Source of the DNA: Marsupella aquatica
Taxonomy: Eukaryota > Plantae > Marchantiophyta
Assembly (NCBI GenBank): GCA_973895155.1
Contig: OZ316894.1
Span: 15,740,699-15,804,698 of the forward strand
Direction of reading: 5' to 3'
Length of the DNA: 64,000 nt
The position numbers and the translations under genes are program-made. The notes below the pieces were generated by a model. The model did no database searches and had not been told where the DNA came from. It was given only the letters and a program-made list of their open reading frames with translations. Below, in pieces: positions 1-64,000 of this stretch (position 1 is the stretch's first letter; every line of letters begins with the position of its first letter).

Positions 1-1034
1 AGTAATCTGGCAAAACCCTGGAAGTCTGAATAGCCCCCCTACGACAACAGCAGACATATTCGACCACAATTTGTTTGCTCTGTTTCTGATGTCGCCGACT
101 CCACCATTATCGGACACTAATCACACGATCGTTCTCCAAAACACACTCTAGTGGCCGACAGCTTCGCCCGCCCTGATGAGCAAGAGACGATAAGGAGGAA
201 TCGGCGCAACTAAAAACTCTTGAGAGGAGGGTGCGACAATGATAAAGCTGGCCTTGAGACACCAACAGCTGCTTCGTCGCAACACTGCCAATTCTCGGCT
301 TCGTCCGTGTGCTCCACTTGCTACTGTCCTCCGAACCATTTTTTTCTAAAACCATCCCCGGCGCCTTTCTTTCCCTCTCACGTCTGACAGTCCCGGGGCC
401 TCTCCCTATAGTTGAGTACTCGAAGGGCCGCCCGAGGGGCCGATGAAAGGTCTCCTACCTACCTAGTTTTCTCAGGCACGCCAATCGATCGCAGACAAGC
501 ACACCGACTCACCCAACCCAGCTAAACGAGACTCGATTTACACGACGAACGGGTGACTAACGCGTCGCTATTTATTAGGGTGCTTAGTCTCTCTAACGCT
601 GTATATTGCTCTAATTGATGTAAATTCAGTAAGATACCCTAATTGAATTTTTTTGTTTTGTTTTTGACATATCTAGACTGTCAAGTAAGGCAAAGAAATT
701 CGGGAATTGGTTATCTTTTTAATATTTCATGATATTTAACAATGGTTTGAAGCTTTTTAAACACACAAGAGGTTCATCCATCCACAAGGGAGCTATAAGA
801 ATTGGGTTGAGGGCCATCCTGACTTAAACTTCTGAGTTGAAAGGAATAAATAGAAAGAAACTAGCAATGACAATCCTTCAATGGAGTGCTTAGGTTAGGT
901 GTATTGTTAAATAGAGATTTGAAGACAAGTATGACATAAATAACAAATCTCAAGAAGAGAAAGATCCCAGATTGAAGTTGGTCTGGACAATTAGCTTCAA
1001 TGATCATGAAAGTACTAGCCCATGCCTGTGCGTT

Positions 1035-1742
1035 GCACGAAAGATGTTGAGGTGATAAAAGATGTTGAGGAGAGAAATGATGTTGAAGTGAGCAAAAGAT
1101 GTTGAGGTGATGAAAAATGTCAAGGAGAGAAAAGATGAGGTGAGCAAACGATTTCAAGGTGATAAATGATTTCGGGGTGAGAAAATATGTCAAAGAGATA
1201 AAAGATGTTGAGGAGAGAAATGATGTTGAAGTGAGCAAAAGATGTTGAGGTGATAAAAGATGTTGAGGAGAGAAGTTAATTGTCAAGGTGAGCAAAAAAT
1301 GTGAAGGTGATAAACACGTCCAGGCGAGAGAAGATGTTGACGTGAGGAAAAGATATTGAGGTGAAGAAAGCCAGGAAAAAGATGTCGATGAGTAAAAGAA
1401 GTCGAGGTGAGAAAAAATTGTCAAGGAGAGAAACTATGGTGAAGTGACAAAGAGTCGTAAAGATGAAGGAAAGATCTCAAGGAGAGAAAAAAACGTCAAG
1501 GGTGAGGAAAAGATCTGAAGGTGAGGAAAGTATGGCAAGATTAGAAAAACATAAGATGTTGAGACAAGGAAAAGATGTCAAGCCAAGTGAGAAAAGTTCT
1601 CAAGGAAACAAAAGATGTCAAGGGTAAGAAAAAATGTCGTGGTGAGATAAAGATGTGAATGTGAGAAAAATATATCAAAGCAAGATAAAGATGTTGAGAA
1701 GAAATAAAATTGTAAAGATTTAAAAAAGATGTCAAGGCAAGG
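1035..1742. repeat. Degenerate purine-rich minisatellite, ~19-20 bp unit (approx. AAAAGATGTYGAGGWGAGA)
   Basis: Dozens of imperfect copies of aagatgttgaggtga/aagatgtcaaggaga. The repetitive ORFs 861..1424 and 1541..1780 (SPQHL repeats) are by-products. Confidence 0.85.
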
Positions 1743-1808
1743 CAAAAACAAAAATGCTTTGCGATGTAGTGGTGAGGCATGTTATGTGTGATCTTGAATG
1801 ATTATATA

Positions 1809-2143
1809 CACTTTTCACCGTAATTAGTGTTATGCAAGAATTAGTGTTAGTACAAAATTAGTGTTACTAACACTAATTTTGGTAGATTTGATTTTGAGTC
1901 CAAGTAACACTAATTTTTGTCGGTTTTCAATCATTTTTTCACTTTAGTTTAAATTGCTTGTAAAAAATGGATGATCTTTAGTCCAAAGTAACACTAATTG
2001 TTGTGGTTTTTTCAAAATAGTTTTTATCTCTCTATTTTGCCACTCTTAAGACCAGAGTAACACTAATTCATGAGCGCAAAAATAATGTTAGCACAAAATT
2101 AATGAGCGCAAATTAATGTGACCGTGATTTACCATGATCAGTG
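1809..2143 (+). mobile_element. MITE, family A copy 1 (CACT.. termini, TTAGTGTTA subterminal repeats)
   Basis: Starts TA|CACTTTTCACCGTAATTAGTG and is nearly identical to 17659-17960. The right end ..TTTACCATGATCAGTG is a degenerate TIR. Confidence 0.85.
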
Positions 2144-2354
2144 CAACATATATGTATGAAATGTTGCATCAAACCTGGTAAACAACCCATTTTGTAGGAC
2201 ATAAAGCGGGACATAAAGTTATCAGATGTTTGGGTTTCACTTTCACAAATCAGCACATCATGTACAACAAAAGTGGTGGACCTTGCCACCCAGTGCCCTC
2301 ACCAATCCCAGCACCCACGCCTAAGTGCCCCTGGTGCCCGAATGCTTCCACGGA

Positions 2355-3766
2355 ATACCTCAAGCAAGAAACCTAGTGCCCCTTGCACAACCAACGGCCC
2401 CTCCCATACGAAGCCACACTTGCTCCCCAACACAACCGCTACTCAACGGTCCTCACAGTCTGCACAAGCAACCAAGTGTCTCGGTAAGTAACCCTTCAGG
2501 ATCTAGAACTCCCAAGTCTAGCATCCTAACTCAAGTTCACAGACATTGGTAAATAGGTCAATTATAGGTCCTCCCGATGCTTTAAGCCGGAACCAGAATC
2601 CACACCCATTGGTTGTCCATAACAGCTCCTTCCTTGAGCGCGGTCTGGGTTACCCCTTGTACCTATCCATCACCAACTGACCGCCCTGACCCCAAGACAT
2701 GCTCATGGCCCAAATAGCGTAGCTTGTCCTAAAGCTTGTCCCAAGTTTATCCCAACATGCCGGGACCAGAATGGCCCCTACTCTAGCAACCAACTCCTAG
2801 TTCTCGCCCCATTGATGGTCTAGGGGCTAGGCACCCTTGGAACTCAACCTCCACGCCTACTTGGCCTTTCCTCCCCAACGCAAGCTCCCTTGGGAGACTG
2901 AACGCGGCTTGGCTGCTGTTCGGCAGGATTTGGCAAGCGGGCAAGCCAACACCCGCAAACCTCAAGAACCCATGGCGCCCCCAGATCCAGCTGAGCTCAA
3001 GAGGACGTAGCCCTCCTTGAGAGCTTTCCAACGCACCCAAGAAGTCCTCCAACAAACTTCCTGTTGGGAAGATATCGCCGTTTCCGTTTGGCGCTTTCCC
3101 TTAATGTCGCGACCGCTGCGGCTCACGACTTCGGCTTGCCCTTGGCCCCCAAGGAGACACCACTCCCCTTATGTATGCTTCTGGAGACCTGTCACCCCCA
3201 GACCAGCTTTGGTCCCTAAACATTTGGCCTCCAACCCGGATCCTATCGCGCATACTGGGTGCGCCACCAACTGGCAACGCCCATATCTTTCTCGTTAGGC
3301 GTTCGCAAGTGGAGTGCCTTAGCCCGTTGTGATTGGGCCGACCCAATGCTCATGCCTAGGCCCTCAAGTCTCATTGCCGCTCAGGGCCCCCGACCAACCC
3401 AACCCGGATCGGGCCATAACTTGCGCCCCAAACGTCCGTTGCCCATGGCGTCAACTCCATTGGCCTTGGGCCCAAGAGGAGCTCTCACTCAAGCCCTCAG
3501 AACTCAAAGTCCGTCCGGGGGTCCGGACGGTCGACCTTGAGTCCGGCCTGTTTCCCCTTGACCCAACCAGCTCTCAGCTAGCCTAAGTCCTTAGTGTGTG
3601 TCACCAGCTTGGCGCCTTGCCTTCGCCAGTGCCATTTCCCATTGCTCACAAGTCTCCCCATGCTAAGTCCTCCCCGGAGGGCCTATCCGGGCCTGGACCA
3701 TAAGGGAGCTCGGCGTCGGAGTCAGCGACGCTGGAGCTAAGTGTTAAGGTAGTCGAGTTCCGTGAC
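2355..3766. mobile_element. Family B interspersed repeat, copy lacking the left inverted repeat
   Basis: Colinear similarity to ~47478-48890, ending ..AAGGTAGTCGAGTTCCGTGAC. A short fragment also lies at ~6060-6150. Confidence 0.8.
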
Positions 3767-3839
3767 TACAAAGCATAGAATTATTTGATTGGTTCTAAGG
3801 GAAAATTTAAGAATTTTCCCTTAGAAGAACATTAGGGTT

Positions 3840-4480
3840 TAATTCCAGATCTTTATTAGGTTGCCCCCCAAAATGGGCGATATAAGAATCCTCACCCCCA
3901 AACTATTTTTATTTCCATATATGTTTCCACCCCAAACAATATACTTTACACATCACATGTTCCCTCCCACAGAAGCATGTGATTGGCCCTCCATCAACCC
4001 AGGTGGGTTACCCTAACCCATCATTGCTCCCCTCTAGTCTGGTTGCTCGTGCCCTTGCATCGAGTGTGAGTGCCTGCTATTGCCCACAAACTGCTTCCCA
4101 AGCATAGAGCACCTTGGTTTTTCTTCAAAAAAATGTGCTTGCTTCACACTTTGATTGACTTGCTATGGTCATTAGGATAAGCATTGATTCACTCGTCGCC
4201 TCCATAACTCAAATGACTGTTTAGGAGCTTGAGAAGCAGCTCACCGGGGTGCTCACAGGCAACACAAGGGTGTGGGCTACCAAAGGGGAGCAATGTGGTT
4301 TTAGGCTAATCCATGAGGTTGATGAAGGGCCAGTCACATGCTACCATGGGGGGAATACAAGTTATGTACACCCGTGTAGTATTTGGGGGGCAGTATGGTA
4401 ATAAAAATAGTTTGGGGTCAAGATTGTAATTATAACGCCCAATTTGGGGTGTAACCTAGGAAAAAGCTCTTAGGATTATT
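3840..4480. mobile_element. Degenerate foldback/MITE with ~200 bp imperfect TIRs
   Basis: taggttgccccccaaaatgggcg...aactatttttattt...catgtgattggccct...cattgctcccct is mirrored by aggggagcaatg...agggccagtcacatg...aataaaaatagtt...cgcccaatttggggtgtaaccta. Boundaries approximate. Confidence 0.7.
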
Positions 4481-7400
4481 TTAATCCAATTTTGAGACCT
4501 ATAAGAACATTTGGGTCTTTTTTATCAGAATTTTGGAATATTCCAACTTAATAGGGGTAAAAAAATTACAAGTTTCCTTACATTTTAGTGGGCCCAAGGC
4601 CTCAAAATGGCACTGGTGATGGGGAGGCCTCCATATACTCAGTGAGACTCCCAAGATCAGACGTCTTGCACAATGTCGTAAAGTGAGGGTCATCAAAAGA
4701 CATTAATATCTTTGAACGTCTTTAGTGATATGGTACAAGGAAGTCCCGCAAGATGTAAGGATTGTTAGAGTATGAAACATCTCCAGAGTCGTGGGTGACG
4801 TTCTCAATAAATTGCTCACATGGAACAACATAAATGAGTGAATAATAATATTATAATGCTCATGAACTAGCCGGTTCAGAGTTTTGTTTTGTGTGGGGGG
4901 GGGGAGGGTGGATAATATTTGAGGGTAACAGTGCTTCATTAAAATACAGAGGCACAAAAATAACCAGTCAAGGCAAGTAGTCTGATCATATAACAAATGC
5001 ATCATATATACAAAAGGGCCTGTAAACCCTAATTTCCACATACACAAGAATATGCTGGAATGTGCAACAGGAACCCACCTATCCCAATGTGCCCCTCCAT
5101 CTCTACTACCTGATGCATGTGGCCACAATTCTCGTCAATCCTTGACATCCCCGGACTCATCCTAAATCCCTTCATGTTGCTGAGACTCCCTCATACCCTC
5201 CCTAGATTGTCACGCACTATCCCTCTCACCCCAGCTAAACTCTGGCACTGACTGCCGATGGTGGACTCCATATACCCCCTCACCTAAGGGCTCTCTCGGC
5301 AAAAGTCACAGACTGCTCTACCATCCTATCGTGCTCCTTAGGCACATTTGTTGTGGCCGCCTCCTGCCACTGCTATAGAAAGGCCTATCAAGTGGGCACT
5401 CCTCATCCGCCAAACCTGTGTAATTGGGCTCATCATCCTCTCAAATGTCCCAAGCAACACACCTCGCTCAAGCACTCCAGTACACCTACACCGTAACATA
5501 ACCAACCAAAGTACTAAGGTTAACTCATGCAGACCGACTACCAATAAACAGTTCCCACTCCAAACCCCAATTATAATCCCTCTTTAGTAACCACATGCTC
5601 ATCCTCTAGGGTGTTGTCAAGCCTCAACCACAACACTCAGGCCCATATTTGCTGGAGATGACCCTCTCTTCTTCGGTTGGCTTGGCCTCCTGCCCATATT
5701 GCAACACCAAACATCAAGTCCATTATGTCATTTCAAAAGACGTAAATTAGTTTGTAATGTAGTTTCTTAGTTGGTAACTAAATTCTTTACATCATGTCAA
5801 AACACATTTACAGTCTTTAAATGTTGCTCCAACTGGCGTAGCTTTACTTTGTGTCAACAAACATTAAACTATTGTTGAAAGCTCTGTTATAACATTTACA
5901 TCATTGAAACAATCTTAAACTACATATATCTCAAGCTACATAATGTAAACACTGGAAGCCTATGCGATGCTCATGACTGGGCCCTTAGAACTCATCGTCA
6001 GTTGGGGGTCCTGAACAACTCCGCCCGAGCCGCCCTGTTTCTCATGCACCAAGCATATGTTCCGCATGAACTAAACTTCTATGGCCTTGGGCCCAAGAGG
6101 AGTTCTGACTCAAACGCGCCCTCAAAACTCAGAGGTCGTCCAGGGGTCCGGCTCCTAATGCTCCTACAACCTCCTTGTGACATAGATGTTGTACAGATAG
6201 ATTTTAAATATAATACTTTTTGGGCAAGACAAAGGTTTTGGAAGCACAAGAATTTATGTTATGTCAAATGGGCAAGGAACAATCTTTGGCATGAAACCCC
6301 TCATGTGCCAAAGGCATGTGTGGAGATCACACCCCACATAAGAGACATTCTCCAACCAGTTGCAAAAAGTAATTAAGGATGTATAATAATTGTTCCAACA
6401 ATTTGGGTTTTTTAAATGAATTGTAGTTGATTGAAACCAGAACCTTGCTAGAGAGTTCCTAATTTTGTGGATGATTAGATTTTTGACCATTCCTTTATCA
6501 TATTCATAATATTAAAGGAATATATCCAAGTCAGAAATGATTTGGTAAAAGTACTCCTAGCAAGTAGGTAGAACATCACCTAACCCACAACCCAACTAGT
6601 ATCACTAATAAACAGCTCCATCCTTTGTTTCTCCTCCATTACCTATTCCATGGCCTGTTACATTGCTTTCCCCATTTTATTTTTATTCGTTTAAAAGCCT
6701 TAGAGCAAGTAGGTTTGGAGTATGTAGAATCCATGTTATATGCAGAAACAAAACACATTGCCACACCAAAGATGAGACCGGAGTGGAACTTGAGACCTGC
6801 AGGGTTTTCCTTTCTGTCGTGTTTGCCTACTACATTATTGCTAGCCCTGAAACAAAACCCAATGAGGGGCCTCAACCTCAGTGTGCTTGCCTTAGATATG
6901 GTTGCAATCCAAAACTTGTCAAGTGAGAGGACAAACCCCCCTCTAGGACATCCACGGTTTAAGAGCTATAAAATCAATACTAACAATTCATGTGAGATCC
7001 TATCAGTACATAGACAACGTATCTAGGCATGTGTGTGTTCTCCCAAGGAAGTTAATGCTGGAATACCTTCACGTCCTAAACTCTTTACTGTTGGGCCGTT
7101 TGTTAGCTTGCTCCGCAGGTGTCAAGTTGGCATTCTTCATTACTGAGAGAGATATGGCCCTGCACAACAACACCGGTCATGTACAGTGGTAGTAATCCCT
7201 AGGCAATTTCAGGAAACATGGCTCAAACTATTCACTGGGAGGCATCATCGGGTCGAGAGTAGTCGCGCATTTTAGAGTTATGTTGCTCTGGTAACATCGA
7301 CGAGAGTCGTGTGAGTGAATTTCCTGGGTGGGTGGTTTTGTCGCTTGCGGTACCCAATTCTACAGCTTTGTGCCAGTGCTACAGTTAGCACTCTCAAGTC

Positions 7401-8180
7401 TCAAGCGGTGCGTGGGGCTTCGATGTGTATGTGTATACACATGAGAAAAACGGCAACATTGGGGTGTCCAAAGAGGGCGAAAACAGCCAGAAGGCGGGAA
7501 CGGCCCGCGAGAGGACGCGCGGGTGACAGGCCGGGCGCGACGAAAAGCCCGTGGCGGGTGAGTTTCCCATCAGCCCGCGATCAGGCGGGCTTGGCATTGG
7601 ATGGAACTATCAAACACATAGACGAAGCACACACCTCACACAGAGCTGCTGGCGGAGGAAGGACGAAGGAGGAAAGGTAGCAGACGACGACGAGCAAAAG
7701 GCGGTGTGCAGGAGGTGCGGGGTCTTTGCTTGTTTGTTCGCAAATCAACCGACCCGAGCCGAGCTAGGAGAGTCCATACAGTAAGCAGGAAAGGAAGCGG
7801 TCAGGCGTCTGGTTGTATAGCGGCTTGTAGTAAGTGTGGCTATGGCTTATGGTACTCGCGTCGGTGCTAGCTGTTCCCACGCGCTGTTAAGGAGAGGACA
7901 TTTCCCGCTTGAGATTTTTGTCGATGAAATCAAACAGCAACGGTGGCAGTAGAGCGCGTTAGGGTTTGGGATTGGCAGTAGAGAGAAGACGTAGGACGTG
8001 TGTCCGAAGGGTTGGCGGTGTGATGGAAGAGAGGGAGGTCGTCGTCGCTGACAGACGAAGGGGTGCGCGAGAATAGTAGGAGCAAGGAGAGGCGAGAGCG
8101 GGCGGGCGGGCGAACGGGGTGAGTTTAGGGAAGGCGACGTATTTTAGAGAGTTGGAGGGTGTGAAAGAGGGGGAGGGAAA

Positions 8181-9611
8181 ATGCCGCCGGTGCAGAGATC
8201 AACGCGAATAAATTTGCAGGATTTTAAGAGCAAGTTCTTGAAGATACTTGGCCCCGCGAAAGAAAATCAGTATTGGAGTCTGCTGATGAGCTTTCTGAGC
8301 TTCAAGCTGACCAAGGCAGAGCTGGACAAGCTGGTACCAACCACAATTGGGAAGGAGAATGTGGTGTTGCACAATCAGCTTGTCAAAGCTATATATTTCA
8401 ATGCGACTTGTTCTGATGCTCCGGCTCCGCCCCCGTCTGTGCACGATACGTCGAAACCGGTAAAGGGCATTCGAAGGAAGCCTTTGGTGACCCCAGCTTC
8501 AGTGTCCACCGAAGAGCCGGGTCCTGTGTCTCCCGTGCCAGTGGTACGGGCTAATGGCGATGGGACAGTTCCCTCATCGCCAAGGAAGGGCAGGTCTGCT
8601 ATCAACCGAGACCGGAAGGCGAAGGAAAGGCCTAGCCCCTTGGGCTTTCACCAAAGAGGAGAAGCTTCGACTTCTCAAGGGGGAAGTGCTCTCGATGAGG
8701 AAACCCACCGGATTTTGGAGAATGGGGGTCTTCAGATGCCAGACCTGGCAAGACCCGCCCAGCAATCTCCGTATCCTGCTGAGCATTCCAATTTGGAGCT
8801 AACGAGTCCAAACAAGCGTCAGAGACTTACTCCCGCTGCACCAGGGAATCATGTCTCACAACCGATAGAGGGGAACTCAGGAATGGGCGGGATGGGGCAG
8901 CCCAGAGAGGAGTTGGAGGATGTGGAAGAAAACGACGATGAGGAAGACGAGGACAATGACGGTGACACTGCCTTGTTGTCTAACAGGTTTGTTAAGCCAC
9001 CCTTAGGTGTACCTTTCTGTGTTTCTAGTGTGGGGGCTCCGCGGAGGGTGCCGTTTATGGGTTTGGTGGGTCCAATTACACACTCTCTGCTTGGGGATAG
9101 TCTTGACGACGGATGTTTTGAGGAAAGCGAATTGCCAGATGCAGAAGGTATGCAAAGACGCATGCAACAAACTGCCGTTATGGAGAATAGTTTGGAGGGT
9201 GTTAGCCCAGAGGCTGCCAATTTGCTCAACATTGCGTTGGATGTTTACCTGAAAAGTCTTATCAAACCTGCCATTGACCTTCGACGTGCAAAGCGTTCCG
9301 CTAAAAACAGGGAGAAGAAGTTTGCTAGTAAGGAGAATGGAGGGATTTATCTAGGGAAAAATCTCAGGAAAGATGGCACTAGTGTAATTTCACACAAGCA
9401 GATGAATGGGACATGGCCTGTCCACATTTCCAGGAGAGATGGAAATGCAGTTGGAGCAGAATCTGCAGCTTCAGAGGACGCAGCGAAATGCGGCTCATCA
9501 GTGATTACAGCTCTGGACTTTAAAGTGGCAATGGAGATCAACCCTCAACTACTTGGGGAAGAGTGGCCAACTCTCATGGAAAAGATAGCGCTGAGAGTGT
9601 TCGATCAATAG
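8181..9611 (+). CDS. ADA1: Transcriptional coactivator ADA1/TADA1 (SAGA-Tad1 domain), single-exon CDS, 476 aa
   Basis: N-terminal RINLQDFK..LG......YW.....FLSFKLTK.E.......IG.ENV.LHNQL, the RDRK...RPSPLG motif, and the C-terminal EGVS.EAANLLN.ALDVYLKSLI and DFKVAMEINPQLLGE.WP segments are typical of plant ADA1. Confidence 0.92.
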   Translation: MPPVQRSTRINLQDFKSKFLKILGPAKENQYWSLLMSFLSFKLTKAELDKLVPTTIGKENVVLHNQLVKAIYFNATCSDAPAPPPSVHDTSKPVKGIRRKPLVTPASVSTEEPGPVSPVPVVRANGDGTVPSSPRKGRSAINRDRKAKERPSPLGFHQRGEASTSQGGSALDEETHRILENGGLQMPDLARPAQQSPYPAEHSNLELTSPNKRQRLTPAAPGNHVSQPIEGNSGMGGMGQPREELEDVEENDDEEDEDNDGDTALLSNRFVKPPLGVPFCVSSVGAPRRVPFMGLVGPITHSLLGDSLDDGCFEESELPDAEGMQRRMQQTAVMENSLEGVSPEAANLLNIALDVYLKSLIKPAIDLRRAKRSAKNREKKFASKENGGIYLGKNLRKDGTSVISHKQMNGTWPVHISRRDGNAVGAESAASEDAAKCGSSVITALDFKVAMEINPQLLGEEWPTLMEKIALRVFDQ

Positions 9612-12600
9612 GAAGCTTTCTTCACAAGGCAGCATGACAAGATTTTCCTGGCCATGTTTTTCTCTGCGGCATTGTAATATCTTGTCTTCACCTTCTACTC
9701 CATTTTTCGTATTCTTTATTCTTTTGACCTCCGTCTTCATCATGCTTTTTTTTTCCCTCCCTTTATTGGACCAACTCTGCCTTTCTCATCGTAGTTTCCA
9801 TCTCGGGCGGCTCGTATCTGCCGTAATCTCTTACTCGTGGTTCTTGGGAAGGCAGCCTTGGTCCCGTGAAGTGGCAGGAAATCATTTCTAGGAACTCATA
9901 TCACTATTTAGGTGGCTTTTGAATATATTGGAGCGAAGATGAAGCTGGTGGAGGAGGTGAGGCAATATGGTGACAGCTTTCACCCTCTAGATTCTTCCTC
10001 ACTGAAAGATACCGTTATTGGCATCATCCTCTTCATAGGAATTGCAAAGCAGAGAGGAATATTAATACTGTGCAACAGGCAGAAGCATTTGCAGACAACA
10101 TTTCGGAGATGAATTGCTCGACCAGTTAGGTTTGATATTGATGCAGTCCAGAGCCTGTTGTCCATGACCGTTCATGTGGTTCTCAATTTAGCAACATGCC
10201 ACATCTTTTCTGGGGTTTACGCCTCCGACCTTGCTACCTGGACTCAGGAAGACAGAACACGTGTTTTCATCATCCAGATGGACGAAGGCAATGAGACAAC
10301 TTGAGGCGGCCTACAATGCAAGCTGGTGCTTTCTTATGAAGGAGATCAAGCAACACAGATGTGACCACGCAGGCTTGCTGTGCACGTGGAGACTCGTTTA
10401 CCTACTTCAATTTACCATCACTTGCATGGTAAGAAACAGTTTTGCTCGAAATGAAAGCTTAGGAAATCTCAAAGTTCTCGCACTTGGAGTGTTGATGCTC
10501 TCAAGCCGTGATATAATTCCGGTGTTGTTCTGATTGTCAAAACCGTAATGTCAATTGAACAACAGGTCTTGGTTCACCTTGCACTGTCAGGGCCATACGT
10601 TGGATTTTGCTGTTAACTTGAGTGAACCTTGCGATAAGGTACTTGTTTCCTGGCTGTTCTTTTAATAAATTACTCCTCAAGTGATTCTTTTCCTGCTTCA
10701 AACGAAGCAAGCACTGACATCTTTGTGTCTTGCAGGACTTGACACCGTCACAGGAAATTTACGATTGGCCTTTTACGCTCTTGGATGGATTAAAATGGAA
10801 GGCTATCTGAAGATGGGGTCATAACTGGGTAGTTCCATTTCACGGGCAAAAGCAAAGAATATCTGATAACAGTATGGGTGTGCCTTTGGTGTTTCGACCA
10901 CAGAAATCAAGAAGACACACAGGTTGAAAGAGCACTCCTTATGGCATCATTTATTATTTAAAAATGTTATGCTACCCAGTCAAGTTTGCGGGATACTGAA
11001 AGGCAAGTCGAGTCCAGTTTGAGACCGGTGATGGCAACTAATTGGATGTTGAAGAACAAGTGATGCGTGATGGTAACGTTCCCGAAAAAAACCCTCGACG
11101 ATTACCCTCTGCCTTTAGTGACATACAACTACGATGGAGGAAGTTTAGCTGTATTATAGAAGTTTTTGCTTTCCGTCATACAAAGGCACATAGAAAATGC
11201 AGTGTCAAGGAAGTTTATTGGTTGCAATGTTTACACTAGTAGGCGTCAGCATTCAATCTGACACGATGAAGTGAATTGTCCAGCCACATAAATGCAGCTG
11301 CCTGCGGAATTGGGTAGCAGTTTAGCGTTGTAAGCGCATGAATACAACAGAAACCTAAGATACTGATGTTTCCGTCCATGTCACATCCAGTCAGGTTCAG
11401 GTGTCCAAGATAGAAAGCCCTAGCGACAGTGATGCGCCAAAGAGGGTGTAGGTTTTCTTAGCCAAAATGTTGGTTAACTCAATGGTGTAGATCGGGTCGC
11501 CTTGCTAATGGTAAGCAATCCACAATAGAATGTAGTGTTTTAAATTTTTCATAGTGTTTCTGCGGGGGCTGTCTACGCTAAGAGATGACCCTCTCCCCGA
11601 ACTTTAGCGGGAAAGGGCCCTGACCACGTCAGTTAATGGTGCGGCTGGGCTGGACCTTCAAAAGTATGGTTGACTTGCACGCTTTGTGCTGGTTGTTAGC
11701 TCAGAAGAGTCGAGGTTTGATACATGTCACCGTGATGAGGTTGTTTACCTTCAATCTCGGATGTCCACAGAAGTTATTGTTATAAATGTGGAGTGACCAA
11801 CTGGTCCCTGGTCCACTTTTGTGGACCACGGTATCTTTCATCTCGGTTTTTGGAGAGAGCTATGACCTCTCGTTTATTTTATCTACAATCTGTAAGAGCG
11901 CGCAACAATGTGTATGGTTAATGGAATGCTAATCTAATTCTTGCCTACCAGTGTACAGTAAGGCTCATTTAAATCGCAGTCATTCTCAGTATAAATGTTT
12001 TGAGGGGTTTAAGATGGTATCCTCTATTGGATGGGATTCAAGAATTGACAGGGTCGCCACACTTATTCAATAACAAAAGCTCACCAACAGCATCCCCCAC
12101 GCTTTTCCATACAAATATCAGTGTTCTGAAAATGTTGTGTTTCCTTTTGACAAGTGAAATGATCTACCCAGGTCCATCTACTTCTTGGACATGAAAAATT
12201 ATTATCGTTATGAGACAATTGATGTTGCGAAGGAAGAGTGCGAATCTTTTGGTGTTCCCGTTCTCATTGAATGCACTTCTAACCAGATAAAATTAGTTTT
12301 AAAGCTCTGCTGCCCTTCACGAATAATTTATTCATAGATATAAGGAGCAAGAAGAAACGATACCGGTATCGTTGTTCTCGTGTGTAGGCGTGGAAAGTTT
12401 TTAAAGTCTTTTTGCTTCAAACCCTCAAAAACAGAGTTCAGGTTCAGAAAACTTGGTTCCGCACGTTTTGTACACGTACGCTCTCATTTGGCGGTGTAAA
12501 AAAGATTGTTCAAAGGAAAAATTATCAATCAAGTCCTCCAACTTACTTCCTTGGAACTCCTCCTACTTACTTGTGTTGCACTCAACAATAAAACTATCCA

Positions 12601-12684
12601 GCAAGTCTTGGGACTCATCCGTCGTTCCTAGTGTTACGCAGTATCCTGCAGATGCTATGCCGACGTCGAAGCTGCCATGTTGAG

Positions 12685-12765
12685 GACTCGAATGTGTCGG
12701 GTCATAGCATTGATTCGAATGTGTCCGGTCATAGCATTGATTCGAATGTGTCGAGTCATAGCATC
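12685..12765. repeat. Tandem repeat, 3 x 27 bp (GATTCGAATGTGTCSGGTCATAGCATT)
   Basis: Directly visible, downstream of YCF54. Confidence 0.9.
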
Positions 12766-13181
12766 CATCGGTCCGAGTTCAGTGCTTTGCAAAATGTCGT
12801 CCTTTTTAATTTTTGCGTGTAGAAGCGGACGCGGGTTCGACAACTGCCCCGTGTTTCCTTCAGTGGTGAGTGCGATTCCGCACTTTAACAATGCTCCAAC
12901 AAACTTTACCATGTCCAATTCGCGTAGTTATCATTCTTTGTCTAGATACTTCCCATTACTGAAACATTGCTTTTATCCAAAACATGAACAAATATAGAAG
13001 ACTGTTATCAGCAAGCTATGGGTACCTTCTCTCAACTTAAACCTATATATCTAACCAGACCATCCATTACCAATATGGTCCAGTAACGGACTACATAATT
13101 TTAATTATGTCTCGCAAAAAGGAACGGGAATGACCACTGTCGAAGGCAATTAGAGGAATTTTACTCGCCTTCAGAAGCCTA

Positions 13182-14806
13182 TTACAGTGGAAGGAAAGGA
13201 GTCCACCAGGGTCCGTCATATTTGGCATATGGGGCTGTCCATACTCCTGGCTTTTCAAAATTAAGCCCAGTAGAAGAATTCCCCCCCGCTAGTGCTTCAG
13301 CTACGGTATCAGCCTCGAAAGCTCCCTTAAGAACGCGATCCAACCTTAATTTCATGAACCTGGTGGGCAAGCGATATACATGAGTCACACTGTCACCACG
13401 CAGCGTATTCAGAATGTAGCATCTATTCTTGGGTTGCTCTCTCTCAAACTGTTATATAATTGCTTCCGTCTCCTATTTGTCACGAGTGTGTTCTTTCCCA
13501 AAAGTCATTTGGCTCCCTGTTCCCTAAAATGAGGATATAAAGTACGACAGTAAAATTATCATGTTATTTGCTCTCAAACTTCGACAACTTACGTGATCCA
13601 CGTGGCATCGGTAGAGACGAGGGCTACAGCAGGTCTACCGAGACGTTTTGTGATGTCAGGAAAACTGGCCAAGAACTCTGGTTCAATGACGAGCCAAAAG
13701 TCTTGCTCCTTACCCTGCTCACCAAAATACCTCAACCGCTCCCTCATCGACTCTTGAAAATGCTCCTCATCATCTAGCATAAACTTGGCATTAGCCACGA
13801 CAAAATGATACTGGGTTCTCTGGATCAAAAACCACGAAAATCATCATGAGCTACTACGCGTGCACTTCGCTGTCTACAGGAGATCCAAGTCTAAGATCAT
13901 GAACGAAAGAATTCGTATGGGATATTGGGTCCCAATTCAATGGTTCTTTTCGTCCTCATAACTTATAATCTCTTTGTGCCTGACGGTAACAGTGAACTTT
14001 CAGGTTGTCATTCGTATCTGTCTATCTACGCTACGATGAACTCAGGAATGAAAAACCGTTCATTACCATCTACTTTATATTTGTAGAGCCCATTGATGTG
14101 TCGTCTGTGCCAGAGTTGTATAAGTACAGATAGTTTTAACTTGGTCATTGACTAGGTGATTCTCACACGCTACCTTTCTCTTTCCAAAAACTTAATCTGG
14201 GGACTCTGGACAATTCAAGGTAATCGTATAACGTATGAGATTTTCTACGATAACATCTTTACTTTCAATAATTGACCAACCTGCTCGGAGAAAACTAGTA
14301 AAGATTCTATTTAACTGCTTTTGGAAGCGTTGCCCATTCTTTCCGCCATAGCCGGGAGAAACAATCGGACGTTTCTAAAGAGAAGTGGACAAGAGAACAG
14401 TCTTCGAGTGGGTTCACAAATTTTAAGCTCAGTTCGTAACATTCTTAATCTGATGCAGTTCTTCACATTCGTAACAAATGCAGCTACTGTAGTTTCAAGT
14501 CCCACACGAACTGACCTGAGACGCAGCAGTCGAGATAGGTTCGACATTCTCCACAGCCTTCTCGGCAGCAACGGCTTGGACCAATCGGGAAAAAAGTGTG
14601 CCAGTAGCAGCTTCCACAACGCTTGCGGAACGGCTGCTTGGAATATTCATGGAAACGGTGGCCCCAGCAGTGCTACACGGTCGGCAAGCGAAGCTCACAC
14701 TGCTCCTGTTGAGGTTGTTGTCGCAGTTATACCCGCGGTGGAGGCCCTGCTGGACTGGGCCAGAAGCCCACACGGCTGAGGGTGCCCCAGCCTGTGCTAA
14801 AGCCAT
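13182..14806 (-). CDS. YCF54: Ycf54/LCAA chloroplast Mg-protoporphyrin monomethyl ester cyclase auxiliary factor; exons 14806-14516, 13819-13593, 13359-13182
   Basis: YHFVVANAKFMLDDEEHFQE..RERLR..GE...EQDFWLVIEPEFL..ALVSTD..WITFMKLRLDRVL is the Ycf54 signature. GT-AG introns are phase-consistent. Exon 1 resembles a transit peptide. Confidence 0.95.
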
Positions 14807-15241
14807 CGCTTCCTACCACTCGCTTTCTCGCTTGCAACGTGACCCGCAAAACCCAAGACCCTGACACGATCTCCTTTGCGAGGATAGGATATTTCGTAGA
14901 GAAGAATGCAGATAACAGACGGAAATTCCTGTTTCCTCACAGCGGAGCTTCTCGTTTGCGCTCCCTCTCTCACTCGCTAGGCACCCTCTGCTGGAAAAAC
15001 AGTTCGGCAGAGAGGCAAAACCAAGTTTGGCACAGAGGACCGGGATCTCACTCACTCACTCACTAGTGAATCGGAGCTACGAGTTACAGAAGGGGCTTGA
15101 ATTTCTGCTTACTCTTTGAATTCGACACTCGAGAGGGACGGACGGAGACTCGGGGAGTCATCAAGTTGGGCTGTTACGAGTAAAAAAAAATCCTTGAAAT
15201 GGGTGATTTTTTGCTCAAACCAAAGTTTGGACTTGTTGGCC

Positions 15242-16253
15242 GGGATATAAGCTTGATGGCCCCTGGTGAACCTTTCTTACCTGATGGCCCCCTAGATAAC
15301 TTTTTTTACCGAGTAGGACCCTCTTAATGACCAGTACACCTGTTCTTATGTGGTGCCTACACCTGTCCTTATGTGGTGCCTTATGTGGTGCCTACTATGT
15401 ATGGTGACTCCAAGCAAACTGCACAGTTGAACTGTGCAGTCAACCTTGCATGGTCGCGCGACCGAGAAACCACGGAGATGATTCGGGAGAAACCGCGAAA
15501 AGCGACTGCCGCTGTCAAAACTATGATTTGAAGACAATATGCATTATGTTTTCGGATTCAATGGGTTAATGCCTGAAGACTCAATGGATTATGTCTTCCC
15601 ATGTTTCAAGGTTTAGGGTTTAGGGTATACCCGACACCTTTGGGTCTGTCTTCTTTTGAAATTGTTTGTATGCATTGCACAAGGGAGTATTACCATTTTT
15701 TGAGCGCAATTGTCAATCATTTGCCAATTTTTGTTGTGGCGGGCAGTAGGCAAATTCTGAACATTGAACTTGAATATTCTTTGTGGACATTTGGAGGTAC
15801 CCCACACTGACGCTGACAGTCGTGCATGAAAACATCGTGAAAAACCCATGTGCGCAACGTGAAAAACATACCTAATAACTACCCCACGATATGGTAAAAA
15901 TTTGAACCCGAAGACATAATCCATTGTGTCTTCAGGCATTAACCCAGTGAATCCGAAGACATAATGCATATTGTCTTCAAATTGCAGTTTTGACAGCGGC
16001 AGTCGCTTTTCGCAGTTTCTCCCGAATCATCTCCGTGGTTTCTCGGTCGACCATGCAAGGTTGACCGCACGGTTCAACTGTGCAGTTTGCTTGGAGTCAC
16101 CATACATAGTAGGCACCACACAAGGACAGGTGTAGGCACCACACAAGAACAGGTGTACTGGTCATTAAGATGGGTCCTACTTGGTAAAAAAAGATACCTA
16201 GGGGCCCATCAGGTAAAAAAGGTTCACCAGGGGGCCCATCAAGCATATATCTC
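15242..16253. mobile_element. Mutator-like foldback MITE, ~350 bp TIRs, 10-bp TSD CTTGTTGGCC
   Basis: 15242-~15598 is the reverse complement of ~15910-16253 (GGGATATAAGCTTGATGG.. / ..CCATCAAGCATATATCTC). The TSD is at 15232-15241 and 16254-16263. Confidence 0.93.
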
Positions 16254-16896
16254 CTTGTTGGCCGCTAGTAACAGCAAGCCTCGCTAGCAAAAACCCATCG
16301 AACAGTTTGTTCATATTTGAATGACTAATGTTTGTTTAAGAAACCTTTTGAGTGAAGTATGTCAATGTAACTTTTTTTTTAAACAAATTGGACAATCCAA
16401 AATAGATATAAAGATCATCACCAAAGCACTTGGCAAGGAGTTTTACTTGCAATTTAAATGATGGGCCTGGAGATTGGGAGTCATCAGTATCTCAGATAAA
16501 CACACAAAATTGGCACCATAACCAACATAAAAGGTTGGCAGTGATTTCAGGGAGAGTTGCCAACTGTAAAAAAAGCCAAGTCTGTAAAGACATGATATCC
16601 GACCTTATCAGGGTATGTGACTATGTCACTGATAGTTTTCTCAATGAGTAACAAACCAGGGTCCAAATCATGAACCTACAAAACTTTTCAAAAATATAGC
16701 TAGCGACCTCCCTAGCAAACCTGATGAACCAATATCTGGTGTTTTATAAATAAATTAAAGGGAACTTCATATGGAGTGTAAATATGATCTCTCCCTACCA
16801 ACACACAAAAAAGTCTACTCCCAATGGTACTTACATATATATTAAAAACCAATGAAAACCTTATTAAAACCAAACCTCACTCTAAAGTGGATAACA

Positions 16897-19800
16897 TCAA
16901 ACCTCAACTCCCCTTTGGATCAGATCGGAAACTTCAGCGACAGTTAAAATAGGCTGCTTGACTACATCCGAAGTCTCTAGGTTCAAATGGTAAACATTCT
17001 TGTAAACCCAAAGGATATGTTTGCAAGACATGTAAGGCTTTCCATGCGAATGCCGCTTATAGAAATCCTCAGAGGAGCAACATGGGAAGACGCACGACTG
17101 AATCCAATATTTACTAGATTTACTAGGGTTGTTTTCATGCGTCGCAATCAAAAACTGTCTTCCCCATCCGTTACCTTGGATGATCTTTTCACAAGCCACA
17201 ATCCTCATTTGCTCTTCATTTGCAGACTGAATCCTTTTAACAAGTTCTGCAGTGAAGTTGAAACGTTGACGAGCACCCTTCCCATTCCGCGTCCTCAGTC
17301 GTCTATTCAAATAGTTTACATCAACCTTTTCTGGAAAAGAGTTCACGTCAATTTGAAGTTCCACGCGACCTGGAGGAGCAACACTGCCATCTGGTTCGCA
17401 ATCCATGTAATAGAGACCATCAATCTGAAAACCCAAGCCAATCAAGAAGCTGATTTCAGGAGGAGTTAAGTCTGTCCCTCGAAGAACTTTTAGAGACGAG
17501 GGTACTAAGGGAAGTTGGGCAATTGACTTGCGCCCCCTGGTCTTGTGGCAGACATTGTTTGGGCAGAAGTATAAGAGTTGAGGATGTGGTGAAGTCATCC
17601 TCAAACCATGGATTGCAACCCCAACCACACCGTCCGCAAGACCGAGTATGAAAACCTACACTGTTCACCGTAATTAGTGTTATGCAAGAATTAGTGTTAG
17701 TACAAAATTAGTGTTACTAACACTAATTTTGGTAAAAATGATTTTGAGTCCAAGTAACACTAATTTTTGTCGGTTTTCAAAATGAATTTTTTTCAGTTTA
17801 GTTTAAATTGCTTGTAAAAAACGGATGATCTCTAGTCCAAAGTAACACTAATTGTTGTGGATTTTTTAAAATAGTTTTTTTCTTTGTATTTTGCCACTTT
17901 TAAGACCATAGTAACACTAATTCATGTGCGCAAAAATAGTGTTAGCACAAAATTAGTGTGACTAACACTAATTCGCGAGTAGACCCTGAAAATGGGCGCT
18001 CTCGAATTAGTGTTACTCACACTAATTACGGTGAACAGTGTACTTCCTTGATTAAATTTCGACACTCATCTCTTCCAGAAATGGTCCTATCCATAGACCC
18101 ATTGCACACTGGACCATTTCCTTTCCCGCACCGCCTTAAGTGCCAAGTACCAAATGGGACATCAACTTCATTTACCGCAGGTATTCTCCTTGGTGAAACT
18201 GGTTCCTCTGGACGGACAGGAGATACATGTTGTTGTGACAATGGCTTAGGAATTTCAAAAGTGTCATCTCCTGAGCTCTCAGTGTCATTCCCTTCATTAT
18301 CGGAAAGAAGAATCACGACGGATGGATCTGGACAACTAGAGAATGTTGAAGGATGGAGTATGCCCGAACTCTCCTTCAACTTGTCGCTCTCTTCCACGAC
18401 ATTGACACTCCGGAAATCAGAATATGAATTTCTTGGATGTACGCCTCTTGTCATCGCCTCCGTGCACATCACCTTATCATGTCGATGAGAGTCTTCAGCA
18501 CCAACTCTATGAAAAAGCTTGGCCTTTTCATTTTCTGGACTTTGTGCAAAGATCTCCATGAAGTGGTTGAGTGCGATGGAACTCATATTTTGGAGATGAT
18601 TCAAGCAGAAGATTGGTTGCTTTCTCAAAAGCATCAAGGGATCCTAGTGTATCTGCATTCCTATATGCAAGTTCAAATATGGTAGGTCCATGTCCCCTGT
18701 GGCATCTTTCAATGTACGCAGCAAAGGCAGCAATCTGCCCACCAGCACAATTTTGATCAAGCTCACAAGCTTCAATCAGTCCAATCTTCTTCTTCATTTG
18801 GCAAGCTCTCATTGAACCATGTACAGATTCGGCTCCAGTACAATTTGGCATCAACGCTGACTCCTTTGTTGTTTGAGTCTGAAGTCTAGACATAAACAAA
18901 CACAATCATTGGGAGGCACATACTTGATTTGAAGATAACATTCATACACGAAAGGAATGCTAGCGACATCGCTAGCCAAAAACAATGAGTTTACTTACAA
19001 GTCTGAAGAAGTTTCCCCACTGTCGCCATCGGACAACCCACCAAGCAATCCAGCCTTGCAAAGATCTCAATTTCCCAGGGTGACAATCCCCACACTTCCA
19101 CCACTCTTGAATATTGTTAGCCATCCTGTAAGCTTGAACATATGAGGGTGCTTCCTAAATTTCTCCCACATTTGGTAGTGTTCGGAGTGTTTCCCTTCAC
19201 GAATTCCCTCCACGGTATGACATCTTAGTGACTGCGAGAAATGGAATGCATCACTATGTTCTTTCTCAGGGAGACGAACACCATCAAAGAAAACATTTCT
19301 CACAGCGATCCATCCAGCTTCAGCATTGTCAGCCATAAAACCAGCTATGTTTACATTGGAAATACCATTCTCAGCAACAACTTCCAACATTAAACGCCAT
19401 GCAGTTTCTAGTGAATCAACATCCTCGGCTTTCAATTCACAAGTGAAGATAGTACAAAGAGCGCGATAAGTGTGATCGTATACGTGAGCACTAAAAGTTA
19501 ACCAACCAGTAGTTATTCTGTGCATCACGTCAAAACTCACCCAAGCTCCCTCTAAAGTTCCACCTTTTCGCATCCGATTGAGAATGTCAACTCCAAAACC
19601 GGGACCTTTGGTACTCATCTTGAATACATGCGCTCAAATGGACTTGCCAGCCTGGCCAGGGAACAGGAAACGTTGTACAAATGGAAATCTCACACGCATT
19701 TGCATGTCACGAAGCAAATCCAACTAACCTTTCTTGGGATTCCCAATTTTAACGCTCCGGAAAATTGCATGGAATTTTGCCGGCGAGGACACAACTTTCA

Positions 19801-21032
19801 TCGAGTTCCACAATTCCACCTCCTCTTCTTTTGAAAGATCGTGACATGCCTCAGGGTGGAGAAGAGATATCAATGTACCTATTGAAATATTCTTCACACG
19901 GGAAGGGGTTGCCAAGGGATGAGCTGACTGAACTTCTTGAATAACATCTTCCACCTTTTTGTTTGCAACTCGACACTTCCCCATTCGGATGGGATGATCA
20001 TGAACTCCCATATGCACTGCGAGTCTAGACATGTGTTTTGAGACATGAGAGTCCAAAGTTGGCTTTGCATAAACATAAAACATCATTGCTGGACAAGGCC
20101 GGACACAATAAGGTCTCTCATCACAAAAGCCACAAACCAAACCTCCTTCCGGAACCAGATTTCCCGGCTGGAAGACATCGGTCATTAGTGATCTTCCAGG
20201 AAATGCCGCTTCATTCCTCATTCCTGTCTCCTTGAACCTTGAACAATTCAAATTTTGGCACTGCACAACACCACTGCAACGGACCTTGAAAACAGACCAG
20301 TGATTACATGGCTTTAGGTTAGCCAAAGTAGTGACCAAGCGGGTCCAAGGGTAGCCATCATTGTCGCGGTCCATGTCAAGAAGCCCTTGACCGCAACCAA
20401 ATCTTGACTCCATCGGAGGAAGCTCATATACCTTGTCTCCATTGTAACTTGTTGGAAGATGATCAACTTGGACATCAACCCACGAGACATCTCTTCTAAA
20501 TCTTGCTAGCTCACTTGCCCCAGTAATGCTCAAAAACGCTTCAAGCGCACCAATTCTGTAGACTTTCTGCAAAAGATGACATCCCAGAGCACTTGGAAGA
20601 GCAATATCTACTTCCAATTTTGTAGAACAACTTCCAAAAACAGAATTAGTACCCTCAAGAGTTGTAAAGTTACTCAAAACTAGAGGCCTGGACATTCGTT
20701 TCTCTCCCCGGGGGAGAGTCCAGGTCTACAAGCACTTTTCCTTGAGGGTTCTGGAAAGGCTCTGGAAAATCATCTTTGCCTGATATAACCTCCACCACAT
20801 CTCCGGAAGCAACCTCCCAAACTCTTTCACCAAGTAGAGTTCCTAAAATTAATTCATCCTTCCTTGATCCATGAAGTGAAACAAGAAAGAACAATCTCGA
20901 AATGAAATCACAGTTATTGAGCCCAAATCTTGTCAAAAGAAAGGCCTCGATCACATTAGTGATCTTTCTCAAAGATGAAAGAGTAGCAATGTCTCCAGTG
21001 CTCCGACGCCAGAAGATGACGCTCGGAGCCAT
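16897..21032 (-). pseudogene. MULE-type DDE transposase with N-terminal GCM/FLYWCH-like Zn domain and C-terminal SWIM finger (stops, frameshifts, MITE insertion)
   Basis: Zn domain C.G...C....C..CGFC..C...C..H.G.H.HP (19724..20695). Catalytic-like WVSFD, FMADN, DAFHFSQ (MULE CxxH box) and AESVH(E). SWIM-like C.CSSEDF...CKHILWV. Intron ~18998-18886. In-frame stops between 19724 and 19618 read through to FPFVQ..FPGQ..VFKMS. Confidence 0.85.
17659..18040 (+). mobile_element. MITE, family A copy 2 (intact), inserted in the MULE transposase; TA duplication
   Basis: Perfect 22-bp TIR CACTGTTCACCGTAATTAGTGT / ACACTAATTACGGTGAACAGTG flanked by TA on both sides. Removing it rejoins LIKEV|GFHTRS. Confidence 0.95.
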
Positions 21033-21880
21033 CAAATGAGGACCAAGACAAGAACCCAAATGTCACAAAAATCATGGATGAATATATAGAATAATATGAA
21101 GACATTAAAGTTTAGAATAAAACGGAACATCACTTTAACGTTGCATATACGACAAAACTTCAACGGCTCTAATACCTTCAAGAAATGAATTATTGCTAGC
21201 GATATTGCTGGCCTAAATTTGCTATCATAAAGGGCTCCATATAATCCAAAGTTATATCTTGTAATCGTCCAAAACATTGACTGTTTTCTGTTGACAACAA
21301 GGATATCTTGGGTTGTTCCTAAATGTTTACTGAACTTGGAGTACATTAGGAGGATTATTGAACTTGGAGCTTCGTGTTAAACAACGGTTTTTGCTAGCGA
21401 CCTCGCTAGACATAATTTAGGAAATTTTTCTGTGTTTAAGATGGACTCTATTATTAAACCAACTCTATTTTTAGTGATTCTATAATATGATTTTCACTCA
21501 CAAATTGACATTAACAGAGGAGAGGATTCGGAGATGTCCCATAAATTAAACCTTTTAGAAACCCTGAATCAGGCCAGCGATATCGCTAGCCTGATGCACC
21601 CAAAATTTAGGGTAGACTTTTATTTGAGTTTGGGATTAAAATGAGGGATATCAAAATAAATATATTTCCGAAACGTTATGTTTACACATTAAACATTGTT
21701 AAGTTTGTTTGACTTCTGTCAAGTATTTTAGAATTTAGGAAAGAATTAAGGGTTCATTTAAAAAACAATACATCACTTTTAACCTACCCCATTAACACTA
21801 ATTTGGCCAGCGATGTTGCTGGCAAAAAAGCGTCTAAATACATGTCTTAAACAAAGTATGGAGTTTGCCTATTTTTCCTT

Positions 21881-21916
21881 ATCAGTCATCTAATCAGTCA
21901 TCTAATCAGTCATCTA
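21881..21916. repeat. Tandem repeat, 3 x ATCAGTCATCTA, in the divergent promoter region of the MULE
   Basis: Directly visible. Confidence 0.85.
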
Positions 21917-22323
21917 ACGACAAAATTATATTACCGTTGGAAGGATTAACTTCATTTTCTACATCCATCGGCATATTTTGTATGACACCCAACCCAAGTT
22001 GGTCAGCTATAGAGTAATTGACTCGAACTGTTGGAGTCAAATGTACATTTCATCCGAACGAGTTGTTGTTAAGCAGTAATTAGACTCATTCTTAACGTTA
22101 ACTGATGCTTTGTTAATGTTAGTTAGCACCAGCGGGATCTTTGGCATGAAGGTGTTAAATACTGATATTCCCTGTCAATGTCAGATACACTGTAGGTTAC
22201 TTTGGATTCCCCCGATATCTTGCTTAGGATTCCTAACACATGTGACTTTGGATTCCTTTGCAAATCACCGTACCAATTGAACCTTGTATTCCGTTTACGT
22301 GGTTCTCCTCTCCTTATCAGTCG

Positions 22324-25300
22324 ATGGCAACTTTTGCATCCCCTGAGTCTATTTCGTCCGTTGCCTCACAATCAGCTGCCTCTCAACGTCGAGAGACCAG
22401 GAGTTCTACGAGCCACAAAGCACTTGCTTCGGGGCTGAAGACTCCAAGGAGGCAAAAGCTTGTTGATCCTATGGATATTGTGCCACCTTCGATGGATTCT
22501 GCCAAGTCCGAGCCTTTCTTAGTTGTCATTAGCCACCATCTTTACCAGTTTGGGCCGGACAAATTTGGGTATCCTCTGGTTCCCCCTCGAATTCCATTGT
22601 GTCGAATGCGGAACATGCAACTTGTGAGGTCTCTTCAGACAGATTTGAATGCAATTGAGACTTTGAAGAATGAGTTCCGGGCTCAAGGGTACATTGAGGA
22701 CGTGCCTCATTTTTATGTGCAAATGACAAATGAGAATGGCGACGTGCAGTTTCTCAACGACACAATCAGACAGGGCTGGGATCCAATGTGGTTGGCGCAG
22801 AATGAAGCTTTTGAGAGGGAGTGTGATTCGCATCCTGATTTTGCGGTGCTCAAGGATAAAATGTTTTGTGTTTTTGATGGCAATCACCGTCTCTATTCGT
22901 GGAACCTGCTTGTTGTTGAGAATCCTCACGATGTCAAATATCATCCTCGAGTTGTCTCGAAGATATTCAAAGGAGAGAAGGATACTGTCGTGCAGATTGA
23001 ATCTACAATGCATGGTCTCAACCGGTGAGAAGATCTTTGACACATTTGATCTTTTTCCTCCATCTTTTGTGCATGATTTGTTCTTGTTGTTTTCTGAATT
23101 CTGTCCTCATTGTCAGGTTGACACAATGCCATGTCAAAAATTCGTGGGTGCTGGAAGCTGATCGGGTCCAGAAGATTTTGCGCACAGACCTCTCAGTTTA
23201 CAAAGATTTAATTGATCCAGAGAATTTCAAGTTATTTCAGCAGAAGATGCAAAATGTGAAGAAGCCATCGTGGTATTCGAAGCAAATGACCTTAGATGCA
23301 TGTATTTATATTCTTTCAGCGGCAAACATAGCTTCGCAAACTGTTGACTTACTCAAGAAGTTTGCACTGAAGGAGGAACTTGGTGAACCTCTGTCGAAAG
23401 CTGCAAAGGACATTGCAATTCGAGATATGATGAAGGAGCAACTCTCTGACTGGAATGTCAAAGTTCCAAAGTTGCCCCGCTTCTGAATCCAGACTTTGGG
23501 GATTTCTTCAAGAAATGTGTTGAGATGCACAATTATTGTGAGAAAGAAAGGAAGGAAGCTCAGCGGACGGATGATAAGGGGAGAGGGAATGTTTTGTGCG
23601 GCCTTGATCGTGCAAGGCTTTTCACCGGGGTAACTTCTCTGAGTCCACAACTCCGTTGCACTCTTCTCGAAGCACAGTGCAGACCAGAGTTGCGTAAACA
23701 ATATTTCCACCCATCTCAATTTTTGGATAGTGAGACCAAGCTCTGGTTGCATCGATGGGCAACCTGGGAACACGTAGAGTCCATTGCGAGGTGCTTATTA
23801 AGTGAAGCAATCTCTGAGATTATTCTCACTGTCCCTGAATCTAGAATTCTTTCTTCCGCAGAGAATAGTCGGGCATCCCTCCTTGTTGAAATTGATGATG
23901 AGTTTGAGGATTCCCTGCAGCGGGTTAAGGTAAGGTTCTTTAAGAGCATCTGGAACCCGAAAGTTGGGGAGAAGATTGACATTGTTGCTTTTTGACGGAG
24001 GGCAAAAAGATATGTTTACAAGTTTTTTGTTGATCGGGAGGTAGCAAATAGATCTTTTTGGTGGTGTTATCCGACATGTTTCTCTCAATGGGCACAATAT
24101 GCAAGAGATGATTCCGGTTGTGAGAAGTTTGGGGAGTACTCGATGTACCCTATTGAGGACATTGAACCCTTGCGGAAGATAAGTGAATGGGAGGTGCTGC
24201 ATTGTCCCTGGTATTTAGATTCGGAGAATTGGTCACTGACATTTGATGTGACAGAGAAAGCTGCGCTTCAAAAGATCAATCGTGGCTTGGTCCCAGAATT
24301 CTTTATTAGTGAATCTAAATTGTGCAACCCGGAAGTAGAAATTGCTGGTTGTGTGTCAATGGAGCAGGCATGCCTTGGGGTGGCACCAACTGTTGATAGG
24401 AGCCACCCTCGGAAATTGAAGTGGGATGTTGCCAAGGAGGTATCAAAAGATGGCTCTATGATTTCTGGAAAGAAAAGTAAGTATATTCTTATCTCTCCGA
24501 AGCTTACTTCTATTACCTCTCCCAAGCTGCTATTCTGATTAAGTTTATGACATATCCTGAGGCTCTTAGGTTGCTTTTTGTATCCAGAAAGGAAGAAGTC
24601 TTCGGGTTCCGAGAGTGTTCAGACTGTGACTAATGGTCGCCAGGAGGATCTTGTTGAGCCTGAGTCTCCCAATTTTGAAATTGTGACTAAGCCAGGAGGT
24701 GATAAGTCAGGGTCCCAGAGGTTGAAGAAGAAGCGAAAGGTTCAAGTGTTGTCAGATTCTGATGAGGAAGAAATTTCAATCCGAGAGGGTGTCACAAGGC
24801 TCTGTGGACTCCAGTTGGATGGAAGGCGACATTTCCTTGCAAAGAGTAATCTGCGCTTGACGGCTGACTCGATAAGTATGAAGAAGGTTCGACCTTCTTG
24901 GATGGGGGAGGGGGATCAATGGCTTTCGGAGATTTCAAGTTCTTCCGAACACCCGAATCCCTTAAAAATCAACGGGAAGCCTTACACTGGGACCGGTGCC
25001 CATCTGGGGTTCATAGCTCTTCCGACTGGGCTGAGGCCTCGTGTTACCGATGTGGACATTCCCCCATGGAATGTCTAGGTTGAGAAGCTCCCTTACTATT
25101 TCTTTGGAGTGATGAGGCCCATGTTGGCCGATGATGGGTATGTGGCCGTTCTCCATAGTGGAGAATTTAACCACACAAAGCAAATTTTTGCTGCTGTTGA
25201 ACAGAGGAACAGATTTAAACACCTTCGGAAGTACCACGTTTTATTGGGGTCCCAATGTGGATGCCAGACATGAACATTGAGGTGAGATTTGTGTAAAATA

Positions 25301-25903
25301 TGCATGGTTTAGTATGTTTTTTTGACAGCAATCTCGCTGGCCTTCCTGGATTCATTAATTGACGTTTTTTTGTTCTTTTCCAGGTTTGCAACTTAAGCCT
25401 GGATGTCTTTTGTCGAGTGGAATTCAATGGGAAGATCCCAAAAGACCCAAAGTATGTCCCTTTGGCAACGTCTGAAGATGCATCACATAAGACGATGTTG
25501 AGTCTTTGTTATCCAAAAAGGGATACCAAGGCAGAGTTAACTTTTTCTGGTTCCTCTCGGTTGTCTGTTGGATTCATGCAGGTTGTGATGGAGCTTCTCA
25601 CAAAGCCTAGAGACATTGTGCTTGATTGGAATATTGGAGACGACAGTTCATTTTCAGCTGGAGAACTCTCCGGGAGGTTCGTTGTTGGGGTCGAGGATAG
25701 GGATGTTCTCCATGGTGCTGCAGAGAAGGCATTGAAGAGTGTTCTTGAGAGACACAAGAAAATTGAAGACCTCACTGAAACATTGGAGGACTTCGATTGA
25801 GAGGATGAATTTTCTCTTGCAGGATCAAAGAGTGAAAAACAAAGATGGGGCTCCTAATGTTACTGATGCAAAAGATGGGGATGATGAATTTGACCTGGAG
25901 TAA
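22324..25903 (+). pseudogene. ParB/Srx-like N-terminal domain + C-terminal beta-class N4C/N6A DNA methyltransferase-like protein (TE cargo; introns ~23025-23116, ~24478-24587, ~25283-25383)
   Basis: ParB-like: VRSLQ..L.....F...GY....FYV...VFDGNHRL. MTase-like: MRPMLADDGYVAVL (cf. RVLKPGG) and ELLTKPRDIVLDWNIGDDSSFSAGELSGRFVVGVE (cf. TKPGDIVLDPFxGSGTT..A....R.FIGIE). One frameshift (~23470) and in-frame stops (23993, 25076, 25798). Confidence 0.75.
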
Positions 25904-26023
25904 TGTACTGGTCCTCTCGCTTATACCAGATCCCTTTGCTTTAATCAATTGGCTGGTGAAGCTTGCTATTGTCTTTCGATTGGATATTTCATTGATAGTG
26001 CTCTCATTGTTTTCATGATTTCA

Positions 26024-26378
26024 GAGATTCTCGTGTCGACTGGTTTTCTGAAGAGAGATTTTGGCTTCGAAGGAAGATTGAAGAATCTTGCATTGTTTCT
26101 CCTCAGAAGACGTTTACTCTGCCTTGCTATGCAGAGAAGTCGGCAATTCAGTCGGATGATGCTTTTGTAATCTCCTGGGAAGGCAAAGGTCGTAGGTCAC
26201 ATCGTGGCGCCAGACAAATTTATATTGCTTGCCTTTTGTTGACGATGAGGCATGCCTTGTTAAGCAATATGTTGATGAGTCTGCTGAGTCAACTGATCGG
26301 GATTTCAGTAGTGACCAGAGCAATACTAGTAGTAGGAATGATATAGAGTCGGATGAAAGTCATTCAAGTGACTTATGA
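26024..26378 (+). pseudogene. Additional degenerate coding exon (DSRVDWFSEERFWLRRKIEE...acidic tail), unknown function
   Basis: Follows a tttcag acceptor. The frame is open for ~115 codons with a single TAG. Confidence 0.4.
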
Positions 26379-27250
26379 TTTAGAACAATATCCCTGGACA
26401 GTTTACTCACTTACTGTCAGTTTTGACAAAGTATTGGAGGCAGTACACTTTTTGGAAATATGACTTTGAAACGGGTTTGAAATCTGAGTTGATTCATTGA
26501 CTATGCCTTTTCATATCCGCCTGGTGTTTTACTAGCTTGTGTTTAATCATATGGTTTGTCAATGATTGAAGGCTAGCGACCTCGCTGGACATAAAATTGT
26601 ATGATCCCATTCTGGAAAAAAGGTTCATTTCTGTCGTAGAAGTCTCACTATACTCCCAATTTGCCACTCTGACCATTAGTTTTACCTCACTAGCAACCAT
26701 TAACCTCGCTGTCAATATCTCCTGTTTCCTCGCACCATACAAACCCCCCCATCATTGTCCCAATCCACTTCACTATTGGTTGTGATTACAATAGGGTGAC
26801 TCAAAGCTGAGATATTAGGGGTAATGGCATTCAGCCATTAAGGAATAACTTTTTCATAGGATTCTGTAAAAGTTTATTTTGTTTTTCCTTTCACCAGCGT
26901 TGAGAGTGACTAATGGTAATGGCATAAGATCAATCCTTATGGCAACAAGTTATAGACTCTAAATTTGGTGGTCCTTAACTTTTTGTGTCCTTAACCAGTA
27001 ACTAGGGAGTTAAAGTTCAGCTTTGAGACTCCCTAACAATAATGATATGTGTAGCCCAAATTTTCACTTATCCTCTTCAAGTGTCTAGCATATGCTGGTC
27101 CAGGCACAAAATAGTCAGGGTGGCTTTACAAGAAGTATGTGTGGGGGCACTTGTGACTTTTTCACACCCAAGTAAATTGAGGAGTCAGTTCTTCTTCTAA
27201 TTAGAGTATAGATCAAAATACTTTTTGAAATATCTATATAACTAATATAG

Positions 27251-27634
27251 ATGAGAAGCTAGAATTGGGGTCTAGTCTTGTAAAGTCTAGCCTCCCTCTT
27301 GTACGTCTTCTCCAAGAGGTCTATTAATTAGGACTTTGAGAAAGATGACCTTTCCATAGTGACTCTAAGGCCCCACCAAAATTTATGTGGATGGAAAGAA
27401 GAACTAGATATTATGTATGTCAAAATGATGATCATGCATGATGATTTTTGTCATCACTAGACTTAATTCACATGCCTTGAATGTTCATAGAAATTCTGTC
27501 ACAAATTAATTATCATTGTGACATACATAACATCTCTTTGTTATTTACATTCACATAAATTTTGGTGGGGGTCCTAGAGTCACCATCTAGAGGCTTCACT
27601 CTTAGAAGCCTGGGACCCAACTCTAGCTTCTCAT
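27251..27634. mobile_element. Degenerate hairpin MITE
   Basis: ATGAGAAGCTAGAATTGGGG / CCCAACTCTAGCTTCTCAT ends. Inner arms ccccaccaaaatttatgtg..tatgtatgtca / tgacatacata..cacataaattttggtgggg. Confidence 0.75.
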
Positions 27635-29079
27635 GGCCGCTGATTGATAAGATTTCTATTGCATTCGAAGAATGGGCATTCAGGCTCGTAAACCAAAATA
27701 CTTTATGAAATGAAGTTCAGTCAATGCATATCTGGATGAAGGGGACAAAATTTGGAAACACTTGGAGCACTTATGAAGATGGCCTAAAATTCTAGACCAA
27801 ATAAGAACACCACCTCAGCATTTCCTTGAGCCCATTGCCTGCCTTGCAGGATCCTTAGACACCCAACCTGAATCGGCTCCTGAGTTCTTGTAAAGCCAAC
27901 TGCAGCCATTTCAACTCAATATATATTGTCAAGATTGAATCTCAAAGGGAATTCTGAACATAAAATGATATGTCACCCCTTGGATAATTGGCCCCCATGT
28001 GTAAAGCCACCCTAACTGCCACTTCTTTGCAAAAATTTAACTAATCCAGGCACTGCCCACCTTTGCAGACATGTCTATTGAAGTGTTTTCTTATTCAGAA
28101 TTCTTGAGGAGAGTAGGAGCTTACCAAACAAGTTTGACTCAAGATGGGGATGGATTCTTCGGAGACATTGGCTGATTGGCGACTAACAGCAGCCACGCCT
28201 ACAGCTAAAACAGATGGAAATCTATTGTAGATTATCCCTAGTGTACTATATCATTTACTTGGTATTTGGATGAACTCATCCGTTACGGATAACAGGACAT
28301 ATGATGGAGCATGAGCAGTGGTCTAGTTTTACAATTCCTTTCATCTCTATAATGATGTGTGAATTTATCTATTTAAACCCCACTCAACCAATGACCAGAC
28401 AATTCTCTTGCTTGCAAACTAGGTGGCCACTTGTCTTCCTAGTTCTTGTGTTTTTAATTGATAAATGAGGGGCTCTCAATCCAAGGCCTAGACTAACAAG
28501 TAAGGATTAATTTACAAGAGAATATAATTATATACGAAAATGAGATTTTTGGCAGTTGTTGCACCTTTGGGCTGATGACCTTTGAAGTGGGACCTGCACC
28601 TCTCCTGTTGTTTTGGGTATTCCTTCGCCACTGTTTGGCATGCTGGTTCCGCCCATCTGAAGATAATTGCTTGATGACCCCCAAACCAAACTTTTCTCCC
28701 CAACCAACCCCATGAGATTTGGGTACTTTGATATAAAGTCTATCAACGGTGTGGATCACTCAGGTGCCCATCAACTTACACTTTTCATCTTGGGGTCCAA
28801 CAAGCATATACCTCCTCCCCCCCCCCCCACATCTGCAAGAGGGGTGACCCAAATAATCTTCAAAGTTAAAAACCAAAATAAACAAATCCCTGCAAGCCAG
28901 TTGAGCTGAGTGCACCTGGGCGCTTATTACCAGTGGTTACTTTCAGTGTCCTTTAAAGTGCTTCCTTTCCTCTTTCTTTTTCTTCATTTGGGAGTGTCCC
29001 ACTGAAATGAAGGTTTCTTCCTGAGGTCGCTGCCAATTTTTTGTCCAAATACACTTTGCCACTCTTTCAGTTTAATTTA

Positions 29080-29721
29080 CACTATTTACCATAACTAGTG
29101 TGACTAACACTAATTTGAGAGCACCAATTTTCAGGATCAACTCACAAATTAGTGTTAGTCACACTAATTTTGTGCTAACATGCATTATCTCCGCGCACAT
29201 GAATTAATGGTGTTGTGATCTCAAGAGTGGCAAAATAGAGGGAATAACTATTTTGAAAACTTCACAACAATTAGTGTTACCTTGGTCTCAACATCATCCA
29301 TGTTTTTACTAGCAATTCAACAAGAGTTTTTTTTTGTTTGAAAAATGGACAAAATTTAGTGTTACTCGGACTTAAACTTACTTTCACCACAATTAGTGTT
29401 AGTACACCTATTTTGTACTATTGCTAATCTACAACTATAATAAGGGATCCCACCTTTTTTGTACTTTGTCCCAATACAAAAAAAACTCCTGAGCGGGAAA
29501 GATCCATAGCTGTTGGATTCTATTAGTTATTTTCCTTGAGCATTGATGGAAGTAATGTGCACCCTTGACACATATGTGCTTACTACTGCCCCATAAATGA
29601 CCCAGCCCAACTCCCTATGGACTGGCCCTCCTTGCACAATGGACGGTCCTCCTTGCACAGTGCAATGCATTGGCATAGGGCTGGTTCTTGCATAACAACA
29701 CTAATTAAGGTAAGTGTAGTG
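29080..29721 (-). mobile_element. MITE, family A copy 3 (inverted, diverged), containing a nested Helitron
   Basis: Reverse-complement similarity to 17659-18040, split at 29427/29685, with TA on both flanks. Confidence 0.8.
29428..29684 (+). mobile_element. Non-autonomous mini-Helitron (257 bp)
   Basis: 5' TCTACAACTATAATAAG, 3' CTGG (CTRR) preceded by the hairpin CAGTGCAATGCATTG. Inserted between A and T with no TSD; the empty site CTAA|TTCTTGCATAAC is given by the other MITE copies. Confidence 0.85.
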
Positions 29722-29827
29722 TAGTATGTTGCCTTAATTTTCACCAGGGTGAGACATAAACTTTAATTTCAGTGCTTGATGGAACCCCTAAATTCACCCT
29801 GGGTTAGACAAATTAACTCAAGTTGAG

Positions 29828-30006
29828 GCCATCTTGCACCCTTTCTGAAGCGGACTGTTGAAACTCTCCTCAACCTTGTTTGGTCCATCCTGCTACAGTC
29901 CTACACCCCCCCCCCCCCCCCCTCCGATGGTGGTCATCTTGCACCTTTTCTGAATCGGACTGTTGAAACTCCCCCTCAACCTTGATTGGTCCATCCTGCT
30001 TCCTAC
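29828..30006. repeat. Two ~75 bp direct repeats separated by a poly-C tract
   Basis: ggYcatcttgcaccYtttctgaa.cggactgttgaaactc..ctcaaccttg.ttggtccatcctgct occurs twice. Confidence 0.85.
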
Positions 30007-32800
30007 CGCCCTCCACCTTGGGGGTGAGTCTCTATCCTAACCCTTCCCGCTCCTAGTCACCTTCCAATGTGTGTCAGCCCATCCCCAAGGGCGGAGAACA
30101 GGAGCAAAATAATACACCACAGAAATTAGTGTCGATTACTTTATCGTTGATTTCAATTTTGGAGCGTCGACCATGATCCACACTCGCTCTATTTATTGCG
30201 CAAGCTGTTTCTCAGCGTAGGATGACGTTATCGGAGTAGCAAAATCTATTTGCCGTCTGTTTTGTGCAGACTCGTGGCGGGCTTGTTTCTGCCTTGGTAC
30301 TTCTGGTCCAATCGAGTACTCATGAATTGATGCTGGGGATCAGTGGGCAGGCAAGGCAGAGCCATCAATCAAATTCTAACATCGAACGGTGCTGAGCATT
30401 CCATCTCAACCATTCATAGTTGGGCCATGGATTGAGGAACTGATCATCGGAGACTAATTAGATTTGCCTTGACCGTAAACATCTTTCTTGTCAAATTTGC
30501 TCGCAGTGTGTTGAAAATCTATTCAGCAGTTATATCTTTGAATTAAACAATAATGACCGGCAGTATGACTGTTAAGATTTATTCAACAGTGATAGATGTA
30601 AATTCAATCAAAGATGAATTCAACGATAACGATTCTTCCCGCTTCTGGTACTGCCCTGAAGGAGCGCGGCATCGTTCTTGAGAAGAGATTTGAGTCAATC
30701 TTAGTGAGACTATGGTACACATTTTGCTGCATTCCAACTCCTGGGCTCCTTAATTCAATGTCTTGACCAAGTTTAGGTTCAATTTGAGTTTTAAAGTGAC
30801 CCCATCGTAAATCGCAGAGTTTGTGTTTCGATTCGGAGCGCAGGTCGAAGCCATGGATCCCTACTGAGCCTGATGAGGGACAGAAGGGCACGTGCCTTTT
30901 CAGAGGCTCAATCCTGTACCCTCTAGCATTAATTCTGTAATGAGGACTGGATCCAGAATGAACAGAAGAATCCACTAGCGAAGGGATTTCTCACTCGCAT
31001 AATACAGACTATTCGTCACCGGCTCAGCTTGGTTTGAGCCAGTCAGAGTGCCGATATCCTTTGTCCAATCTTTACGGAAGCCCACGAAGCGAATGGTAGA
31101 TCACTAGCCAACACTGTCTTGCAGCTCCACCTCTATACAGTCTTGCGGGAGGCTGGGTGGACGATAGGTTCTCCTTTGGAATCTTTCAAGGAAAATAAAT
31201 TGAGAATCTCCGTTACGGTTTTGTGAGATCCCTTAGCCGCTATCAAGGTATCGAGTATTTGAGTGAAATGCACTGCACTCGACTGATGAAGGTTGGCATA
31301 TCCATCAAGAAGCACAAAAGGAGTTTCAGGCTGTTTGAGGGTATCATTTAATTGCGAATGGCTCTAGTGTAAATTTCTTGATCGAGAAGCTTCTTTAGAA
31401 TCTTGGACGCAGGCAAAGTGACAAGATTACTGTTCCCCACCTGTGACATTGGGTATTTGGGTGTCAGCCTGAAACAAGAGCGGCTATCAGATCCTATCAG
31501 ATCCTATTACATCGTTTGCCCACATTTCTGGAGGATAAAGAAGGGCTTGTCAGCGGAGTGATCGCATTACCGACTGCTGTCCTCATGGAGTCAAGGACAC
31601 CACTACATTTGTGGGGTACCCCATTGTGTCTACGGTAATACAAACCATGTACTTTTTAGATTGGGGTTTGGATGGACCTCGGCTGCATGCTGACCATGCA
31701 TTCGCAAGTTGAGGGACATAAACAAAAGTACAAGTGGACAAGGGAAGATAATGATGCCTTTTCCATCCATATTTAAGGTGGTTATGGTGGGTGAAAACTC
31801 GATCATCATGTCATGAAGAGAAACGAGGAGCCGAAAAGTTGAGGAGAAGACAAACTGCCTGGCCTTTAATTACTAGTTCATGCAGCTGCAAAAAAGTGCT
31901 CCTGTCAAAGTGGAGGCGATCGCGATTGACACGACGATAACACTACACGATAGAGAGCCAACAGCATCCAAGTAGTATCTATACGAATCCCATAAGCGGA
32001 TGTGATGACGACGCCCCTAAAAATAACCCAAACGGTCGTGGCTTGTGGCCCACAGGTTCCAGCGTGAAGATCATCATTCTCTGTTAGGTCATTAGGTTTA
32101 TTCGTTCGTCTTGCTTGTCCTCTCCCGTAATAATTACACCCTGCGTGCACCCCTGCACCCCTGCAGCCCTGCTGCTGCGCTCTCATATGCTGTACTCCTC
32201 CACTCTCCGTGCGGTTGACGCACTGTAGCTAGCCAGCAATTGAGAGTTGAGTTCGTTGCAACGCAAGGTTTCTTTCTTCCACCAGACCCAAGATTGGAAC
32301 CTGCTTCAAGACTTGCTCTCCGAGAAACCCCGGGAAACCCCGAAGCATTCTTTGTTCAGGAGACTTACGGTGCAAGCCGTGATTACGATTCCTCATGTCA
32401 CGAACTTTGACATGGCTTAGATTCTGACAATCTGTATTGGCCGCTGATAGACCTGGCGCAATCAATCACCGAAATTCCCGTTTGCTGTGGTATATTTCGG
32501 GCTGTGATTGGCGGCGCGTGGGGCACTCGAGTCTCTTGTCCTGTTGGCGGAGTCAGGATCGGAGGGAAGTTTGATGTGCAAATTTCCGTCGAGGGAATGG
32601 GTTCGCCAAGCTATAGGGGCTCTCCTTGTCGACATTTGCTCGAGATCTTGAGATCTTCAGCACGCAAGAGCTGACGAATTGAGTCCTTCAAAGCTTCTTG
32701 TCTGCCACTTGTGTCTGCGTTGCCTGCCAAGGCAGCCTTGGCGACTGCCTTAATTCTTCTCTCCGGCCAGCCACCCAGCCACCCAGCCGGCCGGCCGGCT

Positions 32801-35800
32801 ATGGACGAGGCCACGTTGCGGTCAAATGGAAGGGCTGCGACCATTCGATCCGGAGACCCTATGGTATGTCTTCTTGAAGTTGATTTGTTCAGTATGGTAT
32901 CAATAGCTATAGCGGTCTCCTATTATAAGTTTTCGTTGACCACGACCCATAGTAACCAGGCTATCCACTGCTTTCAATCCCGTTTGCATTGGTTCGTGCA
33001 TAGATTTACGTGCAATGGTCCTTGGGGCTTTCACTCCAGGAAGTCCAGGTATTCCACCTGCGGTATTCGCACGGTCGAAATGGAGTCTGTATTTCTTGCC
33101 TCATTTACTGTAGTGTACAATTTGAGCACTTCTTTGTGTTCTTGTCCATTCTTTTGGTTAGTAGCTAAATTCTTGAATGGGTGCCGCCTGCGCCTTAGTC
33201 AACCATGAGTAGATTTGCCTGAGGGGAGCATTCTTTGCGAGATTCGTCGTGGTTTTTCCAAGCCAGTTTGATTTGCTGGTTTGGCCGCGTTGGCTAACTT
33301 AATGCCTTTTCTGAAAGATCGTTCTGTGTTTGCCGCTTCCAGTCTCCTCTGCGCCCAGATTACAGAAGTGTCTCAAAGAAAGCGTCGGAGGTAATGGGAA
33401 AGGTCAGCGAAGAAACAAAGGTAGCTACTGTAGCGGCCAATCCTTACTTGCCGAAAAATAGGCTTGGACTTTTTTCTGAATTAGTTCCGGAAGGTCCATT
33501 GCCACTAGAAGATGCTACTAGGCTGCACAACTTGATCCGCTGAGAAATTCTCTCATTCTAGAAATTCTCTCATGAGAAATTCTAGAAATTCTAGGATTGC
33601 CCAAAGTAAGCTTGGAAAGCTTTTAAGCTTTGAAGCATGAGAGCAGAAACAGCTGAAGCGGGCCGCCTTCTTTTGTTGTTGAACCTTGAAGTCGAGCTGT
33701 CTATCGATTATTTCGCAAAGGAATTGAATCGCCTTGTGTGTTTGCGTATCCCACTTTGCCGGGTCTGCAGTAGCGAGGACCAGACCCACTAGCGAACCTT
33801 CGGTGGGGAAGGTTGGTCGTTTCTTTGCAGGAGCACTTCCTAACGTGCCTTTTGATCCTGGACACAGGGATCTACTCGCTCACATAGGCCTCTGACGGTG
33901 TATAGGTTGGTGCGCGGGATAGTTTGTCTCATCACTCTGGTGTCAACGGCGTTCGTTTCTGTTGTTATGCTCGCTCCAATCGTATTTGTCATACTTCGGG
34001 CTTTTGCGGTGCACACAAGCAGGAGATTGTCCGCTGTGATATTTGGACAGTGGCTGGCGTTGTGGCCGTATTTGTTTGAGAAGATTAACGGCACCAATGT
34101 GATCTTTTCTGGGGACAAGGTTCCAAATGGAGAACGTGTGATGGTGATGTGCAACCATCGCACGGAGGTGGACTGGATGTATATATGGAATCTTGCTCTG
34201 CGGAAAGGGCGGATTGGCTCTTGCAAATATGCCATGAAGAGTAGTGTTCGCAATATACCAATCTTCGGTTGGGCTTTTCATGTCCTCGAATTTCTTCTTC
34301 TTGATAGGAATTGGGAGCACGATAAGCCTGTGATTGAAACCTACCTCAGGAGTTTCAAAAATCCTGGTGACCCGTTTTGGTTTGTACTTTTTCCCGAGGG
34401 TACCGATTTCACGTAATCTCTCTCCCCACATTTCTCTGTCACTCCTTGTATTCTCTGGTTTTTTTGTTTATTCGCAGATCTTGCCGGATGTTTCGTGTAG
34501 CCCAGGAGTTTGCGTTATGCTGGCGAGGTTGCATGGTTGCGAAACTGATCAATTGTATAGCAATTTCAAAGCACGTTCATCAATCCTTCTTATGAATACT
34601 CTTGCTCTGTTGGTCGCGCATTACCCCAAGGTGTTCTGATACCCTCCTCGTGCAAGCGAAACTGGGTTTTTATTTCTCATTGACTATCGTTTCACTCTGT
34701 GCAGAGAACAGAAGTTGATCAAAGGCAACAACTACGCCAAGGAGCTTGGTCTCCCCGGAAATTTACGACATGTACTCCTACCACGGACACGAGGATTTGT
34801 GGCCTGTATCCCACTTGTGCATCGGTCCCTAGACGCAGGTACCAGCCTCAATTTGCCGACCTAGATTTGCATGCGAAACATAACAAATGTGTTCTTCAAA
34901 TTGTGATCGTGGCGTTGCTTGGCTAAAATAAAAATCTGTTAAGTGAGTTGGAGAAACTAGCTAAATCTGAAAGGGACGAGGAGCCCTCGTCTTGAAGGCT
35001 TGTATTTTAAGGCTATAATTTTTTTTGTTCCGCTTTAATCGCTGAAAGATAGTCCTTCTAACGTCAAATGTCTATGGGACTGCTCTGCATTGTTTTATGG
35101 AAGGTTATCAGTGATGCAGTTAGTCAAAACTTTCAAGAAATTTTGCAGCAAGAATATGTCGCCGTGTGGATTCCCCTCGAATGTTTTGGAGCTCAATTTT
35201 CTTTCTTTATCGTTGTGGGGAACAGACGGCGATGTTTAGAACAAAGTGATGCCTAACTTAATTCTCCGAGGCGGAAGTCGTACCCATTTAGGCACACTTG
35301 TGAATTAGAGTGACGTCATAGCCTTTTGTTTTTGGAGTCAACTTTTACCATCAGTATCATGGTTCTCTAGCGGCGATGTTGTCAATCGGAAGTCACCCAC
35401 TCACCCAAGCTATTGATCATTGTTCTAATTGACTCGCAGTTTATGACCTTACAATTGCATATAAGTACCGCTGCCCACTATTCATTGATAACCTCTTTGG
35501 AATCGATCCTGCTGAGGTTCATATTAATGTTTGTCGCATTTCCATGGAGGACATACCAACTTCAGAAGAGGAAGCTTCATCCTGGTTGTATGATCGTTTT
35601 TACCAGAAAGACAAGCTTTTGACTGAATTCAACAAGGACGGCTGCTTTCCAAACGGGATTGATGAAGGAGAGCTAGATACAAGAGCATTTCTCCTTAGGT
35701 CAGGAGGGTTCGTGATAAGTACCATCACAGTGTTGAGGTACGCCCTGTTCCATTACACATGGTTACAAGTATATGTGGCGTTCAGTGTGGTCCTCCTCTC

Positions 35801-35864
35801 GGCTGTGACTTTCTTCAACTACAAATCAATGCCAGCAGACGATGACGACGGAGGCTCCAGCTAG
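32801..35864 (+). CDS. LPAT5: 1-acyl-sn-glycerol-3-phosphate acyltransferase, LPAT4/LPAT5 type; exons ~32801-32863 (first exon uncertain), 33868-34412, 34705-34838, 35440-35864
   Basis: Acyltransferase motifs [26 protein letters not shown] and [11 protein letters not shown]. Splice phases are consistent. An alternative first exon 33394-33420 (MGKVSEETK) is also in phase. Confidence 0.92.
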
Positions 35865-38800
35865 TTGTAGAAATTACAGGATCCACCATGAAGATTATTT
35901 ATCTGCACCATGGCGACACCGTGGACTGAAATTCCAATGAACAGGACAGTCCTTCTTTGATGGCCCCTAGACACTCTATCGTCTACAATACCTTAAGGGA
36001 TATGGAAGGGAGTGCAACTGTACTTGTATACCGTTTGAAGATGTGCGTCACTTCGGTTGTTTCCTTCGAAGTGCCTACCAGATTCTTCTGAAGTTTATAG
36101 ACGGCTTGAAGACAAAGGTCAAAATTGGAGGCATTAGTTTCAGCCCTGGCTTCATACAGGTACAGAATTAGCTTATAGATTGTGAAGCCGTTCCAGTTTT
36201 AGAATTTCCTTTCATTTTTTAAGTTGGTTATACCAGTGCAGGAATCGTGTAACATGAGAGACTGCAATTCATGCTAAAATTGTAGGTTAAAACGGGTTTC
36301 ACATTGAAGGAATGCTTTACCCGGTCAAAAGTTCATCTGTATCACCTTTGTAATTAATAATTCATTCATGTGGAAGGATATTGTACCCAGGCGTTGAAGC
36401 AACTCGTGTCTAACATTTTGTTCTTGACGGAGGAGTTCATTACTGATGTACAACCAACTTATGCAGTAGTTCGCGTGGGAGCTCGCCAGCTTTTGTACCC
36501 CTTGGAAAGGAAGGATGAATTTGACTGCTCATAAATACACTTGAGTGACTGGGAGCTCTGCTACCCAAGGATCATAATGATGGTCATGTCAAGAATAGTC
36601 GGTGCGTGACAAACATGTTCATTTAATCCAACGAAGGGCAGATCGAGAACGAAACTCAGGAACGGATTAGGCAAGCTGCTACCATTTCAAAGAATGACTT
36701 ATGCATGAATGAACTCGTAGTAGGAGCATGGGATTGTAATTTCCCTTACTGCAGCATTTGAACAGATATATAAAGCTCTATCTGTTATGGTGTTTACGGC
36801 AATGCGCTAGGTAGCGAAAGCTCGTGCCGTGGGAGATTAAATTTGCACCGAAGGTAGTCGGCATACCGTGTACCTTTGGCGGAGATACCACGTAAAATGT
36901 ATTGTTCCGAAAGAAGCATGTCGGAGACACATCCTATGTTGACCATTGCTGAGTCGATACTATGAGTGTGAAACAGTTCTAAAAGAAGCCGGGAACTATC
37001 ACATTTCTCGTTGGATAAAATCTGCTTACGCTAAGGCACGATTAACCTGGACCTCCCCCGCGTCATGATCAGGCTCATCAAACTTATTTGCTTACAATCT
37101 ATTGTTTGCAACAATAACTACTTGTTGAGCACAGAGAATGTTTTTACTCAACTGGGTCCTCTATGATGATCATCATAAGAAGATTCATGGGGGCGGAGAG
37201 TCACCATCTTTGTTAATTCACATGGCACTGACAAAAATTTGAGACTTATGACATCTACCAGTCTTGAGAAGAGTGCCTGAGAAATCTGATAAGTAGCCAT
37301 CAATCCCACTCATGGAGAATGATAACTATCGTACGACGTTTTCCCATATTTTGTCGATAATTGTTCTGACGATTGGCAAGCCTCGTACCATAGACGTTGT
37401 GATAATAACATTGAAAGAACCAAGTTTACACAAGATACATATCAATCAGCCTCGTAGAAAGTTGGTTCTGAGGTGTTTTCAAATATAAACGTAACATTGG
37501 TGTCTGCAAATTCTACCGACAGAAAGTTGCATTATTCATTCAACGTGGTGGAAATAGCAATCAATAACCAGCATGCAGTTTAGAACTCTCATTTGACCAT
37601 GTAGGCTCTCACTTTAAAAGCTAACGATCCCATCCGCGTTATTATGCAATCAGATTACGATGCCAGCATTTGTCTATCGGCGACTGTCGTAGCGTTATCT
37701 TCCACCAGTCACTCTAGTGGACTTTCTTGCTCGTACCAACCTGAAGTACCCACTCTAATCCTCGTCCACGCTGGAATATAATATTCGGAGTGAGTTCTGT
37801 AGCCTTCTTGGAACAACACGAGTAAGATAGGAGCCCGCATCTCGTCCCAAACGGTGATGGTCATTCCAGACATTTGAGGTAGATAGGGTGATCATGGTAA
37901 TTGAAGCTGTTCACACATGCAAAATTGACTGTTATTTTGCTTTGTTGGCAGGACGGAATGGCACTCAACGAAGTGAGCAAAGCATGTGTGCCTTACCAGC
38001 CCATCTACGTGAGAGACAAACTGGACTGCAAAAAGCTGCAATAATCTTAAAATGATAGTGACGTTCGTTCCAACCGTAATGCCAAACTTTTCCCTTACTG
38101 GAGCCAAAGGTGACAGGCCCCGGGAGAACCCAACTCAGTACGGCTAGCCTGGGGACCTTGATAGGTAAGAGGCAGGGCCATCAGTCAACTGGTCAGAACA
38201 AGAACAGGAACGAACAGGACCAAGATGAGCTGACAGCAGACTTCGTCCACAGGCCGGTCGTATATTTAAGGGCGGATAAAAGGTCATGGAAACTTTGCAC
38301 CAATAACCATCAAACGTAGGCACGACAAGCATGTCCAGCAGATTGATAATTGGGTACTTTCAATCAGACACATGACAACGTCTGAAGCAACCCAGTGGCA
38401 GCTTACACTATCTACAAGGCCCACACTCAATCTCATTGGCACACCTTAACAGAAGCGAGTGCAGATCTTCCACACTTTAGTACATAATTCACATTGTATA
38501 CTAGTATTTCCTGCTCATGTGAAATCGAAGACTGCTATCGTCGGATATAAATATTGCTTTGAGAAATACCGAGCAAACTTAACATCTGAAAATTGCAGCA
38601 TTCAGAGTATAATGCGTACGCAAAACGTATCCTATCAATTCAATCGAAGTCCAGGCACGTAGGGTGAACATATGCACACAAATAGCTAATCTACTAAGCT
38701 GGAGTGAAAAAGCCTTGTTCGCTGTCCAAAAAATGGTCACACACTATAAGTTTACACGTCTGGCCGACAATAGCAAAAGCGTGATAACTTACCCACAGTA

Positions 38801-38982
38801 AGCCCTTGTAGTACTTTCTCTAGTATGTAATAACCACCTCGTCAAGCGACCCAACGCACATCAAAGGCTGTTCATCAACGAAAAGATAGTGGAGAGATCA
38901 TGCCGGAGAAGCAATTCCTCCCCGTTAACATCCCATCCGCCGAATTCAAGAATAGGCCCATGTCTGTTTTAGTGGAAATTCA

Positions 38983-39645
38983 CTACTTGAATTTAAAATA
39001 GAGTACCAGGAGAATAACAAATATGAGGGTGACAATAAGACCCCAACCGATCATTTTGTTCCGATTCATTAGTCGGGTCATGCTGACGAGAATTCGCCTA
39101 CTTTTGCCAACGTTGTCATCGACATCATTCATTGTGTCCCGAGTATGCAGAAGAGTCTGTCGCTGCGAATGCAGATCAGCTAAGATTGATACGCCAAGAG
39201 ATTCAGTCTCTAAAAGAGTTCTTTTACTGTCCTTGATCCGGTCTCCAGACTGGTTCAATCGTTCCGTCGCTGTCAATAACCTTGTTCTTTGATCAGCGGA
39301 CAAAGTGTCCGAGTCTGCCATCCCTCCCTCCATCAATTCGTCTCTGGCGGCAAAGCCATCCCTAGCTGCTAACGTCTTCTTTGCCTCCCGCTTCAAATTG
39401 GTCAAATCAGCTTTGTGCGCCCGTAACCCGGCAAGAAGGGTAGCTTTCTGTGTGGGAGGCAAATTTCGCGCCTCCAGATCCATCCTTCGTATCAAGGACT
39501 CCGCCTCATCGAGCCCATTCTTGATCTCAACAAGCATCTGTTTCTTCTCTTCTCCATTGGCAAGAGCACTCGACACGCACTTCCGAGAGATTTTATCGGA
39601 CAGCTCGAAGTACTGCCTTTCATAGCTGTCGTACGTCTCACTCAT
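38983..39645 (-). CDS. VTI1: Qb-SNARE VTI1 family (VTI11/12/13-like), intronless CDS
   Basis: MSETYDSYERQY..RRMDLEAR..DQRTRLL..TERL..LETE.LGVSIL.DLHSQRQTL and a C-terminal TM helix. Start taken at MSET. Confidence 0.95.
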   Translation of the reverse strand: MSETYDSYERQYFELSDKISRKCVSSALANGEEKKQMLVEIKNGLDEAESLIRRMDLEARNLPPTQKATLLAGLRAHKADLTNLKREAKKTLAARDGFAARDELMEGGMADSDTLSADQRTRLLTATERLNQSGDRIKDSKRTLLETESLGVSILADLHSQRQTLLHTRDTMNDVDDNVGKSRRILVSMTRLMNRNKMIGWGLIVTLIFVILLVLYFKFK

Positions 39646-41569
39646 CTTATCACAAACACGGCTGCTGCAGAGAGGCAACTTCAGTAGAGCAGAACGTGAC
39701 ATGCATAAATACACAAGAAAACACCACCAAGGAAAATTGCTCGGAAAGCAAATTTACTCCAGAGGAGGTTACAGGACCAAAATCACCCCAATTAGGTCAT
39801 CCATGGTTCGAGGGAAAATACAGTACCTCGTGTGAATTGACCAGTTTCCGCACCCGAACAAGGGATGCAGTGTTATGTCACCTCCCGCGCAACTTCAAGA
39901 TGAGAGTGGCGTCAATCAACCAAACGCATCCCTAGAAACTCCCGTGAAATAGGTGTCCTCGATCTCAGCAGAAAAGATCTCAGCATCAAGCACTAGCAGA
40001 AGCCCGTGTGCTAAATTCGAGGGCCCTATCGCAAAAACTATTCTCCTTCCGCGCCACTCCCAGCGACTGGCCAAGCGATCAAACATCAACAGCAATTCAC
40101 ACGGAGATGGATAGAAGCTACAGTAGCACGGCGCTAAACAGGATGATACCGTGGGACTAAATTCATAGCCGAGACAAAAGACTGTACAAGCGAAAGACTG
40201 TAAAAGAGTGGGAGGGAATCCAGAGTCAGCCAAAGACAGAGAGGGGGGTGTCCTCTCAATACTTTCGAATGATCAGGCACTCAAATCTGCAGAGAAGCGA
40301 GATCCAACAATCGACGAAAAACACGGACGCGACGGATATCAGCACCCGCGAAGAAGAGCACGACCTCACCGTGTCAAAGGCGAAGGACGGAAGAAAGTCA
40401 ATAATGGACCAGTCACTTCGAGCAGACTTTACGGTGTTTCAAATGCGTGACGGTAACCTCCAGACTAGCGTAAGAACACGCGAATTGATCGATTGAAGCC
40501 GTCAGATCTGCTTTCGATGATCTGGAGAGGGCAATAGTATTGGGTCGCGGTAATTGCGCATAAAAATATGAATATAAGGTATTACTCAACACATCACTAC
40601 ATACCTCATAAATCTCATTAATTTGTTTAAATGAGTGAGTGCACACGAAACTAAAACCCATATGGATCCCCACTTTGTCTGTGAAGCCCAGATGGACTGG
40701 CAAAGCCTGGATGGACTTGTTCAAAACATTTAAGCTGACTCAGATAACACTGTTTACAGTTTCACTGAAATGTCACTTGTAAATGGTCTCCTTATCTTTT
40801 GCAGCCGGTTTCAATTACATTACGGAACCAATTTACCTGGTAACTTGACTACTTGATGACTTTAACCTGAAAGACGTCATGTCATTATTCAATATATATC
40901 ACTGTGACCTCTTGACTACTTTCTCCACAAGGTACTCAAAGTCGTAAGCTGTGATCCGCAACCGATTACTTTTCTTTTCGGTGTAAAGCAACAATTGCTT
41001 TATGCAGACCATTGGGATGGGCAGGGACGATATCTCGGTCCATCTAGGCTTTTGTTTCGAGTGCACACAGTATATTATCAAATTTTGATATGTGATTACC
41101 GCTAGGGAATAGTATGGGGGATAGTATGTTCCAGTACCTCAGGAGATTGGCTGACTTACATGTGACTTACTTACTTACAGGATAATGGGAGTCTGATTTG
41201 GGGTTACTAGGTGGGGAAAACCCGACCAGCTGCAAGAGGGAAGTTTTTCTGAGCTTACTTGGAGGAGGTTTAGGCTAGAATTCATGCCCGGACCTCCATT
41301 ATAGTAAATAATATTGGTACAGAACCAAAGTTACCTGTGTGTAATGATTTTGATTTCTAGAGGCTTCTCCAATATCCATAGTCTCATGCTTGGAAAGCCC
41401 TGTTCGTTAATTGCTCCCACACTGTATTTACATACCATAAGGACGGCCTCGGCTGGGGTTCTGGACTAAATCTTGTTCCCAAATTGCTCAGAAAAACTTC
41501 ATGGTTGTCGCCGACAACTTTTCTTTTCACTTTCTGATTGCAGGATTACATCCTAGTAACCCTGTGCCT

Positions 41570-41901
41570 TGTTGAACTAAGACGTCATTTGCAACGACCG
41601 TACAACCATGATTCATTCCATGCACACGTAGTCGACACAATCTCTACGTGGTTCACCTTTTCTCCAAGGCTACGTCCACACGAACACTCAAGTTTTACTT
41701 CAAGAGTAGACGAACACACATGCTCTCTCTCTTCCTCCTGTTGCTCTGTTACAATGAGTAAGCACCACACACCAGCGGCTTACACTAGCCCTGGTATATA
41801 CAAGGTCACACACGACTAACCTAACCTCAGCTAAGATCCTAACTGTGGTTAGCCTAAGTGCCGTAACCTATGAGTCACAAGACTAAGAGCAATCCTTAAC
41901 A
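41570..41901. mobile_element. Solo LTR (332 bp)
   Basis: TGTTGA...TTAACA termini with a 5-bp TSD TGCCT at 41565-41569 and 41902-41906. Confidence 0.9.
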
Positions 41902-42546
41902 TGCCTCATTATCCTATATGTAATTATTATTTGGGAAAAGGTTCATTGAAGCAAGACATGTCTGTTTCTTGCAGGAAGAGAAAAGATATTAAGAAAAAGG
42001 TTTCTTGGAGGAAGAGATGCCAGATCAAATCTGACCGAAGGACGTAGAGTGGTTGAGAAACGACAACCCCAGATGGCAAAGATGGGGCTTAGGTTATTAC
42101 TTTTTCTCAACTTTCTCACAATCCAAGGTAGAGGAGACTCAATGTCTGCAGTTTGTTCTCCTTGTTCATAAGTAGGGATTAACAAAGTAAGAATCCATAA
42201 TTTTTTGCTATCAGTAGTGGTTTCCATAGTGTGACTTAGAGCATCCGCACCGGTTTCCAGGTGCGGCTCTGCCAAAGGGCAAATTACCCCGGAAGTTTGC
42301 GGGCCTGCATCTGGGTTTTGGCCCCACACGCAACGCGCGTTGCACCAGTGCCCACTAAAGGTGGCCTGGAAAGTTTCAGCCATGCGTTCGAACCGTATCA
42401 CCCGGGTTTGAACCCACCAAACAGGAGCATTTTTGCGCAGATTTCTCAATATTGATACAAAACAAACTCCCAAACATTTCAAAAATGACATAGCTCATCT
42501 GCGCAAGAGAGCTTGACTCAATTTTCCAACAAGCGGAACTTGGACC

Positions 42547-43867
42547 ATGGATCGCATGAGTGCTTGGAGACAGAAATTCCAACAACAGATTGAGGCAGAG
42601 ATGGCGGCCATGGAGGAGGAGGATGAATTTTGGGAGATGGCCATTTGTACTGGACCACTCTCTCTGCAAGGAGTCCAATCATTGCAACGGAAGGAGCGCA
42701 AGCAAGGAGGAGGTTCGATGCGGCCTAGCAAGAAGCCCAACAAAGATAGGAAGCATGAGTGAGGACATCAAACCATTCTTGATGATTACTTCACTGAGCC
42801 TTGTACATATGATAGTAAGGATTTTTGTAGACAATTTAGGATGACCCGACATATGTTTGATAGAATCCTGCTTGCAGTTTCTCAACACGATCAATTTTTT
42901 CAATAGAAGAGAGATGCTACAAAAAATTTGGTCTATCTGAGTTGCAGAAAGTCATAGCTGCTTTGCGCCAATTAGCATTTGGGATAGGGGCAGATGCCAC
43001 TGATGAATATTGTAGGCTTGCAGAATCAACAGCCCGAAAGTCTCTCTTCCGATTTTGCTTGGCCATTAGAGAATTATATGAAGAGAAGTATTTGCGAAAG
43101 CCACACAAGAGTAATTTCTTGAGGCTACTGGATTTCAATGAAAAAAGAGGGTTCCCAGGCATGTTTGCTACCCTTGACTGCATGCACTATGAATGGAAGA
43201 ACTGCCCAGTGGCATGGCAAGGACAATTCACCGACAAAGATGGGAATAAATCCATAGTTCTTGAAGCAATTGCCGACCAGGAACTCTGGTTTTGGCACGC
43301 CTTTTTTGGACTTCCAGGTGGGAATAATGATTTGAATGTACTAGATTGGTCTCCTCTGGTCAACAACATGCTGCATCAACACTATGACTAGGTGCACTTC
43401 ACCATCAATGGAACAAAGTACAAGAAAACTTACCTGTTGGTTGATGGGATTTATCCCAAGTGGTCTTGCTTTGTCACTACCTTTCACAAACCTCAATCAC
43501 AGAAGAAAAGTTATTTTGCCAAGTGTTAGGAAGGTGCTTGCAAGGATGTGGAGAGGGCGTATTGCAAGCTAGATGGGGCATTATCAAGCAACCTGCTAGG
43601 TCATGGCATATGGAGCGAGTCCATGCTATCCTCATAGCCTTAATTGTGCTACATAATATGATAATTGAGGATGAAAGGGGCGAAGAGCATGAGGATTTCC
43701 TTGCTGAAGCAGGTCCATTGTTGACTATGCATACGGGGAGCATGCCGTGGAGAGATTACTTGGCTGCAACAAAGGACTTGGAAAATAGTACCAGTTGGTC
43801 TGGTTTGAGAAATAACTTAATGGAGCACCTTTGGCAGCAGAAAGGCGAAATAGGTGGAGAAGATTAG
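42547..43867 (+). pseudogene. Harbinger transposase (HARBI1-like DDE), several stops and frameshifts
   Basis: ALRQLAFG...DEY, RGFPGM...LDCMH..WKNCP.AWQGQ, LEAIA...LWFWHAFFG.PG.NNDLNVL, YLLVDGIYP, KDVER and LQARW motifs. Confidence 0.93.
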
Positions 43868-44640
43868 TTCCATGAACAGTTACGTACAGCAGACAATGTC
43901 CATTGTAGAACAGAGTGTACTCAATTTGCATTTTTATAAAAACAACTGGGATCTTTATTGCACAAGAGATTGGATTTGAGGAGACCCATGGCCTCATGTA
44001 CAATTGCTATCCACTAGTCGAGAGCACTCAAGACAAAATTGCTCTCATCGATGTAATCTATGTCTAGTCTAAGTCTGCTCCATGGACTTCGTAATTCCAG
44101 GTTCACCACCACACGGCAAACTAATCCAAGAGCAAACGGTGACCTGCAATTAAAATAGGTGGAAGCATATGTTCAGCAAGTGAGTTCCACAAGGAAGAAA
44201 GCAATGAACTATACGAAAACAGGAAACACTGAACAATACAAAAACAAGAAAGGTGCAATGAATTGAGAAATCCCTAAAACACATACCGTTGTTGTTGTCA
44301 CGCAGTAGGCCATCGATCCTCCTCTTCGTTGTCACCAACATCCTCCATAGACTTCAGTAGGGCTCGTTCTGAAGAAGACTCCTCCCATTCATTCAAGACA
44401 AAACAATGGACCACACCGGGCCCATCCTTGACACATTTTGATTGCCCCGTATTTGGGCCTCGATGCTGTGCACATGGAACAAAGCTCTCATTCTTTGGCA
44501 CAATTTTTGGAAATAATTCCACCTTGGGTTTGCCAACACGAGGCTTCAAAAATGATGGGCATGGTCGAGAGCATGCTCTCAGAATCCGAGTGAGAGATTG
44601 TATTTGAGTGAGACATGGTATCCTTGGATGCAAACTACCT
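43866..44640 (-). pseudogene. Possible third Harbinger gene with a Cys-rich (PHD/RING-like) finger
   Basis: One frame reads ELCSMCTASRPKYGAIKMCQGWARCGPLFCLE* (~44485-44390). A GT..AG intron-like segment lies at ~44287-44144. Confidence 0.35.
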
Positions 44641-45039
44641 GATTCCTTGCTGGTAAAAAAATGGAACTATTGACTACTGGAGCTCACAATAGCCACGGAC
44701 TGAATAGCAATGCGAGTAAAAGCAAAGAGATGGAATTAGCAGGGCGCGAGTAGGGACACAGATGTGTACTCAACCTTCGATGCAATCGAGAAAGGAAGTC
44801 AAAAGAAGACTGGCCTCGACATGAGGCTTCACATGTGTAGTACATAATGAGCATACTGAAGAGCATGACATACTGAGCATGAGAGTAGCGAGTACTGTCT
44901 GTGTACCGTGTGGAGCAATTGACATGGACACTACAATGTACACAATTAATATAGGATGGACAAAAGGCACAGGCATTTTATTAAATTTTGGTTTCTGAAA
45001 ACCAATACATCAAACAATTTTCCACTACATACAATTGAA

Positions 45040-46003
45040 CTACTGGAAAAATATTTCCTCAACTTCATGAGGAGTAGGGTTTTCATGAGGAGTCGGGGAG
45101 TCCTCATCGCTGCTTGGAGTGGGGGTTGGCAAGGAAGTCCTTGTTGCCCTTGTTGGCAATGGGGAGGATGCCTGAGACTGCCTAGCTGAGATTCTATCTT
45201 TCAGCTTTGCCATTTCATCCTGCTTCCACAAATTCAAGAATTCTAATGTCTCAATGTCCAGACCCTCTGTTGGGAGAGTGAGCATATTCATGAAAGTTTG
45301 GTTCTCCAATATTTCAAGTGCTCCAGCCCTGTCTGTGCCATGACCTTCTGTGCTTGGGCTGCAACCTTGAAAGAATCTTCATGTCCTTTCCCCTTTTTGG
45401 CATAATCCTTGGCCAGCTTTGTACCTAGTGGCCTCTTCAACCTAATTCCATTCGACTTCTGTTGGTTGCTAGGATCATTATCTGTTTCTGAATCAAGATT
45501 AATCGGGCCATCTGAATTGGGAAAATTCTCTGTGACCCCAACGAAACCCCCACTTGGTGCTTGTTCAGCAGACTTCCGTTTGCCCTTCCCTTTTGCCATC
45601 TGGTCCTCCAGCATCATCCACCTTGGGCAGTCCTTAAGAATTTCGTAACAAACTGAGAACGAGAATTCCTTCCCGAGTGTCGTGTCTTGTAGAGTTCCTT
45701 GGCCTTGATGAAGGTGTCGTCACTATTTGTGCCTAAAATATCTAGGTCTTCTACCAATTGATAGCAACCAATGAATCAAGTGGTAGCTTTTCAAACATCA
45801 CCCCATGTGGCCTCAAGTGATTTTGTTGATCTGCTCTCATGGCCTGTCGGCCGATTTCCATCGTAGTGCTCAAAAACTCTCTCCCAAAAATTCTCTCTCT
45901 TTTGCCCACTGCCGACGCAAGGGTCTTGGGATATCTCCAAGTATGAATTATGGCAGAGTTGTTTTAATTCAGCTGGACTAAAGTTCTTTCCCCGTTGGGC
46001 CAT
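45040..46003 (-). pseudogene. Harbinger ORF1, Myb/SANT-like DNA-binding protein with NAM-associated-like region (disrupted)
   Basis: RGKNFS..E..QLC..SYLEISQDP.VG.GQK...FWER....Y......RS..SL...W, plus KRPLGTK.AK. Confidence 0.88.
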
Positions 46004-47075
46004 TTTTACATACGATTGGAGTGCAGAGCTCTCGATGGGACCACGAGCTCTGTCAAAGCTACAGGAAAAACATGTGCATCGACACAATCTGCTGCAGCTT
46101 GCAAGTACGCGTGCCAGAATTCATATTCACAGGGGAAGGTTGCTTGCACCTAGGATGTGGACAAGTGACTAGTTTCCGATCGTGGATGAGGTTTCCAAGG
46201 ACTGCCAAACCATGTTTTCAGACTGCCAAAGGAGGCAAATGTAGCGGTCAGCAAAGGAGTATAGCCTGTGGCCTGAAAAATGTTTGGTGATAGCAGGGAC
46301 GGGTGCAACAGGGAAAATGACAGTGGTTGGGGAAAATCATGCTTTTGCAAGCCCGACGCCTTTTGGTAGGTGCCGGTGCGGATGCTCTTAATGGATAAAT
46401 CTAGAGCAACGATGGAGGGTCTTGGCAACATCGAGTAGTATTTCATGTGTGAGTACTTTATCCACAACATGGAATTGCCACTCACCCTGTACTGCATGCT
46501 TACAACCAGTTGAGACACCTGTCTTCAACCTTTTTTTAAAGGAACTTCTATTTAAAAATAAACTCAACCTTCAAATGCTATGCTAAATTGGAAATGGAGA
46601 ATTTATCGTGGTAGAAATCTATGATTGTAATTCCCATTCTACGTGTAGTTCATGCCCTGACATTTGAAACTTAGACATACCCATTAAGTATCATATGCTT
46701 TGAAAACTGCATGTATAGTTCAACCAAGGAAATTTCACTTAATTGTTAATATTAGTAGAAATCAACTTCTACCAAAATTTATAAATCAAGGAAAAAACAA
46801 TGTACAATGAAAGGAAAGAAAAGGAAAAAGAGGTCTAAAGAGGACAAACACCAAACAAGGAAAAAGAAAAGCAAGTGCAACCTCAAGAAAAAGACAAGAA
46901 AAGAAAGGGAGAAGTATCTACACTTCACTAGTGGGAAAGGCTAGTGTCCACATGGGAAAATGTGGCAAGAGCTAATCCCAGAGCTAATGGTCCACATTGA
47001 GTGTCCAAACTGAATCAGCAAGTGGGACATGAATGTCTTCTATGGGGGCAAGTGTCTGTGGAGGCAAAGTAGCAT

Positions 47076-48890
47076 GTCGTAGAACTTGACTACCTTAACA
47101 ATTAGCTCCAACATCCCTGACTCTGAGGGCGAGCTTCTCTATGGTCCAAGCCCCGGGAAGGGCCATCTGGTGGGGACTAAGTATGGGGAGACTAGTGAGC
47201 AATGAGACGTGATACTAGCAAGGGCAAGGCGCTAAGCTAGTGACGCACACTGAGGACTTAGACTAGCTTGGGGCTAGTTGGGTCACGGGAAAGTGCCGGA
47301 CTCAGGGTGGACCGTCCGGACCCCCAAAGAGACTTTGAATTCTGAGGGCTTGAGTGAGAGCTCCTCTTAGGCCCAAGGTTAACAAAGTTTACTTCATGCA
47401 CAACAGACGCTTGGCCCATGAGATACGGTGTGGCCCAGGTGCGGCCACCCGAGACCCCTGAGAGACGACGGAGACCTTGAGCAAGCAACCTGATGCCCTT
47501 TGCACCGTCTGCGGCCCCTCCCATACAAAGCCGCACTTGCTCTCTACCACGACCGTTACTCAATGGTCCTCACTATTTGCACAAGCTCGGTGCACAAGCA
47601 ACCAAGTGACTTGGTAAGTAACCCAAACCGGATCTAGATCTCCCCCAAGTCTAGCATCCTAACTCAAGCTCAACAAACATTGGTAAGTAGGTCAGCAATA
47701 GGTCCTCTCGATGCCATAAGCCGGAACCAGAACTGACACCCACTATTCGTCCAGAATAACTCCTTCCTTGGGTGCAACTCGGGTTCCCCCTTGTACCTAT
47801 CCATCACCAAGTGACCACCGTGCCCCCAGGACATGCTCATGGCCCAAATAACATAGCTTGTCCTAAAGCTTGTCCTAACACGCCAAGACCAGAATGGCCC
47901 CGACTCTAGCAACTAACTCCCGGTTCTCACTCGCTGGTAGCCTAGGGGCCAAGTGAATTTGAAATTCATCCTCCATGCCTACTTGCCCTTGCCTCCCCAA
48001 TGCAAGCTCCCTTGGGAGATTGAACGCGGCTTGGTTGCTATTTTGGCAGGATTTGGTAAGCAGGCAAACTAGCCCCCGCAAACCCCAAGAATCCATGGCA
48101 CTCCTAGACCCAGTTGAGTTCAAGAGGATTTAGTTCTCCTTGAGAGCTTTCCAACGCACTCAAGAAGTCCTCCAACGGACTATCCGTTGAGAAGTTATCG
48201 TCATTTTTGTTTGACGTTTTCCCTTAGTGTCGCGACTATTGTGGCTCACTACTTCGGCTCGCCCTTAGCCCCCAGGGCGACATCACTCCCTTCATATATG
48301 CTTATGGAGACCTGCCACCCTTGGACCTACTTTGGTCCCCAAATTTTGGCCCCCCCATTTGGACCCCAACCCGCATGTCTGGGCGCCATCAACTAGCAAT
48401 GCCCATAACTTCCTGGTTAGGCGTCCGTAAGCAAAGTGCCTTAGCCTGTTGTGATAGGGCTGACCCAGTGCTCATGCCTAGGCCCTCAGATCCTATTGTC
48501 GCTCGGGGCCCTCGATCGGCCAAACCGGGATCGGGCCATAACTCGTGCCCCAAGCGTTCGTTGCCTATGGAGTAAACTCCATTTGCCTTGGGCCCAAGAG
48601 GAGCTCTCACTCAAGCCCTCAGAACTCAGTCTGATCGGGGGCCGGACGGTTGACCTTGAGCCCGACCCTTTCCCCTAGACCCGACTAGCCCTCAGTTAGT
48701 CTAAGTCCTTAGTGTGTGTCACCAGCTTAGCACCTTGCCTTCGCCAATGCCACGCCCCTTTGCCCACAAGTTTCCCCATGCTAAGTCCTCCCCAACTGGC
48801 TGTTCCGGGCCTGGACCATAGGGGAGCTTGGCGTCGGAGTCATCAACGCTGGAGCTAACTGAGTGCTAAGGTAGTCGAGTTCCGCAATTG
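47076..48890. mobile_element. Family B element with ~360 bp terminal inverted repeats, unclassified
   Basis: 47076-~47437 is the reverse complement of ~48530-48890. The interior matches 2355-3400. No convincing TSD. Confidence 0.8.
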
Positions 48891-49384
48891 GTAGCAAACA
48901 TTTTGCGCACGTCAGGACCTCATTGAGATATATAGCGGTGGCAAGGGCAGCGCATCAACATCCCAGGAGGCCACAACAAAGGAGGCAAAATATGCTACTC
49001 GAGCTTCATTGGATTCCTTCCTCCCTCTCGCTATTGAGATTTTTGGGCATCTTCATAATCAGTTTGATGGGATTCTTTGACAGGCTGCTCGTGACATTCA
49101 CGGACGGACGGGTCCCTCCAGACCCCCACTATCCATCTTGACCATGCACTTTTGTCAACACATTTCAGTGGTATTATAGAGTGCCCAAGCTTACGCCATT
49201 TATTGTCGTCTTCATTTCACATGGAATTTTTTTTAACGTTGTAGTAGGGGCCACCAGCCAAAGTAGAGGATTCATTCCATACTTAGAGAAAAGAACAAAG
49301 ACAACGTCAAAACATCATGCAAGCCTCGTGCATAGTTGCGTAAAGCAACCTAAAGACGGGTGGTACATATGGTAGAAGTTCAAA

Positions 49385-49662
49385 TCTGAAGACATGAACC
49401 ATATTGTCTTCACTTAAGAACTTGCGGTTTGTGCGATGGACACCACTACTCTACGGTTCCCCTCGCGGTGGAGTTTTATTCAGCATGGTTTTGACTCTAA
49501 ATTTTACAATAGCTCTTATTGGTGATAATATCCCCGATAATATCAAGCTAATACTCATTACAAGAACATTTAACACAAAAGTGCTAGAGGGGGCCTAGTT
49601 TGTAACAAAAGTTTTAAAACGGGAAATTTATTTTGGCACTGGTCTCATCAAGCATATACCTC
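49385..49662. repeat. Diverged TIR remnant related to the 15242-16253 MULE-MITE
   Basis: gaagacatgaaccatattgtcttca and the terminus catcaagcatatacctc. A similar terminus (caacaagcatatacctc) ends at ~28814. Confidence 0.5.
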
Positions 49663-50255
49663 CTTTTTCTTTCCTTTCATAGAGCTTTGTTTTTTCAAAC
49701 TTTGGTGGAACTTGATTTGATTGCAAATCTCTCAACCAATAATTGAGTGAAATTTAAATGATGTCCTGTGCTTTATTGGAGGAGGGACTAAATTAGCATA
49801 AATGCTTGAACGCCCTCCTGCGGCTACTGTATGCACCTATTCCCATGACTATTCTCACACCAGTCACTGCAGATAACGTCCTACTGGTTAATGAATTTCT
49901 GGTTTGCGTTCGTTTAGTTTCAGCTGGCCGAATGGCATCCGCCCACGTGCCCACCTACACCACGTCCTTACATTTTCCCCTCTCTTTTGCGCTTGAGGAT
50001 CGAAAAGTGGTCAGCTTTTACTTACCTCTACCACTTCGACGAGTACAGTACAGAAGTAACCCCACATTTGGAAACAGAGACGGGTTCAGAAGAGCTCCCG
50101 TGCTCTGCTCCATTCGAACTGGCACACGAAGAAGGGGACTGTGACGCTGGCGAATAATCCCAGCGAACAACAAGTCTTGGGTCTCATTATTGATTCATCC
50201 AATATTCTTCTGATCAGAGGAGACGGTGGCGTGGAGGGGGGTGGGTCACAGAGCC

Positions 50256-53200
50256 ATGGACAACATGGGCCAATATGCACGAGCATCCCATGGCGGTGTG
50301 CTGCTGAAAAGCTGTGAGCCCATAATAAACCCCTCACAATCCCGCCCACTAGAGGTTGAGTTCTGTTCGCTTCACGACCTCCATCATCATCACCACCCAC
50401 CCCGTAGAGCAATTTCAGCTGCCGTCAATGTGGGACTAGTGCGGCAACGCCAGAAATTGCACTGCGGAAGAGGCCCGCTTCCAACAACTAGCTGCCGCAG
50501 CTTCCGCTCGTTTGATTTCCCTTCCCCGTGCACAAATTCTAGCAACGGTACGTCAATTGCTCACTCATGTTTGCTGCCCGCCCATTCAGGGCGAACAATC
50601 AAAACTTCACATTCAGAGTTAGAGAATCCTGTGATTTAGGGAGCTCCAATGTCTTCAATGATCCCGAGAGTCCAGAGCCACTCCATTGCGTTTTGCTAGA
50701 GGTCACTTCCACAAACTGATGCGATCAGTTTCTAAAACTTGAGTATTAATGTTGTACTATATGGAGCTCATCCGCAATGGATGCTGCGATTTGTCCGTTT
50801 TAAATCAACATTGAGCACTGGCAGTGTCCATGTTGGAACACTTATCCAGCAAAAAGTGTCTACGGATTAGGAATGCTGTGTTGCATAGCTAGATCTATTG
50901 AACATCACGCCCGGCATTCTATTACTGACATTGTCTAGAGGGGCCTGAATCATGTGAATTGTGTTACGCTCATGAGGGCATTAGGCGTCTAATGTGTAGC
51001 TGACTCCAATGTGTAGCAAAAGCTCTCAGTTTCTTCTGGTTTATTAAGCTTACTAGTATAGTTTACTTCAGTCGAAGTATTAGTCTTTTGGTACACCGAA
51101 GACGAACGAAATCAAACTTAACAAGCCACTTTAGCCTGTAGTTGACACTTTATCCTTCCTGTTTTGGTGGTACCTGCAATTTGTTAGAAATTTTCGCACA
51201 CTTGTGTAGCAATATTCATGTGGATGTCTGTGCCCGCGTGCTGGGGCATCACCAGGTCTTTATCTCTCGTGATGATTGCTCTATTACTGTTGGGTAGGGT
51301 AGTTGTGTACCCCTTAAACCCAGAGGAAGAAATGACTAATTTGTACTTTCTGCTCATTGATAAGGCCCGCATTTGCAGGCCTTTCGAACCTCTGGATTCC
51401 TGAGAGCACCCACGCCCCGTTTGGAGTGAAACGGAAAATGGCTCAGGATCGCCTTCATCTCAGAAAAGCTGGAGCAGACGAGGACCTCAACGATTACGAA
51501 AAGCCGATAGGGACAAGGTAACAACTTTGTATATTGCTGTTTGCGACCATTTATCAGTTTGTCTATAAGAGTAGTCGTCCTGGGTTCGGAGTAACGTGAC
51601 AGAAGTAGCAGCAGTGGACAGAGCTAGATCTCCGTGGATCTCATGGGATTGGTATCGGGATACAGTTTATGTAATGACAAGTAGGGGCCAATTGAGGAAA
51701 ATAAGAGGAGCACTACATGCTCAGAGCCAATACGTAATGCGCTACAAACCAAAATTTCTGAACTGCAATAGAACGGATCATCTTTCATAATGGAATGCTG
51801 CTGAGCCATGGATTTATTTCGCAAGAGTTCACCAAGATTCTATATCCTTTTTAAGTTTTTAATTGATTAACCTTCTTTCTGAACGTCACTTTTTCCCAAC
51901 AAAAATTTCTGGCGTCTTGTTGGAGAAACTTTCAACTCTTTGGTATGACGTTTAATATGAAAGATTTTTGGTTCAGGAAAGTGGTGGAGCATGTCGTCTT
52001 GCTCAAGATGAAAGATACTCTAACAGAGGAGCAAGAGAAGGAGATGCTAGACAATTTGTGGTCATTACAATATCAGATAAAGAACGTCCTTTGTACAACT
52101 GTTGGTAAATCCCCAGTTCCTCTGTATCCACTGCGGTTTTTTTGTCACTGTCCAGCTCCGTTCATTCATTCCAGGAGACAATTCCGTTGGTTCTGGCTGC
52201 GAGTAAATCCAGCTTATGCATATGTACGATTGCACATCTAAAGTTGCCTCGAAGTATCGAAAAATACGAGGCGAAATCTCCAGAAGCACTGGAGGATTTG
52301 TTCAAAGTGCATCTCAGCTGTCAGAAATAGATGTCAGTCCTCTATTTTCATAATTTTGAGGCTTGCGACACAACAAGTGAGTAAACATAGAAGACAAGTA
52401 AAGTTTAATTGCGTTTTATCGTTCTAAGAATTTGACCTGTTCATCGGACGTGAATGACACATCACATTGATTCAAAGGTCGCTTGGACTCTTCTGAAGTG
52501 AATTTGTGTTAATATACATTCATTTGTAATGTATCTAGAGATTTAGCAAGGGCACAGGCTTTTAATCTAGTCTCATCAACTGCTTCAGATCGTGAAATTG
52601 AGATCCTCCTCGACTAGAACATGATGGCAGCAGTACTCCTGCTTGGTGTGAATGACTATCGGTAGAATGCCTTGAGTCCAATGACGTATTTGTGACTGCA
52701 TAATGGGATTCAGGCAAAACTGTAACCGTTTGACTCTAAGTGTGCATATTCTGGCTGATTTTGGCAGGTCGTCTTGTTCGAAAGACACCGGAAGGCTTCA
52801 CCCACGCACTTTTCTCACGCTTTCCAAATCAGCAAGCGGTTGATGAGTACATGGAAAGTCCAACCCGTTGGAGGGTAGCACAAGATTTGGTGATCCCCTT
52901 TTATCACGTATGATCGCGGTTTATACTCAGCCTACTCATCGATATGTAGGATAATTTGAATGTCCCAAGTATCATATTTTTTGTATTCTTTATATTTACG
53001 GATTACCTTCGAGGGTCTATTAATTTGTGTGTTGCGGGAACTGATTCCGATATGATACTGGGCATGATGTTAGGCGTTTTATATAGTTGAGGACTTAGAA
53101 GACACCACCTGTCTTGCTTGTCTTAGACCTTCTAAGCATGTGCATGTCAAGTGTCTTTTGTTAGAATGGACCAAAAATTTGCTGTGAAGGTCAGAGCTCT

Positions 53201-54673
53201 ACTGTATATTTAGAAAGTTGAATATTACTAAACGAGTGACAAATACGAACTATGCCTGTAAGATTCTATCGTGTAGTGATAACCTATCCAAATGGTACAT
53301 GTGTAAACTTTTGTGCAGGGTAAGCTTATTCTGGATTTTGAAGGTGAAGTGGAAGATGACATTGAAACAATCTTTCGCCGAGGAGATGTAAGCTGACGTA
53401 CCAAGGACTTTTTTCGTGTTATGACTGTCCAACTTCCCTAAATCTGTTTATATCTTACTGCACAACATGCCTGTTGTTGTTCTTGTGCAGTAAGGTATTG
53501 TACATATTCAATAGCTTACTGCAAGTACCCAAGTACATATTCAAACATGTTGACCCAAGTACATATTCAAGCTGCGACCAGCAAATATTTCGTGAGCTAC
53601 TCACTGCTGCAAAAACTTGAATGACATCCCAGACATGAACACTCTGTAACAAAGAGAACTTGTAACTATTGACTTAGAAAAAGCATGAGATTCTGATATG
53701 TATGAAAAGATGAGGTCGTTTCATTACTACTATCTCAAGTGACCCTCCTATTCCCACGAAATACAGGACGCGTTTGTCCTACGTAGGTGAAGTTGCTTTT
53801 GTCATTGTTTTCCTTTCTTTTGGGGTACTTGCTCTTGATGGTACTAGTGTTTCCCAGGCAATGTCATAACAACTCAATCGTATATGATAGGATTTCCAAG
53901 AAGGAGTTGAGCACTTCTTGTTTTTCAGATTGAAGGACAACATATCCTCAGATGTAGCGGACAAGTTCCTGAAGACAGCCAACTCCCTACCTGCGAGGTT
54001 TGGTGAACTTGTGCAGTTGACCGTAGGTGCGTTTGAAACAATTCTTATACCTGGCTGTGTAGTAGGGCATAACTTTGGTGAGCAACAAGATAAGTAGGTC
54101 TCTTGGTATGCGCTGGCCATTTGTTATGTGTGAATCTTTATGAGAAAGTGACTCTTTGAAAAAGCATTGTGGCTGAGTTGATGAAGGTGTCATCTGCTAA
54201 TGCTTTGTAGGAGCCAATTTCGACAGCCAGAGCAAGGGCCTGTATACGCATGGATTGGTGGCGAGGCTAGCTTCTGGTTAGTATAGAGAGATATACATTG
54301 AACCTCCTCCTACATTCTTGTTAATTGAGGAATGTTTCTGAGGCGTTTGTCTTCGAAGGTCTTCAATGCGCCCTTTTGTCAGGTCACTGCGTTTGCATGA
54401 TAGACAATTAATGTTTCTGATTTATGGTTTCTGGATTTGGCAGAAGAGGCTTTTGGGGAGTTCGAAAAATTCCTTCAATCAGATCCTGTAAGTAGCCAGT
54501 CTCCATGTTCAAATCTCTGCCGGTTATCTTCTATTTTGTGCGCTGAAGTTTAGCTGTTGATCTACGTGCTTGTTTGATCGCAGAGCTGGATAGAGGCAAC
54601 GGAGTTGTTCGAGATGTCGCAGACTCTAACTGCTAATTTTGTGGTCTCTCCAATTGGAAAGACAGTGATGTAG
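50256..54673 (+). CDS. Stress-responsive A/B barrel (double DABB) protein with transit-peptide-like N terminus; exons ~50256-50547, 51379-51517, 51977-52104, 52768-52907, 53319-53387, 53891-54026, 54211-54276, 54444-54487, 54584-54673
   Basis: RKVVEHVVLLKMK..EKEMLDNLWSLQYQ, GFTHALFSRF, GVEHFLFFRLK and LVQLTVGANF..YTHGLVARL. GT-AG exons join in phase. Confidence 0.88.
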
Positions 54674-56029
54674 ACTAGGTGTAGTGATGTGCGCTGGTTG
54701 TAAGCCGGTCTCCATTTGTTGCTGTTTCTTGTGAGGCAGGCGAGGGTAGGTTACGTTGTGCACTTATACTCGGAAAGATCGCCAGAGAAACTATTCAGAG
54801 CTTCAGGAATTTGCAACAATGAGTTGATGCAGCTATATATGTGCAGCACTTCAATTTATCGAAACGAGATCACATTATTTTAACATTTTTTAGGAATTTA
54901 CCAGACTTTGATGATGATTGAATCTTCCTTTATGAAGAATCGACGATAGGTTTCCTCAGATCTGGGCAATGTTTTGTTATTGCACAAGTTTGCGGAGACG
55001 TCGTTTTTAGTCGGGTCTCCAAGAGATGAGCGAAATCTCCGTACTTATTAGAGAAAGGAGGATGGATTCCTCCCATTTTAGCAATTGTCACTTACAGTGC
55101 GTTACTCCACACTATCTCACTAGTTTCACCAAATTGGGCAACAGTTGACGTACGAGTATCAAAGAGATAGAGAAGGACCATTGCGTTAGGTTGACAACGC
55201 TTTGCTAGATCCAAATGAATGACTTCTTTACTGTACAGTCCCTTGTGACATGGGTCAGAAATTACCATTCGCAAGTAAGTGCGGCTCGAGAAGTGAGATC
55301 CCTCAAGCGCCATGCGAATCTTTCGTGCACTTCAAATCGAGACAAAGCTACTTGCTAAAGCTCGATCAACAACACGTCAAGGATTTAGCTGCTGTGACGG
55401 GCGGGCCAGAGGAGTCCAAGGTCTCATCTTTGTACGATGGTGCTCCTCACAATGAAAAAAAACGTCATGTGTGATATACTGCCGCTAGGTCACACTATCA
55501 CATGTTAACCACTAGGAGGCGAAGGATCCGACAAAGATTTCGATGCCGATTTTGTATGATCTTGTCCATATACAGGACAAGTCCATCTCTACAAGGTAAA
55601 GGTGCATGGAATCAAGGTCGGAGTGCTTGGACCACAATCCTTCCGTTGCCAAGTGAGGCAGTCAAAGACGGAGGCTCTGAATGCGTGCAAGAAAATCAGT
55701 CAATTTAGGAATGGCAGGGACCTCCCGCGGGATTTCTCCTTATTGAAAGAACACGCGGCATTTGACGGGATTGGTAAGTTTGCAGCTAAGCTGTCAGGAA
55801 CATGTGATGTACATGTCCAATATGTGCACCAATTTCTTTTCTGTTGGTAGGCACAGCAGAACCAGGCTGATGTCTACATTCCACACTCGGATAACCCTGA
55901 AACAGAATTCCACCGCGAACAATTTTTCGAAGCTGCTGATCTTCCCTTGGTCCTCTCGTCTTGTGCCAAGTCTCTTCCAGAATCAAACTCGAACTGTTCG
56001 ATAAACAAATCCATAGCCCCCCATAAACC

Positions 56030-58648
56030 CTAAACCCTTCGGTAGATGTGGAAGGTTCCCTCGCTCACACAGCCCAACATGTCACTTCCTTGCATCTGTA
56101 CATTCTTTACATCCAATATAGGACTCTGGTGGGGAACAAGAGTGTCTACGAGTCTACATGATTTCATGTCCCAAAGCCAGACGCTGTTGGTCCCCTCATC
56201 TCCACAGGCAAACAATGATTTTGATCGGGGCGTGGACTTTGAAATGATGGCGGTTCGAGTCATCAAGCTCTGACTCTTGTTACCCCCCATTGCTCCAGTT
56301 GTTTCCCAGGGCAGTCTGGATTCGGCAGTTCTGATCCTCCAATTCGTCTCAGAACAAGAACTACCCTGACTTCTGCTGAAGATCCAATGAGACGGTTCTT
56401 CACAACCAATTGAAGCTAATGATGGTCTACTGCTTAAAAGGCCATCTATAGGCTGACTTGAGTTCTCTCCTGCAGATCGTCCACACGCAGAAGACGAAGA
56501 GGGTTCAGTTTGAGCCGATGGTGATCGTCTGACGGAAGCCACGGCAGCATTGGACGAATAATCGTAGACCAGAGAAATGCAAATTAATTCTCTGTCGGAA
56601 AATACACACTGCGGCCGTTCCAATTCACTTCCAGCCACCGAATAGCCAACATTCCAAAGCGAAATGCCACTGTTCGATGCGCTTAGTATTTCTCTACCCC
56701 CCAAAGCCTGACTTCCCATATTTGCTTGCGCAGAAGAATGACCTCGGAGTACCTGAAGAGTGTGAATGGGGCGGTTGCTTGGACCGTTAAGAATTGCAAC
56801 AGGAGACGATGTTTGACGCAGGTCGACTAGTAAGAGGCAACCATTTTGTAGCCCAGAGTATAATAGATTTGGGACATTTGGATCCCAGGCACATGACCAA
56901 GGCGGACTTTGCACTGAATAGGTCAAGACGACATTGTTACTAGCCAGACTAATCAAAGACAGTTTCTTGCCGGTAGAAGCTACCACTGCACACTTCCCAG
57001 TACCTCCAATGCCAGACGGAGAAAGTCGAATATCACGTATTGTCCCTGAGCCAGTGGGGAAGTCAATGCTCTCAATTTCTCTACTAGAAAGCAAGCTCAT
57101 TTTTGATAAACCAAAACCCCTCCCTTCAGTCTTATTCGACAAGACGACTGTAAGGCTTTCAGCATCCATGTCGAAGACCTTTCCTCCATGGACAGGTAGT
57201 ACATATTGAAGTTGAAAGCTGCCACCACAGTTGTCCAATCCCCCTGCCCGACCCCAGGTTGGGTTTTGCCCAGCTTCTGAAACATGCCCATATCCGTTGC
57301 TTCCACCTGTATGTAGGTGATCCTGTAGACCAGAAGGTACGACTGAGCGGCTTCTTGAACCAAACGTTTGTAGAGAGGAATGCCCAAACGGAGAGACTCT
57401 CATAGTCATTTTGTTTCCCAAATTTTCTTCAGACGCAGTTGTGATATTATGCGACTCAGTAGCAGACATGAGATCGATTGCAGCTGCATTATTTGCAAGC
57501 GATTGCGAGGCTGATGCTTGAACCAGTCCATTTCTTTCCTTACTCTGAAGTACCTCCTGAAGCAGCTTTTCCTTCTCCAACTTCAACCGAAGGTTCTCGG
57601 CTCTCAAGACATGTAATTCCTGCGCGCATTGATGGGCTTCACCATCTATCACCGCAAGAGTCCGAGGAACGTAAAGATTCCGCACATCTTCTAACTTGGC
57701 TCGCTTATTGCATTGAGGGCATCTACTGACCTTTCTTGCGGCTTGCCGAAGCCAGCGTTCAATGCAGGCCTTGCCAAATAGGTGGCCGCAAGCAAGAGAG
57801 CAGATACGGTGATCACCAGAATTTGTCCACGATTCCATACAGATTGGGCAGACAAGCGAGTCGTCCAAGCCTTCACGTGGGTTTCGCTCTTGTGAGCGAC
57901 GAATCTCCAACTGCTGTGCCGCTTCGTCATGGGGCCTCTTATGGCGAGCATTGTGCGGTACTCCAACTGTTACTGCAAGCTCCGCCTCCTGTTGGGCATC
58001 ACCTATTGGAATCTGAGAGAACGCAATAAGCTCGCCTCCTGTAGGATTCGGTTCAACTTGCCCTTGCCCCGCTACCTCAACCTGAGCGGCTGCCGCAGAC
58101 TCTTCCTGGTGGACACCATTTGAGCTGTTCGGAGCAGCAGGAGGTACTCCAACAACAACGTCGTTTTCACCTCCTGGATTTGGCAGTTCGTCCTGCGGAG
58201 GTGAAAACGTTGTCACCTCCTCCTGTTGGACATCGTTGACATCTGTGCTGTTCCACGCATGTAGCCCCACCACCACGCTATTTTCACTTTCTGCATTCGG
58301 TTGTCCACTTGGCCCCGACGCCAGAGAGGTCGATAGAGACGAATCTGCTGTAGTCGTCGGCCCAGTAGCGACTAAATGCCCATGGCCTTGCAAATTCGTA
58401 GATGCGGAAGAGCGGGTATCAGCCAGAGCCTCAGTTAATCCTAAGGCTGCATTGCGAGTAATGGCTGAAGAGCCGCTTCGAAGTCCGCCATTGTCGTGAC
58501 CACCAAAACCTCCTGAGAAAGGTCCTCCATCAACAATTACGGAATTGTTGGCACTACGTTGTAAGGACGGACCGTCCATCTCCACACTTGAATGGCCCGT
58601 GGAGATCAACGAGATATGTCCCGAGGACAATTCGCGGGAGATGAACAT
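56030..58648 (-). CDS. RFWD3: RING + coiled-coil + WD40 E3 ubiquitin ligase, RFWD3-like, intronless CDS (start may be the downstream MDGPS)
   Basis: CPICMESWTNSGDHRICSLACGHLFGKACIERWL..CPQC RING finger, a coiled coil, and WD40-like PPWSCAWD..LYSGLQNG..VDLRQ. Confidence 0.92.
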   Translation of the reverse strand: MFISRELSSGHISLISTGHSSVEMDGPSLQRSANNSVIVDGGPFSGGFGGHDNGGLRSGSSAITRNAALGLTEALADTRSSASTNLQGHGHLVATGPTTTADSSLSTSLASGPSGQPNAESENSVVVGLHAWNSTDVNDVQQEEVTTFSPPQDELPNPGGENDVVVGVPPAAPNSSNGVHQEESAAAAQVEVAGQGQVEPNPTGGELIAFSQIPIGDAQQEAELAVTVGVPHNARHKRPHDEAAQQLEIRRSQERNPREGLDDSLVCPICMESWTNSGDHRICSLACGHLFGKACIERWLRQAARKVSRCPQCNKRAKLEDVRNLYVPRTLAVIDGEAHQCAQELHVLRAENLRLKLEKEKLLQEVLQSKERNGLVQASASQSLANNAAAIDLMSATESHNITTASEENLGNKMTMRVSPFGHSSLQTFGSRSRSVVPSGLQDHLHTGGSNGYGHVSEAGQNPTWGRAGGLDNCGGSFQLQYVLPVHGGKVFDMDAESLTVVLSNKTEGRGFGLSKMSLLSSREIESIDFPTGSGTIRDIRLSPSGIGGTGKCAVVASTGKKLSLISLASNNVVLTYSVQSPPWSCAWDPNVPNLLYSGLQNGCLLLVDLRQTSSPVAILNGPSNRPIHTLQVLRGHSSAQANMGSQALGGREILSASNSGISLWNVGYSVAGSELERPQCVFSDRELICISLVYDYSSNAAVASVRRSPSAQTEPSSSSACGRSAGENSSQPIDGLLSSRPSLASIGCEEPSHWIFSRSQGSSCSETNWRIRTAESRLPWETTGAMGGNKSQSLMTRTAIISKSTPRSKSLFACGDEGTNSVWLWDMKSCRLVDTLVPHQSPILDVKNVQMQGSDMLGCVSEGTFHIYRRV

Positions 58649-60918
58649 TTATGCCCGCATTCGGAACCAATCTCCGGCAGCATAAGTACTGTAAAGTAGT
58701 CCATGATGTTGATGATCGAGCAAGAGCCTTTCTCACTCGGTCACTGAGGTCTGGAAGCCGCATTCCCGTTCACTTGAATCAACATGACGAGGTCGTCAAC
58801 TATTCAAACTCGTATTCGACCATACACGGCGGCAATCCTGGGAAAGTAATCTTGGACATCGCATGTTCTTCACTTTCGTCCTTCCTAGTTTTTCCAATTC
58901 TAGTTGCGAGATTCCGTTTTACGTAGTGACTTTGATCTACGTAGTTGTGATTTCCAGAAGATTAAACTTCTAGTTCTCGTCGAGGAAAGATTTCTTTCTG
59001 TGTCTGGAATGCACCTTTTACTCACAAGTAAAATGCAGCAACAGAACACACGACTGACAGCCAACATAACCAGGCTCGTCCGGAATGAGGCCAGGTAGAA
59101 AATGAACAGACATCTACGAGATGCACCAGAACCAACAAAACCACACTGCTAATATGCTGGTCACCATGTACCTTCCCGTTCATTCCGCCCTTAAGCAGAG
59201 CGCAAAGTAGACAAGTCTTGCTCAGCTTCAAATTTGAGGAACGGTTTCTAGGTCACGGTTCTTACGGTTACTATCCTTTAATTTCACCAGAGGTCGGACT
59301 AGAGTCAAATTACTTTTTTGTTTTTTCCCTTACAATTGGTCATGTTAGCTTGGCGCTCGTTTGCTAGCTGTGACGTTGTGATCACTATGTGATTAATAGA
59401 TGTCTTGCAGAATTTGTTGGACAGAAGTATGAGTCTTGGGGCAGTTGACCGTCCCTTAGACCAAGTTGAAGTCTTTTCATCATCGGTTCTTAGTACTGCA
59501 TGGTATTTGGAAAGTGGAGCTTCATTCCAGACAATTTAAATTAGCCTTCTGGAACAGGTGTTGAAAGCGTGGCAGTCGCTTTGGACTTAGTCTCTGCAAT
59601 GACTGTTTGCAAAATGGTCGGCTAGACTTTTGTTGTACTATGGTCATTCAGTTGTGTAGTTTAGGAGAACCTCCAGTTTGATTGTGGAATTCAACATCCA
59701 CACCTGCAATTACTCATGTTGCTCTTCAATGGCATAACCTGCAGTGTGTTAACCTTTGAGTCATAAGTATGTTTCTGCTTCAAGTTTCAGACACGCCCAT
59801 GGGACAAGGCGATTGGCTAAGCATCTGGTTGAAATCGCATTTGACAATTGTGGTATGGGTTGGCTTTTCCAATGTCCTCAGTGTCCATAGGAATATCCAA
59901 TCCAATGATTTTCCTGTGTCCAATGATTTTCAGATACCAACGTAGAGAGCGCGAGGCAGCATTTGGGCTCTAGGGCTCTAGGGCCAAAAAGGTTGAAGGT
60001 TCGGGCTGCATCGCCTGTCGACAGGGCTATGCTCACTCTACAAGACCTATGACTGCCGTCCCTGGCCATCACCTCACTTGTGCATTCTTGCGGTCGCCCG
60101 GTTGGTTCTCCCTGTGCGCATATGGCATTTTAGCCGTCTAGGGACGGAACACCCCATTACTCGGTCCCAGTCCAAAATATTGAATTCTGTGATTCGAGAT
60201 TAGCCATTATCTGTATCCAGAAACTGCTCTATTCTCCCTCGTTCGATTCGGACACATAAAAGCCATATAGCGGTGATGCTACTGCATTCTGGATGGAGTA
60301 TTCTTGATGTCAAGGGCTTCTGTCCACGTTCAACAAGTTGTCTGGCTCCGAAAATATGCAGTGCCCAACCCTTCATACTAAATCATGAGACCAACTCTAT
60401 ACCTTCATTTCCATAAAAAGGCTGCCTTTTGAAGAGAAAACCAACATTGGGCGAAGTACTGTAATCTGTGAATGATGACAACGGTCCTGAAATGGCACGC
60501 CAATTTACTTTTTGGCCTCCTCTTAATAGGTTTCAGACGATGTAACGAGTGAGCAGTTTCATCAAGAGAGCTACACATTTGCTTGTCTATCCATGCGTGT
60601 CGCAATGAGAGTGTCTCCAGTACCATGATATAAAACCTTGATAGCCTTGCCAGCTCGACCTCCGGATGATCTTTCTCTGCTCCTTTTTTACTGGTATCCT
60701 TTCTTTGTTAAGAGAGACGTCCCAGATGTTCTCAACTAGATCTACGAATTTTGAGAGAAAGAACGGAAAGATAGGATCTAGGTTTTGCGCTAGAGATCCT
60801 CTGCCAGTAACGTTGCTCACTAACTGTGAGATCTACTTGGTCTTCTAACGAGCAAAGTCCTACCAGATATTGTCATACTCCGTGGTGACCAGATCAATGA
60901 TGCAACGATACCCTGAAC

Positions 60919-63906
60919 CTACCAGCCCTTTCCAATAAGCCAAAACCAGTCCGACGTGACTCCAAGGAAGAGACCAACGATCAAGAATAATACAAGTATA
61001 TTCCCGAGGGCATTTTGCTCAGGGCTCTGCAATCAATTCAGTCCAAAGTGGGTATAAGGTCGAGCATCGCGCAGTGAGCTAACAAAACATTAAAAACAAG
61101 ACAAACGACTCATTGAAGATTTTCCACGAATGAAACCTAGGGTCCTGGCCTTTCCAGAGTAGCCCTGTGAAGAAGACTGAGGTTGGTGTACCAATACTCA
61201 CAATATATCCTTCTGGAGCTCTAGTGAAAATCACAACTGTAAGGTATCCATTGGTTAACCCCAGCATGATACACAAAAATATCATATAGCCCGCATCTGC
61301 GTACTTGGCAGTGAAGTAGAAGCAAGGAATGAACGCAAAACGGGCCAAACATGAGATCATGATCATCCGTCTTGAGCTCATACACAAGGCTGGGATAAGA
61401 GGAATAAATCTTGAAATAAGATCCGCTCCATTATACATCGCGATAAGAACTAAGGCATACCTGAATTACAACCAGACAAATCCGCTCTTATGTCAGGCTT
61501 AGCGCATACTTGGAAGTTGCAGATACTCAGAATTGAAGCACTAAGTTCTGATGGTGAAGTCTGTGTCTGTATGGGTTTGGCGATATCTCACAACTATGAT
61601 ACTCTTGTGGCTCAATTACGATTTCAGCATTAGTTCACATTACTTCTTGCAAGAAGAGTTCTAGGTCATTCTACGTTGACTATACACGATTGTTTAGACA
61701 CTGATTCACAATAACGATGTAGACTAAAGCAGCGGCCTTGACGACAACCGAATTGATGTAAACACGGGATATGAAAGAGGTCTTCTATCTACCATAGACA
61801 ACAACACTATGACGTGTGTTCCTTACCAGGCTCCTAATTTATGTCTTCCGGTATCTTCATATAGGAATCCAGGGAAAATGGAAAGTGACAGCAAATAGAT
61901 AAGTACTAGCATCAGTGCATAGTCCCAGTTCTCAAAAAACAGCTCCGATGTGCTCTTCCGTGGTCTAATGTTGCCATGTTCGGTATCCTGCGCCTAACCA
62001 TGACAAAAAATCCAAGCCGTTCCTTTATTAGTAACTCACACATTGATGCAAAAGTTAGTTTATTGACAAAAATAGTCAACTGGGACGAGCCCATATAACC
62101 ACATTCCATGGTAGTCACCAAAAAATCCACGTCAGTGCTGCTCGAAGACCAGTGGTAAAGGAAGGATTTCAACCTGTATTCTTCAAAAGCTAATAGACGT
62201 CAAGGTCAGGAAGTTCTACATCAAGCACGACAGAGACCGCTGAGCAGTACAAAGAAGGTCAGATGACACAGACGAGGAGAGCTTTTCTCTAAGTAGTCGA
62301 GGTCCATACCTTTGCACAATTCATGCCAGTAGCGAAGAACTGTTGTTGCAAAGAACCATAAGCTATGCCACATATCAATCGACACTACTGCCAACGAGTC
62401 CGATGGTTTAAAAGTAAAATGAACTGGAGATATTGCACCTTGTAGTCAACTCCCGCAGCCGTAAGGTCATCATTAACAGTCAAAGACCCCTCCATGGCAG
62501 CACGGCCACGGTAGAACTTTACAGCTTCAAGTCGAGGGAAGACAAATGCATAAAGAATCACTCCAATAACTTCCACAATCCCCGCTAATCCCCAGAATAC
62601 AACTGCCACATTCAATTAATGATAAGTGACGCAAGTACCATTTGGGAAAGAGGAATTGACAAGCCACATTTGCAAAATATTACCGAGAATCCTTTACAAA
62701 TAATGGATCCCCTCCTCTCCCCCAACCCCTTGACAGCAAAAACGATCGCACCACAATGACCAAGATGCTGCACCCTTCTTACTCACTGTATGTGCTGGTC
62801 TGAGTGAATCTTACTGAAACCTAAGTCTGCTTGTAAGATAAATTTATTTTCGAAAGAGAACGCGTTCTTGTAACCTCCAAATCAAAAGCATCAAATTCGA
62901 TTTGATGAGCAAAATCAAGAAGAGCGTACGTAGAATTTGATCATTTCGTCAAGTTAAACCTCACTACGGTACTTGCAGAAAGCTATAAGTTACGACGGGA
63001 ATTGACAAGAAGATTAGAGGCATGAGGTAATGGTGGTAGTCCGGCATGATTCAGGAAGTCTCAGGACGACGAAATGGTGTTAACTTTTTAGCCACATAAA
63101 CTTTCAAGATAATGATGACGAGAGTAGGAGTGAGTTAAGGAACTTACGAGCGCCTTTCCGAAGACCGAAATTGCCATCCCCAAAACCCACCTTCGTCAAC
63201 ATTCGCATTAGCGTTGTAGCGACACCTGATGCTGCAAGCCCAGCATTATAAGCCTGTACTATGACAAACAAATCCAAGTTTAGGTAAAATCTTCTTTTTA
63301 GAGTCCTAAGATTTCGACTCATTAGGTTCCTGCAAAATCTTCTAATTGAATAACCAGGCAGAGCACTAAATTACTGTGTATAGCACCTCGACAGATAACC
63401 TCGTCTAGGCGAGGGGGTTGGCTAGACAAGCTAACCAGGAGTTTACAAGATATGTAATTCCAAACGTTTCTAGCACAGATCTCAGGTGCTGCCTGTTCCG
63501 CAGGATGCTCTACCTAGCCATTGAACGACATTTCATCGTTTTAAAAGTCGAATCGCTGCAAACCATCATTGGTTTGTGACTCTGATTGATTAACGATGAT
63601 CTTTATCCGATGACCCAGCTTTGTCCAAGTGGTGTTGAAATTCATTCGTTTACACATTTATCGTCCAGCTCTCACCAGAGACAAACAATTTTGACTGGTC
63701 ACTCAAAATACTAAATGTGTTTGAAGTAGATATAACAATTGAACCTGTTATGAATTAATTACCTGCAAGTATGAGGGATGCATAAATGACAGGTCCCCAA
63801 CCAAGCCTCCTTGAGCTGTACCATCTCCTATGCCCAACATAGCGATCAGGAAGCACATTCCAATGAAGGAGCCAAGTCCGCCGTCTCCATGAGTGACAAC
63901 ATCAAT
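60919..63906 (-). CDS. ENT3: Equilibrative nucleoside transporter (ENT3-like), 3' exons; 5' part lies beyond the window
   Basis: Exons encode GDGTAQGGLVGDLSFM, AYNAGLAASG, LSIFPGFLYEDTG, YNGADLISR, GLTNGYLTV and PEQNALGN..WLIGKGW*. Confidence 0.93.
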
Positions 63907-64000
63907 CTGCACAGCGCAGGGTTATATCAATGTCAGGAATTTCTAAGGGGTCTAGGACTGCAGATGCAAATCAATGCAAGATATTAATAAGATAAAACCA

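Follow-up and report, generated by a model that had tools for sequence, protein, structure and literature searches.

To our knowledge, VANC is the only protein by which a transposon has been shown to recognise itself and lift its own silencing. It is the accessory protein of the Arabidopsis VANDAL elements, Mutator-like elements of the non-TIR type, in which it is reported to cause sequence-specific hypomethylation; its family-specific motifs are described as lying in intronic, intergenic and terminal non-coding DNA, amplified in tandem (PMC5735166; PMC6446971). In the brown alga Ectocarpus, the Sola-1 superfamily element Sola1-1_Ec32 (21.5 kb, with a 282-bp imperfect TIR and a 4-bp TSD) is described as encoding, on the strand opposite its transposase, an accessory protein of 1104 aa that combines a ParB-like domain with a predicted N4C/N6A methyltransferase. 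This protein was suggested to bind its own element and modify it; the available part of that description does not mention palindrome arrays (PMC12477816). In red-algal Plavaka/EnSpm elements, PAG3 (and PAG2) is reported to have a ParB-like N-terminal domain and inverted-repeat arrays beside the gene, together with a self-binding hypothesis, and PAG genes also occur in red-algal Mutator and Zisupton elements (bioRxiv 10.1101/2025.02.11.637652).

Here we describe, within 64,000 nucleotides of DNA from the liverwort Marsupella aquatica (the window), a dead copy of a multicopy plant DNA transposon with two genes. It extends to land plants a layout already proposed for algal transposons. Without its two insertions the element measures about 10.5 kb, and its only genes are a Mutator-like transposase on the minus strand and a divergent, spliced cargo gene on the plus strand. 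Set against the algal descriptions (Sola1-1_Ec32 and PAG3), it is likewise a DNA transposon with a ParB-like accessory gene, and inverted-repeat arrays adjoin that gene. Going by its description, Sola1-1_Ec32 differs from the Marsupella element in host and superfamily, and in the latter no long TIR was found and methyltransferase motif IV is non-canonical. PAG3 is reported to be fused to a 2OG oxygenase, with the N6A methylase in a separate gene (PAG2, with SET), whereas the liverwort cargo carries a methyltransferase-like fusion. The Marsupella element, as a candidate non-TIR MULE with an accessory protein and family-specific motifs in non-coding DNA, resembles VANDAL; however, the reported VANC motifs are 8-9 bp long and non-palindromic, and VANC function was shown by experiment. 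The preliminary description of this locus knew of no report of the combination, a view that no longer holds: the same domain pair and hypothesis appear in PMC12477816, and a ParB-like domain with inverted-repeat arrays in bioRxiv 10.1101/2025.02.11.637652. For land plants, our literature searches yielded just these two algal papers, with Repbase and Iyer 2011 (cited there for green algae) outside their scope.

Both genes and their spacer are repeated as a unit. Contig depth in run X1 is 186-690 over the non-MITE bins of 16255-26723 and 17-20 for the single-copy contigs on either side, about a tenfold or higher excess, where contig depth is not equal to copy number; the pattern is similar in three more runs. 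Chance nesting of two elements is ruled out by the even depth and the recurring divergent layout, and a host gene by the multicopy state and the many broken paralogs. The left boundary had been placed at 16264, which proved incorrect. In contigs of other copies, 15231 is followed directly by 16254, an empty-site joint, and therefore the unrelated 1-kb high-copy fold-back MITE at 15242-16253 (inverted arms, loose ends at 16253) is an insertion inside the element, flanked by a 10-bp duplication, CTTGTTGGCC, at 15232-15241 and 16254-16263. The left end thus reaches into 15168-15241, with an uncertain start near 15170, an indel at 15182, low depth to its left (14602-15152) and one candidate 9-bp duplication, at chance level. 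The right end lies somewhere between about 26720 and 27136, depth still being high in 26724-27274. Between the candidate ends the best terminal inverted repeat matches at 12/16 with no long one found, and a scan for target-site duplications, which are 8-11 bp long in the Mutator superfamily, gave four candidate 9-mers with one mismatch, where about six are expected by chance.

A second unrelated MITE, with 24-bp perfect arms, TA on both sides and further copies in the window, occupies 17659-18040 in the 3' part of the transposase. Small elements in the window other than the transposon bear repeated palindromes without any cargo gene, as in the AATTAGTG-type at 17659-18040. This insertion, together with stops and frameshifts in both genes, bears out the earlier view that the copy is inactivated. 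Both genes are poor in CpG (o/e 0.57) and 4 of the 16 palindrome CpGs are lost, so the copy was not visibly protected.

The broken transposase gene runs from 16897 to 21032 on the minus strand, as placed by homolog alignment and tblastn, with an uncertain start codon. It encodes a predicted N-terminal Cys/His finger, D (FDVMH), D (FMADNA), DxFH, then an intron (18886-18998), E (AES) and a C-terminal SWIM-like CKH; we assigned these labels by eye, and take the order D..D..DxFH..E to resemble that of MULE transposases. The SWIM-like stretch, CCSSEDF...CKH, lies in 16900-17655, and a similar one is present in a related locus, L030. Nine homologs are 56-76% identical over the core, and tblastn aligns the gene at E 1.6e-166. 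The preliminary call of a MULE/SWIM transposase was not confirmed by profiles: the window pieces and up to nine homologs had no Pfam MULE, NCBIfam, PHROG or PDB-sequence match, and Pfam SWIM had none in the window. In Riccia, the sole transposase model found (R1sor_024525) is not adjacent to any cargo locus tag seen, the nearest being 024501 and 024551.

The cargo gene was correctly described as divergent and spliced. Its four exons, separated by three GT-AG introns, are collinear with a Riccia protein of 1207 aa over its residues 79-1170 (linked pieces, tblastn E 1.3e-58); in Riccia, the ParB-like and methyltransferase-like parts share one ORF. Exon 1 (22324-23024), delimited by homologs and by comparison of a Riccia model with ParB structures, holds the ParB-like N-terminal domain (about 22510-23022). 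Exon 2 (23117-24476), placed by tblastn and structure alignment, encodes a helical region, interrupted by long extra helices, that aligns with the DNA-binding domain of ParB, followed by a further helical domain; it is broken by a frameshift near 23460 and a stop at 23993-23995. Exon 3 (24588-25281), placed by alignment, encodes a linker and the first half of the methyltransferase-like domain, and is interrupted by a stop at 25076-25078 and a frameshift near 25250, at both of which contigs of other copies differ. Exon 4 (25384-25800), recognised with Pfam and a Riccia-based profile, encodes the SAM-binding half. A possible extra coding tail on the same strand (25999-26378; LPxYAE ... FVDDEA, acidic, frameshifted) has a weak likeness to the tails of Riccia models (tblastn E 0.61), and contigs of other copies carry an indel within it at 26215.

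The ParB-like box noted previously as GNHR is confirmed as DGNHR at 22876-22890 and is conserved in an alignment of 84 homologs (G 94%, N 99%, H 93%, R 88%). A full HMMER scan with the ParB exon gave 237 homologs at E<=0.001; the only named organisms among 19 representatives are Riccia and Adiantum. A word-index protein search with this exon for longer proteins returned nothing, and insensitive pattern scans for relatives gave 55 pattern matches in viral contigs and 19 in prokaryotic genomes, none of them confirmed. Pfam ParBc was matched neither by the window's exon nor by its homologs, and NCBIfam, PHROG and PDB-sequence searches likewise gave nothing useful. The structural evidence for the ParB fold comes from the model of a Riccia homolog, 23-32% identical to the window's cargo, and not from the window's own protein; in the ParB-like region pLDDT is mostly above 90. 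C-terminally truncated ParB chains align whole to the Riccia model (7o0n, Z 8.7, 193 of 194 residues, rmsd 5.7; 6sdk, Z 8.4; Noc, Z 8.2), while chains with the N-terminal fold alone score lower (PadC 7.2, sulfiredoxin 5.7). Chains with both the N-terminal and DNA-binding domains cover residues 27-390 at rmsd 5.7-6.1 with long insertions, and a Z near 8 can reflect a common arrangement. A structure search of 48,161 chains independent of Foldseek placed ParB/Srx-fold chains in five of its six top positions, KorB first; such chains lead both structure searches, and the fold carries the GxxR box. Foldseek with the 906-residue model gave no match at E<=0.001 in the PDB or viral library, and residues 392-590 have no fold assignment. 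The cargo is thus predicted, from these models, to be a ParB-fold protein in which the nucleotide-binding and DNA-binding domains are both covered.

With Spo0J/ParB, Noc, KorB and VirB, the last described as a ParB-derived anti-silencer, the cargo shares a predicted N-terminal ParB fold, a GxxR box, a conserved Asn and, as a looser match, a following helical domain that aligns with their DNA-binding domain, and its candidate palindromic sites are similar in length to those of the clamps. Unlike them, it has DGNHR as box II, large insertions and a fused methyltransferase-like domain, and no ParA partner was found in the element or among the 150 of 358 ORFs scanned in related loci. Nucleotide preference in the ParB family is reported not to be predictable from sequence or models (bioRxiv 10.1101/2025.10.10.680097). 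The same source lists ParB-N6N4-methyltransferase fusions among the commonest in bacteria and phages, and their domain order is that of the cargo.

The C terminus had been described as beta-class amino-methyltransferase-like, and this stands for the fold and the motif order, IV before I. A Foldseek search with the Riccia methyltransferase-like model (mean pLDDT 53) gave M1.HpyAVI at E 3.7e-10, then CcrM, BceJIV and N4CMT, and profiles found CcrM and DpnA-type chains at E 0.003-0.013. Pfam N6_N4_Mtase is weak in the window (E 0.023), and Riccia homologs narrowly miss its curated threshold (E 9e-6 to 5e-5); a Riccia-based profile that includes the window's own row matches exon 4 at E 6.5e-40. 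Catalytic motif IV of this copy is non-canonical and lacks the aromatic residue. This residue is reported to stack on the target base in active enzymes (PMC10406627), and canonical motifs are described for the rotifer N4CMT (SPPY), which shares the beta-class fold, and for MpDN4MT1 (TSPPY), both of which lack a ParB domain. Alignment sets motif IV of the window at ALPTG (25016-25030), and we rejected IPPW as the catalytic motif.

The main idea of the preliminary description, a self-marking enzyme whose ParB part would find the palindromes while a working methyltransferase puts 4mC or 6mA on the element, seems unlikely to us. Canonical (D/N/S)PP(Y/F/W) was found in no copy seen, the aromatic residue is absent from all 21 Riccia proteins showing motif IV (D[LM][PS][ST][GR]), from the window and from another related locus, L004 (DIPEN), and Pfam, NCBIfam and PHROG matches are confined to the SAM-binding half. 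Such an enzyme would nonetheless account for the beta-class fold, the retained first Asp and third Pro of motif IV, and a SAM-binding motif conserved over Riccia copies that share 40-95% identity across the domain ([FY]xGG as motif I in 20 of 20 copies showing it; DWNIGDD at 25624-25644 in the window), and 4mC is reported in Marchantia sperm (bioRxiv 10.1101/2021.02.12.428880). Fern copies (DVPFG, DFPIG, DLPFG) are nearer to the canonical motif, yet non-canonical. Two of these (DVPFG, DLPFG) keep the aromatic residue and Riccia copies keep motif I, so catalysis may persist. The earlier suggestion that the protein delivers or mimics an N4C/N6A mark is accordingly weakened for delivery by the non-canonical motif IV, and mimicry fits this lineage better.

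The element's non-coding DNA contains eight copies of an 18-bp palindrome, GCTAGCGA-N2-TCGCTAGC, and two spacing variants. Seven copies, all within 16699-26589, have at most three mismatches to GCTAGCGANNTCGCTAGC, where 0.04 are expected over the whole window and the maximum in 50 Markov simulations was one. They lie past the transposase stop (16699-16716, one mismatch), in the transposase intron as defined by its junctions (18959-18976, none), between the divergent genes (at 21195, 21393, 21573 and 21806, together spanning 21195-21823, one to three) and past the cargo 3' end (26572-26589, two). The eighth, in cargo intron 3 (25282-25383), is at 25324-25341 with four mismatches and 23 bits. 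A weight matrix built from the eight gives them 23-30 bits, which is circular for these sites, and the next site in the window 14. The variants have a 3-bp spacer (16270-16288, with a perfect right half-site at 16281) and a 9-bp spacer (26689-26713). The previous count of at least nine holds only with these variants included, while the placement in non-coding DNA proved right in every case. Half of the eight fall between the two gene starts, and of the 33 tiles of the window only the one that holds them contains a palindrome cluster.

The co-occurrence proposed for checking recurs in other lineages. Of 34 distinct metagenome cargo loci, 5 have a related transposase upstream that runs opposite to the cargo (4 of the 14 with at least 5 kb upstream), and none has one on the cargo strand; 10 of the 14 lack one. 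Of the 19 distinct loci whose downstream sequence reaches 3.5 kb or more, 16 have methyltransferase-like sequence there in the orientation of the cargo (iterated profile), and the 150 of 358 long ORFs scanned revealed no other DNA-transposase family, only LTR-retrotransposon and host domains. In 15 of 27 loci the 1.9 kb upstream of the ParB exon contains a palindrome cluster, compared with 2 of 52 control windows taken from those contigs (Fisher p 3e-7); these loci are not independent of one another, and both the window size and the rule for spacing were fixed after a first look at the arrays. The other 12 of the 27 have no cluster. Motifs are shared inside cargo clades and different between them, giving about nine lineages including the window. 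A linked, multicopy pairing of transposase and ParB-fold, beta-class methyltransferase-fold cargo, with private palindromes in non-coding DNA, is thus supported.

It is improbable, in our judgement, that the cargo does not read these palindromes, being a passenger or an enzyme activator, and that they are transposase sites or by-products of tandem or inverted duplication. Several arrays are parts of tandem units of about 137 bp or 51 bp, and repetition alone therefore requires no protein; the transposase has its own predicted finger, cargo-less small elements in the same window have repeated palindromes, and all of the sampled loci contain the cargo. However, metagenome clusters adjoin the cargo 5' end and sit in cargo introns, not at both ends, and palindrome flanks are mutually unrelated in the window and in locus L036 (majority identity 0.45-0.57, against 0.81-0.85 within the motif by which the sites were picked). 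A ParB DNA-binding domain is also predicted, and the same pairing is reported in red algae with another transposase class (bioRxiv 10.1101/2025.02.11.637652).

It seems quite improbable to us that the ParB-like protein is a transposition cofactor that binds the palindromes and, in cut-and-paste, gathers and pairs the ends of an element that has no long terminal inverted repeats. Such a role would suit the best terminal repeat between the candidate ends (12 of 16), the palindromes or variants near both of them (16270, 16699, 26572, 26689) and the ability of ParB proteins to spread on and bridge DNA, but half of the palindromes lie between the promoters and two are intronic, as is reported for the sites of VANC (PMC5735166). 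The reading that we prefer, at a probability of roughly 45%, is that the cargo protein recognises its own element's palindromes and thereby regulates the element or counters its silencing, probably with no methyl mark written in this lineage. We propose a model where a dimer would read the palindrome through its DNA-binding domain, nucleotide binding at the DGNHR box (CTP is not implied) would close the clamp, and the clamp would spread over the element. Loaded protein could then control the divergent promoters and counter host silencing, family by family, in analogy with VANC on VANDAL and with VirB and KorB in bacteria. The methyltransferase-like domain, with its SAM-binding motif kept and D-[LM]-P-[ST]-G replacing the canonical motif IV, may serve dimer formation or DNA engagement and not catalysis. 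We counted against this reading the loose match to the DNA-binding part, the low-confidence methyltransferase model, the reliance on homolog-based models, and a phage ParB reported to activate a DNA-modifying enzyme without a DNA-binding domain or NTP residues (PMC13229309), as well as the loci without transposase (10/14) or cluster (12/27), the tandem-unit arrays, the fern aromatic residues, the retained motif I and the CpG loss.

The idea of a ParB accessory, voiced for red and brown algae, is hereby carried into land plants, among which are transformable bryophyte and fern models. Our analysis adds a controlled count in which palindrome clusters accompany the cargo gene and change with its lineage, and a model-based prediction of a DNA-binding domain in the cargo; the related lineages supply matched protein-site pairs for a binding and swap test. 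The methyltransferase motif, which is degraded in part of the lineages and almost intact in another part, raises a question on the origin of non-canonical DNA marks in plants. It is tempting to speculate, although we regard this as doubtful, that transposons of liverworts, ferns and related plants carry a complete bacterial-type ParB sliding clamp, which loads in a nucleotide-dependent manner at lineage-specific palindromes, spreads over its own element in plant chromatin and counters silencing, with a fused methyltransferase that writes 4mC/6mA in certain lineages (ferns) and is a pseudo-enzyme elsewhere. If so, it would be the first NTP-gated ParB clamp known to work in a plant nucleus, and its relatives would form a natural library of orthogonal protein-palindrome pairs.

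The element is real and well supported. It represents a land-plant, probably Mutator-like version of a class of accessory genes in transposons that has been noted only recently. Its surroundings are eukaryotic, with spliced plant-type genes by eye, and the host is probably a land plant without seeds. We compared contigs from four of five listed sequencing runs with 13500-30000, taking depth as a rough guide only; in run X1 it reached 186-690 across the non-MITE bins of 16255-26723 versus 17-20 for single-copy contigs on both sides, and the three other runs gave the same pattern. Transposase, cargo and spacer thus occur together as one repeated unit. The start at 16264 put forward in the preliminary description is contradicted by other copies, which continue to the left and join 15231 to 16254. 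The high-copy fold-back element at 15242-16253, with arms spanning nearly its full length and a 10-bp target duplication, is therefore an insertion within the element's left end. Scanning the element's ends for candidate target duplications and terminal repeats returned only chance-level matches.

Other insertions and repeats mark this stretch. The fold-back element bears its own GAAGAC...GTCTTC palindromes, and an additional insertion with inverted arms, at 27137-27882, is skipped by other contigs. A small TA-flanked element (17659-18040) interrupts the transposase gene; its family, also present at about 1798-2104 and 29078-29414, carries repeated AATTAGTG...CACTAATT palindromes and has no coding capacity. 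Further away, broken ORFs at 42864-45719 by eye resemble a transposase of the PIF/Harbinger type (+) with the partner ORF of such elements (-). A direct repeat of 1.4 kb has copies at 2357-3743 and 47474-48861 that are 81-94% alike, and part of it recurs in inverted orientation at 47082-47466; a degenerate, purine-rich tandem array of 18-19 bp units occupies 1040-1736.

The transposase gene (minus strand, 16897-21032) has nine homologs with core identities of 56-76%, whose alignment contains a Cys/His finger, FDVMH, FMADNA and DxFH; the window protein adds AES past the intron and a C-terminal CKH motif. Such an arrangement resembles that of MULE transposases, but none of the domain libraries searched confirmed the MULE/SWIM identity first proposed; the protein is likely Mutator-like.

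For exon 1 of the divergent cargo gene (22324-23024, plus strand), a search of 1.84 billion representatives gave 237 relatives at E<=0.001. All named homologs of transposase and cargo come from the liverwort Riccia sorocarpa or from two Adiantum ferns. A 1207-aa Riccia protein aligns collinearly with all four cargo exons, which confirms the fusion within a single unbroken gene model. When a structure model was built for a 906-aa Riccia homolog from a 127-row alignment, KorB, PadC, archaeal ParB, sulfiredoxin and SerK made up five of its top six matches among 48,161 chains; Foldseek by itself gave no significant match to this model. ParB and Noc chains of truncated form align as a whole, with their DNA-binding domain, to model residues 27-390 (Z 8.2-8.7, rmsd 5.7-6.1). 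A ParB N-terminal fold is well supported by this modelling, which also suggests a ParB DNA-binding domain with long inserted helices.

Candidate sites for such a protein lie within the element. The palindrome GCTAGCGA-N2-TCGCTAGC occurs seven times at up to three mismatches, always inside 16699-26589, where 0.04 sites are expected for the whole window (50 simulations). Four palindromes lie between the gene starts, two in introns and the remainder past the 3' ends, and the element's coding DNA holds none; the sequences flanking them show no mutual relatedness. The non-coding placement first described was borne out, and the count of at least nine copies becomes seven, an eighth with four mismatches, and two variants, read from the sequence, that differ in their spacers. 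The most economical reading is that cargo and palindromes form a family-specific self-recognition module, and we put the probability that the cargo protein binds the palindromes, in whatever role, at about 0.8, which makes the absence of any binding unlikely.

Scanning metagenome contigs gave 122 relatives, the best 80 of which represent 51 distinct loci; we analysed 37 (34 distinct), leaving out duplicates and most contigs under about 3 kb. Most are decayed. Five of the 34 have a related transposase upstream, on the strand opposite to the cargo. Among the 14 whose upstream sequence reaches 5 kb or more, 4 have it and the other ten yielded none; one weak match was downstream and none was on the cargo strand. 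When the 1.9 kb immediately upstream of the ParB exon was searched blindly for repeated palindromes, clusters (at least four dispersed copies) appeared at 15 of 27 loci; of 52 control windows taken from the same contigs at a distance of 5 kb or more, 2 had one. The rule was fixed after an initial look at the loci, which share ancestry. The one tile in 33 of the window with a cluster is the spacer of this element. About nine different palindromes occur by lineage, each common to members of a cargo clade (two clades with 100/100 support); because kin share motifs, the pattern speaks for lineage specificity and not for co-evolution with the protein. Some arrays belong to longer tandem units, as is also reported for VANC sites (PMC5735166).

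One lineage (L023, L027, L032, L051 and L028) interleaves two palindromes upstream of the cargo, CAACTTT-N8-AAAGTTG and TTGGAGCT-N4-AGCTCCAA, the former also forming a 51-bp tandem array within the cargo gene; several additional loci likewise carry two motifs. Sequence common to the first four breaks off about 2.5 kb upstream of the ParB exon; no transposase occurs at that point, which suggests non-autonomous derivatives that carry the cargo alone.

Whether binding would go with a methyl mark turns on the C-terminal part. Its domain model (pLDDT 53) matches beta-class amino-methyltransferases (E 3.7e-10), and of 19 distinct loci with 3.5 kb or more downstream, 16 continue on the same strand into a methyltransferase-like stretch, with E-values made optimistic by iterating the profile on the tested loci. 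The SAM-binding motif is retained in all 20 Riccia proteins that show it (DWNIGDD in the window). None of the 21 Riccia proteins that show the catalytic motif IV (33 examined) has the motif's aromatic residue, and the equivalents in the window (ALPTG) and at locus L004 (DIPEN) lack it too; fern copies read DVPFG, DFPIG and DLPFG. In N4CMT this residue stacks on the target base (PMC10406627). The ParB-methyltransferase fusion first described is supported by both predicted folds, from Riccia models, and by the uninterrupted Riccia gene model, without a canonical motif IV. Active marking of DNA by the bound protein is unlikely, and a role in transposition itself is the least probable form of binding.

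Weak similarity links 25999-26378 to the Riccia proteins P0165, P0166 and P0181, where the methyltransferase-like domain is likewise followed by LPxYAE, F[IV]DDEA and then acidic residues; this tail may be a last cargo exon or a small third gene. In the Adiantum capillus-veneris protein P0101, Pfam places a NIF phosphatase domain (E 2.4e-12) after the ParB-like and methyltransferase-like parts, which may reflect a mis-joined gene model.

The preliminary description knew of no earlier account of this combination. In Ectocarpus, however, Sola1-1_Ec32 carries a ParB-like and N4C/N6A methyltransferase gene opposite its transposase, and self-binding with self-modification has been proposed (PMC12477816), so both domain pair and hypothesis are published. 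A preprint on Bostrychia reports PAG3, which is ParB-like, has arrays of inverted repeats next to it and also occurs in red-algal Mutator and Zisupton elements (bioRxiv 10.1101/2025.02.11.637652). In bacteria and phages, fusions of ParB to an N6N4-methyltransferase are common, and the nucleotide they use is not predictable (bioRxiv 10.1101/2025.10.10.680097); chlorophytes and chytrids fuse ParB-HTH to a different methyltransferase group (Iyer 2016, PMC4738411). Our literature searches found no land-plant description of a ParB-type transposon accessory gene, though supplements of the Bostrychia preprint may list more taxa.

Regulation of the element by palindrome binding without a methyl mark is our leading, if tentative, version of self-recognition, at a little under even odds. 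A ParB-type dimer would read the palindrome, the protein would probably load and spread with nucleotide, and once loaded it could act on the element's promoters and chromatin, much as VirB does in Shigella and VANC in Arabidopsis. The element supplies candidate protein-site pairs that are testable in tractable plants.

Follow-up and report, generated by a model that had tools for sequence, protein, structure and literature searches.

The analysed stretch of DNA, here called the window, comprises 64,000 nt of Marsupella aquatica (contig OZ316894.1, positions 15,740,699–15,804,698 of the forward strand). It holds an accessory gene, a broken partner gene and eight copies of a 16-bp palindrome (Table 1). 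The window is eukaryotic and plant-like, with a Plant_tran match at 42864–43388; no Rfam match was found in its 15–30 kb part. When its breaks are bridged with X, the accessory gene encodes a product of 1,092 residues (∼1,090 aa), composed of a ParB-like N-terminus, a middle part without assignment and a methyltransferase (MTase)-like C-terminus. This copy of the gene is a pseudogene with six breaks, of which the one near 25250 is a one-base deletion. At four of the breaks (25076, 25250, 25798 and 25834) other copies, represented by related contigs of public runs, have an open frame (the breaks at 23469 and 23993 lie outside the compared stretch), and the stop at 25076, the first of the four compared, is also present in run X1 (42 of a depth of 60). 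Throughout its length, the window protein is collinear with P0154 of the liverwort Riccia sorocarpa, a protein of 1,207 aa (KAL3677308.1; residues 1–1039 against 80–1170, 25% identity, E = 6.6e-74).

Table 1. Features of the accessory gene, the partner gene and the palindromes (positions in the window)
Feature	Position	Strand	Remark
Partner gene, broken, head-to-head with the accessory gene	16897–21062	-	ORFs, motifs by eye
Accessory gene, 4 exons	22324–25903	+	predicted from GT-AG ends and homology
Accessory gene exons	22324–23024, 23117–24476, 24588–25281, 25384–25903	+	all introns GT-AG
Six breaks of the accessory gene	frameshift ~23469, TGA 23993, TAG 25076–25078, frameshift ~25250, TGA 25798, frameshift 25834	+	
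ParB/Srx-like domain with VFDGNHRLYSW	22585–23024	+	likely; motif and Atlas leads
Motif IV strand and loop, HLGFI-ALPT-G	25001–25030	+	relatives D-[LMFV]-P-[TSIF]-G
Motif X position, GSSRLS	25549–25566	+	phage beta-class MTases HPTxKP or HPAxFP there
Motif I, DWNIGDDSS	25624–25650	+	most related contigs DWNIGDGSS
Motif II, GVED	25687–25698	+	acidic residue kept
16-bp palindrome, 8 copies	16699, 18959, 21195, 21393, 21573, 21806, 25324, 26572 (span 16699–26588)	.	

Inspected by eye, the partner gene encodes a Cys/His-rich part, which we take to be GCM-like, followed by a Mutator-like DDE core and a C-terminal SWIM-like CxC..CxH motif. Within the core, DAFH lies 26 aa behind the second Asp (FMAD). 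The rule described for MULEs is a (C/D)xxH motif 15–45 aa behind the second Asp, with a zinc finger before and a SWIM motif behind (PMC5499845). No Pfam, NCBIfam or PDB profile matched the partner gene. The palindromes have a 7-2-7 form with the core CTAGCGA-nn-TCGCTAG, a consensus drawn from the same eight sites. One copy lies in an intron of each gene, four lie between the genes and one lies behind each 3′ end, and the motif does not occur elsewhere in the 64-kb window at up to two mismatches. In a motif-free scan the palindrome was the top dispersed 16-mer family of the region, with seven members, against three to six in other 10.6-kb segments except for a tandem array with ten. The copy in the accessory-gene intron becomes perfect through an A>G difference at 25330 in runs X1, X2 and X3.

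Together, the two genes and the palindromes would form one two-gene element of about 10–10.5 kb, likely a Mutator-type plant transposon. Terminal inverted repeats or target duplications of 8–10 bp were not found in the zones searched, and the ends may be hidden by later insertions. Their absence would suit an accessory gene that was captured or domesticated beside an unrelated transposase, but copies of one palindrome lie in introns of both genes, between the genes and in both 3′ flanks, with none in the rest of the 64 kb. Furthermore, the accessory gene is multi-copy, with many divergent copies, in four public runs from three organisms (71, 146, 86 and 11 contigs), and Riccia has many paralogues of the protein, so we regard capture as very improbable. 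As binding partner of the palindromes, we expect the ParB-like domain or the transposase.

When the first exon served as query in a full HMMER search, 238 relatives were found at E ≤ 0.001, in contrast to word-based protein searches, which returned none. Thirty of the relatives were looked up by name; 13 are from Riccia sorocarpa, three each from the ferns Adiantum capillus-veneris and Adiantum nelumboides and 11 are metagenome/Logan proteins, and none bears an algal name. DNA scans yielded no relatives in metagenome, viral or prokaryote genome contigs; their sole pattern match, L001, was rejected as a chance match inside a bacterial gene. In phage tblastn searches, the MTase part gave weak matches at most and the exon with the ParB-like domain none at all. 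The first-exon domain is likely ParB-like. It carries a [DE]GNHR motif, of which G, N, H and R are each present in 44–46 of 47 aligned relatives, and the ESM Atlas clusters tied to this exon contain DUF3723 in 31% of members and ParB_N in 11%. DUF3723 has been described as a recurrent Starship cargo gene (Starship preprint). DndB matched weakly in two of the 47 aligned relatives, and Pfam and PDB profile searches with the first exon gave no ParB match.

An earlier note on this DNA had recognized a methyltransferase-like domain with the motif order of beta-class enzymes, and this order is confirmed: GFIALPTG (25007–25030) precedes WNIGDDS (25627–25647) on the + strand. The two motifs are in different frames and are separated by the TAG stop, the deletion and a 102-nt GT-AG intron (25282–25383), which divides the motif IV exon from the motif I exon. 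The half with motif I matches Pfam N6_N4_Mtase (PF01555) with E-values of 0.023 and 0.0077 (15.1 and 16.6 bits), below the gathering cut-off of 26.7 bits. The first of these alignments, obtained with the last exon, covers the C-terminal part of PF01555 (positions 167–213 of 221). The Riccia proteins P0152, P0154 and P0155 (KAL3683583.1 for the last) score 23.7–26.2 bits and are likewise under the cut-off. The same half matches NCBIfam PRK13699 (E = 8.8e-4) and DpnA in the PDB (E = 0.04), and in the ESM Atlas PF01555 was assigned in all seven matches listed of 30 (top score 0.95), the ten best all belonging to one family. Profile searches do return MTase similarity, so the MTase reading of the domain stands.

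The half with motif IV, taken alone, gave no score against four phage beta-MTase profiles (19, 70, 89 and 59 sequences). In contrast, a profile of seven plant relatives that excluded the window finds it with 31.8 bits (the best of 1000 shuffles reached 3.0) and places the window ALPTG on DlPtG. In HHalign, the DxPtG of this seven-relative profile falls on DLPYG, DPPY or SPPY in all four phage sets, with probabilities of 88, 91, 54 and 84%, the SPPY set being the worst match (54% versus 88–91%). About 200 columns of the family profile align with the phage sets, at a probability of up to 96% with the window included and 91% without it. These alignments show the motif register and agree with the proposal that GFIALPTG stands at the site of D/S-P-P-Y. 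An alternative register with SPPY on IPPW was rejected, as related contigs read VPQW or VPSW there and the plant relatives settle the ALPTG register. A PSSM test for ALPT (P = 0.01–0.03 in two of 12 tests, with the subfamily chosen post hoc) carries too little weight by itself. AlphaFold models from single sequences reached pLDDT values of 40 and 38. Judged by the profiles, the domain is genuine: a beta-class N4C/N6A methyltransferase fold that has diverged very far. A tree was calculated from a random draw of 38 of the 148 phage rows together with five family rows, with the fern fragments, DN4MT1 and N4CMT left out. In it the family members group together (100/100) on a very long, unreliable branch that lies outside the clade of phage SPPY enzymes (96/93), and no donor emerges from the tree.

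The motif IV region is held by six of 155 proteins scanned. It reads DLPT in P0154 and P0155, DMPT in P0156 and DMPS in P0035, all from Riccia sorocarpa, and DFPI in P0127 and DVPF in P0130 of Adiantum nelumboides. In this sample of six sequences from two species, some of them partial gene models and possibly dead copies, the Asp, the second Pro and the following Gly are present in 6/6, the first Pro in none and the aromatic in one. Hence neither the window (ALPT) nor any of the six shows the (D/S/N)-P-P-(Y/F/W) pattern of PF01555 enzymes. Because the six are only 19–55% identical to each other, except for one 95% pair (P0154/P0155), the Asp, second Pro and Gly, together with a downstream Trp, appear to be under selection, and the aromatic does not. 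The window shares L-P-T-G with the Riccia proteins at ∼24% identity (23–25% for four of them), which argues that it is a trait of the clade. In the window, Ala replaces the motif IV Asp and His replaces an Asp five places before; read against the relatives, these are a further loss in the lineage of the window, which, the motif IV aromatic being gone too, has lost both catalytic side chains.

Contigs from the public runs bear on this loss. Contig X1-1 (depth 124) equals the window over 24857–25039, ALPT included, and the X1 contigs listed differ from the window at 25048, 25212, 25330 and 25540. No difference falls within motif IV among the 40 of 158 difference rows listed, in which contigs merge close copies and which do not include the motif IV letters of the 80–84%-alike subfamilies. 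Since X1-1 is unchanged while the listed X1 contigs differ nearby, ALPT is likely common to close sister copies, and the motif IV Asp would have been lost in this lineage while its frame was still open.

WNIGDDS indeed occupies the FxGxG site, as had been suggested. In related contigs, A>G at 25643 turns GDD into GDG, and Gly in the codon at 25642 accounts for 219 of a depth of 314 in X1, 230 of 330 in X2 and all 603 in X3. This Gly is encoded in three ways (GGC, GGA and GGG). GDD is not private to the window copy, as it is also found in contig X1-5 (depth 94). Motif I reads DFAGGWG in three near-identical Riccia proteins and YAGCG and YVGCG in Adiantum capillus-veneris (weak profile scores); the phage DLPY-group enzymes also do without the motif I Phe (DNCMGSG). 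Because most contigs and the plant relatives keep GxG, this motif is ancestral and GDD a late decay in a sub-lineage. Thus GxG and an acidic motif II are present in the family, and GxG is absent from the window copy. Ancestry of both motifs, which the earlier note had left to a comparison of family copies, is supported for GxG by contigs, liverwort and fern and for D-x-P-x-G by all six relatives, the window Ala being derived. Across the stretch from motif I to motif II, an 82%-alike subfamily shows five silent differences and one replacement besides the Gly (16 of 30 differences listed).

That note had offered decay of this copy or a family-wide change as alternatives, and each is partly right. 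The late GDD, the six breaks and the change of Asp to Ala in the lineage of the window speak for decay, and the first Pro, lost in 6/6 relatives, and the aromatic, lost in 5/6, speak for a family-wide change; only the strict either/or fails. One might instead attribute every unusual feature to neutral decay in dead transposon copies that once encoded an ordinary DPPY enzyme, and this reading could draw on those breaks, on the late loss of the second Gly and probably of the Asp, and on the many database relatives that are fragments. Nevertheless, T/S in place of Tyr and L/M in place of Pro recur in the window and in four Riccia proteins at 23–25% identity to it, and silent changes dominate the motif I–II core. 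We consider this reading improbable, and as far as the alignments go it is largely refuted by the common D-x-P-[TS]-G.

At the motif X site, family members read GSSRLS, GSCRLS or, in Riccia, GRRKCT, and HP..KP is absent from all members seen. In other amino-MTases, single substitutions of the aromatic strongly lower activity. For the rotifer enzyme N4CMT, modelling puts the motif IV Tyr in a stack with the target base once it is flipped out; the amine of that base is bound by the first motif IV residue and by the carbonyl of the first Pro, and contacts to the cofactor come from the second Pro and from His253 (PMC10406627). His253 would correspond to the motif X His. Changing SPPY to APPA abolished N4CMT activity (PMC8885841). 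Compared residue by residue, most of the cofactor contacts are preserved in the family and the stacking residue is mostly missing. By analogy, a protein lacking both the stacking aromatic and the motif X His would be badly impaired in base methylation. The suggestion of a catalytically dead fold thus holds for this pseudogene copy, and for the family it is what the substitutions lead one to expect.

Alternatively, the family may be an active amino-MTase that works through a non-standard D-x-P-x-G site and modifies the element encoding it (or an RNA or a protein), only the lineage of the window being dead. The Asp (6/6 relatives), second Pro, GxG and motif II acid are kept across liverwort and fern, the fern member with DVPF retains an aromatic and is above all others a candidate, the first Pro can vary, as in the DLPY phage enzymes, and self-methylation has been proposed for the algal version of the ParB–MTase protein (PMC12477816). 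On the other hand, the aromatic is lost in 5/6 relatives and HP..KP in all members seen, the branch to the phage enzymes is very long, and the residues that persist also serve to hold the cofactor (PMC10406627). We therefore judge an active family possible but rather doubtful.

On balance, we lean slightly towards the view that the window carries the MTase-derived end of a broken Mutator-type transposon gene, and that the intact family would be a weak or dead methylase still binding SAM, joined to a ParB-like end that binds the palindromes. The accessory protein would then likely bind the palindromes of its own element rather than methylate DNA. Its ParB-like end is predicted to load it on the element at the 16-bp sites, its MTase-derived domain would still bind SAM, with weak or no methylation, and the protein may promote expression or transposition as a scaffold bound to DNA or chromatin. 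A broader and more speculative picture, to which we give limited credence, is that land-plant Mutator-like elements carry a ParB/parS-like system. A clamp at the palindromes, even intronic ones, would bring in a pseudo-methylase that still binds SAM and protects the element against silencing by the host, the methylase eroding stepwise (Tyr, then Asp, then the SAM loop) with the protein under selection.

Transposons known to bind their own DNA and mark it anew are very few, and the ParB–methylase helper genes so far noted in algae were assumed to methylate. For green algal proteins of a similar kind, Iyer et al. (2011) are cited, and that paper may also touch on plants. The accessory-gene family extends this helper class to liverwort and fern genomes, with a non-standard active site; the architecture itself is already known from algal transposons. 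The 16-bp palindrome is a candidate binding site, and both halves of the protein can be tested through the annotated Riccia proteins P0154 and P0155. Searches of the openly accessible literature revealed neither land-plant members nor a description of the D-x-P-x-G site. Among self-binding, re-marking transposons, VANDAL is the sole example named in the accessible part of the Bostrychia preprint (bioRxiv 10.1101/2025.02.11.637652).

The accessory protein resembles that of Ectocarpus Sola1-1_Ec32 (PMC12477816) in size (∼1,090 versus 1,104 aa), in combining a ParB-like domain with an N4C/N6A amino-MTase, in being encoded opposite the transposase and in the proposed binding to its own element. 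The two are likened by description, and the latter belongs to a brown alga and a Sola-1 transposase, whereas the former belongs to a land plant and a Mutator-like one. The available text of PMC12477816 cites similar green and red algal proteins and does not mention the active-site motif of the Sola1-1_Ec32 protein, and its five supplementary files mention neither ParB nor methyltransferase. The Plavaka accessory genes PAG2 and PAG3 of red algae also bring together a PF01555 methylase and a ParB-like protein as transposon cargo, which Chondrus Mutator elements carry as well, with inverted repeats beside the ParB gene (bioRxiv 10.1101/2025.02.11.637652). As described there, in contrast to the present locus, the PAG2/PAG3 methylase is fused to SET and the ParB-like protein to a 2OG oxygenase, in separate genes, and the repeats form tandem arrays instead of dispersed single palindromes. 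The Dam-like domains of DIRS1 retrotransposons are likewise transposon-borne amino-MTases judged inactive from substituted catalytic residues, but they are described as another MTase group, within a retroelement polyprotein and with no ParB-like partner (PMC4738411).

The phage and bacterial beta-class MTases (DpnA, CcrM and the DLPY and DPPY groups) share with the family the order IV...X-I-II, the distance between the motif X position and motif I, the GxG and the acidic residue of motif II. The family differs from them in a D-x-P-x-G mostly without the aromatic, in the absence of HP..KP, in a Pfam score under the cut-off and in a spliced gene fused to a ParB-like domain. Eukaryotic beta-class amino-MTases of bacterial type are also represented by MpDN4MT1a/b of Marchantia, host genes with TSPPY, proven 4mC activity and no extra domains (bioRxiv 10.1101/2021.02.12.428880), and by rotifer N4CMT, a host gene with SPPY, proven 4mC activity and a chromodomain (PMC8885841, PMC10406627). 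Compared by their published descriptions, both differ from the family, which is Asp-type (6/6 relatives) and ParB-fused. The link to liverwort DN4MT1 that the earlier note had considered thus finds no support, motif type and described architecture both being different. The family has an Asp-type motif and a fused ParB-like part and branches outside the SPPY clade of phage enzymes, albeit on a long, unreliable branch, so that an acquisition separate from that of DN4MT1 is likely. Since the accessory-gene clade looks separate from DN4MT1 in this comparison by description, the sequences suggest that beta-class amino-MTases were taken up by plants at least twice.

A fold-back element, which is a Mutator-type MITE with a 9-bp duplication, TTGTTGGCC, on both of its sides, marks the left border of the two-gene element. 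This insertion may mask the left end of the two-gene element. One of the three copies of an internally repetitive repeat lies within the transposase-like gene. These features, together with the other repeats, the transposon remains and the host-like ORFs of the window, are compiled in the table below.

Repeats, transposon remains and long intact host-like ORFs in the window (ORF identities are those we presume by eye)
Feature	Window positions	Details
Tandem array	945-1600	18-bp unit
Repeat pair, ~1.4 kb	2357-3743, 47474-48861	81-86% alike, 45 kb between
Internally repetitive repeat, ~350 bp	17648-18042, 1798-2104, 29078-29428	three copies
Fold-back element	15243-16255	inverted arms ~350 bp, 90% alike
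Harbinger-type Plant_tran fragment	42864-43391	E=5.8e-38
Host-like ORF	8148-9611	presumably ADA1-like
Host-like ORF	33856-34416	presumably acyltransferase
Host-like ORF	38983-39753	presumably VTI-type SNARE
Host-like ORF	56030-58648	presumably RING-WD40

Several of the protein relatives of the ParB-like first exon of the accessory gene, retrieved with HMMER, are described here. In three Logan proteins of 156 aa (P0056, P0157 and P0158), the start of the ParB-like exon is joined to the motif X-I region of the methyltransferase-like domain, and they probably arose from a closer relative by internal deletion. The gene model of one Adiantum capillus-veneris relative (P0102) ends with a NIF/FCP1-like phosphatase domain (Pfam E=2.4e-12), which reflects either a fusion or an annotation merge. 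Other relatives are encoded on metagenome contigs that are long enough to span the neighborhood of a family member, namely those of the P0036 cluster from JGI (up to 11,985 bp) and that of P0176 from ENA (15,789 bp).
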